DNA of 61,804 bases, counting the filler, from Globobulimina sp. (Eukaryota): assembly GCA_003354225.1 (NCBI GenBank). It is 24 parts of 24 records of this genome, joined end to end, with 100 filler letters (N's around TTAATTAATTAA, not from the genome) between each part and the next. Parts side by side here need not be neighbours in the genome. Positions count along the whole stretch, not along the records: positions 7,744 to 10,224 come from PIVH01006429.1; 23 more parts are not named here. One strand, written 5' to 3'. Each line of letters starts with the position of its first letter. Within the stretch, counting starts at the first letter, position 1. Shown one piece after another: positions 1 to 61,804 of this stretch. Under the pieces are notes generated by a model, which saw nothing but the letters and a program-made list of their open reading frames with translations, did no database searches and had not been told where the DNA came from. Position numbers and translations under genes: made by a program.

Positions 1-7
1 AAAAAAT

Positions 8-2392
8 GTGTCCATCAATAAAGATAAAACAAAATTAAGCAAAATTGAAAGAATAGAAATTATAAAAAATGCATTTAAAATATATGAGCAAATCGGTGAA
101 ACAAAAGGATATTTTGTCACTTCTGAACTCTTCAAATTATGTTTGGATTTTCAATATCCACACAAAATATTTTCTATTTGGAATGATATTCTTAAAAATC
201 GTAATATTTCATTTGTATTATTACTGAAATGTTGCATTCAATCTGGTGATATAAATAAATCCATTCAAGTTTTACAATGGATCAAAAACGATGGTTTCAA
301 CCAATATCAATACAAAAGTGTATCAATTAATGTTACCAAATTAATATCTCTTTGCAACAATGACATTGAAATAATCCACCAAATCCATCAATTAATTGAT
401 ACATTCGAGTCATTAAAAAGCGATTTATTTATCAAAACTGCACTAATTAACGCTTATGGAAATCATTCTGATTTACAAAATGCAACAAAGATATTTGATT
501 CTATTGGCAGTCATCAAATGGATAACATTCTCGTGAGTAATATGATGAAAGTATGCATCCAAAATGACTCTGCAAAGCAAGCACTGTCAGTATATGATGA
601 ATATATTAATTCAAATAAAAGTAATTATAATGACATAAATGTTTTGCTAGCAATCAAAGCGTGCATAAATGCAAATTGTTTTGACAGAGGAATTGATTTA
701 ATCGCTAAACATATCGATCTAAGAAATGCATCTATAAACATGAAAAATACTCTGATTAATTTTTATCAACATTTTGGTGATTTTACCACTGCCATAAATA
801 CATTCGACTCTATCAAGCTTTGTGAGAGAAGCTCAGCGACGATTGGTTGTGTTATGAATGCTTTTGCTAAAAACGGAATGAATGATAAAGTTATAAGTCT
901 CTACAATGAACATCCTCATTTAATAGATGTTGGTCTGCATAGAAGTGTAATTGCTGCATATTCAAACATTCATGATATAAAAAGTATTGTTGATCTGTTT
1001 GAGTCAGTGGCACAAAACCATAAATATGGCATTATTGGGTGTGTTATGAAAGCATTAATTGAGAATAACTGTGACGAGATGGCATTATCTATTTACAACG
1101 ACTATAATAATGATAATATGTGTGCTGACAATGCAGTGTCTCATATTATGGCATTAAGAGCGTGCATGAATTTGAATGATTGCAATTCCGGCAAACAAAT
1201 AATAACAGACGTAAGTGGTAGGAATATGAGTATTGAATTACAAACAATGGTTATTGACTTTTATCAACATTTTGGCGATATTAATAACGCTCAAATAATG
1301 TTCAATTCGCTCATAGATAAGAATTACGAAACAGTTGTGAGTGTTTGTACTATGATTAAAGGTTTGGTGAATAATGAATATTATGAACAGGCACTATCAT
1401 TATATGATACATATATTTGTTTATGTAACGATACAATGCATTTATTGGCATTGAAAGCTTGCAGAAAAAGTAATAACTTTGAGAAAGGAAAGCAAATCCA
1501 TTCCAATATTGACAATGAAATGGAAATCAATTTAGCGAATACATTGGTTTATTTTTATGGTGATTTTGCGGATATAATCAATGCACAAAATATCTTTAAT
1601 GCCATTGTTGATAATGACAAAATGAATGTTGTTATATCCAGTATTGGTGCAATGATGAATGCATATTATCAAAATAAAATGTATTATGAATGTATTCAAT
1701 TATTTAAAAATATAAATAGAAGATGGAAACATTTAAACCCTGACATCATATGTTATACAATTGTATTAAATGCATGCGCTCAAAGCACATCTTATCATTT
1801 TGGTGATGGCATTTATAAGAATCTAACAGCGAATATTGATGGAAACGAATGGATGTTATCAGATTCCAATATGCAATGTGCTTTGATTGATTTTTATGCG
1901 AAATCTGGTGATATGAATATGTGTCGACAAATATTTAATGATATTGAAAATAAATCAAATAATATTTATGTTTGGAATTCAATGCTCAATGCATATGCGA
2001 AGAATTTTGATTTCAAAAACGCAAAACAAATATTTGATATAACACCAAAACGAAATAAAGAAACTTTGATTGCATTTATAAATTGTTGTGGTCACTGTGG
2101 GGAAATACAAAATGCATTCAATGTGTGGCAATGTGAGATATTAAAATATGATTCCTATATTATGTCGAGTTTAATCGATTGTTATTCAAGAAATGGACTT
2201 ATTAAAGAAGCGTTTGATTTGTTAATGCAATATGAAACGCATAAAGTTAAAGAAAGTGAGAATGACAAAGTAATGTGGATCGCCATTTTAAATGGATGTA
2301 ATATTTATAAAAATGATAAGATCGGAAAAATTATTTATGATGAAATGAAGGCCCGATTTAATTCTGATGCCAAAATTCATGGACACACATAA
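8..2392 (+). CDS. Pentatricopeptide repeat (PPR) protein, probably 5'-partial
   Basis: Repeated ~35-aa motifs such as IKTALINAYGNHSDLQNATKIFDSI, ALIDFYAKSGDMNMCRQIFNDI, VWNSMLNAYAK, SSLIDCYSRNGLIKEAF. Confidence 0.9.
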   Translation: MSINKDKTKLSKIERIEIIKNAFKIYEQIGETKGYFVTSELFKLCLDFQYPHKIFSIWNDILKNRNISFVLLLKCCIQSGDINKSIQVLQWIKNDGFNQYQYKSVSINVTKLISLCNNDIEIIHQIHQLIDTFESLKSDLFIKTALINAYGNHSDLQNATKIFDSIGSHQMDNILVSNMMKVCIQNDSAKQALSVYDEYINSNKSNYNDINVLLAIKACINANCFDRGIDLIAKHIDLRNASINMKNTLINFYQHFGDFTTAINTFDSIKLCERSSATIGCVMNAFAKNGMNDKVISLYNEHPHLIDVGLHRSVIAAYSNIHDIKSIVDLFESVAQNHKYGIIGCVMKALIENNCDEMALSIYNDYNNDNMCADNAVSHIMALRACMNLNDCNSGKQIITDVSGRNMSIELQTMVIDFYQHFGDINNAQIMFNSLIDKNYETVVSVCTMIKGLVNNEYYEQALSLYDTYICLCNDTMHLLALKACRKSNNFEKGKQIHSNIDNEMEINLANTLVYFYGDFADIINAQNIFNAIVDNDKMNVVISSIGAMMNAYYQNKMYYECIQLFKNINRRWKHLNPDIICYTIVLNACAQSTSYHFGDGIYKNLTANIDGNEWMLSDSNMQCALIDFYAKSGDMNMCRQIFNDIENKSNNIYVWNSMLNAYAKNFDFKNAKQIFDITPKRNKETLIAFINCCGHCGEIQNAFNVWQCEILKYDSYIMSSLIDCYSRNGLIKEAFDLLMQYETHKVKESENDKVMWIAILNGCNIYKNDKIGKIIYDEMKARFNSDAKIHGHT

Positions 2393-2481
2393 AACCTTGT
2401 TATTTATCAATGTATGCTCTGTTCACAGCACAATCATAGTCTACATTTCATGATTTCCATCAGTATCTCTTTTCATATCCT

Positions 2482-2581
2482 NNNNNNNNNNNNNNNNNNN
2501 NNNNNNNNNNNNNNNNNNNNNNNNNTTAATTAATTAANNNNNNNNNNNNNNNNNNNNNNNNNNNNNNNNNNNNNNNNNNNN
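2482..2581. other. Artificial contig spacer (first of 23): N-run + TTAATTAATTAA + N-run, 100 nt
   Basis: An identical 100-nt spacer with six-frame stops recurs every ~2.58 kb; the flanking contigs shrink steadily from 2481 to 2478 nt. Confidence 0.98.
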
Positions 2582-2761
2582 GTAATGAAGAAAAAAGTGG
2601 AAGTGAAGTTTTTTTTTATGTGTGGAACGAGAAAAAAATGTTTGAAAATGCAATAATTATTCAACCCAATGCAGTCTGTCTATATCTTTGATACGAGGGT
2701 AGAAAAGATACGATTGGACAAGTTTAGTTAACGTTGTTGAAACTATACAAGACGACTATGT

Positions 2762-3496
2762 TTAGGACATTCTTCTGCGCGTAGAATGATCAAATATCAC
2801 AATCTGCAGATATTGGTCAGAACATATTTCATATCTCTGTGAGTTGTCGCCGATATCTTTTACATTTGGATCAACATTAATGACCTTTCTGTCCCTTTTA
2901 TTTTTGAACAATAATCCGTATTGATTGTCAGCGATCACTTGGAAATTTTGTGTAGGATTTGAATTTGCGGTTTGTGTCTCCCAATTATAATATGATAAAT
3001 CAGAAGGTTTTGGTTTTAATTTTTTCTTTTTTTCAAAATATAATCGAAAGTTTTCTGTTAATAAACGGTTTCCATAATCAATATAACCGCTTATTTCCTG
3101 TCCACGATTGTTTACTGTGCGAATGAATATGATTGTGGTTAGTTTTCCGTTTCGAACTAATTCTTCCCGTTTGGCCAATTCGTACAAAAATGTATTTGAC
3201 GATAAATCCAAACCGAAGCTAAATAATTCGATTTGTTGATTGCCTCTTTTTAGATTATTTTTGTTATTTAATTCCTGGAATTCGCGCTTTTTTTCTTCAA
3301 ATTCTTTACGACTCAAAGTATCGCCACTTCCACGATATCCTAATTCCACCAATTCGCGTGCTAGCTCCTCATCGCATAAATAATATAAATCACGTTCTGT
3401 TACTTGTTCATCCAAATAGTCCTCATAGGTTGCATACGATGACACGTGTATACTGCAACCGTTATTTATGGAATCTGCGTTATTGTTTGATTTCAT
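2762..3496 (-). CDS. CFAP299: Cilia- and flagella-associated protein 299 (DUF4464 family)
   Basis: Family motifs TYEDYLD..VT..DLYYL.DEELARELVELGYRG, TIIFIR...GQEISGYIDY, DLSYYNW, GLLFKNKRDRKVINVDP. Confidence 0.88.
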   Translation of the reverse strand: MKSNNNADSINNGCSIHVSSYATYEDYLDEQVTERDLYYLCDEELARELVELGYRGSGDTLSRKEFEEKKREFQELNNKNNLKRGNQQIELFSFGLDLSSNTFLYELAKREELVRNGKLTTIIFIRTVNNRGQEISGYIDYGNRLLTENFRLYFEKKKKLKPKPSDLSYYNWETQTANSNPTQNFQVIADNQYGLLFKNKRDRKVINVDPNVKDIGDNSQRYEICSDQYLQIVIFDHSTRRRMS

Positions 3497-3569
3497 TTGT
3501 ATTTGAGATATTCATATTCATAATGATTACAAATCACGTCACCAACTGCCATTAGTAACACATATTTAT

Positions 3570-3720
3570 GTCTACGGAGGTTGAAAATGTGCGATGTGTG
3601 TACGGAGATTAAAAATTGACCTGACGGAGATTAAAGATTTTTTTCCTACTTTAATTTACATGACGTGATTCTAGAAAGTGTCTACGGAGATTAATTGATA
3701 GTGCATGTCTACGGAGATTG
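3570..3720. promoter_or_regulatory. Cluster of five (T)ACGGAG(A)TT motifs upstream of CFAP299
   Basis: Copies at about 3573, 3601, 3624, 3683 and 3710 in AT-rich intergenic DNA; a regulatory role is inferred only. Confidence 0.45.
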
Positions 3721-3961
3721 GAAATGTTGAATTCGTTTTTCGATGCAAAAACATATATTTATTAATTGTTTTTGATCATTGAAATTGATCTTTTGCCAAG
3801 GATTAAATAAAAAAAAAAAAGACATCCAGAAAAAAATAATAATAGATCAATTTCATATTTTCACAATTAATATGCTGTGTAATGTGTAAATGTCAGTGCC
3901 ACATTAACTACATACTCATATTAGTGGTGATTTTTGACGGGTTTTTGTTACGTATACTTTT

Positions 3962-5062
3962 TTACAATATAGGAACATTAATAGAGAGTATTTTCGTCTC
4001 TTCATCAATATTTGCTTCAATATGCTGATCGTCGATTTTGTCGTCAATATTACCGACAGTCTCTGGAGGCGGCGACGGCGAAGTGAACAATTTATTAAAG
4101 CGTAGCTGAAATATAATGAGTTCCTTCTCCTTTTCTGAATTGATGGGATTGATAAAGCACAACTTGATCATTGTATTGCTTGTGTGCAACCGTAGCGAGT
4201 CCGACTCAAAATTGCCAATCGCGACTCGCAAATGGATGTAGACCAACTCCTTCATCACACTCTCTTTCTTATCGCGCAAATAATTTCGAAATTTCTCGTA
4301 CTCGAAGTACCGCTCTTTCTGGTCACTCACTAACAGCATAAAGCAATTACGCTTCGTGGTGCACTCGACAAACAAGGAAAAATTCAGTAAAGTGCGAATT
4401 AAGCGGCAGTCCATCTTCTTGTAGGACAATATCTGTTTAATTATCTTTATTTGGCTATGGCTGCTATTGCTGTTCTTGCGGGGCACTGCGTTCTTGCTCT
4501 CATTCTTCTTCTCCTTCTCCAAAGTGAGCCATTCTGTGCTTAGGATCCTGGCCCGGTCTTCGTACAAATTCTTGAATGTTTTGGTCTGAATCTGCCATAC
4601 TTTGCTCGGGTCCTTCTTGCCGCGGATGGATTGCTGCCCAGATTTCTTCAAAAAGGGCAAGATTTCGTCGTAATAATACACCTCAAAGAGCTGCTTGGCG
4701 GTGGGCGGGTTGCTGCCTTTGGACAACTTGAATTTGCTCAGCAACTCTTTCTTTGTTGGTTGCCGAATGTGAATATGCCGGTTGGTCTTCGCTGAGCTGT
4801 GCACTGAGTAATACTTGAAAATCACCGTCTGACTGTTGGGCGATTGGGGGACGTTGTTGTGGTGGTTGTGGCTCTCCATTTTGTGCTCAATATGGACGGT
4901 GTTCTGCACATTGTTCTTGCTGCCGCCGACGCCATTATTCTCCCGCCTCATTTCTAACCATTTGGCCCGCAATACGTCGGCCCGCTTATTGTACATTTTT
5001 TGGAACTCATTGGTCTGCAAATTCCACGCTTTGCCGATATCTTTTTTTGTGTTGACTGTGTC
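3962..5062 (-). CDS. HMG-box-like protein, 5'-partial
   Basis: Two HMG-like helices: IGKAWNLQTNEFQKMYNKRADVLRAKW and PPTAKQLF...SKVWQIQTKTFKNLYEDRA. Confidence 0.5.
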   Translation of the reverse strand, partial: DTVNTKKDIGKAWNLQTNEFQKMYNKRADVLRAKWLEMRRENNGVGGSKNNVQNTVHIEHKMESHNHHNNVPQSPNSQTVIFKYYSVHSSAKTNRHIHIRQPTKKELLSKFKLSKGSNPPTAKQLFEVYYYDEILPFLKKSGQQSIRGKKDPSKVWQIQTKTFKNLYEDRARILSTEWLTLEKEKKNESKNAVPRKNSNSSHSQIKIIKQILSYKKMDCRLIRTLLNFSLFVECTTKRNCFMLLVSDQKERYFEYEKFRNYLRDKKESVMKELVYIHLRVAIGNFESDSLRLHTSNTMIKLCFINPINSEKEKELIIFQLRFNKLFTSPSPPPETVGNIDDKIDDQHIEANIDEETKILSINVPIL

Positions 5063-6574
5063 NNNNNNNNNNNNNNNNNNNNNNNNNNNNNNNNNNNNNN
5101 NNNNNNTTAATTAATTAANNNNNNNNNNNNNNNNNNNNNNNNNNNNNNNNNNNNNNNNNNNNAAATGAATTGCTGGCTGACAAAAACGTTATAAGGTAAC
5201 AAATGCGTTGCTGATTGACAGAAAAACCTGCTCAAAACCTTGAGAAACGTTTCTATCTGCATCGTGACAGAAGAATCGCAAAGTTCCAAAATCCCAAAAG
5301 TCTATGGATCCTAAAACATGAACGACAATGATTATGAAAATATGTATAATATATATTTACATAAACATGTATTTTGTGATCAATTGGGAAGTGATGATAT
5401 TATGGATTAGTCACTCATTAGTTCTCATGGATAGTAAGTATGAGCTAAAATGGCTATGGGGCATGGAATGGATCAAATTGAATTGGATTGGTGTGAATTT
5501 AAATAATTGTTGAGAGTTAGAATTGATTAAATTTGTATATATTGTGAAGAGTTGAATTGTTAGAAACAATTAAAAGGTGAAGATGAAAATTATCGCATAG
5601 AAAGTTAAAATTTGTTTGAAGGAAAGATGGAATTGATCTGATAATAACTTTTTTTTGATTTGACAATGAACTGTCAGATATTAACTGACTGTCCTTTGCT
5701 CCTTGCACACAAACATTAATTCTTTTAAACAATATCCTTGCACACAAAAATGACCACGTACCAATCCAATTAAACCTATCAAACAATTATTCTTTGTTTG
5801 ATGATAAAACAAACATAAAAATAAACATATCTTTCGCTCAGCAGTGTTGCTATTTAGTCCTTTTGTTTGAGGTTTGGTGATTTCCAAGCAAGAAAACTGG
5901 ATTTACTTCAAATCAAGTAGCAAAATCAATGGCTTCATTAGCAAAAAAGTCAAACGGGCTATAACAATGTGAAGGCATGCACCAGTATATGATGGACACG
6001 AATCAATCAACAAGAAATCCCAAATGTTAAGACTTTTTCAGTTAATTCATTATCCGTTTCTGTATTCACTTATACACCGAAAATGAAAGGAAGTATTGGA
6101 GATATGGGAAAAATTACAATTGGAACTCTATCTTAAATTGGCCAAAGAACATGAATAATATATTTTTTGAAGAAATATGTTTTTATGAATTATTTTAGAA
6201 CTAGTAATTATATTCTGCATTTTGTAATATCAAGTTTTTTGAAAGTAGCTTCAGTTAAACTAGAGCTTTTAGCACACTTTTCCCTGTGACATTAACTTAA
6301 GTTTGTGATTACCTGCGTTTAGCCAAAATTTATAATATTATTGTCAGAGGTTTCGTATTTATTGACAAACACAAGTTTAACGCAAACATATAAACTGCGT
6401 CAATCATCGAAACATGTGACAAACAGAGAGTCGTATATTGTCAGGATATTAATTCTTATATTTTTTGTCTCTATTGGACGAAGCGTTTTTGTATGCGATT
6501 TTATATGAAAAAAGAATTGCATACAAATATATGAAATATTATTTTATCATTAAGAATGGCAAACTGTCATCGAT

Positions 6575-7470
6575 CTAAATATCGTGATATTTGATGTCTA
6601 TTTCTTTCACTTTAGTCCAACAAAAGCAAGGAAGACAGGGTTTATTGTATCCCCAAATTTCACCTAATTTTTCAATCCTATTTTTATTCTCATCGACTGA
6701 ATATTGATCCATTCCAAACCCTAATTTCATTTCTTTGCATCCTCCCCACATAAGATTTACATATTTAATATTTGGATCAGCAATACATCTCTTTAAATTT
6801 TTTGTTTCTTCACAAAAGAGCAACATTTTTTTTTCACAGCTTCAACGCTGTACCAATCGGACCCAATGTACGCATTATTTATAATCACATTATACGCAAA
6901 GGCCACCAGTTTATTCTTCAAATAATATTCTTCAATATTGCCAATAGTAAGAAATATCCACACACATCGTAAAAATGTCTCCAATTTGGAAGTTTTAATG
7001 AACCGTTGATGTTCAATTAATACTCTAAAATGCTCTATTTTTAAATAATTGCATGATATCGTTTTAATTTTTAAATTTTCTGTTTTACGTAGTTTATTGA
7101 TTGTGGCTGGAGTTTTTTTTAATATCTTTCTCCGAGAATTACGGCTGAGAGTTTTCACGAAGTCAGTCAAAGAATGATAAGACGACATGTCTTTAGCAAA
7201 TGTGGGTTGCTGGGCATATGCGTAAAATGCAGCATAGAAGTTTTGTCGTACTAATAACCAACGAAAAGGATATATCACGAACCGCATGCCATTGAAGTAT
7301 TTTATTGAACTGCAGAATAATGCAACGTGAGTGCAAAATGTAATAAATACATAATACCATTTCACCTCATTTGCAATGTAAACATAAATGAATGATGGTA
7401 ATAAAAGTATTAGGAGCAGCGCCAAAATATGTGTTAGACCTATAACAACATAAAATACTTTCATCATCAT
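6575..7470 (-). CDS. Membrane-anchored GNAT-like protein split by a frameshift in an A9 run
   Basis: N-terminal hydrophobic segments, then SLTDFVKTLSRNSRRK and EEYYLKNKLVAFAY; a second frame (KYVNLMWGGCKEMKLGFG) begins at the T9 run 6826-6834. Confidence 0.45.
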
Positions 7471-7743
7471 TTTATTAATACAGAGGATATTGTATCGGGT
7501 TTTGATAAATATAGGATAAAATTGCCAATAGAGTTAGTGCATTTAAGTGAAAAGAAAGTAAAGTCACTAATTCAGTGCCATTTCATTCGTCTCAGCAACG
7601 ATATCAAGGTTTTCAACTCAATAAAAAACTTAATGTGCTACAANNNNNNNNNNNNNNNNNNNNNNNNNNNNNNNNNNNNNNNNNNNNTTAATTAATTAAN
7701 NNNNNNNNNNNNNNNNNNNNNNNNNNNNNNNNNNNNNNNNNNN

Positions 7744-7995
7744 GGATACTGAGCACCATTTACGTTTCCAAGGCACGTAAAATGGATGAATTGCTGTAGA
7801 AACAATAACAGTGTTATCACTCAAGGTGATTTGACGTAATTCGTTTACATTGAATTGCAATATCCTTTGCACTGTATTTTCGACCATTAATTGTTTATTG
7901 ACGTCGTACGATAATATTTTTGCGCCAATTTTAACATTTTCAATATTGCTGCATTTCATATTTGATAATAAAATCTGTGTTCCGTTTGGGAAACA
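7744..7995 (-). other. Hint / intein-like domain 2, truncated by contig end
   Basis: [31 protein letters not shown]; aligns by eye with Hint 1. Confidence 0.92.
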
Positions 7996-10224
7996 GCCGC
8001 CGCGTAATCTCAGCACCAAATGCAACTCCGCGCCTTGTCGGATATTATAATTTGATAAACTTCGGCCGTCTTCCAATTGTTTGCCAGCAAAGATAAGCCG
8101 TTGCTGTTCAGGCGGAATGCCTTCGCACTTTTGTATTTTATGTTTAATTGTCTCGATTGTGTCAGAGGGTTCTACATTTAATGTAATTTGTTTTCCGGTT
8201 AATGTGGATACTAATATTTGCATTGCGTTGTGAACTAAAAATCCATTGGCAAAGAAATTATGCACGTTATCGATATGCAATGTATATACTTTTTTATTTT
8301 CTGCAAAATATCTATGTTCAATGTCACAAACCGCAAAGCTTTGAAATTTATGATCCATCAAACAATCGCCAATATGCAATTTATCAATTTTTGGATTGAA
8401 GGATGTGGGTTCAACACAACACCATTTTTGCCGATTTGTGACGTACATCGGATGCGATGGGGTACACATTATTTGTTTGCCGTTATTCAACGTAATAATC
8501 GATAGCTCATTGACTAAATATATCAATACATCCTGAACTCGATGCATTTGTAATTTACTTTCCATCATATTATATGTCAAAACATTGTCATTTACTTTTA
8601 CATCTTCAATGTTCTTACTTTCACCGTGTTGTAATAATACTTTTGTTCCCTCAATAAAACAGCCGCCACGTAGTCGTAATACTAAATGCAACGTAGAATC
8701 GGGCTGAATATTATAGTGTGACAATGTTTTGCCATCTTCCAACTGTTTGCCTGCAAAGATAAGCCGTTGTTGATCCGGCGGAATGCCTTCCAAATCTTGG
8801 ATTTTTTCTTTTATATTTTGTATTGAATCGTTAGATTCGACCTCAATGTCAAGTGTCTTTCCCGTCAATGTCTTAACATGAATTTCGAAAGAAGGCGTTT
8901 TAAAAAATAATAAATCTTTCCATTCGATGCTTTGTTGTGATAATTTAACACCATCTTTAATGGCAATTATTTCCTCGTCATTGAGTGCATTATCACCATC
9001 AGCATATCTGTATAGATATTGAATGTCATATTCTTTTAAAATATCATCCATGTCCTCCAAAGCTAATACATTGTAAACTGAGTGTTGTTTAACAATCAAA
9101 TAATTTACAGAGTCATTCATAGCATAACGGATCCACGAAACATAAATTTCATTTCTTGTTTCATTGGAATCTGTGAAGAATTCAAGCAAATCTGGCTCAT
9201 TCTTTTGTAATTGCAACGTTTTAATATCCGAAACTTGAACATCTCGAAACATTGATTTTGGCACACAATGACTGAAGAAATATACGTTTTGTCCTAAATT
9301 TAACCGCAGATCTTTGGGTGTCGCATCTAATAAATTTGTATCATATCTATACTGATCATATCCCGTTGGAAACCTTTGTTTTCTATCGATTGCAATATGT
9401 ATTTTTTCATTATATTTGGGATAGACTTCAAATTGAATACCACCAACATCTTCAAATATTTCTTCTTTCTCTTCCTTTGCCTCTGCCTCTTCCTCTTCTC
9501 CTCCATCCTTTCCTTTGTCTGAAGTGGAAGTTGCGGCATTATCTTGTTTATCATTGGTTATTTTCTCTTTTTCCTTTAACATTTTCTTGACCTGATGTTC
9601 GACGGTAAATCCTTTCCCTAACGGCATAGCAACAAACTGTCGAACATATCCATCGCCACAATTTATACCATCCAACCATGGCTGTTTGGGCAAACACACA
9701 TAATTCTGATCAGCCATTGTTCGCGATATTAATCTGGATTGCCATTGATTGCCAGTAATCGCATTTATTTTGCCAGCACCAATTTTTACCGCACCTACAA
9801 AACGAAAATGAAGTATATATTATAATATATATTGTTATATAGCAGCATACTAAACATTGTGCGGAGGCATCGAAACTGATCCACATAGCTTCTTTTTGCC
9901 ACATTGGAATGACAACACCTTTTCTTTTTTTCCACTGCTGTGGTAAACCCTCACTGTTGATATAATCGCTAACTTTTTCAATTTCAAAGGCACCCAATGA
10001 TGGAGGCAGAGGATATGTATTATTATCATCAGGAATACGTAAAGTACGTTGAAATTGAATGCGTGCATCGCCAATTTCTAATGTTTGATTATTGCGTAAT
10101 TTAACGGATAAGCCGCCATCATATCTTATTTCTCCTTCAGTTTGAGCAGTTTTTTCTTCTTTGTCATAAATAATAGCTTCATCTAAAAAATCATTCCAAT
10201 ATTCAATGAACTGGGTATTGGTTG
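7744..10224 (-). CDS. Polyprotein: conserved uncharacterised N-terminal domain + ubiquitin-Hint-ubiquitin-Hint (BUBL-like); partial at both ends; intron 9795-9855
   Basis: Frame is open from the contig edge ([36 protein letters not shown]). A 61-nt GTTTAG..TGTAG intron joins it to [15 protein letters not shown] and the 7696-9717 ORF, which holds two LRLRGG ubiquitins each followed by a CF Hint start. Confidence 0.9.
7996..8223 (-). other. Ubiquitin domain 2 (76 aa)
   Basis: [11 protein letters not shown]...[19 protein letters not shown]...[10 protein letters not shown]; 59/76 identical to canonical ubiquitin by manual count. Confidence 0.97.
8227..8661 (-). other. Hint / intein-like (BIL-type) domain 1, 145 aa, no endonuclease
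   Basis: Block A CFIEGTKV, block B TPSHPMYV (TxxH), blocks [24 protein letters not shown] ending His-Asn; the +1 residue is Ala. Confidence 0.95.
8662..8889 (-). other. Ubiquitin domain 1 (76 aa)
   Basis: [11 protein letters not shown]...[19 protein letters not shown]...[10 protein letters not shown]; 59/76 identical to canonical ubiquitin by manual count. Confidence 0.97.
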
Positions 10225-10324
10225 NNNNNNNNNNNNNNNNNNNNNNNNNNNNNNNNNNNNNNNNNNNNTTAATTAATTAANNNNNNNNNNNNNNNNNNNN
10301 NNNNNNNNNNNNNNNNNNNNNNNN

Positions 10325-11778
10325 ATCACCAGAATACGAATCATTACTTTTCCCACCACACGCTTGAATAATATTACTTTTGTTATCAACATTCATCTCA
10401 AAACTGTCACATTTTATGAATATTGATCCACCACTTCCACCGCCTGAGTATGATTGTAGACCAAGATCTCCGTTTGCAAAAATCTGACCACGATTTTCAA
10501 AATGAGCGCATTCAATTTTCAAGGCACCACCACCATTACCACCCTTGGCATCACCATGGCCTCCACCACCACTTCCTAAGTGTAAAATATTTATTTTTGG
10601 ATCACCACCATTATCAAATGACCGACGTGAATATGTGTTTGTTTTGCCAGCAGTGCCGTATCCACCACCTCCTCCCTCACAACCATGACCTCCACCTCCA
10701 CCACCACCCAAATTATGTTGACCTTGGCTCAGTGAAGGTTTATTGTAAGATTCTCCTGTAAAGCCACCTTTCCCTCCACAATATCCTTTGCCATTTAATT
10801 CAATTTTACCATTTTCCATAATAAGTACATTGCCCAATGATTTAATCAACAGCATTCCTCCAACTTTGTGTTGTGGATTCCAGCTATTTACTGTCAACAT
10901 GCCGTGTGGTGAAATAATTACTTTGCTAAAAATATACTGATGATTTGAATCCAATATTTTTGTTTCATGCTCAGATACAATTAGTTCATTTTCAGATTTT
11001 TCATCATTTTCATTTTCATCAATTTCATGTTCTTGTTTCTGTGATTCACACCTTATACACTGTAGGTTCTATGCACAGAAATTATGATATGTAAACAAAT
11101 AAAATTAAAAAAAAAACATACAAGAAAACTTTCAAAAAACGCATCAATACTTTTACCATTCACGCCAATATTCATAGTATATGTAAGATCATCTTTTTTT
11201 TTAATTTCACCAACTTCTCTTTGTATATTTTTCATTGCCAGCACTAATTTATTTTTTCTATCTGCTTTTGTTAATTTATCATCACAAAAATAACTTTCAT
11301 AGTCGTTGTAAATCTAAACACATCAAACGTGAATGTTGAGCAATAATATTAACACACACAGATATTAACAAATATGCACTCATAACTTTTGCAACCACTT
11401 TGGAAGATTCTTGCAGCACTTCATTGCGTTTCTGTACTTTATTTAAGAGTGAAACTCATTTAATCCATGGATATTTTGACATTTTTGAGAAGATTTGCGA
11501 TATCTATTAATTGAGGAATAACTGTCTGGATAATGATACATTGGGCCATGAATCCACACTGAATGCGGCAATAAGCCATTCTCATGGATCCCTAATACAG
11601 TCTCATGCATTACGTTCATTTTTTGATGCTGATCCAATACGGCCCAATAAATTACATTCAAAATCAAATGAATTATCCATAATGTAATTAAATCCAATGA
11701 AATATCTTTGGAAATGCTTATAAATTTGTGTGTCTTGTTTGAAATTCTTTAAATTGTATAAACTCTTTTGTTGCCATG
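10325..11778 (-). CDS. Glycine-rich repeat domain protein, multi-exon, 3'-partial, apparent frameshift near the 5' end
   Basis: GKIELNGKGYCGG, GGGGGYGTAG, LGSGGGG..GGNGGGALKI, GGGSGGSIFI. Upstream ORF pieces 11053-11244 and 11443-11697 are probable exons; exon structure is uncertain. Confidence 0.55.
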
Positions 11779-11918
11779 ATATTTGTTCATTTCTTAAAGA
11801 TTTTGCACAGCAAACAACTAAAAAAACTCACTACTCCTTTCTTCTCGTTACATTTCGTTTTTGAATATAAAGAAATCAAAATTCGTTTGATTTTATTAGC
11901 ATTTTATCAAGAAATCAA

Positions 11919-12545
11919 ATGCAGCCATCACCAATCCCTCCAACTCAACCATTGTTACCAGTTAATGGACATATTCATCAACAACATATAAAACCCATCG
12001 CTCCTCAACCACATGGAATGCAACCATATGGAATGCAATCACATGGAATGCGACCATATGCACTCACTCCTAAAATACCACATCAACATACTCCATCACA
12101 GTATTCATATCCAAATAGTGGCTACGAATCTGGATATGAAGCAGGTACAAAAATTGGTTTCCAATCTGGATTCCAAACTGGATTTGAATCAGGTTATGAT
12201 GCGGCAACCAAGAAACTTACGGCGCCTGCAACTTTACCCATTTTTGCGCCAACGCCAACACCAAAGCAAGCCATGAATAATATTTATATGGATGATATTG
12301 ATGATAATAAAAGTGTTTCTGTTGTTGTTTGTCAATCAACGCCGACAGAGACAGATTTATCCACATTGGCTGGTCATATACCGCCATCAATCCAAGCTGC
12401 AACAAACACAGCAGCAACTACGACAAATTCAGGCACAGCCACGCCAGTAACAGCAGATATTAAATCATTAAAACGCGTGGGTTTATTGGCAAAGGAAGCG
12501 GAGGTTTGCTATAATAAATATATTAAAAAAAACGTTAACTTTTAA
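11919..12545 (+). CDS. Pro/Gln/Thr-rich low-complexity hypothetical protein (probably spliced onward)
   Basis: 208-aa ORF with internal HGMQ/YGMQ and GY/FESG repeats. Confidence 0.5.
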   Translation: MQPSPIPPTQPLLPVNGHIHQQHIKPIAPQPHGMQPYGMQSHGMRPYALTPKIPHQHTPSQYSYPNSGYESGYEAGTKIGFQSGFQTGFESGYDAATKKLTAPATLPIFAPTPTPKQAMNNIYMDDIDDNKSVSVVVCQSTPTETDLSTLAGHIPPSIQAATNTAATTTNSGTATPVTADIKSLKRVGLLAKEAEVCYNKYIKKNVNF

Positions 12546-12971
12546 TTTTTTAGTGTCTGAAAAAATTTGCATCGATATTTAAGTTTGTAATGATGCAAAT
12601 AATAAAAGATCTGACTTAAAAATATTCTGACACTGAAAAATTGACTGACTGTGATATTTGCAAACGTTTTTTTTCATGATATCTGAACGATTGATTTGCA
12701 TATTTGTCAATACACTGCAAACCAATCAAAACCAACAAAATAATATAAAAATATTTTAAAAAAATAAAAAAAAACAGGATGTTTTGTTTATTGTCATGGA
12801 CAGGNNNNNNNNNNNNNNNNNNNNNNNNNNNNNNNNNNNNNNNNNNNNTTAATTAATTAANNNNNNNNNNNNNNNNNNNNNNNNNNNNNNNNNNNNNNNN
12901 NNNNAAACGGTATACAGTATCCAATGATAAATTAACACAAAGAGAGAAAAAAAAAATACAAAAAAAAAATA

Positions 12972-14818
12972 TCAATCCACCGATTTTTGTGGCACCACAG
13001 GCGAACAGCTGCAAAATGACGGCGTCATCAAATCGACGAAGCGATCCCACGACGTTTGCCCCGAAGTAACAAATTGTTTTACATCGTCACTCGACAACAA
13101 ATGTTGTTCAATTTCCTTCAATTTTTTCTTTTTTTTGAGCAGTTTTTTCTTATATTTATGATGGTTTGGCTCCATATTCACCGCATTATTCTTACTGTTC
13201 ACATCACCGACATGGATCAAAGAATTGTCAGTGTGGAGCGACTGCATCGAATTCATAGAATGCAACTCATCGTTAAGTGTATAATGCGCATCATCGAAAT
13301 TGGAGGAATTCAGACTTGAATGTGGCGTCAATCCGTGATGTCGCTGTGTATGGCCATGGCCGCTGTGGCTTTTCTGCAGTGATAAGTTCTGATTGGTGGC
13401 GGCGTTAATCACTGTATTGGGCAACATGGGCGTATTGATGGTGGAGGCGGAGCTGACGCGTCTTAATATGGTCTGAGCAGAGGGGAATTGCGCCATTGTG
13501 GGCGTGGAAGGACTGTTCAATTCGTTGCTATGCATACGGACAAAGCTGCGTTGCTGCTCAAAGGCCATCTGTTGCTGTTCCTGAATCATTGCGACCTGGA
13601 AACACATTCATTTTTGTATTGCGTTTGTACAGTGGTACAACATGAAAATGGTGGAACAGTACCTGAGCAGCGACTTGTTGGTGTAACAGCTTGTTTTGAA
13701 GCATTAGCTTATCATTTTGGACCAAGATATGTTTCATTTTATCTTCAATACAGATGGCAGTGTTCAATTTGTCGTGTTCTAATTCGATTAATTTGATCTC
13801 ATATTCGGTCTCGAATTGGTCACGAATTTGGTCTTCGGTGATTTGAAGCGATTCTTCATTGTCATCCTGAATCACCGTGATAGCGTCTTGGAATTGACGC
13901 GAAATCCTGTCAAAAATGTGGATTTTTCTTTAAAATCCAGTTTCAAACTGAAAGATTGTGTTTTCATTCAGTTTGAAACTTGAAAATAGGTCAAAATTGA
14001 GTTTCAAACTGATATATAATGCGATACCTTCGCTGTTTTTTATACTTTTTCTTCATAGAAACGAAACGCGAATATAAGTGATTGTTTTCATTTGCGTTCG
14101 TAAGGTCTGTCTCATCCGAGGACGGACTGGATGGCCATTGATTTTTTTGTATATTTTTCTGTAAATTTGATTCGGAGTAAGAGCGCGTATGAATCTTTGG
14201 AGCACTTTTAGGCAGTGACAAATTGCAATTATTTATCACCAATTTATCATCATAGTTATCATCGGATTCATTGATGTGATTAGGGAGTCGCAGGAAAACA
14301 TTGTCAGACTGTGTTCTTGGTCGCGTTCGAGTGATATCTCGCGATTTGGATTTGCGCAGTTTCATTTTCTTGGTTTTACCACCATGCGGCGCTTGCGGTG
14401 CATCGAATGGTTTGACTCCATTTTCTTTTGGTTTCTCTTTTTCTTCATTGGAGGACAAATAATCATCGGTCTCTGTGTCAAATTCGTCATCGTAGGTATC
14501 TGAATTGGAGGCAATCACTTCATTTTCTGTATAATTTCGAAAGATTTGCGCAGCTTTTTTGTGGTTTTTGCTGTTTTTTGTATGGTGATTGTTTGGTTTA
14601 TTATCATTTGTATGTTTGGTGTTTGTTTTTAATGCATTGGAGATTTCGTCATCGGATATGGTGTTTGAGCGTGAATGGAATGACGGTTTAACGCCAAGAT
14701 TGAAATTTGTCTCGAATGTGGCTATGGTGCTGGGCGGCGGCGTCATTTGTAAATTGCGTACTGCTTCATTGAAATTCATAGGGATTGTGTTGTGTTGGCG
14801 GGATGTAAATGTACACAA
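12972..14818 (-). CDS. Low-complexity/coiled-coil hypothetical protein, about 3 exons
   Basis: Three consecutive minus-strand ORFs separated by short intron-like gaps with GT/AG ends. Confidence 0.5.
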
Positions 14819-15767
14819 AATCGTTTTGCAACTGCTCGATTAATTTAATTTAATTTAATATTAGTCTTGCTTATTTTTATTAGTTTGGTGGTTGTGGCGG
14901 TTGTATATGGTAGAAAGTGTGAACGTTTATATTCGGTTTGTGTTGGATTGTCTGTGATTTGAGGATGAACATAAACTCGAAGTTTTCACTACAGATAGCA
15001 TTATAACTAGTTAACCAGTATAATACAATATATCCTGTATACTAACGATTATTGTGTTTTTGAAATACCTGTCAGAAAAAACGGAGGCCAACTGTTTACC
15101 GAAACAGGAAAGGGGGCCCAATAAGTATTTTACGCACAATGTTGACATTATAGAAGAATACAAATATTTACCCAAAAAACGCAGTAAATAGTACTTTATT
15201 ACCCACCTGTTGAGTACGCACGTTTGAATGGAAAGCAAACCAAATGGATGTAGCTTCGAATCCTACGGTGATGGCATGGATCTGGATATGGATTATATGG
15301 ATATTATTTTATTATTTAATTAATATGGAGCCTCTGCTATGACACGCATGCTCCGCAAATGCAGTATATATCAAACTGCCCGTGNNNNNNNNNNNNNNNN
15401 NNNNNNNNNNNNNNNNNNNNNNNNNNNNTTAATTAATTAANNNNNNNNNNNNNNNNNNNNNNNNNNNNNNNNNNNNNNNNNNNNGTGTGACCCACACTGA
15501 TATCCACTCGAAAGTATGGATAAAAAATTTTGTCTGATATTTATATTGCGCAATATCATCGGGGTTGATAATAAGAGGGAGTACCGTGTGAGGCCGGAAA
15601 CGGAGCAGCAAAAATCACCTATCACCATTCCGCTTAAGTGCCGATTAAATCGCATTCTACTTTATTACTATAATCAATATGTGCTTTCTTATCAAATCTT
15701 CTCTACGCATATCTTCTTTTTTTGTTGTCAATCGGGATGTTTTCTAATTTATCGATATAAAATCTTA

Positions 15768-16606
15768 TCAAGTTTGATTTTCTGCGTTAAAAAAGCATAT
15801 TTGCCCTGTTTTGGCAGATATGAAAAAATAAAAAACAAATGCAACAGTACCAATCAGTAAACTGCGCAATATTGAATTCAAATGTCCTTTACCTACATTT
15901 GAATCATCATTGTCATTTAAGCATTTTTCCAATGTATAATAAATTCCTGTGTTGCTGTTACATCCTTCATAAATACTCTCTCCTTCATAGCCATCCCTAG
16001 CAATACATTGCGTTCCTAACCATGTGCGTGTAAATAGAGCATTATTTGTATGGCGGCCACCACAGTACCACGCCACTGCAGTTTTATCATCATATACATG
16101 ATTACAAACATTTGTTACAATGCTTATTTCTTTGTAATCAGCTGTGGCAAAATTAGGATTTGTAGCGCATGTTTTATCGGATAATGTATAATGACGCAAT
16201 GTGGCACCACAATTCTTTGTCCCTTCACAATACCACGTATATCCTTTAGCTATTTATAGAATAGACATGCAACACGGGCTGCTGTACATATATATATATA
16301 TATATAATATGATAACATACGATATAAAATATCCATATCGACTTCAGTTCCGACACCAACACATGTTTCTGAACCATACCAAAATGTTAATGTTTTCTTG
16401 GAACAGTTAAATACGTAGCTTTCAACTGCCATATTTGTTCGTTGTTGCAAACAATTTCCAGGTGCATGGTAATATGTAGGTGTATTATGTAACCACAATT
16501 TATTGCAATCGGTGGAATCATCGGCAAAGATTACAGCCGATAGAAACGAGAGGATGACAAAGTTTTTCAAGAAGTTCATAGTAGGGTTGCTAGTGGGACG
16601 CATCAA
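15768..16606 (-). CDS. Cys-rich secreted/surface protein with signal peptide and C-terminal hydrophobic segment; one intron
   Basis: MNFLKNFVILSFLSAVIFA signal; spaced cysteines; C-terminal SLLIGTVAFVFYFFI. Confidence 0.55.
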
Positions 16607-16809
16607 AAAAAGATAAATTTAAAAAATATAAATATTATTTAACAGATATATAAAAATATAACATAGATTGTGTCATTGTGTCACCTCCTTTTTGATAGCT
16701 CTCCGTTACGATAACATATCTAACAAAAGCAAACCATAAAAAGGAACAATTAAACACAATTACGACAGAATAAAAAAGCAGATTTAAAGTTTTTAATCAT
16801 GCAAATAAA

Positions 16810-17958
16810 TTACACAAAATTCGTATTATCAACAATTTTTTTTATATTTTGCAAACTGATTCGATGCTCCTCATAACATAATATCGCATCTAATAATTTA
16901 ATTACATGCAAGTCAACAAAAGCTAAACAATCCCAATATTTCAATACGTCCACCACTGAGTTGCTTATCACAAACATGAATATGCGATCAGTCTCAGCAG
17001 CACAGTCCCACGGCACACCGCCGACACTCATTAAAAATAAACACATTCCAAGACCAAATATATCATTTTTTTTAGCATTAAATCTTTTTTTTTTACCTAC
17101 AACTTCTGGTGATTTATATTGATTTTTCCCACACCATTTATTGCAACTAAAATCGTCAGATTTTACAAACAATTTTGCCAAACCAAAGTCACATAATTTT
17201 ATCTTAATATCGTCAGTCACAAAGCGAATATTCGGCGCATTGTCGCCATGTTCCTCCACCATAACATTCACATCGTTGATAAGGAAATTCTCCAAAGAAA
17301 TGTCAAAATGACACACGTTTTTAGAATGAATATAATCAATACATTGCACCATTTGTTTAAATATTATTTTGCATGTTTTTAGCCAATGTCGCGGGCAAAT
17401 ATGTCCACTCGCGATCAGTGCGTGAGCTTTGAGGACAAAGTCAAATAAACAGTTCCCACCGTCTTCCTGCAACAAATAAAAATCAGTGTTGGTTTGGAAA
17501 AACCGTTGAAATTTAACAATGGAATCTGGACAGTCAGACTGCACCGTTAAGTATTTCATAATATGTTGTTCCGATAATATGCTTTCCTGGACAGCAACTG
17601 TTCGACTTCGACCGTCAAAAATTGCAGCTGCAGCTGGCTGTGCGTGTAATTGCTGTCTGCTTACTTTTAAAATTGATGTATTTTTGTTTTTCGATATTCT
17701 CCATATGCTTCCTTGCAAACTGTGCGATATTTTGTGGCAAGATCTGTAACCGATTTTTTTGGCCACACGCTCAATTTCTGCTTCATCTTTGAATTCATCC
17801 GTTACAAAACACATGTCAGTGGTTGACTGTGTTGGTGAAATGGAGTTTTGTAATTTTGGGTTGATTGGATAACTATTCATATTTATTACATAGTTTTTTT
17901 TAAACGCAAACAGTCTGATCATGTCAACCCGGTATCCCTTGGTATTGCTTGTGGTCAT
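16810..17958 (-). CDS. Ser/Thr protein kinase (divergent CAMK-like)
   Basis: ILK lysine, HFDISLENFL catalytic loop, DFG, CGKNQYKSPEV, DIFGLG. Confidence 0.92.
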   Translation of the reverse strand: MTTSNTKGYRVDMIRLFAFKKNYVINMNSYPINPKLQNSISPTQSTTDMCFVTDEFKDEAEIERVAKKIGYRSCHKISHSLQGSIWRISKNKNTSILKVSRQQLHAQPAAAAIFDGRSRTVAVQESILSEQHIMKYLTVQSDCPDSIVKFQRFFQTNTDFYLLQEDGGNCLFDFVLKAHALIASGHICPRHWLKTCKIIFKQMVQCIDYIHSKNVCHFDISLENFLINDVNVMVEEHGDNAPNIRFVTDDIKIKLCDFGLAKLFVKSDDFSCNKWCGKNQYKSPEVVGKKKRFNAKKNDIFGLGMCLFLMSVGGVPWDCAAETDRIFMFVISNSVVDVLKYWDCLAFVDLHVIKLLDAILCYEEHRISLQNIKKIVDNTNFV

Positions 17959-18070
17959 GTACTTNNNNNNNNNNNNNNNNNNNNNNNNNNNNNNNNNNNN
18001 NNNNNNNNTTAATTAATTAANNNNNNNNNNNNNNNNNNNNNNNNNNNNNNNNNNNNNNNNNNNNTTAAAG

Positions 18071-19063
18071 ATGGAGCAGTTCCAATGGTTCGCTGGCATA
18101 TTTCTGGCATTCACTTTAGTATTTCTCACCAGTTTATACTTGAAATACAGCAAAAAATTAAGAAAAAGAGATATGGAAGAAAGTGGATGTCCAGTTCATG
18201 GCAATAATGAGAACTTGCACAGTGAGCATGCTATTGATAACTTATCCAAATTATTGGACATTGAAACAGATAATGAGACAGTTATTAATCAGGCATTTGA
18301 AATAGCATTGGAAATTTTAAAAGTATTACCAAAAAATGTTGTCATACCAAGCGAAAAACAATTGGAATTGTATGGATTATTTAAACAAGCAAATATTGGA
18401 AATATTAATAAATCCGAACCATCAAAATTATATTATGCACAATACGCAAAATGGACATCGTGGAATAAGCACAAAGGAAAAACCAAATTAGTGGCAAAAA
18501 AGGAATATTTTCAATTTGTTTATAATCAAATTATAAAAGCATTCAATTTAAATGCAAAATTGTTGCTATCCTCAACCTCATCAGATAATAAACAACAAAC
18601 TCGAGGTGGGATGTCGATGAATTTTGCAGTAAACAGTAAAATCGGACAATTTGAATTTGATCAGGAATTACATGGCGATCCCAATGAATTATTCAATACA
18701 TTCGATTTAACCAAAGATATAAATCAAATCGATGAAATAAATGAATATATTTTACAGAATAAAATCAATATAAATAAACAAAACGAGAATGGAACCACAT
18801 TTTTGAATTTTGCAGTGGATAATAATAAATATGAGTTGTCACAGCTATTAATCAATAAATTCAATGCAAATGTTAATTTATCGGATGATATGGGATATAC
18901 AGCGTTGCATTGTGCCGCTATGAATGGAGATAAAGCCATTATTAAATTATTACTTGACAATGGCGCTGATATTAATGCAAAATCAAATGACGATAATGAA
19001 ACGCCTGCAGATTTAGCGGAATCTATTGAGATAAAACAATTATTATCAACTGGTACTGACTGA
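18071..19063 (+). CDS. Acyl-CoA-binding protein with N-terminal TM and ankyrin repeats (ACBD6-like)
   Basis: QLELYGLFKQANIG..N...P..AKWTSW (ACBP); GYTALHCAAMNGDKAIIKLLLDNGADIN (ankyrin). Confidence 0.9.
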   Translation: MEQFQWFAGIFLAFTLVFLTSLYLKYSKKLRKRDMEESGCPVHGNNENLHSEHAIDNLSKLLDIETDNETVINQAFEIALEILKVLPKNVVIPSEKQLELYGLFKQANIGNINKSEPSKLYYAQYAKWTSWNKHKGKTKLVAKKEYFQFVYNQIIKAFNLNAKLLLSSTSSDNKQQTRGGMSMNFAVNSKIGQFEFDQELHGDPNELFNTFDLTKDINQIDEINEYILQNKININKQNENGTTFLNFAVDNNKYELSQLLINKFNANVNLSDDMGYTALHCAAMNGDKAIIKLLLDNGADINAKSNDDNETPADLAESIEIKQLLSTGTD

Positions 19064-19176
19064 ACTGACATTACTGACATCGCTAAAACTGTCTGTAGTC
19101 GCAACTTAATTCAAAAAAAATTTCCCCAAACCAAAGTTTCTAAGAATCTATTATGAGTTTTTTAAAGTTTTCGTAA

Positions 19177-20295
19177 ATGCTTAGAATGGGTTGTGTACAG
19201 TTTCAATTATCTGCAAATAGTGAAACATATACTCCACAGAGAAAAATAACATTCCTTTGTGATGAGTTGACAATTTCCACAGAACATATCTACGGTGGTT
19301 ATTTTCCGTGGTTATCAAAGACTATCCCAAAATTGAAGGAATTGAATTACATGATCGAGAAAGTAGATTGGAGAAACACTAATATTGACTGGAAAACAAA
19401 GACAAATATCATCGTCGGTCCGATATGGAATTATGTTAATCATGTCACAGAATTTGAAGAATGGATAAAAAATATGCTATCTTTACAAGAAACAGACAAA
19501 ATAAATGTGTACAATCACATGAAATTTATTCAATGGAACTATGACAAAAGCTATTTATTGGATTTACAGAATATTGGTAATATTTTGATTCCTGACACAT
19601 TGATAATTGATGATAAACAATTTCTGTCTCAGTCAAACGGAAAAGAAAAAGTATTTGAAATGTTTGATGGTGGCACCGGGACTGGTCTGGTTATCAAAGG
19701 TTTAGTCGATTCAGCTGGACAAACGTTTAAAAGAATTAAATCTAAAAACGAATTGGATGAAAACGTTATCATTGATTTGCTGCAAAGTAATAAAGGTGTG
19801 ATCATACAGCCATTCTACAACGAATACATAAATGAGGGCGAATTATGCTTTTGCTTTTATGCTGGACAGCTTAGTCACAGTTTTATTAGAATAAGTGCAG
19901 CAAATTCGGATAATGTCAATCCAGAGAGTGGGACTAAATGGTTTTATATTAATACCAAACAGAGTGTGAATAGATTGTATGTAAAGGATATTGTTGCAAA
20001 TATTGCAACCTTTCGACAGGATGTTGATCAAAATGTAATTGCAGATAATATTATTAATGCAAATAAACAAATTAGAAACATTTATCAAAATGTATTAAAT
20101 GTGTTGAAAATTAAGAACGTGTTGGATAATGATACTAAATTGTTATCGATCCGTGTTGATGGTTTTATGTTAAATGATGAATTTGTGTTATGTGAAGTTG
20201 AAGGTATTGAGCCGTATATGGCCTTTTTACAATCACCAGATTACGTGGTTGATAATTATGTTGAAGCTATCCACAATGCAGTCAGATACAATTGA
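19177..20295 (+). CDS. ATP-grasp ligase (RimK / glutathione synthetase-like, DcsG-type)
   Basis: VDW..IDW, PIWNY, WNYDKSYLLDL..IPDT, VIK, IIQPF..INEGE, RVD..LCEVEGIEP. Confidence 0.75.
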   Translation: MLRMGCVQFQLSANSETYTPQRKITFLCDELTISTEHIYGGYFPWLSKTIPKLKELNYMIEKVDWRNTNIDWKTKTNIIVGPIWNYVNHVTEFEEWIKNMLSLQETDKINVYNHMKFIQWNYDKSYLLDLQNIGNILIPDTLIIDDKQFLSQSNGKEKVFEMFDGGTGTGLVIKGLVDSAGQTFKRIKSKNELDENVIIDLLQSNKGVIIQPFYNEYINEGELCFCFYAGQLSHSFIRISAANSDNVNPESGTKWFYINTKQSVNRLYVKDIVANIATFRQDVDQNVIADNIINANKQIRNIYQNVLNVLKIKNVLDNDTKLLSIRVDGFMLNDEFVLCEVEGIEPYMAFLQSPDYVVDNYVEAIHNAVRYN

Positions 20296-20644
20296 TACAA
20301 AAACAGTTCCAACACTTTTTTTGTTATTTGTATACCTGTAAATTAAATTAAATTTCGGTTTTATCACATCTGTTTTTGAACAAATACAACACAAATCAAA
20401 TTTTGGTTACCTTTGAAGTATTTTTATTTCAAATTTTTCTATTTTCCCACTTCGTTTTTAAAAAAATAAACCACTTGGGGTGACTGCCCAAAATGACTTA
20501 AGTGATAAGACTGGTGATAACACTGATTTATTTACTATCCTATTNNNNNNNNNNNNNNNNNNNNNNNNNNNNNNNNNNNNNNNNNNNNTTAATTAATTAA
20601 NNNNNNNNNNNNNNNNNNNNNNNNNNNNNNNNNNNNNNNNNNNN

Positions 20645-23124
20645 AGAATGTGAATAACTTATTACATATTTTAAATCGTTATAAATCCAGAAACATTTTA
20701 ATCAATGCGAATAAATCCGATATTAATATCAATAATTTATTGCAGAATATTGGTGAAAATATGTCATTAAATGCGGGTAAATTCGGCGATGTAATCTCCT
20801 GTATCAACATGTCGATGCATAGTAAATTATTATTATTGCTATCTTTAAAACAAATCATTGCCAAAAAGAACTCAAATAATGTCATTCATATTTTTTTGCA
20901 AATCACATCCAATATAAACCTAAACAGACAACAGCAAAATAAACAAATCATGGCCTTAATCTGCAACATCTTTAATTTATGCATTCAGAATATCTCAGCC
21001 ATCAAGCAACAACGCGACATATTTTCAATATTAATCCGGAATTTATCCAAACATAATGCAATAAATGACACCTTATTACAAATGTTCTTTCATCACTATG
21101 GCAAACAGCCATTGCCTGTCATTAAATTGTTATTACCGCATTGCAATAACAACAGTAAATGTTTATATTTATTGTCCGTTTTATTACAGAAACACTCATT
21201 AAATTCGTACAAGAGCGAGATTTATAACATTTTATCAGTGATTTTATTGAATTTAAACAGTGCGAATAAATCGGTTCGCTTTGCCGGTGTGGAATGTGTA
21301 CGCAATTTAAGTGAATACAAAGAGAATAAGTTATTAATCAAATTGATTGCGGAGATCAATGATTTTGCGGCGGATATAATTGAGGACAGACATACTTTGC
21401 ATAGAATATTTTGCTGTTCGTTGCAGGCGGAATCTATCGGAATTATTAAATTGTTATATTCCAATACGGGGCATTCAGATATTATTAATTATCAAATGTT
21501 AAAATTGTTCATTCCAATCATACGCTTAAATTATAAGAAAAATGAGGAAACTGCCGCTGTGAAGAAAGTGTGTTCGAATATATTGAAATATCGCGCATTG
21601 GACAGTAAGTGTTGTGTGGAAATATGTAAATTATTAGAAACGAATTTAATTCCATTCAAATATGTAAATAAATGGATCTCTAAAGCAAACTCCTCCCATT
21701 TTGATATTATACCGTTATTAACCAATAAATATTGGAAAAATTTAAGGTTTGCATCGCAAAAAAAATTGTATACAAATATGGAGAAATTATTTGAAGAAAA
21801 TAATTCCAACTACAAAATCAAAGAAAAAATAGTTGAATTTGTGTTAAAAGTGGAGTTATCCAAGAAAATGATTGAATATTTGTTACAAAAGAATGATAAG
21901 ACAATAATGCTAATGACACGAATACAATTTGTTATATCAAAAATAAATAATAACACCATAAGCAATGCGAATGTCGTTAATCAGACATTAATCCCATTAA
22001 TCATGGCATTGTTAAAAGAGACGCATTTAAAGATAGACAACATACAGATAACAAATAAAAAAATAGAGGTTGATGCTGATGCAGGTGAAGGTAATGGAGG
22101 TTACGATGACGACGACGATGATTTGAATAACGTAGACATTGATGATTTTATTGTGTATGATGATGACAATGACCATAATCAGCGGAATAAAGCGGAATTA
22201 AATGAATTAAAAGAATTAAATTGGTTACGATGTGTTTTATTATCGTTGTTGATAAATATTTTCAGTGCTTTTGGTGATAAATTGATTGGAAACGCCTTTG
22301 ATTGCGACACATTAATAAGTTGTATGCAGTTTGAATGGATATTTAAATCGCAGAATAACTTATTTATCGAATTGGTCTGTTATTTGGGCAAACATTTACC
22401 AAAATTATTATTAAAAATCTACGTTCCATTCATCACATTTCTGAGTAAAACGCCGAATATGAATGCAACTGCAAACAAAATGGACGTTATATTTCTATCA
22501 TTGTTAACGGATTTTTTTAAATCGACAATCGGTGCGATTTCGGCGTTTTTGGATGAAAACGAATTGAAAAATGTCGTCGAATCTTCCATTTTCTTATTTG
22601 ATAAATTTGCAGATAATAAGTTAGAAATAAAATTCATTTCATTGTTAATGTCGTCATTGATAAAAGCACATAAAAACGTGGTTCATTTAACATTTTCTAT
22701 CATGGAGACCAAGAAAGACATTAATTTCTATCAACAAATATTATTCAATGCCAGCAACAATGACATCAAATTACAATTGAATATAATTGCAAATATGATT
22801 GAGAATCAGACCATGCATTACGACCTTTTTTTTTTACGAATCATTTGCAATCATTTAAAACATTCGGATTTTATCTCGAAATTTTCAACGATAATCATTG
22901 CCAACAATGATGTGATCCCAATGGAAATTGACAAGTTAACCGGCCAAATATTTAAACAATTATTCGAGTTCGAACACACTGAGATTATCAATGAGATTTT
23001 GGAGCAAATGGATAGTACCTTAAGTTACGCAAAATCAAAAAAAAAATGGTACAGCAAAGAAGTAAACGAACTGCTCTTTTCGCAACCCTACATTAAACCC
23101 AGCAGCATTGGAAATGTTGTTGAT
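20645..23124 (+). CDS. Large alpha-helical (HEAT/ARM-like) protein, partial at both ends
   Basis: About 830-aa uninterrupted Leu/Ile-rich frame; LNSANKSVRFAGVECVRNL is a HEAT-like motif; identity unresolved. Confidence 0.55.
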
Positions 23125-23578
23125 NNNNNNNNNNNNNNNNNNNNNNNNNNNNNNNNNNNNNNNNNNNNTTAATTAATTAANNNNNNNNNNNNNNNNNNNN
23201 NNNNNNNNNNNNNNNNNNNNNNNNAATGTTATTCATAAAAATATATTCTAGAAACGGTAGAGAGTTGAACTCTACAAATTGCCACTCATTTCACAAACTC
23301 AATCTGACTTCATTCGGGTAAATAATCTGAAAAACAAAGTGTCGGGTGCTTTATTCTCCGATTCGATCGTGTCAGAAACATAGTTCAATTATAAATGAAA
23401 CTGTTTCTGAGAACGATCACCTCCCTGTGTGCCCTGAGTGTGAAAGAGTGTATATTGTATATTAAACGACCTTGTGTAACAAGAAAGATTGTCTTAACAA
23501 CTTCAATATTATGTTATTTATTTATTTATTAATAGATATAGTTTGTATGTTTGTATGTTTGTATGGTTGTGTCAATGA

Positions 23579-24852
23579 TTAATTTTGGAATAAAACTTCA
23601 CATAAATTTCCATCCCAAAGATTGTAAGTATTTAATTTACCACTACTTTTGTCCACATTTTTGCTGCCTGGTCGATTTCTACCATGGATCATTTCAAATG
23701 GAATAATTCGTAATTGTGGAATGGTAAAATTAATATATCGAGTTGAGACATGTGGTAAATCCTTAATTGACCACACAACATATCTTATCATCTTTAATAA
23801 ATCAATTTCTTGTAAATGACATAATGAAGTTGATCCAATGCGAATACTGTACGTTGGATATGTTTTCGGATTTGGAACAACAATAAATTTAATAAATTCT
23901 CTCATCAATTTTGTGAGTGTTGTTGGTGTCCATATTGCACCATTTAATCCAACAAAAATATAATTATCTTTGTTAATATCTAAATTCTTGATTTGTTTTA
24001 ATAATTTCGTACGTTTTAATTTGGATAAATTGGAAAGCGTTTTTGATTTTAATTGATGAATCAATTTACGTCTCCGTTTCAATAAAACAAAATACATTCC
24101 ATAGAAATCTAAACATCGACAATGACAATTTGTTACTTCTCAAATTGGAGGGGCCATAAAAATCTCTTTCTGTTCATTCCGAAATTCTTGATTTTTATAC
24201 CAATGTATCAACAACTTTTTGTACCTTCTATGATAGGGTTTGTGTTGATTATGTAACGTAATATCACCCCAACGCAAACCTGTGGTAATAATTTCCCACA
24301 ATGGGTTTTCAGTGTTGTCTGTAAACAATAGTTCTGCCGGGCGGCTCATAGTAAAAAAGGCCATTGTAAAAATATAGGCAGTGGTTAAGTTGTCTAAGGG
24401 ACAGTTATGCCATGTTGATGGTGATACTTTTAAATGTTTAAGATATCTGATAATCCATTGGATTTTGATTGGTAGTCTGGTTGTGCGCTTTTTAAGGTAT
24501 AATTTAAGCATCGTTTTATGGATATCTTTGTAGAATGAATCCATATAATAAACTGGCGTTTTTCCCCACGATTTTACCCACCATGATAATGCCGAGGACC
24601 ATGTTGTATGGGAATTACATGAGCCCAATCTATTGGCTCTATCATATTGCCAATATATTGCTACTGCTGGATTGATATTCGGGGTAAATGGGTCAAATCC
24701 ATTTTCTATATTGTATCCCCACCAATCTTTTAATACAGAAACATAATTTTGTTTGGTAGAAATTCGTCGTTGGCGGAAAATATCACGGATTATCAGATTC
24801 GTAGTTTTCTTGTCTCTTCGAGCAATTTAGTGATTCCATATTGCTTTCGCAT
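23579..24852 (-). pseudogene. Tyrosine recombinase with in-frame TGA (24140-24142) and a probable frameshift near 24800
   Basis: MAFFTMSRPAELL (Arg), GLRWGDI, YSIRIGSTS (HxxR-like), STRYI (Tyr). ORFs 24140-24628 and 23579-24097 share one frame. Confidence 0.75.
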
Positions 24853-25030
24853 TTATAGCTATATAATGTTGTTGTAAAGTGGTTTTTGAAAATGTTTAAA
24901 TAAAAAGAGTTTACAGTCTAAGTGTGTTAGTTTGGATCATGGGAAAGGAAGCTTGCAGTCATTATGTTGTGATTCATAGTATGTCTATCACAATTAAAGT
25001 ATTTGTCATTTAAACATTATATCTGAATTA

Positions 25031-25648
25031 TCAATCATATTTACGTAATAATCTCAAAGTCGGATAATAATCCAAAGATGTTTGTGTATCGTTAAAATTT
25101 AAGTTGTATAAATCAATCGTTTGATAAAAACGATTCCAATCAAACCGCGATAATGAGTCAGCTAAGTCATTGAACGCAGATGGGATGAATTCCACTCTCA
25201 AACCAATGGAATATACACACATCAAAAGGACTATCTCCTGAATGAATTCCATTAATTGTTCACTGCCCGCCCAATGTTTATAGATTGAAAACAAAACCGA
25301 GGTATTATCGATATATAACAATAATTGTCGGCCTGTCAATAAATGTCTATAATTATGGAGCAACATAATGACTGCATGGGCTTCTTGGTAATTAATGGAC
25401 ATTGTTCTATGATTAATGCCATATTTATTTGGTCTGTCGATGAATTTGTAAGCACCAAAATGTTCACCGACGATAAAACCGCCACCAATCATGCTCGCAT
25501 CTGTAGCGCCTGTAATTGTAATGGTTGGTTGGTGTACGATAGAATGCATAGTTACTTTACGCATAAATGTCGCGTATTGTAGCCAGAATTTAAGATCTCT
25601 TATGATGGGATCAGGTATACAGTAGTGTTCCCGATAAGAGGTACGCAT
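25031..25648 (-). CDS. DIRS1-type RNase H (C-terminal part of RT/RH)
   Basis: DLKFW, TDASMIGGG, SINYQEAHAV, YIDNTSV, FIPSAFNDLADSLSR. Confidence 0.88.
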   Translation of the reverse strand: MRTSYREHYCIPDPIIRDLKFWLQYATFMRKVTMHSIVHQPTITITGATDASMIGGGFIVGEHFGAYKFIDRPNKYGINHRTMSINYQEAHAVIMLLHNYRHLLTGRQLLLYIDNTSVLFSIYKHWAGSEQLMEFIQEIVLLMCVYSIGLRVEFIPSAFNDLADSLSRFDWNRFYQTIDLYNLNFNDTQTSLDYYPTLRLLRKYD

Positions 25649-25883
25649 ATTAGTACTAATATTATATAATATACAGCTAATATATATATTAGACTGCGAA
25701 GTTTNNNNNNNNNNNNNNNNNNNNNNNNNNNNNNNNNNNNNNNNNNNNTTAATTAATTAANNNNNNNNNNNNNNNNNNNNNNNNNNNNNNNNNNNNNNNN
25801 NNNNTTTAAGTATTTATATTTAGGTTTTATCTATAATTAGTCTCTGAAATCCTCGCACTTGAGTTGTTCTGTGAGGACGAATC

Positions 25884-26503
25884 ATGGCAGAATATGGTGC
25901 AGAATTCCAAAATGGAGAAGCTCCACCGACCATAGAGCAAGAAACCAAAGGATTATTTAGTTTCATTAGCATGCCATGGCCAACATCACCCACAGCTTTT
26001 CTTGAAATGTATGGTTGGTATTTATTGGCAGCTTTTCTATTTTATTATTTTCTTTGGGATTCAATCAAACAAAAAATATTATCAAGCTATCCAACATCAA
26101 GTAACAATGTCACACAAATACCACCAAAAAATGAGTTTAGTGCAGTTCTATTCATTTGAATCAATTCATTAAACCGTTTATTTTAATTTGTTTGCATAGC
26201 TTGCGTTTGCATGAAATGCGCGCCAAACAGCAGCAAAGATTGGATAAAATAACAAAAATCCATCAAGAAAAAGGTGAAAATAAAGATGAGAAATCATCCG
26301 TAAAATTAAGCAAAAAGCATCAACAAATGAAAAATTCAGCAGCTTACAGATATGCAACAACAGGGAAATGGGGAAAGGGCGATGAGGGTGGCAGTGGTGG
26401 TATGGCTGACGCCCAAGTTTTGCCTCGATATAGACCGCCATCGGCCTTTCAAAGACATGGGAGAAGACCAGGCGCTGCCGGTGGTGGTGGTGGCTGAGGA
26501 TAA
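25884..26503 (+). CDS. SELENOS: Selenoprotein S (VIMP)-like; intron 26135-26199; Sec at TGA 26495-26497
   Basis: Spliced product is 184 aa: single TM (FLEMYGWYLLAAFLFYYFLW), coiled coil (MRAKQQQRLD), Gly/Arg/Pro tail ending GGGGG-TGA-GGA-TAA, matching the GG-U-G-stop end of SelS. Confidence 0.8.
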
Positions 26504-27015
26504 ATGGGTCAAACATTTTGTTGATACTAAATGTTTGATCTGTTCATGGAAAGCAAATATTTATTTTTTTTTCAGTGTGAGGATATGAACAATTTATTCT
26601 TGGTGAGATGATGTGGAATATCATCATTGAAATATATTTAATTGAATTGTTCTCCTTTCTTTTTATTTGAAGCAACAAAAATTGAGTTCTTAGTATTTTG
26701 AAGAAACAGAAATAAACAAAACGTAACTTTCCCCCCTTAATAGTCAGTAACACAAAAGAACACAATGGGCAATCATCCCACTTTAGATTGTAACAAACAC
26801 CATGAAAATGCAACAAAATGTAAATTCGTGAAAGTAGTGTATCAAATTGATAGTCAATGCGCTCATTGGATCAACCGAAAGCAACCAAAGGTTGAATACT
26901 CTGTGCGCACATAATAAAAAATATATATTTATTCCCTCAAAACAAAACACCCAAACAGTTTGACATAATCTACGATGAAATATTATCAACCAAACACAAA
27001 ACGTCTCAAAACAAA

Positions 27016-28284
27016 GTGAATCAATATTTAAACTCCACCAATCATGTCATGAAATTTCATTATCACGACATAATCAGCGGATATATGCATAAATTACATA
27101 CGCACTGCGACTTAAATCACTGTCTCATGCTTCGACGTAACTTCACCAACAAATTCAAACAGGACACAATATTTTCATACATCGACAACAAACGCAAACG
27201 TTGCCAGGATCCACATCAAATGTTATTTTTCCAGTCTGTGGACTCCATTCATGAGTATATACATCATAACAAAAACGATAACTCACATTTTCTCCAAAAA
27301 CGAAACATTATCAACACCTCCGATGCACAGACACAATATTATGATATTTTAACTTCCCGCTACATCGGCATCAATAATCAAACCTATCCACCACCAAATA
27401 TATCGCACAAAGCCGTGAGTGGTGGCTACGAATCAGACTCTATGTCCACATCAACCTATTTATCCACAACTAAGTCCAACAAAAGTGGCAAGAGCAGCCA
27501 TCACAGCAACAGTAAATTGACAGAATACAAATATGCGCGTTCGTTTTCCTACGATTCCAGCAAAAAATATAAAAGATCCTATGTTGGCTGCAAGTATCCC
27601 GAACTCCGCCAAGAGCTCCACGAAGAATGTAAATTAAGTAAGCGTTGCTGGGAAGGCTTGATTGTGAAATCCAGACAATTGGGAGCTACGCACGAAATTA
27701 AATGCATTCGACATAGACAACATACCGACAAACCATTGTCAACCATTCGCATTTTAATACTGTACATCTATACTTCATACGATTCTTTTCAGACAAAATT
27801 GAACGACGTGGCGCGGCTAAGCTCGAATCCCACTCATCGGCTCAACTTGAAACAAGTCAAGAAGTTGCATAGTACATTGGGTCATTCTTTTAAAATGCTG
27901 ATTGAAACTGTGCAGAATTATGGTTTGCGGAGTGCTGGGCCGCAAACTGTGTATCGAGGGATTAGCATATTGCCGCTATTTAGTAAGTACTTGTTGGTCT
28001 GCTTTGCGCCGTGCAGTACATCGATGTCATTGCCTGCAGCGGTCAACTTTGCAGGTACGTACTGTGGAGTTTTGTTATTTGTTTTTAATTTGTACGCTGT
28101 GCGTGGCTGCGTGTGTATGCAGGTGTGGGTAATGGCTGTGTGTTGGAATTGAATGTGCCGAGCAACTCTACTTACTTTAATATGCAGTATATATCTGCAT
28201 TTAAGATGGAGTTTGAGCTGTTGTTCTATGGAGGAAACAGTTTGTTATGCATTGAACGGATATATCGAAATGTTGGGAGGTGCG
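27016..28284 (+). CDS. R-S-E clade ADP-ribosyltransferase-like protein; intron 28055-28122; partial
   Basis: LYIYTS, VYRG, CSTS..AAVNFA, GCVLEL, ISAFKMEFELLF (ExE). Confidence 0.72.
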
Positions 28285-28384
28285 NNNNNNNNNNNNNNNN
28301 NNNNNNNNNNNNNNNNNNNNNNNNNNNNTTAATTAATTAANNNNNNNNNNNNNNNNNNNNNNNNNNNNNNNNNNNNNNNNNNNN

Positions 28385-30004
28385 CATTAAGTGTGGGATT
28401 GGACACATTTTATGAAAGACTACGCGTTCATAATCAAATAAATAAGTCAATAATTGGAGAAACTGACATTGTTAAAATATTTGGAAATTATCAGACCATT
28501 TACAACGTGAATAGCAAATTATACGCAGATTTGAAGGAGTTGCCATTGAATCGCGGAGTGAATGAATTAATTTATAGTTTGGGCAACAAAATGGTTGATT
28601 TCATACCGTATTTTAAAATATATATTGAATATATTGTTAAAAAGCAAGCTGCCATTTCACATTTGGAACACTTGAAAAAAACAAACAAAGCTTTTCAAGA
28701 GTTTTTGAAAATTAACGGTATGCTTAGTTTCTGTTTATCGATATATATATATTTGATATATTTTATATTGCTTTACATAGAATTATGTGTTAAAACTAAA
28801 TTAAAATCATTGTTGGAGGAGCCAGCTCATCGAATACCGCAATATTTGCAATATTTAGTCAATATATACACGTCCTACAAACACGAGAGAATGAAAAACA
28901 GCGAAAGCGAACAGTTACTATTGCAGTGTATCGGTGATATAAAGAAAGTGTCGGATCAGATAGCGATAAAATGTCGGGATTTGAGGTCTCGATTACTTGT
29001 CGGTACATTATAGAGAGACTTATTTGGAAATAAAATTAAATTGTTATCCGCGCACAGATTCTGTATCGCGTATTCTTCCATGGATATGTTGTTAAGTAAT
29101 AACAATAAGATCAAAGAGTATAAATTTATTTTGCTGAATGATATTTTTCTAATTTCTACATTCCCATCAAAATTTAAATCAGCACAAGTAATGGCAGTGT
29201 ATCCTTTGATCGGTTAAGTTTTAATTATTCTGTACGTATTTGTTATAAATTAATGTGTATTGATTTGCTATATATTCAGGAGTGCGCATCTCGAGATATA
29301 TGAACCAGTCATCATTAGCATCAACAGGATACAAATTAAATTTATTACCGTCAAATATCATTATTATGTTCGACGCTAAACAGAAAATGGAGAAATGGGT
29401 AACAATCATTCAAAATGCCGTGGATAAACAGGAACATTCAATGAAGCAATGCAATGTGGTCGATTTAGAAAAAAGAGTCAGAAATCAGAAGACATCCAAA
29501 GAGGGAGAATCAGAAACGATAAATATTACAAATCCTGCACGAATTAAAGCGATTGAAAAATGGAAAAAGCAACAAATTTCGCCATTTGCCTCGATTCCAA
29601 CACTTAAAAAGGAGTCCAAACCAAAAACAGCAACAAGAAAAGCGCGGAGCAAAACGTTTGGGGGAATCAAAAAAAAAGAAAAAAATTTATTGAAAAGACT
29701 TGCTTCGTTGAATAAGGGAACTTCGGCGGACACAGATTCATCGCAACCAGACAAGAAAGGGAAAGTTCGTGTTATGAGAGACGAAGAAGTCTTGCAATTT
29801 GATGAAGAAATACCAATGGAAAATTTTATGAAGGCTTTGAATTCCGGTTTTGTGAAAATTACAAATGAAGAGGAACAGATGGAACAATATAAGAAAGCTG
29901 CTGCGACAGCAAAGAATTTAGTCGATTCTTCCTTGCAAGTTTACAGAGCCTCGGTGTTCTCGGATGATTGGGATAGTTCTGACAGCGATGAGTATTGGGA
30001 TTGA
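28385..30004 (+). CDS. RhoGEF (DH-PH), 5'-partial, with introns and an in-frame TAG at 29011-29013
   Basis: IFGNYQTIYNVN, FIPYFKIYIEY, LLEEPAHRIPQYLQYL (DH); LLSAHRFCI..FILLNDIFLIS..MEKWVTIIQNA (PH). Confidence 0.82.
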
Positions 30005-30161
30005 TTGTATTTTTTGTGGTAATATATATGTTTTTGTGTGTTTTCGTGAGTTTTTGTATTTATAAAAACGTGTTGTTGTGTTTTTTTTGATTGTTATGAA
30101 GTTTTATTTGAAGAGTGTCTCGATAGCAAAGTCTCGATAGAAAAGTTTTGATAAATCTGCC

Positions 30162-30863
30162 ATGTCAACATTAGCAAGGGCGGTTTTTGTTTGTTTGTTG
30201 GTCGAAACGATTGCATTGGTGTCCATAGCTGAAGATGCATGTGATTCAAACTTGGATTTACTTGAAATATCACCAGCAGATTTACCAAATGTCAGCTCGG
30301 AGGATTTAAGAGATATACTTTTTAATGTCGGTTTTATGAAATTAGCAATGGCGCCAAAAACATATACAATGTTAGAATCCGCGGCATCTACAATTAAACA
30401 ATGGTTCGGCAATGTAGATATTGAAAATCTTGACGAAAAATTATTATTATCACATTGGCAAAAACAAGATATATTTTTTGGATATACGAATCGAATGAAA
30501 AATCCCACGCAACAACAGGTTCAATCATTTTATTTCCCAAAACGTTTTATGTATAAAAAAAATATATTTCCGTTTATAAATGATACAAATGTTGTAAATA
30601 TTGTACAATTTATGATGGAAAAAACCGAAGAAACATTTAAAGAAATTTGGGATAAGTTCGATGATATATTTACAACGGAACAGTTCGAAACAATTATGGG
30701 CCCAAATCCAAGCATACATATTGCTTTTAATTATTATGATTCAGAAATGTCAGATTATAAGCAGAATGTGTTTGGTTTAAACGAACATAGCGATTTTTGG
30801 TTTATTACATTGTTATTTGCGGACAAAAACGGATTTCAAATTTTATATGGTGATAAGTGGTAC
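30162..30863 (+). CDS. 2-oxoglutarate/Fe(II) oxygenase (IPNS-like), 3'-partial
   Basis: FNVGFMKL, FNYY, GLNEHSDFWFITLLFAD..GFQI...KW (HxD motif); hydrophobic N-terminus. Confidence 0.8.
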
Positions 30864-30963
30864 NNNNNNNNNNNNNNNNNNNNNNNNNNNNNNNNNNNNN
30901 NNNNNNNTTAATTAATTAANNNNNNNNNNNNNNNNNNNNNNNNNNNNNNNNNNNNNNNNNNNN

Positions 30964-33442
30964 ACTCGATGACGACGACGGCGACATCGACATCCCGGCA
31001 CTGTTCATGATGGTGAAGGACATAAATTTATTTATCTCAGATTTGTACTCATCGGCGATGATTCCGCCAAATATCTCGATTTTGGCCACGGTTTCGGCGC
31101 TGCAGAATGGACACAATGTGGTCCATTGTCCGCTGCGTCGAATGCTGGAAATATTGTTCATTTTCATATTATTGTCCCGTTCGCGCGAAGGCACCGTGCG
31201 GTTATTCAAGCTGTTTATATTTGGCAAGTGTGGGTTTTCTGAGATACTTTTGCTTTTACTGATGCTTATGGCCTGGCGGTTGTTTATCATCGCGATGTCT
31301 GAGGAGGACCGGCCCCGCGTAGCGGCGGTGGGCATTTTGCTCTGTTTTTCTTCTTTTTTCTTGATGGTCACGGTTAGATTTTCGTTTTTAATCAGGTTTT
31401 GATTGAAGACTGGCATTTGAGGCGACATTGGTTTTTGTTTTTGGCTTTTTTGTTGCGAGATTTTAATGTTTTGAAAACCGGCTAATATCTCTTCGCCGCT
31501 TAGTCGATGTTTGCAGTTATTACATTTGCAAGAAAGTAGCAATTTGTTTGGCAAATCGGTTAGGAAATAATCAAAAAAAGATTCAGCCTCACAATCACAA
31601 CAATGATTGAATGGATAGGAATCGGTGGGATCCTGATCTTCAAACGACCACTCTGTGCGGTGTGGTAGAGGCAATTTATAATTCGCGTCAGATGCGTTAT
31701 AATATTGTTCAAATTTCCTATATTCGACATGGGATCGGCGGGCATGCGACGCCATTATCTCTTGTAAATATTTTACCGACGGTATGATATTCAAACGGAT
31801 CATCAATCTGTGTATGAAATGTAGGCAAACTGTCACATTTTGGCATAGCTGTCATGGTTTAAAATGATTTTCACTCAAAAAAAAAAACGTTTTGAACAAT
31901 GCCAGCTTGACACGAAAATGTCAGATAATTTCACAACAAACCTGTCCAACAGCACCAACTCTCGATACATTGCACAATGTGAGGGTATGACGCATAATTC
32001 GCGCATGATTAACTCCGTCGGTTTATAACCTTTCTTCAACATCGACTCAAATACAATTAAACAAGCAATGAAATCTCGCTTTGGTGACACGGTGTGGATA
32101 GACAGCCGATTAATTGCGTGGTGGTTAAATATGCTAAACCAGGTCAAATAGATCTTATCTATAAAGTTATTGATCGTATTATTCATAGTCTTGCTCTTAC
32201 ATTGCCGATGTATATACGGCGACGCTTTGTGGTACTTCCCCGCCGACGGCTGCATAATGGCATCGATGTAATGATTGAAACCAATCAAAATATCCGCTAA
32301 AAAAAGCACATACGACTCATCCATCGAAGCGGATTTCAATTTGTCAAATTCAGTCGGCTGGGTGCTATATTTCAGCACATTGCCATTCCCATTACACACA
32401 GAGCTTTGTTTGCGTGCCGATAATTGACCGTATTTCTCCATTAAACGCTTATTTAAATGCGGGAATAAGTCATATCGATAGGGAGACAACGTCAGCTCTT
32501 CGTGCGTTGGATTTGAGTCTGCGCTGCGTACAATAAATGAGCTGTAAATCAAATACGGATCTTCCAATTGCAACTCATTTAGTTGTGTAATTAAATCGCA
32601 TTCTAAGTCTACAAATATATGAAATTGCGATAGCGATTTTTTGCGTTTGCGGTTTTTTTTGTGCTGCGACGCATTCGTAGTGGTCGTGGTGGTGGTCGTT
32701 GTGGTGGTGGTCGTGGAGGAACTGTCGCTTTCGTTTTGTGTGTCGTTTTGTTGCTTGTTTAGTTTGTTTAAGTTTTTGATATTTAAGGAGTCGGTGGCGT
32801 CGCTGGTGATGGCTTGCATGGTTTTGCCGATGAAGTAATCGAATGTGATCAAGTTGTGATTTTGATACCGTATATCCTTCGAACATCGCAAGTTAATAAA
32901 CCTTTGGAACGAGTGCGTTTTCATGAAATCAGAGATAAAAACTTGCTGGTTTTCAGGCAATGAGTCTACAAATTGCTCACTGTCAAAACTCATGGCCAGG
33001 CTATCCGTGGACGTATACCGCAAATAATTGCGATAAAACCGGAAAATGTCCACGAAAAATTGCACAAACGATAGCCGCACCGCTTCCTCATTAAAATACT
33101 CATTTTGGTTCAACATATTTGATATCTTCATATCCAATTTCACGTATTTCAACAACCGTATTTTCAGTTTATTTTTGATGGATTTCGGGACCAATTGAGC
33201 CGATTCGCGCTCTTTTTTGCCTTTATACGAGTTAATCGGTCGTTTGTTGCATGTAATAATATGGTTATCCAGGTCGACGGTGATGACATTATTGGCGATG
33301 ATCAACTGATCGTAAAAGGAGCGATGCATACCGAATATAAACGGGACGGGCGCCTCTAAGATCCGCGCAAAAGATTCGGGCAACACCGGTATGAAATTGT
33401 ATTGATACTCAAACGGCCACAGCAACGACTTCATCGGGTACG
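30964..33442 (-). CDS. DENN-domain Rab GEF, partial, with intron
   Basis: SLLWPFEYQYNFIPVLP..ILEAPVPFIFG, VDLDN, FVQFFVDIFRFYRNYL, FMKTHSFQRFI. Confidence 0.88.
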
Positions 33443-33542
33443 NNNNNNNNNNNNNNNNNNNNNNNNNNNNNNNNNNNNNNNNNNNNTTAATTAATTAANN
33501 NNNNNNNNNNNNNNNNNNNNNNNNNNNNNNNNNNNNNNNNNN

Positions 33543-34412
33543 ATTCCAATTATTCATAGTTTCGTTATATTGCAATGGATTATACTCCGGATCCATTAAC
33601 AAAACTGACCACAAACATTGATCCACCAAACCAACGCTGTTAATAAGCTCAGCAAACCTAAATTTATCTGCATTTTTAAATACGTGCATTTGTTTCGATA
33701 ATAATTGCTTTGTCCACGCCGTATTTTTGTACAGTACGGACCCAGAATTTAACAAATCCATTTCTCCAAAATCTTTAGCAAAGATAATATCCATTGAATT
33801 ATTCATTTGTTTTGCATATATTCGCTGTGTGTAACCTAATATTTGTTGTATGGATACAGTGCAATTAAAAAATATGGCATCAAAATCAATCCATAATATA
33901 TAATCCATCGAGTTTCCAAATATCGGATCTGTTAATATCGAATGTACAATAAACGTTTTTTGCGCTTTGTACATTGCATGGGCCGTTGGCGCGTTTTCCG
34001 CAAAATATTGCGAAATGTTTGAATCATTGAATAGCAATGCATTTACGTCGAAATATATGTAATTGTGAGTCATTGCGTAATTTATATGGTTTGGTAAAAT
34101 CGTTTTTTCAATGTATGACATTGCTTGTTTGCCATAATAATGAAATGAGGCAATCCCGGTGGTGAGATCAGTTTGCTTGCTATTGTGTGTACAGTTAATT
34201 ACTCGCAAATGTGGTATGTGCCATGTGTAAACGTTACAATTTGATATATTGTTGTTTTGGTGCAGTGTATGTTGTATTTGTGATGTTTTGGGATAAATGG
34301 AGTTATTAACAGCTATGTGATAAATGAAGTAATTGGAGCATATAGCAAAGGAAAACACTGCAAATAAAATGCAAAGAGTATTGTTTGCTGTTGCTTTAGA
34401 TCCAGTTAGCAT
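33543..34412 (-). CDS. Type II membrane glycosyltransferase (GT34-like), 3'-partial
   Basis: N-terminal TM, NHINYAMTHNY, DYILWIDFDAIF (DxD), LNSGSVLYKNTAW, DQ. Confidence 0.8.
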
Positions 34413-34507
34413 TAGCGTTGATTGTTTTTTTTATTCTGTTTTAGGACCCATTACACGATGAACTTAAAAAAAATGACTCAAAAACATGCAAAAAAAAATG
34501 GGGAATT

Positions 34508-35743
34508 TTATATTTTATGTTCAATATTTTGACTTTTTGGTGACACAGAATCTTGAAAATCTGATTTTGAATATGATTTGATTGAGTTCATTGTTACGAT
34601 TGCTTTCTCTCTATACACACAATAATAACAGCAACAACATATATATTTAACGAAGATATTCCATGCATTTTTAGTGAAGCTATACATAAACCAAACACAA
34701 AAAGCGTTCACTATCAAATCAACTGATACTAAATAAGCAATTTCCACAATTACTGCTGTCATACCAAAGGCGAATAACGATGAAAAACATGAAAAGAAAA
34801 CCAATATCGTTTGTTTCCGAGTCAGCAGAATCATATTATATCTGCGATGGCCATGTGTTTCATTCTCAGGATTGACCATTTTGATCACCTTTATTCATCA
34901 TCAGAATTAAAGAAATGCATCTGCGGCGTCGCACTTTTCGTAGCACTTTTCCAATTTGTGTGGCGCCTCACTTTTTAATTAAATATATGGCGTCACACTT
35001 TTTAATTAAATATGTTTGTGTATAAATTGGAAAAGTGCGACGCCGCAGATGTGGCGTCACAATGTTGTGCTTTTAGTCTACTGCTATGATATCATGGATT
35101 GATATAACTTAACTGTTCTCAACTTATACACAAACAAACAACATACAAATATTGACCATATAACATCACAGATAAACATTGCTCCGATAACCACAGATAA
35201 ACTTGTTTTTTGTTGTTCAGATCCGACACCGAAAGATGAAGTACATATTCCTATCACTGATTGGTTTGCACGCTCGAAATGTACCAACGGCCACGATATA
35301 ACAATATGTGCTATATTAATGATAACGATATTGCAGATATAGAGCGTTAATATAATAATTAAAAACGATGATTTATATCCTATTGAAGATGCATGGAACG
35401 CCATATGTATTCGATTTAAAAATATACAGAATAAAAATATTTTGCATAAAAAGACTCCATTTGTACACCAAAAAAATCCAAATCGACAACTGATCACCGG
35501 TCCCATTGGCAATATTAAATTTGTTTTGAATATGCCAAATCCTATGGATGCTGCTACGCTGCAACTAAAAAATATAATGGACAGATATCGTGAATGTTTA
35601 GAGCCAAGTTTGTCATGTTGCTCATGGTATATTGAGTGTGCCCCAATTATTGTTATTACCACAACACCAAACATTCCGAGAATAGCTGATACATATAACC
35701 ATTCAGGTTGCAGACCCGTTGTCAGGGTGATGGCCATTATCAA
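34508..35743 (-). CDS. Seven-transmembrane GPCR-like protein; intron 34889-35113
   Basis: Five hydrophobic helices in exon 1 and two in exon 2; FLNRI..AF, LFVYKL, D..VN.FC..MY motifs. Confidence 0.7.
34918..35051. repeat. GC-rich inverted-repeat element inside an intron
   Basis: CATCTGCGGCGTCGCACTTTTC (34918-34939) is the exact reverse complement of 35030-35051; internal direct repeat CACTTTTTAATTAAATAT x2. Confidence 0.85.
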
Positions 35744-36121
35744 AATTGTTGGAAATGTAAGAGAAAACTTCGGTATACCTTAACGATATATTCCAAAAAA
35801 TAACCCTCACCCCCTTTGTATACCGAAAATTCAATTCTAAATTTGTTCTGACTTTGTTCTGGATGTTCAAACCCAAGACAAAGTTATAACAAACACAGTG
35901 CAAACCTATAGTCAGTAGCACAACAATACTATCATTACATTTATTCTACAAAAAAACTGTTCGCTGTTATAATAGATGTAAATAAGTGACTAACTTGTTT
36001 TTTTTTTTTTTAATGGCACAANNNNNNNNNNNNNNNNNNNNNNNNNNNNNNNNNNNNNNNNNNNNTTAATTAATTAANNNNNNNNNNNNNNNNNNNNNNN
36101 NNNNNNNNNNNNNNNNNNNNN

Positions 36122-36752
36122 AGATGCATATTACATGCAACCTGAAGCAATGAATGGTAATATTTCAATGGAATCAGATGTTTGGTCATTGGGTATATTA
36201 GCAACTGAATTAGCAACTGGTCAGCCTCCAAATTATCAGCTAAAACCTATGCAAGCAATGATGTTGTTATTCAAAGATGAATATAAAATGGATGAGGACA
36301 TAATATTTGGTGCTAAACAATGTTCGAAAGAGTTTAAAGATTTTATTTCCGTTTGCATGGTAAAAGACAAAACAAAACGGGCAAAGTTAGATGAATTATT
36401 ATCGCATAAATGGTTAAAAGATGTCATGAATAAAGAAAAAGAGATGGAATATAGAAATGAATTGAAATTATGGTTAAAGGAGAGATTGGAAGTAGTTATA
36501 AAACAAAGAGATTCAAAATCTGTATTTAAATGGTCTAAAAATAAATCATTTTACACTCAATTATCTTGGGTGGAATTCAAGAAATTGCATAGTGTGAGTG
36601 GTTCAGTTATTACATCTGTGGATAGTGTGTTTTCTTCGCCGTCCAAGAATGATAGTATTTCCAATCGAAGAATTGCTAGCAATTTAAGTTTGACATCAAT
36701 GGAGTTTCAATCAACTCTTGTTATTCATGATGACATCGATGAAGACAAATGA
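36122..36752 (+). CDS. STE20-like kinase C-lobe, 5'-partial
   Basis: YYMQPE, SDVWSLGILATELATGQPP, FKDFISVCMVKD..KR..ELLSHKW. Confidence 0.85.
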
Positions 36753-36856
36753 TTGTCTGTTGATTTTGAAAAGGTGTTATTTAAATACATCTAAATTCCT
36801 TGGGGAAGTCGGAGGAACAACATTTTCTAATTGTTATTTTCAGTGCACTCAAGGCA

Positions 36857-37182
36857 ATGGAAACGAAATTGGCTGAATTCGAGAACGTTAAACAGGTATT
36901 AAAACGTGGTTTGTGTGAATGAATAAGTGATGTGTTATATTTATTAGTTAAAATAAATAGAATGCGTATAACACACAAGAAATTAAATGCATTTGTGGTG
37001 AATATTTAAAGAGAACGATAATTGAGAATGGATCGCCATTAATAGGCGCAGATTGTGATGCATGTGGCAAAATAGCTAAATATGATCATATATTTTGGCA
37101 TTGCACATTTGATAATTATTATATCCATTGTCACGGGTTTGATATTTGCGACAATTGCAGTTTAAAATGTTTGTCTCCTTAA
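36857..37182 (+). CDS. Small ZZ-like zinc-finger protein or exons; intron 36896-36960; not in the ORF track
   Basis: Manual translation KCICGEYL..CDACG..FWHC..HCHGFDICDNC; start codon uncertain. Confidence 0.55.
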
Positions 37183-37349
37183 TTATACTGTTTGCATTTC
37201 TGTAGATAGTTGATTGTGTATTATTTTCCAATAACAGACTGTCAAGAGATATTACCTAAATATTTAGCATTAAAAAATGAAAATAGTTAAGTGCAAACCA
37301 CACAAAATAATTATTAATATATATTAATATATATATTAAAGATGACCAT

Positions 37350-38523
37350 TTGCGAGAAGAAAAGAAACAAAATGTTGATGAATATCCATCAGTAAACGTT
37401 TGCAGAGAGACATCAAATTGTTATCGTTTGAAGAGACTGCTTCATATTTTACGGAGCTACAATACAAATGACATACAAATAGATGCAATGGATATTACCG
37501 AAACGTTAAATGATTATTTGCATATTCAGCACGCACATTGTTTGGATCAGCAATTTGAATCTGTTGTGCAGCAGTTGGGGAATTGTAATATTTCAAAATG
37601 TAGCAAGTTTCGACGGAACAATAGAAACAGAAATGATATTGATACCACCCACAAAGGTACAATGTATATTTCTTTTTGCCGTTTTGATTGATTCATCGCG
37701 TAATGTCCTAATAAGACAACGACGTGACATACGTGGATGAAATATGCAGGAATCTATCAGGTGTTGGAGTAGCCGATATTTTCATTAATAAATTGAAACA
37801 CTTTATAGAATATGAAGAATTTGATAGTGAATCTCTTGAATATGACATGTCAACCAATGACGGAAATATATCAAAATATATCAACAATCAACAGTTTATC
37901 CACTGTATCAAAGAATGTATAAAACATTATGATGGTATGGTATTGTATTTATTTTATATATTATGACATTACATAACATTTTGATAACAATTTATTACAC
38001 AGCGAATGAAGTATGCATTGAAATCATGGATGCAATTCATTGCTATTTTCAACATTGTTATGACATTGGAAACAGATTAACGTTGAGTGAAAAAAGAATG
38101 GTGAATGATACACTATGTGATGATGAAAATGTAGTCGACGCGTATTTGATTAATAAAAAAGTAGCGACCATTGCTCAAATACTAACAGATAAACGAGATA
38201 AACATAAAATTATTTCCAGACAACTATCTGAGAATGCAAATAAAAAATATAACCAATTGTTTTCAAAAGAATATTTACAGTTTGATAAAAAATATTTGTT
38301 TGGTTTTTTGTTTCAATATGGATATACTGACGAACATCAACCAGAGTTGGATGATTATGACATTTATGATATGTTCCAAGTTCACCCAAAATACCAAACA
38401 TTAAAACAAGAATTAACAGCAAACAGTATTCGTGTTATTACTATTCAACAATTTAAAAACGAATATAATAAATCAAAAATAGGGTTGAGGTTTCCTAGGA
38501 GGTCACTCTCATTGACTTTTTAG
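37350..38523 (+). CDS. Multi-exon paralogue of the 27016 ART-family protein (N-terminal region only), possibly truncated
   Basis: Shared motifs CNISKCSKFRRN / CDLNHCLMLRRN, MDAIHCYFQH / VDSIHEYIHH, PKYQTLKQEL / CKYPELRQEL. Confidence 0.55.
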
Positions 38524-38700
38524 TCGCATTTGTCATTTGAATAGTCACTTAGTAACTACGTAGTCACTTACAATAACTAAATAGTCAATGAATTTTGTTG
38601 NNNNNNNNNNNNNNNNNNNNNNNNNNNNNNNNNNNNNNNNNNNNTTAATTAATTAANNNNNNNNNNNNNNNNNNNNNNNNNNNNNNNNNNNNNNNNNNNN

Positions 38701-41000
38701 AGCCACTTCAAACAAAGCGGAATGAGTGCTGTTTTTCAAACTTATTGTAATTAAATAAGGATCGCAGTGGTTAGCTTCGACTGACTCGGATTTGGTTGCA
38801 CCGTCTTTGTAGATTTCAACACCAACAATATTCGATGCTGCTTCGTATCCAATTAATTGCGGAGAAGCAACAAAATTATCATTCATTGTCTTCATTGTTT
38901 GCATAAAATGATTTTGGTAAAATAAGCTCTTCATTTTGAAAACCGCATTTTTGTTGAAACGTATTATTATAAAAACTATTTTTAAACTTTACAGCTTTGA
39001 CAACCTTATTATGTCTGGACTTATATTGGAAGAATTCGCCAGGAAATGAACGGGTTAATGCTAAATGAGATCCATATAAACCGAAATATATCAATTGCTC
39101 AGAAAATAGATTTGTAATATTTGTGGGAGTCGTCAATATTTCAGACTCTTTTAAAACAATTTCAATATTTTCAATTAAAATCTGTGATGCAATGGAGATT
39201 GGAAATAAATCTGTATTTGTGCTGTTTTTGCTATAATTTGTAATAACTCCGTCAATGATTTGGCGCAAATAACGAGTCACTACATCGACAGTGTTTGAGT
39301 TAGCAATGAATGGATTGGATACGATCGTGGCCAATGTGCTTAGTTCAGAGGTTAATGTCCGTTCAAATGCTATGTTGCTGTGGTTGTGAGCAGTGAGTAT
39401 TGGCGACGTATCGAGTATATTGTCAATGATGTCGTTAATTATTACTGCTGCTGTATTTTCATCAAATTTGTTTTCTTGGAATAAGCCATTGATGACAGAA
39501 TATGCTGCGATGGCCACATCATTGGAGTGACCCAAATCTGTGTCGTTCATAATATTATATATTTCATCTATTAATATATCTTCATAATGTTCAATGTTGC
39601 TGTTGTTTGCAAATATTTCTTTTATTGAAGGAAACGACGCAGGAAAGCTATAGCAAGTCAGTGATGACCAACTGTCCTTTATTAATGCAACAATTTCAAA
39701 ATCGCCCACATCGACAATTCCATTTATTGCAGAAGCATCACTCTCAAACATTGCAGACATTGGTGCGTTATAATGGGAAAATAATGCGTTATATGTCAAT
39801 GACTCACCACTCCATCCGGAACATTGCAAATTAAATTGGTTTAATACAATAAATTCATTGTCATCCGCAACAACACCGCATGTACCGCCTGATGGCAACT
39901 TTCGTGTTGTAACCGAAACAGCATCGGATTCAAACATATTATCGAATATATTTATAGCTATTTTGAAACTGTATGCATTTCCTGGTTGTAATAAGTGTGT
40001 GGCTGACTGCTTTCTATCGACACAATATCCACTGTTTTCGGTTCTGATCGAAGTGATTATCAAATGCGATGCAAATATGTCATATTCCTCACCATCAATG
40101 CTCACATATTGGCCAATTTTATCATTATATATTGTCACCAAAGAGTTTGAATAGAAATCGTTTAAAAATATAAACTCATCATTGACCTTATCATTATTTA
40201 AGTTTTTAAGATACCATTCAAAACATGCAAAGCATACTGGATCCAAATTGAATGTTTTCTTAATATATATTTGTATCAAAGTTTCAAATCTTGCAAAGGC
40301 ATCGCCAATAATTTGATTATTTAATGCTTCATTCCATACAAATGTTATGTTCTTAAAAGCCACAGTGGGCGGTGAGGATGGTGGCGATGTTGGCGGTGAG
40401 GTTGGTGTTGAGGTTGGTTGTAATGTCAATAAAGTTGGTGTTGAGGTTGGTGTTGGTGTACAAGGTTGTGGTACTTGTATCTTCCCACCATACACACACG
40501 ACAGTTATGCCCCATATAATGCGTATTGTCCTTCGCTACTATCAAACCTGCCATGCAAGGATATTTCCAAAATATGCGTCCGTGCATTGCCCACTTGAAT
40601 ATTCCACACAAACATACCATCCGCCACAGCCACCACGGGATCAGAATATGCAATCAACGACGACAACATATAATTATCAAGCAAACAATCACAAGGTAAT
40701 TGTAAGCGTATTTGGACGATATCTTCCACTGAGTTATAATCTACAGCCACCGCATACGTTACCTCGGTCAGATCATCATAACACGAATATCGCGAACCAT
40801 AATACGTCAACTCCCAATCCATAGCTTGCGGGGTGCTGACATTGGCACCATTACATACTCCATACTGTTATGAATAACAAACAACATTCCACATTACAAA
40901 TTGATTACAACACACAGTGACATACGTTTCCAGGATTTTCAATCGCCGAACATTGCGACATAGGGTCAATCGGTGTGGTGGTAAACGGTGTGGATGCATA
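38701..41000 (-). CDS. REJ/PKD-like extracellular protein with PT-rich stalk; in-frame TAA at 40505 and frameshift near 38905
   Basis: LLQPGNAYSFKI, LPSGGTCGV, FNLQCSGWSGESLTY, IVALIKDSWSS resemble the REJ module; 5' boundary approximate. Confidence 0.6.
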
Positions 41001-41385
41001 CGAATTCGAATGACATAGTAAAAATTGAGTCGCTGTATTGAGAATGGTGATTTAATGTGTTTAGAGCGGATAAGGAATAAAATACCTATCAAGATATATA
41101 TAATAAAACAATGAATGAAATTCATTGAAAATTTAGGTTTGTATGTCAATTTGAAATGAGCAATGTTACATTATTACTCNNNNNNNNNNNNNNNNNNNNN
41201 NNNNNNNNNNNNNNNNNNNNNNNTTAATTAATTAANNNNNNNNNNNNNNNNNNNNNNNNNNNNNNNNNNNNNNNNNNNNTAAATCATATAAGGTAACGAT
41301 AGCCAGGATTGATAGAAATAGTTGAAGTAAGTTGATAAAAATGCATTTTACACAAAAATATGACACAAATTGCACACAGTCAAAC

Positions 41386-42151
41386 TCATTGTTCTTTTTT
41401 GTCATTGACTGCAACATAAAATTGTACCAAAATCTTCATTCCATAATTTTCATTGTGTGGTAAATACGGAACCGGATCAGTAAGTTCTAATTTTCTCCAT
41501 TTTCCGTTTTTCTCCATTTCATCAAAATATTGCAAATCATTCACCATCAAATCACTTCTATGCGAACAAATAATTATTGAGCCAGGCTTTGTAATTCTAA
41601 GCCATTCATCGAATAATTTAATTTTATTCTTCTCCATCGCATACGTTAATGTCCCAGCACATGTTAACAAATCAAATTCATTCTCATCATAAGGAAAAGG
41701 GAATACATTTAAATTCCATTGTTTTAATTCTCTATATCCTTTTTCCTTTGCCATTGGAAATTGCCCCGTTGATAAATCACTGCCATGCATTATATCACTA
41801 AAAGAATAATAAAAAAAAAAGATACATATAGTTATAACTATAATTATACAAATTAAATGTATGTACACACTCAATATCTGGATGGTTTTCAATAATTTCT
41901 TTTCCGACCAAACCAGTACCACATCCTAAATCAAATACTTTTATTTGTTGGGAATCATATTTTGTACAATGTGTTTTCATGAGACTCGCAGTGATTGCTG
42001 GTACTTCATATCCCCATTCAAGTAAACAATCATCATAAGATCCCGCCCATTCATCGTATAATGATATAGTTTCATTTGAGCCCATGTTCGTATGCAACGA
42101 AGCTAATTTTAATTTCCATTCTTGTGCTGTCAATTCTATCATGCAAATCAT
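41386..42151 (-). CDS. Class I SAM-dependent methyltransferase (METTL27/WBSCR27-like); one intron
   Basis: LYDEWAGSYD, VFDLGCGTGLVG, GSDLS..MAKEKGY, FDLLTCAG, LRITKPG. Confidence 0.85.
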
Positions 42152-42335
42152 TCATAACTGCGCTGTACAATTCTATCAAATAAAACGGAATCATAAAAAA
42201 ACATAACTCAATAATGATAATTTACGAGTTTGCAATGATTTTGATGAAACAGACAATACTCGCCCTATTCTATTAACTAGTTGAAGCATTGTTTTTTAAC
42301 TAAAAAAAAACAAATTAAAAAAACCATTCCATCGC

Positions 42336-43353
42336 ATGGCTTCGTTTCAAGCCCAAGTATTATATGAGTACGCCGCCCAAGATGACGATCAATTGACCAT
42401 CAAACCAGGAGAAATAGTTTCCATCATAGACTCCTCCCAAGAGTTAAATGGCTGGGCCTTGGCTCAAAAGGGCGACCGCGAGGGCTACGTACCCGCAGAA
42501 TACGTCCGCTCCATAGATGTGGATGCGCCCACACATCAACCATACGTCTCCTCCGAATACAACACCTTATCAGACGGTTCCTGGCAACCCTCCGGCTTCA
42601 AAACCTATTACGAAACAGTCTTATCACAGGAACATCGTTTGCCATTTTGCTTCAAATTGACCAAAGCATGCCGGGACGTCTTAGTGCCATGTCCCTGCTC
42701 CCGCTTTGAGTACGTAATGGCGAGAGGCGAGTCGCGAAGAGGCGCTCTGTTAACTTTGCTGTTTGGATTTATAATCTGCTCCTTTGATGCGTTTAGCATC
42801 ATTGCGCCGACATTGCCCTTTGGCAGTACTGAACAAAGGTATGTTCTTTGGCTGTTATATACGTTGCTATGTGTTCGCATGCGCAAAATCGCATAAATTT
42901 TATGTACAATGTCACAGTGCGAGCATAGGCCAGATAGTGGTCTGCTTAGTCAATTTCATATTGCGTGTGTTGTTGACACTGTTTTTTATCAATCGGTATC
43001 CGCGACAAAATTTGAATTTCACAACGTTTCCATTGCTCAATGTGATAGCATCGAGCACGTATTTCTTTCGTGTGTACGAGTCATTGGAGTTGGGCGACAA
43101 CAAAGAATATGACGGATATAGGTATTATAGGTCATGGATGTGGGCCTCTTTTACTAATTTGCCATTCGAGATTGTTGCATTGATATTGGTGATTGTCAAA
43201 GTAGGCTCTGGCTCCATTGCGCTGTCCGTACTTGTGTTGGTGGGCAATTTATTGAATGTGGGACGCTGCTTTTTGGCCTCATGGGCGAGGAAGGAATCTG
43301 GTAATGATATACATCCTGATTTTGAGCAAACTATTAAACGATATAAGTTGTAG
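42336..43353 (+). CDS. SH3 domain + multi-pass membrane protein; one intron
   Basis: AQVLYEYAAQDDDQLTIKPGEIV..GW..GYVPAEYV, then several hydrophobic helices. Confidence 0.8.
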
Positions 43354-43497
43354 CTATTGTCATTGTTATGAAATTCAAAGGAAATTAAATGATGGTTTTT
43401 TAATGTTAGAAAAATTGATTTGTGTAATTGTATTTTGTTTGTTTTTTTCGTCGTAGGAAGCAAAGGCTTGTTGAACATTTAAATTTAAACAATCGAA

Positions 43498-43758
43498 TTA
43501 ATTATTAAATCTATCCAAAGCACCAACGTTAACTTTCTTTGTCTGCGCATATACCGCAGCGGGAATAGTTTGTTGCTCCAAATCTATCTCAACATCAACA
43601 TCAATGGCAATCTCATTTGGATCAGCATCAATCTCATTTGCTTTATCCAACGATACCGATTCCATTTGCTGTTTGATATTCTCCTCAATTTCTTGTCTCT
43701 GCAACGCCCTTTGTTCCATCTGTTGCAATTCACTCATTTCCGTATCAGCATTCTCTCC
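43498..43758 (-). CDS. XAB2: Pre-mRNA splicing factor SYF1/XAB2 C-terminus, 5'-partial
   Basis: DPNEIAID..LEQQTIPAAVY..GALDRF resembles the SYF1 tail (NPEEI..LEQQSVPAAVF). Confidence 0.6.
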   Translation of the reverse strand, partial: GENADTEMSELQQMEQRALQRQEIEENIKQQMESVSLDKANEIDADPNEIAIDVDVEIDLEQQTIPAAVYAQTKKVNVGALDRFNN

Positions 43759-43994
43759 NNNNNNNNNNNNNNNNNNNNNNNNNNNNNNNNNNNNNNNNNN
43801 NNTTAATTAATTAANNNNNNNNNNNNNNNNNNNNNNNNNNNNNNNNNNNNNNNNNNNNTGATGAATTTAATGAATTGATGGATTTGATACATTTTTTATC
43901 CCATAAAACAAATCAAAAGCTATGTAATTATAATAATCAACATATAATATGTATTTATCCAATCACTATAGGTTCTTTTTTGGACAAAACATTG

Positions 43995-44136
43995 TATCCA
44001 AATTCAGTATATGATCTTGACGGTAACGTGTGTTCCGAAAACAAAGTTTTTAACGGCCTCGGGGCGCGCCCCCCTCGACGTTAAAAACTTTGTTTTCGGA
44101 AACACGTTCCCGTCTCGATATTACTGAATTTGGATA
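43995..44136. mobile_element. 142-bp near-palindromic element (MITE/foldback-like)
   Basis: Arms TATCCAAATTCAGTA / TACTGAATTTGGATA and TTCCGAAAACAAAGTTTTTAACG / CGTTAAAAACTTTGTTTTCGGAA around a central GGGGCGCGCCCC. Confidence 0.65.
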
Positions 44137-44546
44137 AAATACTATTACTATACACAACGACACAACACAGAAAAATGGAAATAACTTAACAACAATATTA
44201 TAGTTATGCAGCTTGTCCTACTGTCACCTCATCATATCATTAATATTATATCATTTTAATATAACAGCCTCCTCAATTATATCACCGACAGTTTGATTCA
44301 ATGTTTATACACCAAATCATTCACATCTTGGTCCAAACCATAATATTGAAGAGAAACTCCATTTTCTTCTCAAGGCTGCAAAAAAAGATTAAATTGTTTT
44401 CAACACAAAAATACAGCAAACGTTTCTGCAAACTACAACAAACTTCATGTGGTTTGAAGAAAAACGAAATCAACACAAAATAACAAACACAAATAACACA
44501 CTCAATACAAGTACATAATAATACTAAAATTATAATTTCAAACAAA

Positions 44547-45336
44547 TCAAACACACGGACAGAATTCCCATGAAAATCCAGCATTTGATAAACCTGCGGC
44601 AACATCAATGTACCAATCAAATATAATATTTGATATTGCTGTCGCTTTATTTTCTGATTTCAAGCAAAAATAATCCATGAATGTTTTTGATAAAATTCGA
44701 GCAATACATGCTCGACGAAAATCTTTATCCTCTCCTTTCATTTGCGCTAAAAAATTATTAATTGATAAATCAATACCATAATATGCCTTATTTCCGATAA
44801 TAATGCCTGGATAACTTTGATCTTTTCTTTCGCAGTAAAATAGATCTGTATCCATACAAATCACTGCATGAGACTCTAATTTGTTTCTTAAGCAATTGGT
44901 TGATGCCATAGTATAATCTGAGTTTGACCTAACATAGCTTTTTAAACCAGAATAACTGCCAATATATATTTACATCTTATGTTGAATTAAGTTAAAAGGT
45001 AATATGTATGTATACATACCCATTTATTATAGCGTCTACAGCCACTCTAATATCAGCAAAACACGATACTCCATCATCATTATAACAGCCACCTCTTCTA
45101 CAAAGACCTTGACAGTTACAATTAATACACTCACATCCTGTTGTGACTAAGTCAACTTTTGGTTCAATATCAGCGGTACTGCCTGCACTTAAATTTAAGT
45201 ATCCTGATTGTACAGAAATATATAAAACAACAGTTACAATGAGAGCTGCAATGCTCCCGATTACAAAATATCTTGTTTTTTTGTCTTTTACATCTCCACT
45301 GATAGCATCCGTCTGTAACAAAGCAGGTGTTTCCAT
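44547..45336 (-). CDS. Type II membrane Cys-rich hypothetical protein; one intron
   Basis: METPALL start, one TM, CECINCNCQGLC, continuation in the 44547-44909 ORF. Confidence 0.5.
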
Positions 45337-45526
45337 GTTAGGTTTGCGTTTCTGAATTGTAGTAAAGTAAATGTGTTCGACTCCAAAAAGTATCAGCTCA
45401 AAAAGCATGACACAATAAACATCTCAGAAAAGAACAAAATATAATAATTGACGTATTTGGGAGCAATAAATCGTAACAAAACTGATATAATATTATTTCA
45501 TTTCAGCCAGCAACATACAGAAACAA

Positions 45527-46018
45527 ATGGCTGCAGGATTTTTACCCGCAATAATAATTGGATTTTTTATCTCTGGTTTTTTGGTGTTAGGTCATGTATT
45601 TGGGATGTTGGCCGCAGAATGGTCTATGGATATATTTGATTTTTACCCGACGTGCATCTATGACAATTGGTACGATTTTGTGAATGGTGATTTTAGCGAA
45701 GCATTGAATGCGTGTTCATGGGCTGGATTGATAATTGCTGTCTTTTTGTATGCCGCATTGATTGTGGGTAATAGAGGCAATATGATGGCGCCCTTTTATG
45801 TCGTATTTTGTATTTATATTTTTGCCTACATCGCATGGGCGGTATTATTGCTGTACATATGGCTATTTTTTAGTTATGTCTATTTTGAGGAAACATATTT
45901 AGTGCAATCATGTGGTGGTTTAGAAGAAGTTCGCAATATATGGTGGATATGTCTTGCCGCCCTCGGAATGGTTTTGCCTGCTTCATGCGGATTGTGTGTC
46001 TTTTTTTGTTGGAAATAA
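45527..46018 (+). CDS. Four-TM hypothetical membrane protein
   Basis: 163-aa ORF with four hydrophobic segments. Confidence 0.55.
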   Translation: MAAGFLPAIIIGFFISGFLVLGHVFGMLAAEWSMDIFDFYPTCIYDNWYDFVNGDFSEALNACSWAGLIIAVFLYAALIVGNRGNMMAPFYVVFCIYIFAYIAWAVLLLYIWLFFSYVYFEETYLVQSCGGLEEVRNIWWICLAALGMVLPASCGLCVFFCWK

Positions 46019-46436
46019 ATGAAATATTAAACAAATGACATTGGAAAATGTACTTGAAAAAGCGACTCGTTTTCCAGCTGAATTAATTGTTGTAATGTGC
46101 AAGGATCAGTGATGTTTAATGTATACAAATTCTTTTGTTTTTTATGAGGATGTCTTACTAGCAAAGTTTTGAAGCATGTCAACCTCAATCAAAACAGAAG
46201 AATTACAAAAAGAACAATCACGACGAGATTCAAAAACATCACAGTGTTGTACGATTGTGTTATATTATATTACTATTATATTACGATTGTGTTGTACGAT
46301 TGTGTTATAGTTGAAATTGAGCATATCAACGATGTANNNNNNNNNNNNNNNNNNNNNNNNNNNNNNNNNNNNNNNNNNNNTTAATTAATTAANNNNNNNN
46401 NNNNNNNNNNNNNNNNNNNNNNNNNNNNNNNNNNNN

Positions 46437-46865
46437 ATAACACCAAAAAAACAGCCAAAACAACAGAAACCAAAAGAAGCAGCAAAACAGGAATATGTGA
46501 ATGATTTATATAATTATGATTATTATCAAGATGCAAATCAAGTTTATGTATGTTTTTATTATATATTTATATACATTACATTCATATAAAGTATAAACTG
46601 TAATTGCTGCTGACAGGACGCTTTATTGTCAAATGATTATTCAACTCAAAATGATGTTTATCAGAGCAATATGAATCATTACAATCATCAACAACACGAT
46701 TCATTGGATTTGGACATTTCCATATTGATAATAACTACAATTGGTTTGCTGTGTTTATTCATAGGATTTGTATCAGCATGTATTATATACAAATTTGTAA
46801 ATAAAACAAACAAAACAAAGCAATATACGTCTAACGATAGTGATTCTGATCAACATAGAATCTAA
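46437..46865 (+). CDS. C-terminal fragment of a single-TM hypothetical protein
   Basis: ISILIITTIGLLCLFIGFVSACIIY TM followed by a basic tail. Confidence 0.4.
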
Positions 46866-47013
46866 TTTTAAACTGTTAGCGAGTCTTAGTGTTTTTCATG
46901 CAATCTCTCAACATATTATCCTTGCACTTTGTTCTTATTTCACAGAAAAACTCAAATGTAAAAAATATAAATTCAATAATCAAAACAATTAAATCACACA
47001 TTCAGTCATTCAC

Positions 47014-48192
47014 TCAATACCCAGCGGTTAAAACACCAGCATCCCCCACAGACCCAACAACAAACTCATCCTTTGCTACATTACCCTGTAAAGTTTTTAC
47101 TTGAAGTGGTACTACTTTCTCATCCCTGCCACCTTCATTTGCTTGCAAAGCTGCAATTTCTTCATAAGTTTCACCATCTTCATACACAAATCCATCAGTC
47201 ACTTTTCTGGTTTTGTCCACTATGACTATCTCTGATTGTAACTCCATACTCGCTTCCAATTTGTGCGAAACATTAACTCCATTCGCCGTTTGAACATACT
47301 CGTTTCCATCATCGCCAACCAATAAATTGTTTACATCGTCCTGGCTATGCGTTTGTACATTTTCTATCATCAAATGTGGCACCATTTCCACATCGACTTT
47401 TGCATGTTGATATTTATTTTTTTTCCGTTTCTGTATTGTAAATTTTAACAGCAAAAATCCAACCAAAATAATACAACAAACAAGCGTTGCTGCACAAATA
47501 ATTAAAATCATTTTTAAATCAATTTTGCCTGCATTTCCCGCAGTGGATGGCTTATTTGTGGAATATATTGGTTTCATGGAAGTTGCAGTATCAACAACAG
47601 CCGCATTTTCTGCAGTTGGTGATATTGTCGGTATGGTAGTGGTTGGACTGTTGGATGGAGATTGTGTATTTATGGTTGGTGTTTGCGTTGGAACATTTGT
47701 GGGGAACTTTGTCGGCGAGTTGGATGGAGATACAGTTGTTTCTGTACATATGGGAACACTTTTTTGTCCATTTAAAATTGCATTGCAAGCAACATCGTCC
47801 CATAGTAACTTAAATGTGTTTCCTAAGCGGATACAACTTGGAGTGTCAAGTGAATTTGGTTCATTTGCGCTCCATGGTGGTTGTCCAAAATCGCTGCCAT
47901 AATCGAATGCTGAACCATCACTCCAAGAATATGTGTTTACATCGTTGTAATCTGTTCCTTCGTGTTTTAATCCTGTCCAATAATTGTATTTATGTGGATA
48001 TGGATCTGTTTGATTTATTATAGCTTTTATTGCATTGTATTCTGTCAGGCTGTGGATGGAAAATAATTCTAGAGGAGGTTGTTGCTCATGACACCAAGAG
48101 CTTGCCTCAAACCAGGTTGATTTTGCTGTGCCGATGGTGAACTGTTGTGAGTATGTTGTTGATAAGACGAAAATTAAAAATAGTAGTGTCAT
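47014..48192 (-). CDS. C-type lectin type I membrane protein
   Basis: Signal peptide, TWFEASSWC, YWTGL, WSDGS, WSANEPN, WDDVAC, PT-rich stalk, TM. Confidence 0.9.
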   Translation of the reverse strand: MTLLFLIFVLSTTYSQQFTIGTAKSTWFEASSWCHEQQPPLELFSIHSLTEYNAIKAIINQTDPYPHKYNYWTGLKHEGTDYNDVNTYSWSDGSAFDYGSDFGQPPWSANEPNSLDTPSCIRLGNTFKLLWDDVACNAILNGQKSVPICTETTVSPSNSPTKFPTNVPTQTPTINTQSPSNSPTTTIPTISPTAENAAVVDTATSMKPIYSTNKPSTAGNAGKIDLKMILIICAATLVCCIILVGFLLLKFTIQKRKKNKYQHAKVDVEMVPHLMIENVQTHSQDDVNNLLVGDDGNEYVQTANGVNVSHKLEASMELQSEIVIVDKTRKVTDGFVYEDGETYEEIAALQANEGGRDEKVVPLQVKTLQGNVAKDEFVVGSVGDAGVLTAGY

Positions 48193-48388
48193 GGTTGCGG
48201 AAGATGCTTAAAAGTTACTGGTCGAGCAGCTTGGCTTTGCATCTGGAAAATCCATAACAACCCACAATATGTGAATGAGACCAGCAGCTGATTTAATTGA
48301 TCGATATGGATCAATTATGATAATTAATTAATTAGGCTATAAATAGCAATTAAACCCCGAATAAAATACTAAACCACAGAATAAAACA

Positions 48389-48914
48389 ATGCCTTCAAAA
48401 GAGATTGGGAGAGCCATTGATGAATCAAAACTAAGTCTAATTACTGTCGAAGAACAAAGTGAAGAAGAAAATGCAACAACTGGATGGAATAAAAAAATGT
48501 ATTGTAAATCATGTAAAGATTATTGTTGTTTTGTAAGTGGTTTATTTTTCGCCATTCCTTTCTTCATTGCAGCTTTTTTAATATTTACATTATTATCCAA
48601 TTCCTCCTCAAACAGCAAGGATGTCATGACAAAGCCATCAAACCTCACATTCGCAAACTCATCGCTAGGTTCAGATCACATTTATTTAGAATGGAAAGCA
48701 CCACAATCAAGCGGTGGGTCATTTATTCAATCATATTCATTGCAATATAAATTAGATAATGATCTCGATGCAAATTGGACTGATATTTTTATGGCAGACA
48801 AAGGATTATTATTACATCAAAACGTTACAGAATTAACAGCTTCGACAGAGTATCAATTCAGAATTAATTCATTCAATTCACTTTTAACTTCGAGTTGGAG
48901 TGAAATCTATAATG
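48389..48914 (+). CDS. Type II membrane fibronectin type III protein, 3'-partial
   Basis: TM, then KPSNL..IYLEWKAPQSSGGSFIQSYSLQY..VTELTASTEYQFRINSFN. Confidence 0.85.
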
Positions 48915-49014
48915 NNNNNNNNNNNNNNNNNNNNNNNNNNNNNNNNNNNNNNNNNNNNTTAATTAATTAANNNNNNNNNNNNNNNNNNNNNNNNNNNNNN
49001 NNNNNNNNNNNNNN

Positions 49015-51200
49015 ACTGCTGGAGGTAGCAAAGAAGCTGATATTGCCACACCAACAACAGTCGATAAATAATCACCCAACACAGACAATGCTACGCCAAC
49101 CCCGGAGGCCGCCGCAATGAAAGCACCATCTGCTAATGACCAGGGATTGCCTCTTGACTCCATCTCTGAGGTTGGCCAATCGTTTCTATTTTTGGTGCCC
49201 AACGCGTAGAAAAACCCAACCACAAATCCAATGAGAAGACATATCAAAAGACTAAAACATTCATTTCTTGCTCCTAACTTAGCCAATGGCCAATTCCCCA
49301 AAGTTACACCAAATGTAACTGCCAAAACTATCCAAAACGTTTTGTTTTCAGCAGACAATAATAAATATTTAACATACCTGGACCCATTATTGGCTGTAAT
49401 GTGTTATATTTATTTTACATATTTAGTATGTAACAAAACAAAAAATGGAGAAATGTAACTTACAGATACGAGCATCGACGCCACGACAATAACTGCAGAA
49501 TCTGTAGCCAATCCACCTGTGACAGTACGTTTTTTCATACAACACCACATTCACTGAGCTATACAGGAAAAAACATACCGACAGCAATCATAGATGCTAT
49601 GGTAAGCATACAGAAATAATCCTATTTATACCACATATTAATTAAGTGTACGACAACAAAAACACAACATACAAATGTTAACGCTGCAGAATTCATAATC
49701 CGTTCGATAACAACTTGTATGGCTTTATGCGATTGGACCGATGCATAAAAGCCAGTGGACGCAGCATTTTGAGGCAAGACTTGCTGTTCAATTGTTTTCG
49801 CCGCATTCCTCCAATCAACAGATGTCGCGGAAATAACTCCCATTTGGCGACCGACACCGACATCGGTCAAAGAGTCCATTACACCTATTATGGATACATG
49901 CATTTAGCAGCAAATAAATAAATAGATATCATACGTTCACTGGTCGCAGAATTTGGTGTTGTGAATATCATTAAATAGTGCTTGGGATCTGGGCTCATAA
50001 TGCTATATTTCGTACATCCCGCTAAGTCCATTGCCTTTGTCACAATGGCTCGACAATCGATTTGTATCAGCTTACTCTCATTATCTTTGCCAATGAGAGC
50101 GGTTAAAAGTTGTTCCTTAAACTCGGGACACACCGTTTCCGCAGTTACAACTTGTCCAACTTGCTCATATTTCTTCGCCTCATTCACAATTCGATCACTT
50201 CCACGAAGATCCAACCGCAGTGCAATGTGCTTCTTCCATTTCCAAGGCCGTATTCGAATAAATTGAGCGCGGATAACTGGCCACAACCGGACCTCTGCCG
50301 TGTGATATTGCCATTTCTCTGTATTTGGACTATAATTAATCTCCAATGATGCACTCGATTCTGGCTTCAATTCACCTGCGATGGGCTTTGACTGATTGCT
50401 GGAATCTAAAACTTGCGATTTCACATAAACACATTTAATAACACGCATCGGATGGCTCTCTGTATCACATTTACTTAGTATTAATATGTGAAAACGTTTA
50501 AAAAAAGTCATAATTAACTCCAAGAGCATAAATCATCGCTATATTCGATCCAGAACTCTTTAACAAAGGCGGTGTGGTCCTGTGATCCCTGAATTTGTAT
50601 GGAATCGACAATCTTTTTGGAACCTAAGTCAATGCAAACCCAGACATCTCTGGATTTTTCATTTTTTTTGGTCGGAGACCAATGCGAATGAGGTGTGTTT
50701 AGACGGATATGTTGGGGCAGAAATTGCTGTTTTTTTTCATCATTTTCAAGAAATGAGCTAACTAATATGGCATCGTCAGGTATTTGATATTTGTTATCTT
50801 CATTTTCGAATTTCAAACCTAAGGATTTGCTGTCATCGAAGGTAGGGATATCTTCTCTGAATGTAAAGTTTATGGAGGAATGGCCATTATGCGCTATTTT
50901 GTGCTGTACCATTTCTGGCGACAATGGAATGTTGTTTGCTGCTAAAAAGATTCCATTTCGTTTCTCTGTTGCTAAGTTATCACCGTTTATGGAAACTATA
51001 CAGAGGCCTTTTTTTAATCGCTCATCGCTTATTGCTATACAAGTTGCATTTTCATAATCAATCTCTTTAATGTATGCCACTCCTTTTTCGGTTACATCCA
51101 CTTCGATCGGTAAGTCATCTGCGTGCGGGAAAGAGATGCAAAATTCTTCTTGCACTTCAAAGCAATATTTAGGGAAATAAACTGTAAATAATTGCGACAT
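49015..51200 (-). CDS. Discoidin (F5/8 type C) + DUF389 membrane protein, multi-exon, 3'-partial
   Basis: WVCIDLGSKKIVDSIQIQG..FVKEFWIEYSDD, AQFIRIRPWKW..IALRLDLRG; VVVASMLVS, IAAASGVGVALS..VVGVAISASLLPPA. Confidence 0.75.
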
Positions 51201-51261
51201 GATGTGTAGTGTTGAGAAGCAGGACAGTTTTTTTAATCCTCATTATATATATTCCTCAAAG

Positions 51262-51421
51262 AATGGCAGCTGTGAGAGAAACGACAGAAGGGAGCGGCGA
51301 GGTAGATTTAGAAACATGGTTAAAAGGTAATAGGTTGTCATCATTGTTAGAAAACACAAGGTTTATGAAACATGAGTTGTTGGTCAAAGACTTTTTGGAA
51401 TTTGATGAAAATGACTTGAAG
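51262..51421 (+). CDS. First exon of a SAM-domain-like protein, 3'-partial
   Basis: MAAVRETTEG..LETWLKGNRLSSL..DFLEFDENDL followed by a GTTAAT donor. Confidence 0.4.
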
Positions 51422-51592
51422 TTAATTAATTTATTATTTTATACATAATCATCGCAATAAATTAACTGCTGTTTTTTCCAAGCAATTTTGTGNNNNNNNN
51501 NNNNNNNNNNNNNNNNNNNNNNNNNNNNNNNNNNNNTTAATTAATTAANNNNNNNNNNNNNNNNNNNNNNNNNNNNNNNNNNNNNNNNNNNN

Positions 51593-52874
51593 GATACATG
51601 ACGTGAAAAAATTAGCCTTTCGATGTATGATACCCGCAATGATATGGATACCTTACCAACAAATTTATTATTATATGCGAGGTGGACATGAGAACAGATA
51701 TTTGGACGAATCCATTTATGATTTTTTTACCAGAAATTTTGGGCAAACCGTCACAAATATTCTAGCCTCGTCCTTTGTGAATGGAGTATATGGCGGCGGA
51801 ATGAATGACTTATCCATCAAATCCTGTTCGCCATTTAATATGATAAAGGACATGGAAATAGAATATGGCTCATATTTTATTGGTGCAATGCGCGGAATGC
51901 TCACACGAACAAAAGAAAAAAGCAATGACTCTGAGGATAACAATGATCATTTGATGGATACGTTGAGTAAAATGGGTTCATTTACTTTTCAGAATGGTTT
52001 GCAACAAATAATTGATGCACTCGTTGATACGCTAAGTAATGATCAAAATGTCGAGTTATATAATAATTGCAATGTAAATGCAATGTCTTATTCGTCGGAT
52101 AAACAATGTGTGCAATTGTCTGTGGATGAAAACGAATTTGAGTTTGATTATATTATAAATGCAGTTCAACCAAGTCATTGTGCATCGTTTTTGGATTCAA
52201 ATTCGGATTTAAAGCAATTTAATTCGTCCTCGTCCTTGATTCTCGTCAATATGTTATTTAAAAACAAAGAATTCATTCAAAGTATAAATGATAAATTTAA
52301 AGGATTTGGCATATTATTTCCAAGGCAGTGTGACAATATAAATAATTTTCATTACAGTAATGATAATTCATTGTTAGGAATAATTTATTATTCGTCTGTG
52401 TATCCTTTTTGTGCGGAGGATGACGTCTTATCATTGGTTTTGATGTTTGGTGGACCACAGTTTGACACACATTCATTGACAGAAAAGGAAATTATAAGTC
52501 TTTGTAAGTTGAAATTAATGGAAATATATGACATTGATATTGATGCCGATAATGAAAAGGAGATAAGTTGTGATGATAATAATATTAGTAATCCACTGGA
52601 AATATTTAATATAAATAATAAGGATTATATGGATGCAGATATTGTGTATAATATCAATCGATTAAGTAAAGGAATTGAACATTATAAAGTTGGACATAAG
52701 GATAAGTTGCAAGATTTACGTAATCATTTATCAAAAGTGTATGATAATAAAGTGTATCTTGTTGGAAGTGGTTATGATGGCGTTGGTATTCCAGACTGCA
52801 TTATGTCTGCTTATAAATCTGTAAACAACATAGCAGATATAATAACAAAACATTCCACAAAACAATGTAGATAA
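51593..52874 (+). CDS. PPOX: Protoporphyrinogen oxidase (HemY/PPOX), 5'-partial
   Basis: DESIYDFFTRNFG, GVYGG..LSIKSC, FTFQNGLQQI, GFGILFP, LGIIY.S, YKVGH, GSGYDGVGIPDCI. Confidence 0.9.
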
Positions 52875-53203
52875 ACAATTATCAATGGACTCAAAATTCA
52901 CTCCATTGTAATTTTTAACGTTTATATTTCCCGCATGCATGCCATCAGGGTCTGATTTTAATTGAAAACACTATCATTTTGGCACTGCACTAAAAAGATA
53001 TATCCCATTGGATACCCCCTCCCTTTTGATTATACCCAAAATTGTATCTATATCAATATCATTGTTAGAAACTGCTTTCACTGCCGTGTCCTTGCACATG
53101 TTTTGTGTTTGTTTATCAGGGTTAAATCTGTATATTAAAGATATGATAAACGACACACCACAAAAATGAATAAAATGATATTGTTTACACTCAAATATGT
53201 AGT

Positions 53204-54070
53204 TTACACCACCAGAGGAGTCTCCACATTGGGATTATTATCTTTTGTGACAATGGCATGCACCTCATTGGGATTATTACCTTTTGGCTCTCTTACGAAC
53301 GATACTTCTGCTTTCTTTTTTGTCTCGTTTCTATATTTAACAATACAAACCACACAAAAAAATACAACTATTGCAGCAATTACCAGGCCAATAATGAGAC
53401 CAACTTTGTCATTACTATCTGTATCATTTGATGAATTTGATGGTGGAGCATGAGGATACCAAACAGCAATACCACTATCAGGAGGTGGTGAGATTATAAA
53501 TTTATATATTTCAATACCACAACTTACAGAACCATTATATAATAATGGTTGACCATTTGATACATTATATTTCATAGCTTCTACAAAAAATATTACATTA
53601 CAACTATTTGGTTTGGCTACATGTTGAATTTCTGATGCATGAGATATTGCATTCCATTCATATTTATATTTGGCAAAATTATAAACATTCATTTCCATTT
53701 GGCGCCATCCACCGCTTTGTTGCCATTGAGATGATTGAGGAACAACATTAAGACTTATATCGGGTCCACCATTTGATAACGCCATCAAATGTCCTTTATC
53801 TAAACCAGAATCACTTCCTGTTGGATATCCATTGTATGGGTTTGGTGCTGATGGCCTACCTGTTGTTGAAATTGGTAATACAATACCTTCCAACCTCAAA
53901 ATCTGTCCTGGAATATCTCCTACCCACTCAGTATAATTAATGCTTACATTTCCTGACCTATTTGTTTGTTATATAATAACACGCGAAATTCTTTACACAT
54001 AACACACATATCATATATACCATGATGGCCGGTAATATGTCACACTCGATGTCGACCATATGATATTTGT
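53204..54070 (-). CDS. DNA/RNA non-specific (His-Me finger) endonuclease with C-terminal TM, 5'-partial
   Basis: DKGHLMALSNGGPD..NVVPQ..WQQSGGWRQME matches the DRGH..LGG..N..PQ..W..E signature; TM GLIIGLVIAAIVVFFCVVCIV. Confidence 0.75.
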
Positions 54071-54990
54071 NNNNNNNNNNNNNNNNNNNNNNNNNNNNNN
54101 NNNNNNNNNNNNNNTTAATTAATTAANNNNNNNNNNNNNNNNNNNNNNNNNNNNNNNNNNNNNNNNNNNNCTATTCGAGACATTTATTGGTTATTATTGT
54201 CAAGAACTTATGCAATTTCCATATTACATTGTGTTAGTGAAAAGTAATTATTCGGAACTATTATTATCTGAATATATGAAACAGTCTGGATTCGCTTTAG
54301 ACATTGAACAACGAAAGAAATATGAAGGCGTGGGTACGTCGATGAAAGTAAAATGGGTTTACGTTGGCAAGAATGTCGACAATGTGAACAAAGTGAACAA
54401 AATATATAAATATAATACCAAACTGAACAAAAAGCATAAATATAATACCAAACTGAGCAAAATATATAGAAATAATAAGAGAAAATATCAGTATAATCGA
54501 TGGTGATGAGAACATGGACAATGTTTGAATGACAATATGTAAATCAAAATATAGGGATTTATTTATATTGTTATTTGTCTTATACTTTAAATTCGTGATG
54601 TATAGAATATTACATCCATACGCCCATATAATATAAACAGGCAGCTCAGCTATATCGAAACATCGCTTTTTCAAAATCGTTTTTGTCGCAACATTCGTTA
54701 AAGTAACACACTGTATAATTTCCTAATAGCCTACTGGTTTCATGTCAGCTGCTAGTTCCGTGAAAGCGGTGTCTAGATGATGTCCGCTGTGTTTTTGTAG
54801 CAATTGTCGATATTCATATTGACATTCAATAGACCATAAATGTTGAATAATCTGTTGTTGATAAAGGAATTGAGATGCTGTAACTGCGCCAATCGTTGTA
54901 TTTAAAGAATTGATATGTTTGTCTGAGTGCAAGGATGTGAAAAAAATAATAAATTAAAACAATCAAAGTTAGAAGAATCAAATTGCAAAT

Positions 54991-56321
54991 TTAAACACCA
55001 GAAATAAATGTTTTCATTACATTTGTTATTCGTGTCCTACAAATTGGACATCGATTATCATGTTTACGCGATTCATTTGCACTGTCAATACATGTATATT
55101 ATATTATTAATTGCATAAAACATATCGGATATCAGATACATACCAATCGAAGCAATAAGGCTGATGGCCGCAGGGACATAGGACACATTGAATGCATTTC
55201 GACAAACAAGCACAGCACCGATTGCCTTTCACAATAAACTCATTGTCCATGTTCATTCGCAACAAGTTATTTACATTTTGGATTAACAGGTTTTGGTCTT
55301 TTTCATTGGTTAAACCTAATAAATTCAAACAAATCGACGACGACAATTCCTGCAAGTTTTGGCCTGAAATACATTGTTTTACTAAATTCTGAAAAAATAT
55401 TTTGTATTCTTTGCAATTAAAATGTCCATTTTCAATATTTTGGATCCAAATAATTAAATTTGTGGTGTCAAAGGATTGATTTTCAGATTCTAATTCTTTA
55501 AATCTTTTCAGTTTGTTTTCTTTTAAATTGGTCACAATTTGTTTCATTTTAATGGAGTCGATAATTCTTTTAATTTTATATTTATTGTTGGCGATATGCT
55601 GTGTGCTCAAACCATTCAATTCAGAGACGGACTTATCTCGCAATGATGTAATGGCTGCTTTCGAAGTGGATAAATTTGTTAATTCTGCCGATAATAATTT
55701 TATTTTATACTGGATTTTTTGCATTTTCTCGTCAAAAAGATTGCATTTTATTTCTTGTTCGTGGTTCACAGAAAGCAACGCATTGTTTATTAACACATTT
55801 GTATAATACATGGAGTCATCGATGGCGCGGCACATTTTCCCCTTTTTTTGCCCGAAATGTTGCACCAAATTATTTAATTCACACATATTTAAATCTGAAT
55901 TATCTTCAATTTTACATAAGGACAAGGCGCAAAGTGTTGGTGCCGAACGAATATCGGCCGATAACTGCGAGGTTTTCTCTTCGATGAACAATTCCTCTTT
56001 TTTTAAATGCTCAATGTTGGAATTTAACTTAGTGATGGAAGCATTAATTCGCTCCCTTTCAATCTTAAACCAATCCGAATCGTCATTATATAATACAATT
56101 ATGGTCGAATTATTAGTGAGGCCATAATAGGAACATAAGCGACTGCCACAGACTAAGATTTTATTATTAAAGCGCAAGATTTGTCGAACCGGCGCTATGC
56201 CGCATTTGTCATAGATTTCACGTCGTAAATTGTCGATTAATTCGTCAAATGAGAGTGTTAACACAAATGTTTGTCCGCCGCATCCATTCGTATTTGTTGC
56301 AGATGTCGACACATTCACCAT
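54991..56321 (-). CDS. Ubiquitin-like + coiled-coil + SAM-like + C3HC4 RING E3 ligase; intron 55082-55143
   Basis: N-terminal Ubl (GIAPVRQILRFNNKIL). RING CCAC..PCGHQPYCFDC is completed by the spliced exon ANESRKHDNRCPICRTRI. Confidence 0.82.
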
Positions 56322-56505
56322 TGGCTTAATAAATCTTTTTTTTATTTAATTCTTATTGTTTGGACACAAAACAATTAAACAAAACATACATACATTTGAA
56401 TCTTGTTCATTCTGTCCAAGTAATTTAAGGCGGTTATGACCAAAGTCAGCTAGTCAAGTCAGAAAACAGCAAAACAAAAAACATCAGAACCCATGTTTGC
56501 TGATA

Positions 56506-56554
56506 TCGAAACTGACAGACTGATCGAAACTGACAGACTGCTCGAAACTGACAG
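56506..56554. repeat. Tandem repeat, ~18-bp unit TCGAAACTGACAGACTG x3
   Basis: Directly visible upstream of the Ubl-RING gene. Confidence 0.8.
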
Positions 56555-56748
56555 AGTGCAAAGCATTGCAAATGATGATTTGGCAGTGCTCGGAATTGCG
56601 GATCAAAGCGATTTAGGAAAATGATAGTAAACAAAAGCATTTAATTACNNNNNNNNNNNNNNNNNNNNNNNNNNNNNNNNNNNNNNNNNNNNTTAATTAA
56701 TTAANNNNNNNNNNNNNNNNNNNNNNNNNNNNNNNNNNNNNNNNNNNN

Positions 56749-58338
56749 AATGCTATTTGGCTCTATGATGGCTCTCGTTCCAATGTGTTTTTATGTGAAA
56801 TCCTCGTATTTGTTGGGCGCTTTCTTGGCGGGAATCATGTTATGCACAGACCACACCATTCACCACGCCTGGGATAAGCAGATGAAACGCATCATGGCGT
56901 GGATGTTGCGCATTTTCTTTGCCTGCACCATAGGATTCGCAGTGCCGATCCTCGACTTTTTGTCCGACTCCAAAATTGTATATGATGCCTTGATTTATTT
57001 CATAGCAGTCATTGGCAAATTGGCCACAGGTATTTTCATTTTTAGTTTATAGGAGAAACAGTGTTGAATGCACACAAACTGTTCCATTTTATGCATCGTA
57101 TATTTGTACACTTATAATGTTTCTATGTGTCTGTATACACTCAAAACGCAGGTTTTTTCGCCACCAGCCGACCAATACAGGTGACAGAATTTTGTATGAT
57201 ATCGTTTTCCATGGCTGCCTGGGGCGAATTTGCTTTTATTTTAGCCACACAAGCGTACGGCGCGGGGATCATTACCAAAGACACCATGACCTCCGTATTG
57301 ATGGCAGTGTTGTTGTCTGTCATCATCGCGCCGTTAGGATTACGCGCAGACCTTCAAATCATGAAAAAGCAAAAACAGTTTTATATGCAAGAGAAACGAA
57401 AAGAAACCATAATGTCCATCAATTCCATCACTTTGTCCCAGCAACATCGGTCACCCATTGCTGATTTTAGTGGAGGCGTAACCCCCGCGGACAGCGAACG
57501 GCGGAAAAGCAGTGTGTTGAGCGCCGAACACGAGGTTTATTATTGTATCCATACCAACACCGCAGGAAAATGGGGGCATCAAAACAATTTATTAAAGAGT
57601 TTATATGGGTTATCCTTGGAAATCATCGATTTTCGCTCATTCAATGAGCCGCAGGATAATTATTCGCATATTATCGTACAAAATATATTTTATGTCAAAG
57701 ATACCAAATTGTCATTGTTGCCCAGTCGCCGATTGCATATTGCCAGCAAACGAAGATTGTCCGAGCGGGTCAAGCAAATATTAAATACGATCCATATCGC
57801 CTTACAAGACAAGGAGGCCAAGGTGGTGATATCGCGGTGGTTGCCAGGGATCCGGCAAAAGGACGATATCGCGCTAAAGAAGAGCGATGTGAGTGAGGTG
57901 GGGCAGATCAAAGTGATTCCGTTAAAGAAGGCAATATCGGTAAAGTATGTACGGAATAGTGCTTATAAACAGGCGCGCATTGCTCTGTCGTATGCGAGGT
58001 TGCCAATAGAGACCGCTGGCGATGAGGAGGAGGATGAGGAGAAACATGGAGAACATGGGAAACGAAAGAAATATGAGGACAATTATAATGTGCTTAATGC
58101 ACAAAGTGATGAGTTGGTGACATTGGTGGATGAGGAGCATGAAGATCGGGATGAGGAACATACGCAGGATACGATGAGTTTGAATATAGTGTATGGCGAT
58201 GAACATCATCAACCACCGACGCCATCGGTGCATTCGGTGGAATTGAGTGGCAATGTCCAGGGAGGATCGGCTTTTGGTGCCGTTGTTACATCGAATCCTA
58301 ACACGCCTTTATTAAAAAGTACTAAAGATTCTGTCTAA
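56749..58338 (+). CDS. Cation/proton antiporter (CPA2 / Na_H_Exchanger) with ACT-like cytosolic tail; 5'-partial; one intron
   Basis: SYLLGAFLAG, IFFACTIGFAVP, GKLATG, MAAWGEFAFILA. Confidence 0.85.
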
Positions 58339-58490
58339 AAATCTTAAAAATTAACCTCTTATAAGTCTTATATATTTTATTACATATTATTTTCCTATAT
58401 CGATACGATACCTCTTATATTAATTTATTACATTTTTTTTCTAAACGTTTAAACTTTTCAACGTATAATCTTAAGACACATAATATTAAT

Positions 58491-59226
58491 TTACAATTCT
58501 TCAATAGATATTCCATCTCCATTTTCATCAAAATTATCAGATATATTATTTGCATATTTTGGTTTGAATTTCTTATGCGTACTCATTACAGAATTGATTG
58601 TTTGTTCTGTATTATCATTTGTTTTTATCCTCATATTTCTGCTGGTTCTTCTCATCATATATTTTGTAATCACACCAACATCTTTACAATATTCAGCACC
58701 AACACCTTTTCCAATCCATTTTATCATTTTTGAAGTTATCTTTGTTGCTCTGTTTAATCTCTGCCACATTGGAACGAGCTTTGGCGGATAATCCTCAATC
58801 ATTGATTTTTTATGTCCAAAACATTCAACGTGAACTCCAACACATATAAATTTATTGTCTTTTTTAATTAAATATCCATTATCATCACATAAAAAAACCG
58901 GTGCACCAGAAATACCGGGAGTAATATCCACATTATGACCAAATTGATTTGCAACTCTTGTTTTACTTTGAATTTCAGTCGGAACATACTTTCCTTTTTC
59001 ACTTTTATTTGCGTGGCGATATTTGAAAGTAAATTGTATTGGATTCAATGATCGAATGGATCCAGTTCCAGAATCAAAGGTGTTTGCGCCGGAATAACCA
59101 TCAATTCGTACGGATAAACCAAGTAAATGATCGTTAAATCTTTTTAACTCTTCATAATAATCAAAATTAAGAAATGAAATTGCATGTTGATCATAAGAAT
59201 AATTCTTCCATTTAATATTTGTAATA
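58491..59226 (-). CDS. Trypsin-like (V8-type) serine protease, 5'-partial
   Basis: IDGYSG, HNVDITPGISGAPVF (GxSG), CVGVH. Confidence 0.65.
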
Positions 59227-59530
59227 NNNNNNNNNNNNNNNNNNNNNNNNNNNNNNNNNNNNNNNNNNNNTTAATTAATTAANNNNNNNNNNNNNNNNNN
59301 NNNNNNNNNNNNNNNNNNNNNNNNNNTTGCAAAACAAAAACAAAGTCGTTCGTTCCATCACCCACCGCATCCAAAGCAACCCTCAATGCCGAACCAGTTA
59401 CATAACTTACACTATCCCAGCAATTATATTATAAGCATCCAAAAAACAACACACAAAAAACAAAACATAGGGTTTCGAATTCCCCAAAGCCAAATTAGAA
59501 ACAATACCAGAATCGCCAGGCATTGCTGCG

Positions 59531-61804
59531 TTGAAACAACATAAATCATTCACACCCAAAACACCTCAGAAACACCCACAAAAACAGCAACAGCCACAGC
59601 AACACACTCAAAATCCTCCATTCGTACACACGCCGACTTTCCCACTGCCATTAAACTTACCCCCTTTCTATCCAAACCCCAACGACACTCTCGCTTTGAT
59701 CCCCGCCATCGACCAGAATGGCTTACTAGTGATGATCCCACCTTCCTTAGCCACGCCAGTTCAGTCTCTCTCTATCATAACTTATAAAGTACATACTTCA
59801 TCACACTCCGTTTCCATACAAAAGGGCTCTTTGTTCACTCCAATCCTCCCTCCACAGCCTCCGTTGCACGACGACAACAACGAAAACCTGTACAATTCCA
59901 TGGAAATCGACCACAACGACACCGACGACAAATATAAAACCATCCGACAGCAAGCAAACAGCATCGAGCAGCAATACGACGACAAAAACATCCAATCCTT
60001 ACCCAAATCCAGCACGAAAAAGTACTCCAACACATTCTTGTTACGCTCCCGCAAAGTTAAGCGATCTCAAAAAGTGCGCGTGTCCATGCCGTGTATGCAA
60101 TGTATAACATATTTGTACGTAGGTCTTGAGCGTCGGAGAGCAGCCGCAACCCAAACCAGACTTGGATATTTTGAACAACATCCCTGATGAGCTCCAATTC
60201 CTCACTCAAAAACAGAAACCGTTCGGCCTCAAAGCTCCAAATGCACCACAATCGCAATTTGATTCCTTCGCAAATTTAAATCATTTACCCATTCCAGTGC
60301 CGGTTCCCTCGATGCTGGGCTTAAACGGATTGAATTTGATCCCGCAGCCTCCGCCCATCGCAGACATGCAATCTTTGTTGTTCATGGTATGAATATTCAT
60401 CGCTTTGTCATGTTCACATTTCACCGTTCACGCAATTTCAATTTGCATCGTGTACAAATTAATAAACTCAGAATAATTTCGCTGCTCCATTCCCAATGTC
60501 GTACCCATTCAATATGGCGCTCTGCAACGCCGCCACCACCACAACGGCCGCCTGTGTCGACGCAGAATCGTCGACGTCGACACACCAACAGGTATTAGGC
60601 AGCAAAGTGGTGTATTTGGTCGAAGACGGCAACAAAGCGAACCGTGGCTTTGCGCAATATTCGCGTACGCCGACACCGGCCACCAGCCCCAATCCGAAGC
60701 GCTGCAAACAGTCCTTAAATGGGATGAAATTCGAACGCCGTCGGAACAAGGAAGTACATGAATGTTTCAAGGACAATCCGGATTTGTTTGCCTTTGGCGG
60801 CTACGACAGTGTAATGCAAAAAGTAACCTATCAAATCCCGCAAAACAACAGCCACAGCGAGCTCGACGAAGGACAGGAAGCGGTGAAATTGATCAGCGGC
60901 ATTTTAAACAAGTTGACGCCGCAAAACAACAAGCGATTATTAGGCGTAGTTTTGTATAAATTACGCGTCACGTCGCTGAACACGCTGTGTGTGGTGGCCG
61001 AGGCCTTCCATTCACGCATAATTATGCAAAAACCCTTAGTCCGCATGTACTGCAACTTTTTATTTGCGCTGAAACTGTCTGTTGAGCACAACTCATTGCT
61101 GGGCATTATCGTCGACTTAATCTGGAAACAAATCGATAGTCAATACGAGATTCACGAGACTTTTTGTGTGCGGCGCAGCAAAATCGAGCAATATTTGGGC
61201 GTGGAAGCACTGAGCGAGAGTATGGGAGAGATTTATTACGATCGGCAGGATTTGAACGACTTAACGGAAGAATACAATGCGTGGCTGGAGGGGTTGTACG
61301 GTAATTATGTGTTGTTGGTGGAGCTATTCATCAATACTTCGTGTACGCTGTTTGAGTACGGCCGCTTTCATGCGATATTATGCGATCTGATCGCCAGTAA
61401 CAAGGAGTGGACGTGGAACATTCTATACATTGTGCTGATATTCCACGGCGTGGCGTTGCAGAAATTGTATACGAAGGAGTTGGAGCAATATTTGGAGAGC
61501 ATCGACGAGTTAATCGACGGCATACATTACAACAAAGAGGACAACAATAAGTACAGACACATTCCATTGCGGATTAAGTATTTATTGATGGACGTTCAGG
61601 AACACATCGAGACGAAAAATGCGTGCCATTTGAAGGGGTTTATGCAGCCACAGAAATTGCACGATATTCATGCGGAATTTTGTAAGGAAAACAATATGAC
61701 ACAGCAGCAACTGAGGAAGTTATTGTCGTTGTCGAATATTGAATATTCGCATCATAATAATAATAATCAGCGGGAAAATAATAACAATCGGAATAATAAC
61801 TATC
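59531..61804 (+). CDS. eIF4G-like protein with MIF4G domain, multi-exon, 3'-partial (last exon from 60472 is open to the window end)
   Basis: YSNTFLL matches the eIF4E-binding YxxxxL-hydrophobic motif. Manual translation gives VKLISGILNKLTPQN, RMYCNFL, GNYVLLVELF, IPLRIKYLLMDV. Confidence 0.78.

Follow-up and report, generated by a model that had tools for sequence, protein, structure and literature searches.

The window, as we call the whole 61,804-nt stretch that was analysed, consists of 24 short contigs and 23 spacers. On the minus strand of one of these contigs (7744-10224, 2.5 kb), two ubiquitins and two Hint domains alternate (Ub1-Hint1-Ub2-Hint2) within a single frame, open for 707 codons in the standard code, that runs into the spacer at 7744; the gene is truncated at both contig ends. 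Table 1 gives the coordinates, which were derived from translation and tblastn. In the array protein, Pfam detects ubiquitin (E 5.1e-56, two stretches), PT-HINT (3.9e-14, two stretches), Intein_splicing (4.4e-14) and Hint (4.1e-10). At both ubiquitin-to-Hint junctions the sequence is LRLRGG/CF, as in the relatives, and Gly-Gly is bonded directly to Cys1 of the Hint. We thus confirm that the ubiquitin-Hint array initially observed in this foraminifer-type gene is real, and that Cys1 of each Hint directly follows Gly76, as the sequence-only reading had stated.

Table 1. Features along the array-bearing contig, in window positions
Feature	Position	Strand	Basis
Exon 1, first part of the host-domain N-half; 5′ end lost at contig edge	9856..10224	-	open frame; tblastn
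Intron, 61 nt, GT..AG ends	9795..9855	-	sequence; 61-letter skip in public-run contigs
Exon 2, first part: remaining host N-half, with an acidic low-complexity linker inside	9418..9794	-	tblastn, translation
Middle region, ~176 aa, from host N-half to Ub1	8890..9417	-	alignment with orthologues
Ubiquitin 1 (Ub1)	8662..8889	-	Pfam ubiquitin; 59/76 vs canonical; K33L, K63P
Hint 1, 145 aa, A-type BIL / BUBL kind	8227..8661	-	PDB sequence and fold match to BIL2; invariant residues
Single Ala between the terminal Asn of Hint1 and Met1 of Ub2 (Hint +1 residue)	8224..8226	-	sequence
Ubiquitin 2 (Ub2)	7996..8223	-	Pfam; 59/76 vs canonical; K6S, K33C, K63Q
Hint 2, first 84 residues, ended by contig edge	7744..7995	-	tblastn with Hint1, translation
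Artificial contig separator, not biology	7644..7743	.	N44-TTAATTAATTAA-N44

A start at Met 9717 was considered and rejected, since an upstream exon is joined to the frame via the intron. Indeed, the orthologue P0182 continues straight across the splice and matches the spliced reading. Near-identical contigs were found in public runs from four studies, and the intron is gone in three of the four runs compared: the 61-letter skip is seen in X2, X6 and X8 contigs (three studies), and a piece from X1 (9698-9850) retains the intron. A spliced form of the gene is thus present in public-run contigs, the RNA nature of these runs being a guess. A 2733-nt contig of another run extends only about 1 kb beyond the contig end. 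The earlier suggestion that more units may follow the second Hint is unlikely to hold, as Hint2 is completed in the orthologues and followed there by a single GG-less ubiquitin-like domain and a C-terminal domain; together with the longer public-run contig, these proteins suggest that no further ubiquitin-Hint unit follows Hint2.

Both ubiquitins are identical to canonical ubiquitin at 59 of 76 positions (77.6%) and retain L8, I44, K48, H68, V70 and LRLRGG. At residue 63, a lysine in the canonical protein, Ub1 has Pro and Ub2 has Gln. Their description as two near-canonical ubiquitins that keep LRLRGG, I44 and K48 and have lost K63 is therefore accurate. With such ubiquitins, the products of the array could plausibly enter the normal ubiquitin system. 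The N-terminus of Ub1 is fused to the middle region, with FEIHV in the place of MQIFV; because of this fusion to a large domain, Ub1 is not releasable as free ubiquitin. The middle region is kept in the foraminiferal-type orthologues, where it aligns with P0182, P0183, P0125 and P0126. For positions 8890-9417, no Pfam family was found at E<=0.1 beyond a weak edge match, nor any usable Atlas match. A separate Atlas match, to an Ascomycota 'ubiquitin-like domain-containing' cluster (score 0.83), is a lead only.

Kinship of the Hint domains and lineage of the gene

Hint1 possesses Cys1, a block-B T-P-S-H, the HNFFANG motif and a terminal His-Asn; its 145 aa leave no space for a homing endonuclease. 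Its first description as complete and endonuclease-free can be retained. Hint2 has kept Cys1 and a block-B T-A-I-H before the contig edge and is 39.8% identical to Hint1 over 83 residues (tblastn). Whether the catalytic residues are conserved in homologues, on which the sequence-only reading had let its proposal depend, could be answered in the affirmative: the first residue is Cys in 31/31 Hints preceded by ubiquitin, the terminal His-Asn is found in 30/31, and a 22-row alignment including Tetrahymena shows no variation at Cys1, the block-B His or the terminal His-Asn.

In a PDB sequence search with Hint1 alone, the top four matches all correspond to BIL2 (6Y75/6TMM; E 1.5e-11 to 1.7e-11) of Tetrahymena thermophila BUBL1, whose UniRef entry Q236S8 is named 'polyubiquitin / NAD(P)(+)--arginine ADP-ribosyltransferase'; next comes the NrdJ-1 intein (E 3.8e-7). 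The fold comparison gives the same best match, 6TMM (Z 25.5, rmsd 1.8 A, 155 aligned, 23% identity), followed by the BIL of Clostridium thermocellum (2LWY; Z 21.6, rmsd 1.4 A, 136 aligned) and the mini-inteins gp41-1, NpuDnaB and NrdJ-1 (Z 18.9-19.9). A quick tree search on 96 rows and 149 columns recovered a foraminiferal-type group (28 rows, SH-aLRT 94) and a Tetrahymena-type group (7 rows, SH-aLRT 82). Both types, and with them the Hints of BUBL1 and of the array, stand together (37 rows, SH-aLRT 87) apart from 57 Hints without ubiquitin, with moderate support and no starred uniting branch. By sequence, fold and catalytic residues, Hint1 belongs to the BIL-A kind, with the BIL domains of BUBL proteins as its closest counterparts.

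Like the array, BUBL1 alternates GG-ending ubiquitin-like domains with Hints that carry Cys1, the block-B His, HNFFANG and a terminal His-Asn, and it has no requirement for Cys, Ser or Thr at +1. BIL2 is reportedly activated by Zn. The two nevertheless differ in several respects. The array family, unlike BUBL1, lies inside a split bacterial-type domain (12/34 proteins) and has an A/S/T spacer; its ubiquitins are much more canonical (59/76), and its host is most likely a foraminifer using the standard code. An ART domain is present at the C-terminus of the Tetrahymena protein and two relatives (3/3; P0346, P0331 and P0307) but in none of the foraminiferal-type proteins P0124, P0125, P0127, P0128, P0123 and P0353, the array gene's own C-terminus lying beyond the contig. 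We know of no source that makes this domain defining for BUBL, and we treat its absence as a difference from ciliate BUBL loci, not as an exclusion from BUBL.

The A-type BILs (2LWY; PT-HINT, PF07591) share with the array Hints the Hint fold, a C-terminal His-Asn and the lack of a +1 nucleophile, but in Bacteria they sit in variable secreted or toxin proteins and not after ubiquitin. The mini-inteins gp41-1, NpuDnaB and NrdJ-1 likewise have a horseshoe Hint fold with Cys1, TxxH and a terminal His-Asn and no endonuclease. A canonical intein needs Cys, Ser or Thr at +1 and rejoins one host protein tracelessly. In the array, in contrast, Ala occupies +1 and the Hints are each set between ubiquitin domains that fold independently, even though the whole array is placed in the loop of one conserved domain.

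The nearest named relatives of the array protein come from the foraminifera Nonionella stella and Bolivina argentea (64% identical over 653 columns), and the orthologues are 64-72% identical to it. Within the set examined, 12 named foraminiferal Ub-Hint proteins come from two species. It is most likely that the host of the gene is a foraminifer. A short contig truncated at both ends, in a highly fragmented assembly, could also carry an inactive relic, an assembly chimera or ciliate contamination, but we hold this to be extremely improbable: 707 codons are open in the standard code, the catalytic residues are intact, the near-identical contigs come from the runs of four studies and lack the intron in three of the four runs compared, the closest named relatives belong to foraminifera (64% over 653 columns), and the A spacer is missing from the Tetrahymena-type group. 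For ciliate contamination in particular, which had been raised as a caveat, the standard code, these relatives and the rhizarian-type spacer residue all point the other way. That the closest relatives are foraminiferal and not ciliate is new here. A literature search, with most subscription journals and supplements beyond its reach, yielded no account of Ub-Hint arrays in organisms other than Tetrahymena. The BUBL design, known from ciliates, is extended to Rhizaria, a second major lineage of protists, where it forms a multi-gene family.

A bacterial-type host domain split by the array

The sequence-only reading had mentioned an N-terminal domain. There is indeed a domain before Ub1, but bacterial homologues and orthologues reveal it to be the first half of a conserved, beta-rich, bacterial-type domain of ~330 residues that is interrupted by the array, which is a second new point of this study. 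Both halves are in one piece in bacterial homologues such as P0282 (329 aa). Exon 1 is 48.8% identical to residues 2-82 of P0282, and the first part of exon 2 is 63.2% identical to its residues 88-152 (tblastn). The array gene itself holds the N-half only. The C-half, with the motifs EMG.AAGG and PWF.LYD, is observed in orthologues only, from which the third ubiquitin-like domain and the RanBP2-type zinc finger are likewise predicted. Host halves are present in 12 of the 34 Ub-Hint proteins, and in the orthologues the array divides the domain at a loop. Consistently, the sole disordered stretch (181-198) in a model of the bacterial domain (pLDDT 86.9, pTM 0.85) is the insertion point.

The host domain has no Pfam or NCBIfam model, and some records say 'integral membrane protein'. 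Its fold yields no function, because Foldseek returned no PDB match at E<=0.001 and the best match of a wide comparison (VIA) reached only Z 4.2, with a generic beta-sandwich. In bacterial neighbourhoods, 17/80 loci have an astacin-like peptidase beside the domain, and upstream genes of sigma-70 type occur in 6 and in 5 loci; a function drawn from this signal was considered and set aside as too weak. The nesting of the array in a loop of this widespread, unstudied domain points to a ubiquitin-linked function for the domain.

Putative ubiquitin activation and the residue after the Hint

We consider it probable that the gene is a fragment of a foraminiferal-type BUBL member, the Hints of which would charge ubiquitin without E1, E2 or ATP. 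By orthology, the full protein would comprise a host domain whose loop insert is made of the middle region, Ub1, Hint1, Ala-Ub2, Hint2 and a further, GG-less ubiquitin-like domain (the third), after which come the C-half of the host domain and a zinc finger of RanBP2 type. First, the Hint would turn the Gly76-Cys1 peptide bond into a thioester by an N-S acyl shift. Then, cyclisation of its terminal Asn would release the downstream chain. Finally, the ubiquitin thioester could be resolved by water or by an amine, either that of a lysine or the alpha-amine just released. Such activation, independent of E1, E2 and ATP, would apply to Ub2 and to the block formed by the N-half, the middle region and Ub1. 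A ubiquitin-Gly76 thioester can reasonably be expected from the residues present and the kinship with BIL2. Autoprocessing, and above all the acceptor of the thioester, we infer from conserved residues together with a single homologue sharing 23% identity in the fold alignment.

According to the CASP14 paper (PMC8616854), BIL2 of Tetrahymena BUBL1 joins a ubiquitin-like domain by an isopeptide bond without ATP. The mechanism is thus not novel as such, since the ATP-free idea is already published for ciliate BUBL proteins. The array offers a compact natural Ub-Hint-Ub cassette for trials of ATP-free ubiquitin transfer.

The Hints could also be self-cleaving spacers only, with the thioester hydrolysed and nothing conjugated. 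The precursor would then be cut without a deubiquitinase, its host domain would be nicked, and the pieces would be Ala-Ub2 in free form and a block running from the N-half through the middle region to Ub1, whose GG end is free. An Ala lacking a nucleophile at +1 is compatible with such an outcome, the same conserved residues would serve cleavage equally well, and a review passage describes A-type BILs as cleaving at their ends, often without ligating the flanks. The homologous BIL2, however, reportedly gives isopeptide products (PMC8616854). Moreover, LRLRGG, I44 and K48 kept at 78% identity suggest selection in the ubiquitin system, although free ubiquitin needs them too. Altogether, we judge cleavage alone unlikely and favour charging of ubiquitin by the Hints.

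The residue after the Hint deserves particular attention. Following Hint1 it is Ala, without a Cys, Ser or Thr nucleophile, which the sequence-only reading took as a block to canonical splicing. The Ala is present as described, but its better interpretation is the junction residue of rhizarian polyubiquitin; A-type BILs lack a +1 nucleophile in any case. Indeed, rhizarian polyubiquitin carries an insertion of 1-2 residues at its junctions (Archibald et al. 2003; Bass et al. 2005; as cited in PMC3014934 and PMC12930898). That the '+1 Ala' matches this one-residue spacer is the third new element here. Among the 40 Hint-to-ubiquitin junctions listed, whose strings were read by eye, the spacer is A in 19, S in 4 and T in 2 (A/S/T in 25/40), is absent in 8 and is another residue in 7. 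In the Tetrahymena-type group, no spacer separates His-Asn from the next Met or Lys (8/8 junctions). In Nonionella, Lys follows Hint2 and the next domain has no GG. Conventional polyubiquitins also have the spacer: P0104 has A at 8 junctions, and P0043 has T at 7 and A at 3.

This match bears on whether the Hints might undergo cis-splicing despite lacking a +1 nucleophile. Once Asn has cyclised, the alpha-amine thereby freed on Ala would attack the thioester, so that the Hints are removed and the host is rejoined with a rhizarian-style tri-ubiquitin loop, a linear GG-Ala-Met chain. GG-A-MQIF is the very junction of conventional spacer polyubiquitins, and both ends of the insert lie in one loop of a single domain. 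Splicing by BIL domains without a C'-flanking nucleophile is reportedly what the title of a 2004 JBC article by Dassa et al. announces. We still find splicing in cis improbable, for A-type BILs cannot ligate their flanks according to the review passage, BIL2 reportedly gives an isopeptide and not a peptide bond (PMC8616854), and Nonionella has Lys after Hint2 and a GG-less domain next.

A broader proposal, to which we attach a low probability, couples charging of ubiquitin by the Hints with the spacer: an E1-free ubiquitylation route would exist in Foraminifera, and the Hint +1 residue and the A/S/T spacer of polyubiquitin would share a single origin. If so, Hints in the host-domain loop would charge near-canonical ubiquitins as thioesters for transfer to lysines in vivo, and the A/S/T spacer, a signature of rhizarian polyubiquitin since 2003, would be the Hint +1 position. 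The spacer might then be the scar of a Hint that once stood between ubiquitin monomers, which offers a testable idea on the origin of a classic phylogenetic marker. Rhizarian polyubiquitin and the array both have an A/S/T residue just ahead of Met1 of a ubiquitin, at its junction with the preceding unit; in the former the spacer comes directly after GG, whereas in the array the 145-residue Hint lies between GG and the spacer.

The tandem array and the limits of the gene

On the minus strand of the contig at 7744-10224, we identified a 707-codon open frame that reaches the spacer at 7744. By Pfam, this frame holds two ubiquitin domains (E 5.1e-56), together with two stretches of Hint type (PT-HINT 3.9e-14, Intein_splicing 4.4e-14, Hint 4.1e-10). 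Ub1 and Ub2 are each identical to canonical ubiquitin, taken from a fish polyubiquitin among the homology-search matches, at 59 of 76 positions, and both keep L8, I44, K48, H68, V70 and LRLRGG. K63 is replaced by Pro in Ub1 and by Gln in Ub2, with further lysine changes in each (K33L in Ub1; K6S and K33C in Ub2). Both ubiquitin-Hint borders read LRLRGG/CF. Hint1 carries Cys1, a block B TPSH and a terminal His-Asn, while the partial Hint2 has Cys1 and TAIH. Every element that the sequence-only reading had described in this tandem is thus borne out.

Features of the ubiquitin-Hint gene
Feature	Positions	Strand	Basis
Host-domain N-half	9418-10224	minus	match to bacterial family of ~320-340 aa
Intron, 61 nt, GT..AG	9795-9855	minus	sequence; skipped in X2, X6 and X8 contigs
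Ub1	8662-8889	minus	translation, tblastn, Pfam
Hint1, 145 aa	8227-8661	minus	translation, tblastn, Pfam
Ala, single residue	8224-8226	minus	translation
Ub2	7996-8223	minus	translation, tblastn, Pfam
Hint2, first 84 residues	7744-7995	minus	translation, tblastn, Pfam

The gene is incomplete at both contig ends. A Met at 9717 was ruled out as the start, the protein continuing upstream in frame at 9856-10224 across the intron. Exactly the 61 intron letters are missing from contigs of X2, X6 and X8, three public sequencing runs from three studies, and they are retained in a piece from a further run, X1 (9698-9850); the orthologue P0182 agrees with the spliced reading. Our guess is that the intron-lacking contigs are RNA-derived. 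One X2 contig of 1085 nt extends 363 nt past 10224. Another, of 2733 nt, spans 7744-9460 with 31 differences, and the simplest reading of its leftover 1016 nt is that they continue beyond 7744. It had been proposed that more units may follow Hint2; these are probably absent. Indeed, in P0124 from Nonionella the 309 residues beyond the window's end point complete Hint2 and add a third ubiquitin-like domain that lacks GG, the C-half of the host domain and a zinc finger, and the ~1 kb spare in the 2733-nt contig is consistent with such a remainder.

Over the best-conserved part of Ub2 (7993-8158), contig depth is ~27,000-42,000 in X2, X6 and X8; it is 10-128 in the neighbouring bins and at most ~141 in the rest of the stretch. 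This jump is presumably due to contigs from ordinary ubiquitin genes, matched at 90% likeness, and is therefore uninformative on the expression of the ubiquitin-Hint gene.

The 61.8-kb window is not a single locus: it joins 24 contigs of ~2.48 kb apiece through 23 spacers (N44-TTAATTAATTAA-N44). Its GC content of ~0.27-0.39, together with long standard-code frames on other contigs (e.g. 796 and 859 codons open), indicates an AT-rich eukaryote in which TAA/TAG are not read as Gln. The next contig holds a repeat-like minus-strand open frame with Gly runs (10325-11068; ..GGGGGGHGCEGGGGGYG.., ..GGGSGGSIF..), ended by the contig edge. At 24140-25704, also on the minus strand, there are two frames that, judged by eye, look like mobile-element coding sequences, one integrase/recombinase-like and the other RNase H-like with the motif ..TDAS..GGGF...

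Kinship of the Hint domains and spread of the family

When Hint1 alone was searched against PDB sequences (20 distinct sequences at E<=1), the top four matches were BIL2 of Tetrahymena thermophila BUBL1 (6Y75, 6TMM; E 1.5e-11 to 1.7e-11), with the NrdJ-1 intein next (3.8e-7) and then 2LWY, a BIL domain of C. thermocellum (4.1e-5). We also modelled Ub1-Hint1-Ala-Ub2 with AlphaFold2 from 22 aligned sequences (pLDDT 88.4, pTM 0.65). Among 48,161 representative chains, the best fold match of this model is 6TMM (Z 25.5, rmsd 1.8 A, 155/156 residues aligned), with 2LWY at Z 21.6 and mini-inteins at Z <=19.9. The expectation that catalytic residues are kept in homologues was confirmed. Of 332 full-length Hint domains, 31 stand right after a detected ubiquitin; all of these begin with Cys1 and 30 end in His-Asn. 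The 22-row alignment agrees, with Cys1, the following Phe, the block B His, the Asn of HNFF and the terminal His-Asn invariant, and the His of HNFF nearly so.

Of 1.84 billion representatives, a full HMMER scan matched 4563 at E<=0.001, including 528 at <=1e-10 and 28 at <=1e-30; of 434 candidates in a word-based search with the Hint region, 59 reached E<=0.001. Ubiquitin and Hint are both present in 34 of the 201 proteins examined (P0123-P0182, plus 141 further ids from the top 150 of the 4563). The species is known for 13 of them: Nonionella stella and Bolivina argentea, two foraminifera in EukProt, account for six each, and the last is the BUBL reference, Tetrahymena Q236S8; the other 21 are ENA or JGI proteins. 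There is some redundancy, P0124 and P0182 being one gene and P0123 and P0127 overlapping. The window protein shares 71.7% identity with P0183 (322 columns), 64.3% with Nonionella P0182 (653 columns) and 40.4% with Tetrahymena P0346 (324 columns).

A quick IQ-TREE run over 149 columns covered 96 Hints: all 31 ubiquitin-preceded ones and the best Hint of each of the 65 top-scoring proteins that have no full-length Hint right after a detected ubiquitin. Foraminiferal-type Hints form one group (28 rows, SH-aLRT 94) and Tetrahymena-type Hints another (7 rows, SH-aLRT 82). Together they make up 37 rows (SH-aLRT 87), separate from 57 Hints without ubiquitin; as no starred branch joins the two groups, their common descent is at most likely from these sequences. 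Three rows of the foraminiferal group counted as without ubiquitin (P0325, P0327, P0334) are in fact preceded by divergent ubiquitin-like domains ending RGG, IGG or HGG.

Further Nonionella and Bolivina ubiquitin-Hint proteins lack the host domain and have other flanks (P0123, P0127, P0128, P0304, P0306, P0316, P0322, P0326, P0332, P0361), P0123 with four ubiquitins and three Hints. The cassette is thus a multi-gene family in foraminifera.

The spacer residue and the proposed reaction

Over 40 junctions of ubiquitin-Hint proteins, tallied by eye, His-Asn is followed by Ala-Met at 19, by Ser then Met or Trp at four, by Thr-Met at two and by other residues at seven. The remaining eight, where the first ubiquitin residue comes directly after His-Asn, are all Tetrahymena-type, unlike the window's family. 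Rhizarian polyubiquitin is described, in PMC3014934 and PMC12930898, as having an insertion of one or two residues (A, S, T, others) at the monomer junction, and conventional polyubiquitins among our homology matches share such junctions (P0104, A at 8; P0043, T at 7 and A at 3). Because of this likeness in sequence, the window's Ala is read as the rhizarian spacer. This suggests that the arrays derive from, or have a history in common with, rhizarian polyubiquitin, and it counts against the ciliate contamination that the sequence-only reading had allowed for.

According to the CASP14 target paper (PMC8616854), which refers to Dassa et al. 2004 and to two papers by Chiarini et al. (2019, 2021), BIL2 sits between two ubiquitin-like domains and makes an isopeptide bond without ATP, with lysine as its reported acceptor; PMC9200820 agrees on BIL2. 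As BIL2 activity is already in print, the E1-independent ubiquitin ligation first put forward as possibly novel is the published BUBL mechanism, as described in these two papers. What our analysis establishes is how the array is built, that its catalytic residues are conserved, and that its Hint is akin to a domain with reported activity. In the candidate reaction, an N-S acyl shift would take place at Gly76-Cys1, the Asn would cyclise between His-Asn and Ala, and the thioester would then be resolved. With ~500 upstream residues fused to Ub1, unit 1 would activate N-half, middle region and Ub1 all together, and unit 2 would activate Ala-Ub2.

By analogy with BIL2, the thioester would probably be resolved on a lysine. 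Hydrolysis by water is an appreciably weaker candidate, and we consider rather improbable an attack by the freed alpha-amine, which would produce a linear GG-Ala-Met chain and rejoin the host. With the catalytic residues kept and a rhizarian-type spacer in place, it is very improbable that the gene is an inactive relic or a contaminant. Our literature search found no described ubiquitin-Hint arrays outside Tetrahymena, most subscription journals being beyond its reach. What sets this array apart within the known BUBL design is its foraminiferal-type lineage, its near-canonical ubiquitins, the rhizarian spacer and its nesting in a conserved domain that is split.

A split bacterial-type host domain

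An N-terminal domain had been noted upstream of Ub1. The region is indeed present, and is now matched to the N-half of a bacterial family of ~320-340 residues, which in orthologues continues after the array. It shares 48.8% and 63.2% identity with residues 2-82 and 88-152 of P0282 from Thermincola potens. This family occurs at no fewer than 584 places in a one-genome-per-species collection and keeps 50-70% identity across phyla; neither a Pfam or NCBIfam model nor, in structure searches, a solved fold relative was found for it. Host halves are present in 12 of the 34 ubiquitin-Hint proteins. The window's family lacks the ADP-ribosyltransferase (ART) domain found at the end of all three Tetrahymena-type proteins tested (P0346, P0331, P0307).

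In the bacterial proteins, ~35 residues separate the motifs ..GGIQ..VY.. and ..EMGLAAGGKMKQ.., whereas P0124/P0182, P0125, P0130, P0308, P0319, P0344 and P0353 have the second motif, along with the remaining domain, only downstream of the array. When the bacterial domain was modelled, with confidence (pLDDT 86.9, pTM 0.85), the sole disordered stretch, residues 181-198, lay between two strands, exactly at the insertion point. Thus, in this predicted structure, it is a surface loop of one domain that takes up the array and a ~176-residue middle region of no known kind.

Among 80 bacterial loci, an astacin-like metallopeptidase gene adjoins the host-domain gene on the same strand in 17, and on the opposite strand in one more. 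P0124, P0125 and P0130 end in a RanBP2/NZF-like finger (W-x-C-x2-C..C-x2-C) and a tail ..VEDGDW, and bacterial P0282 has a similar tail, ..VIDGKW. Only the P0124 finger has a Pfam match, a weak one to RanBP2 (E 0.009) under the Pfam cut-off. NZF fingers are often ubiquitin-binding. Finally, the host N-half has a likeness, scored at 0.83 on language-model features, to an Ascomycota Atlas cluster called 'Ubiquitin-like domain-containing protein' (482 aa), 89% of whose members have the ubiquitin Pfam domain. This is a lead hinting that fungi too may join a host-type domain with a ubiquitin-like domain.
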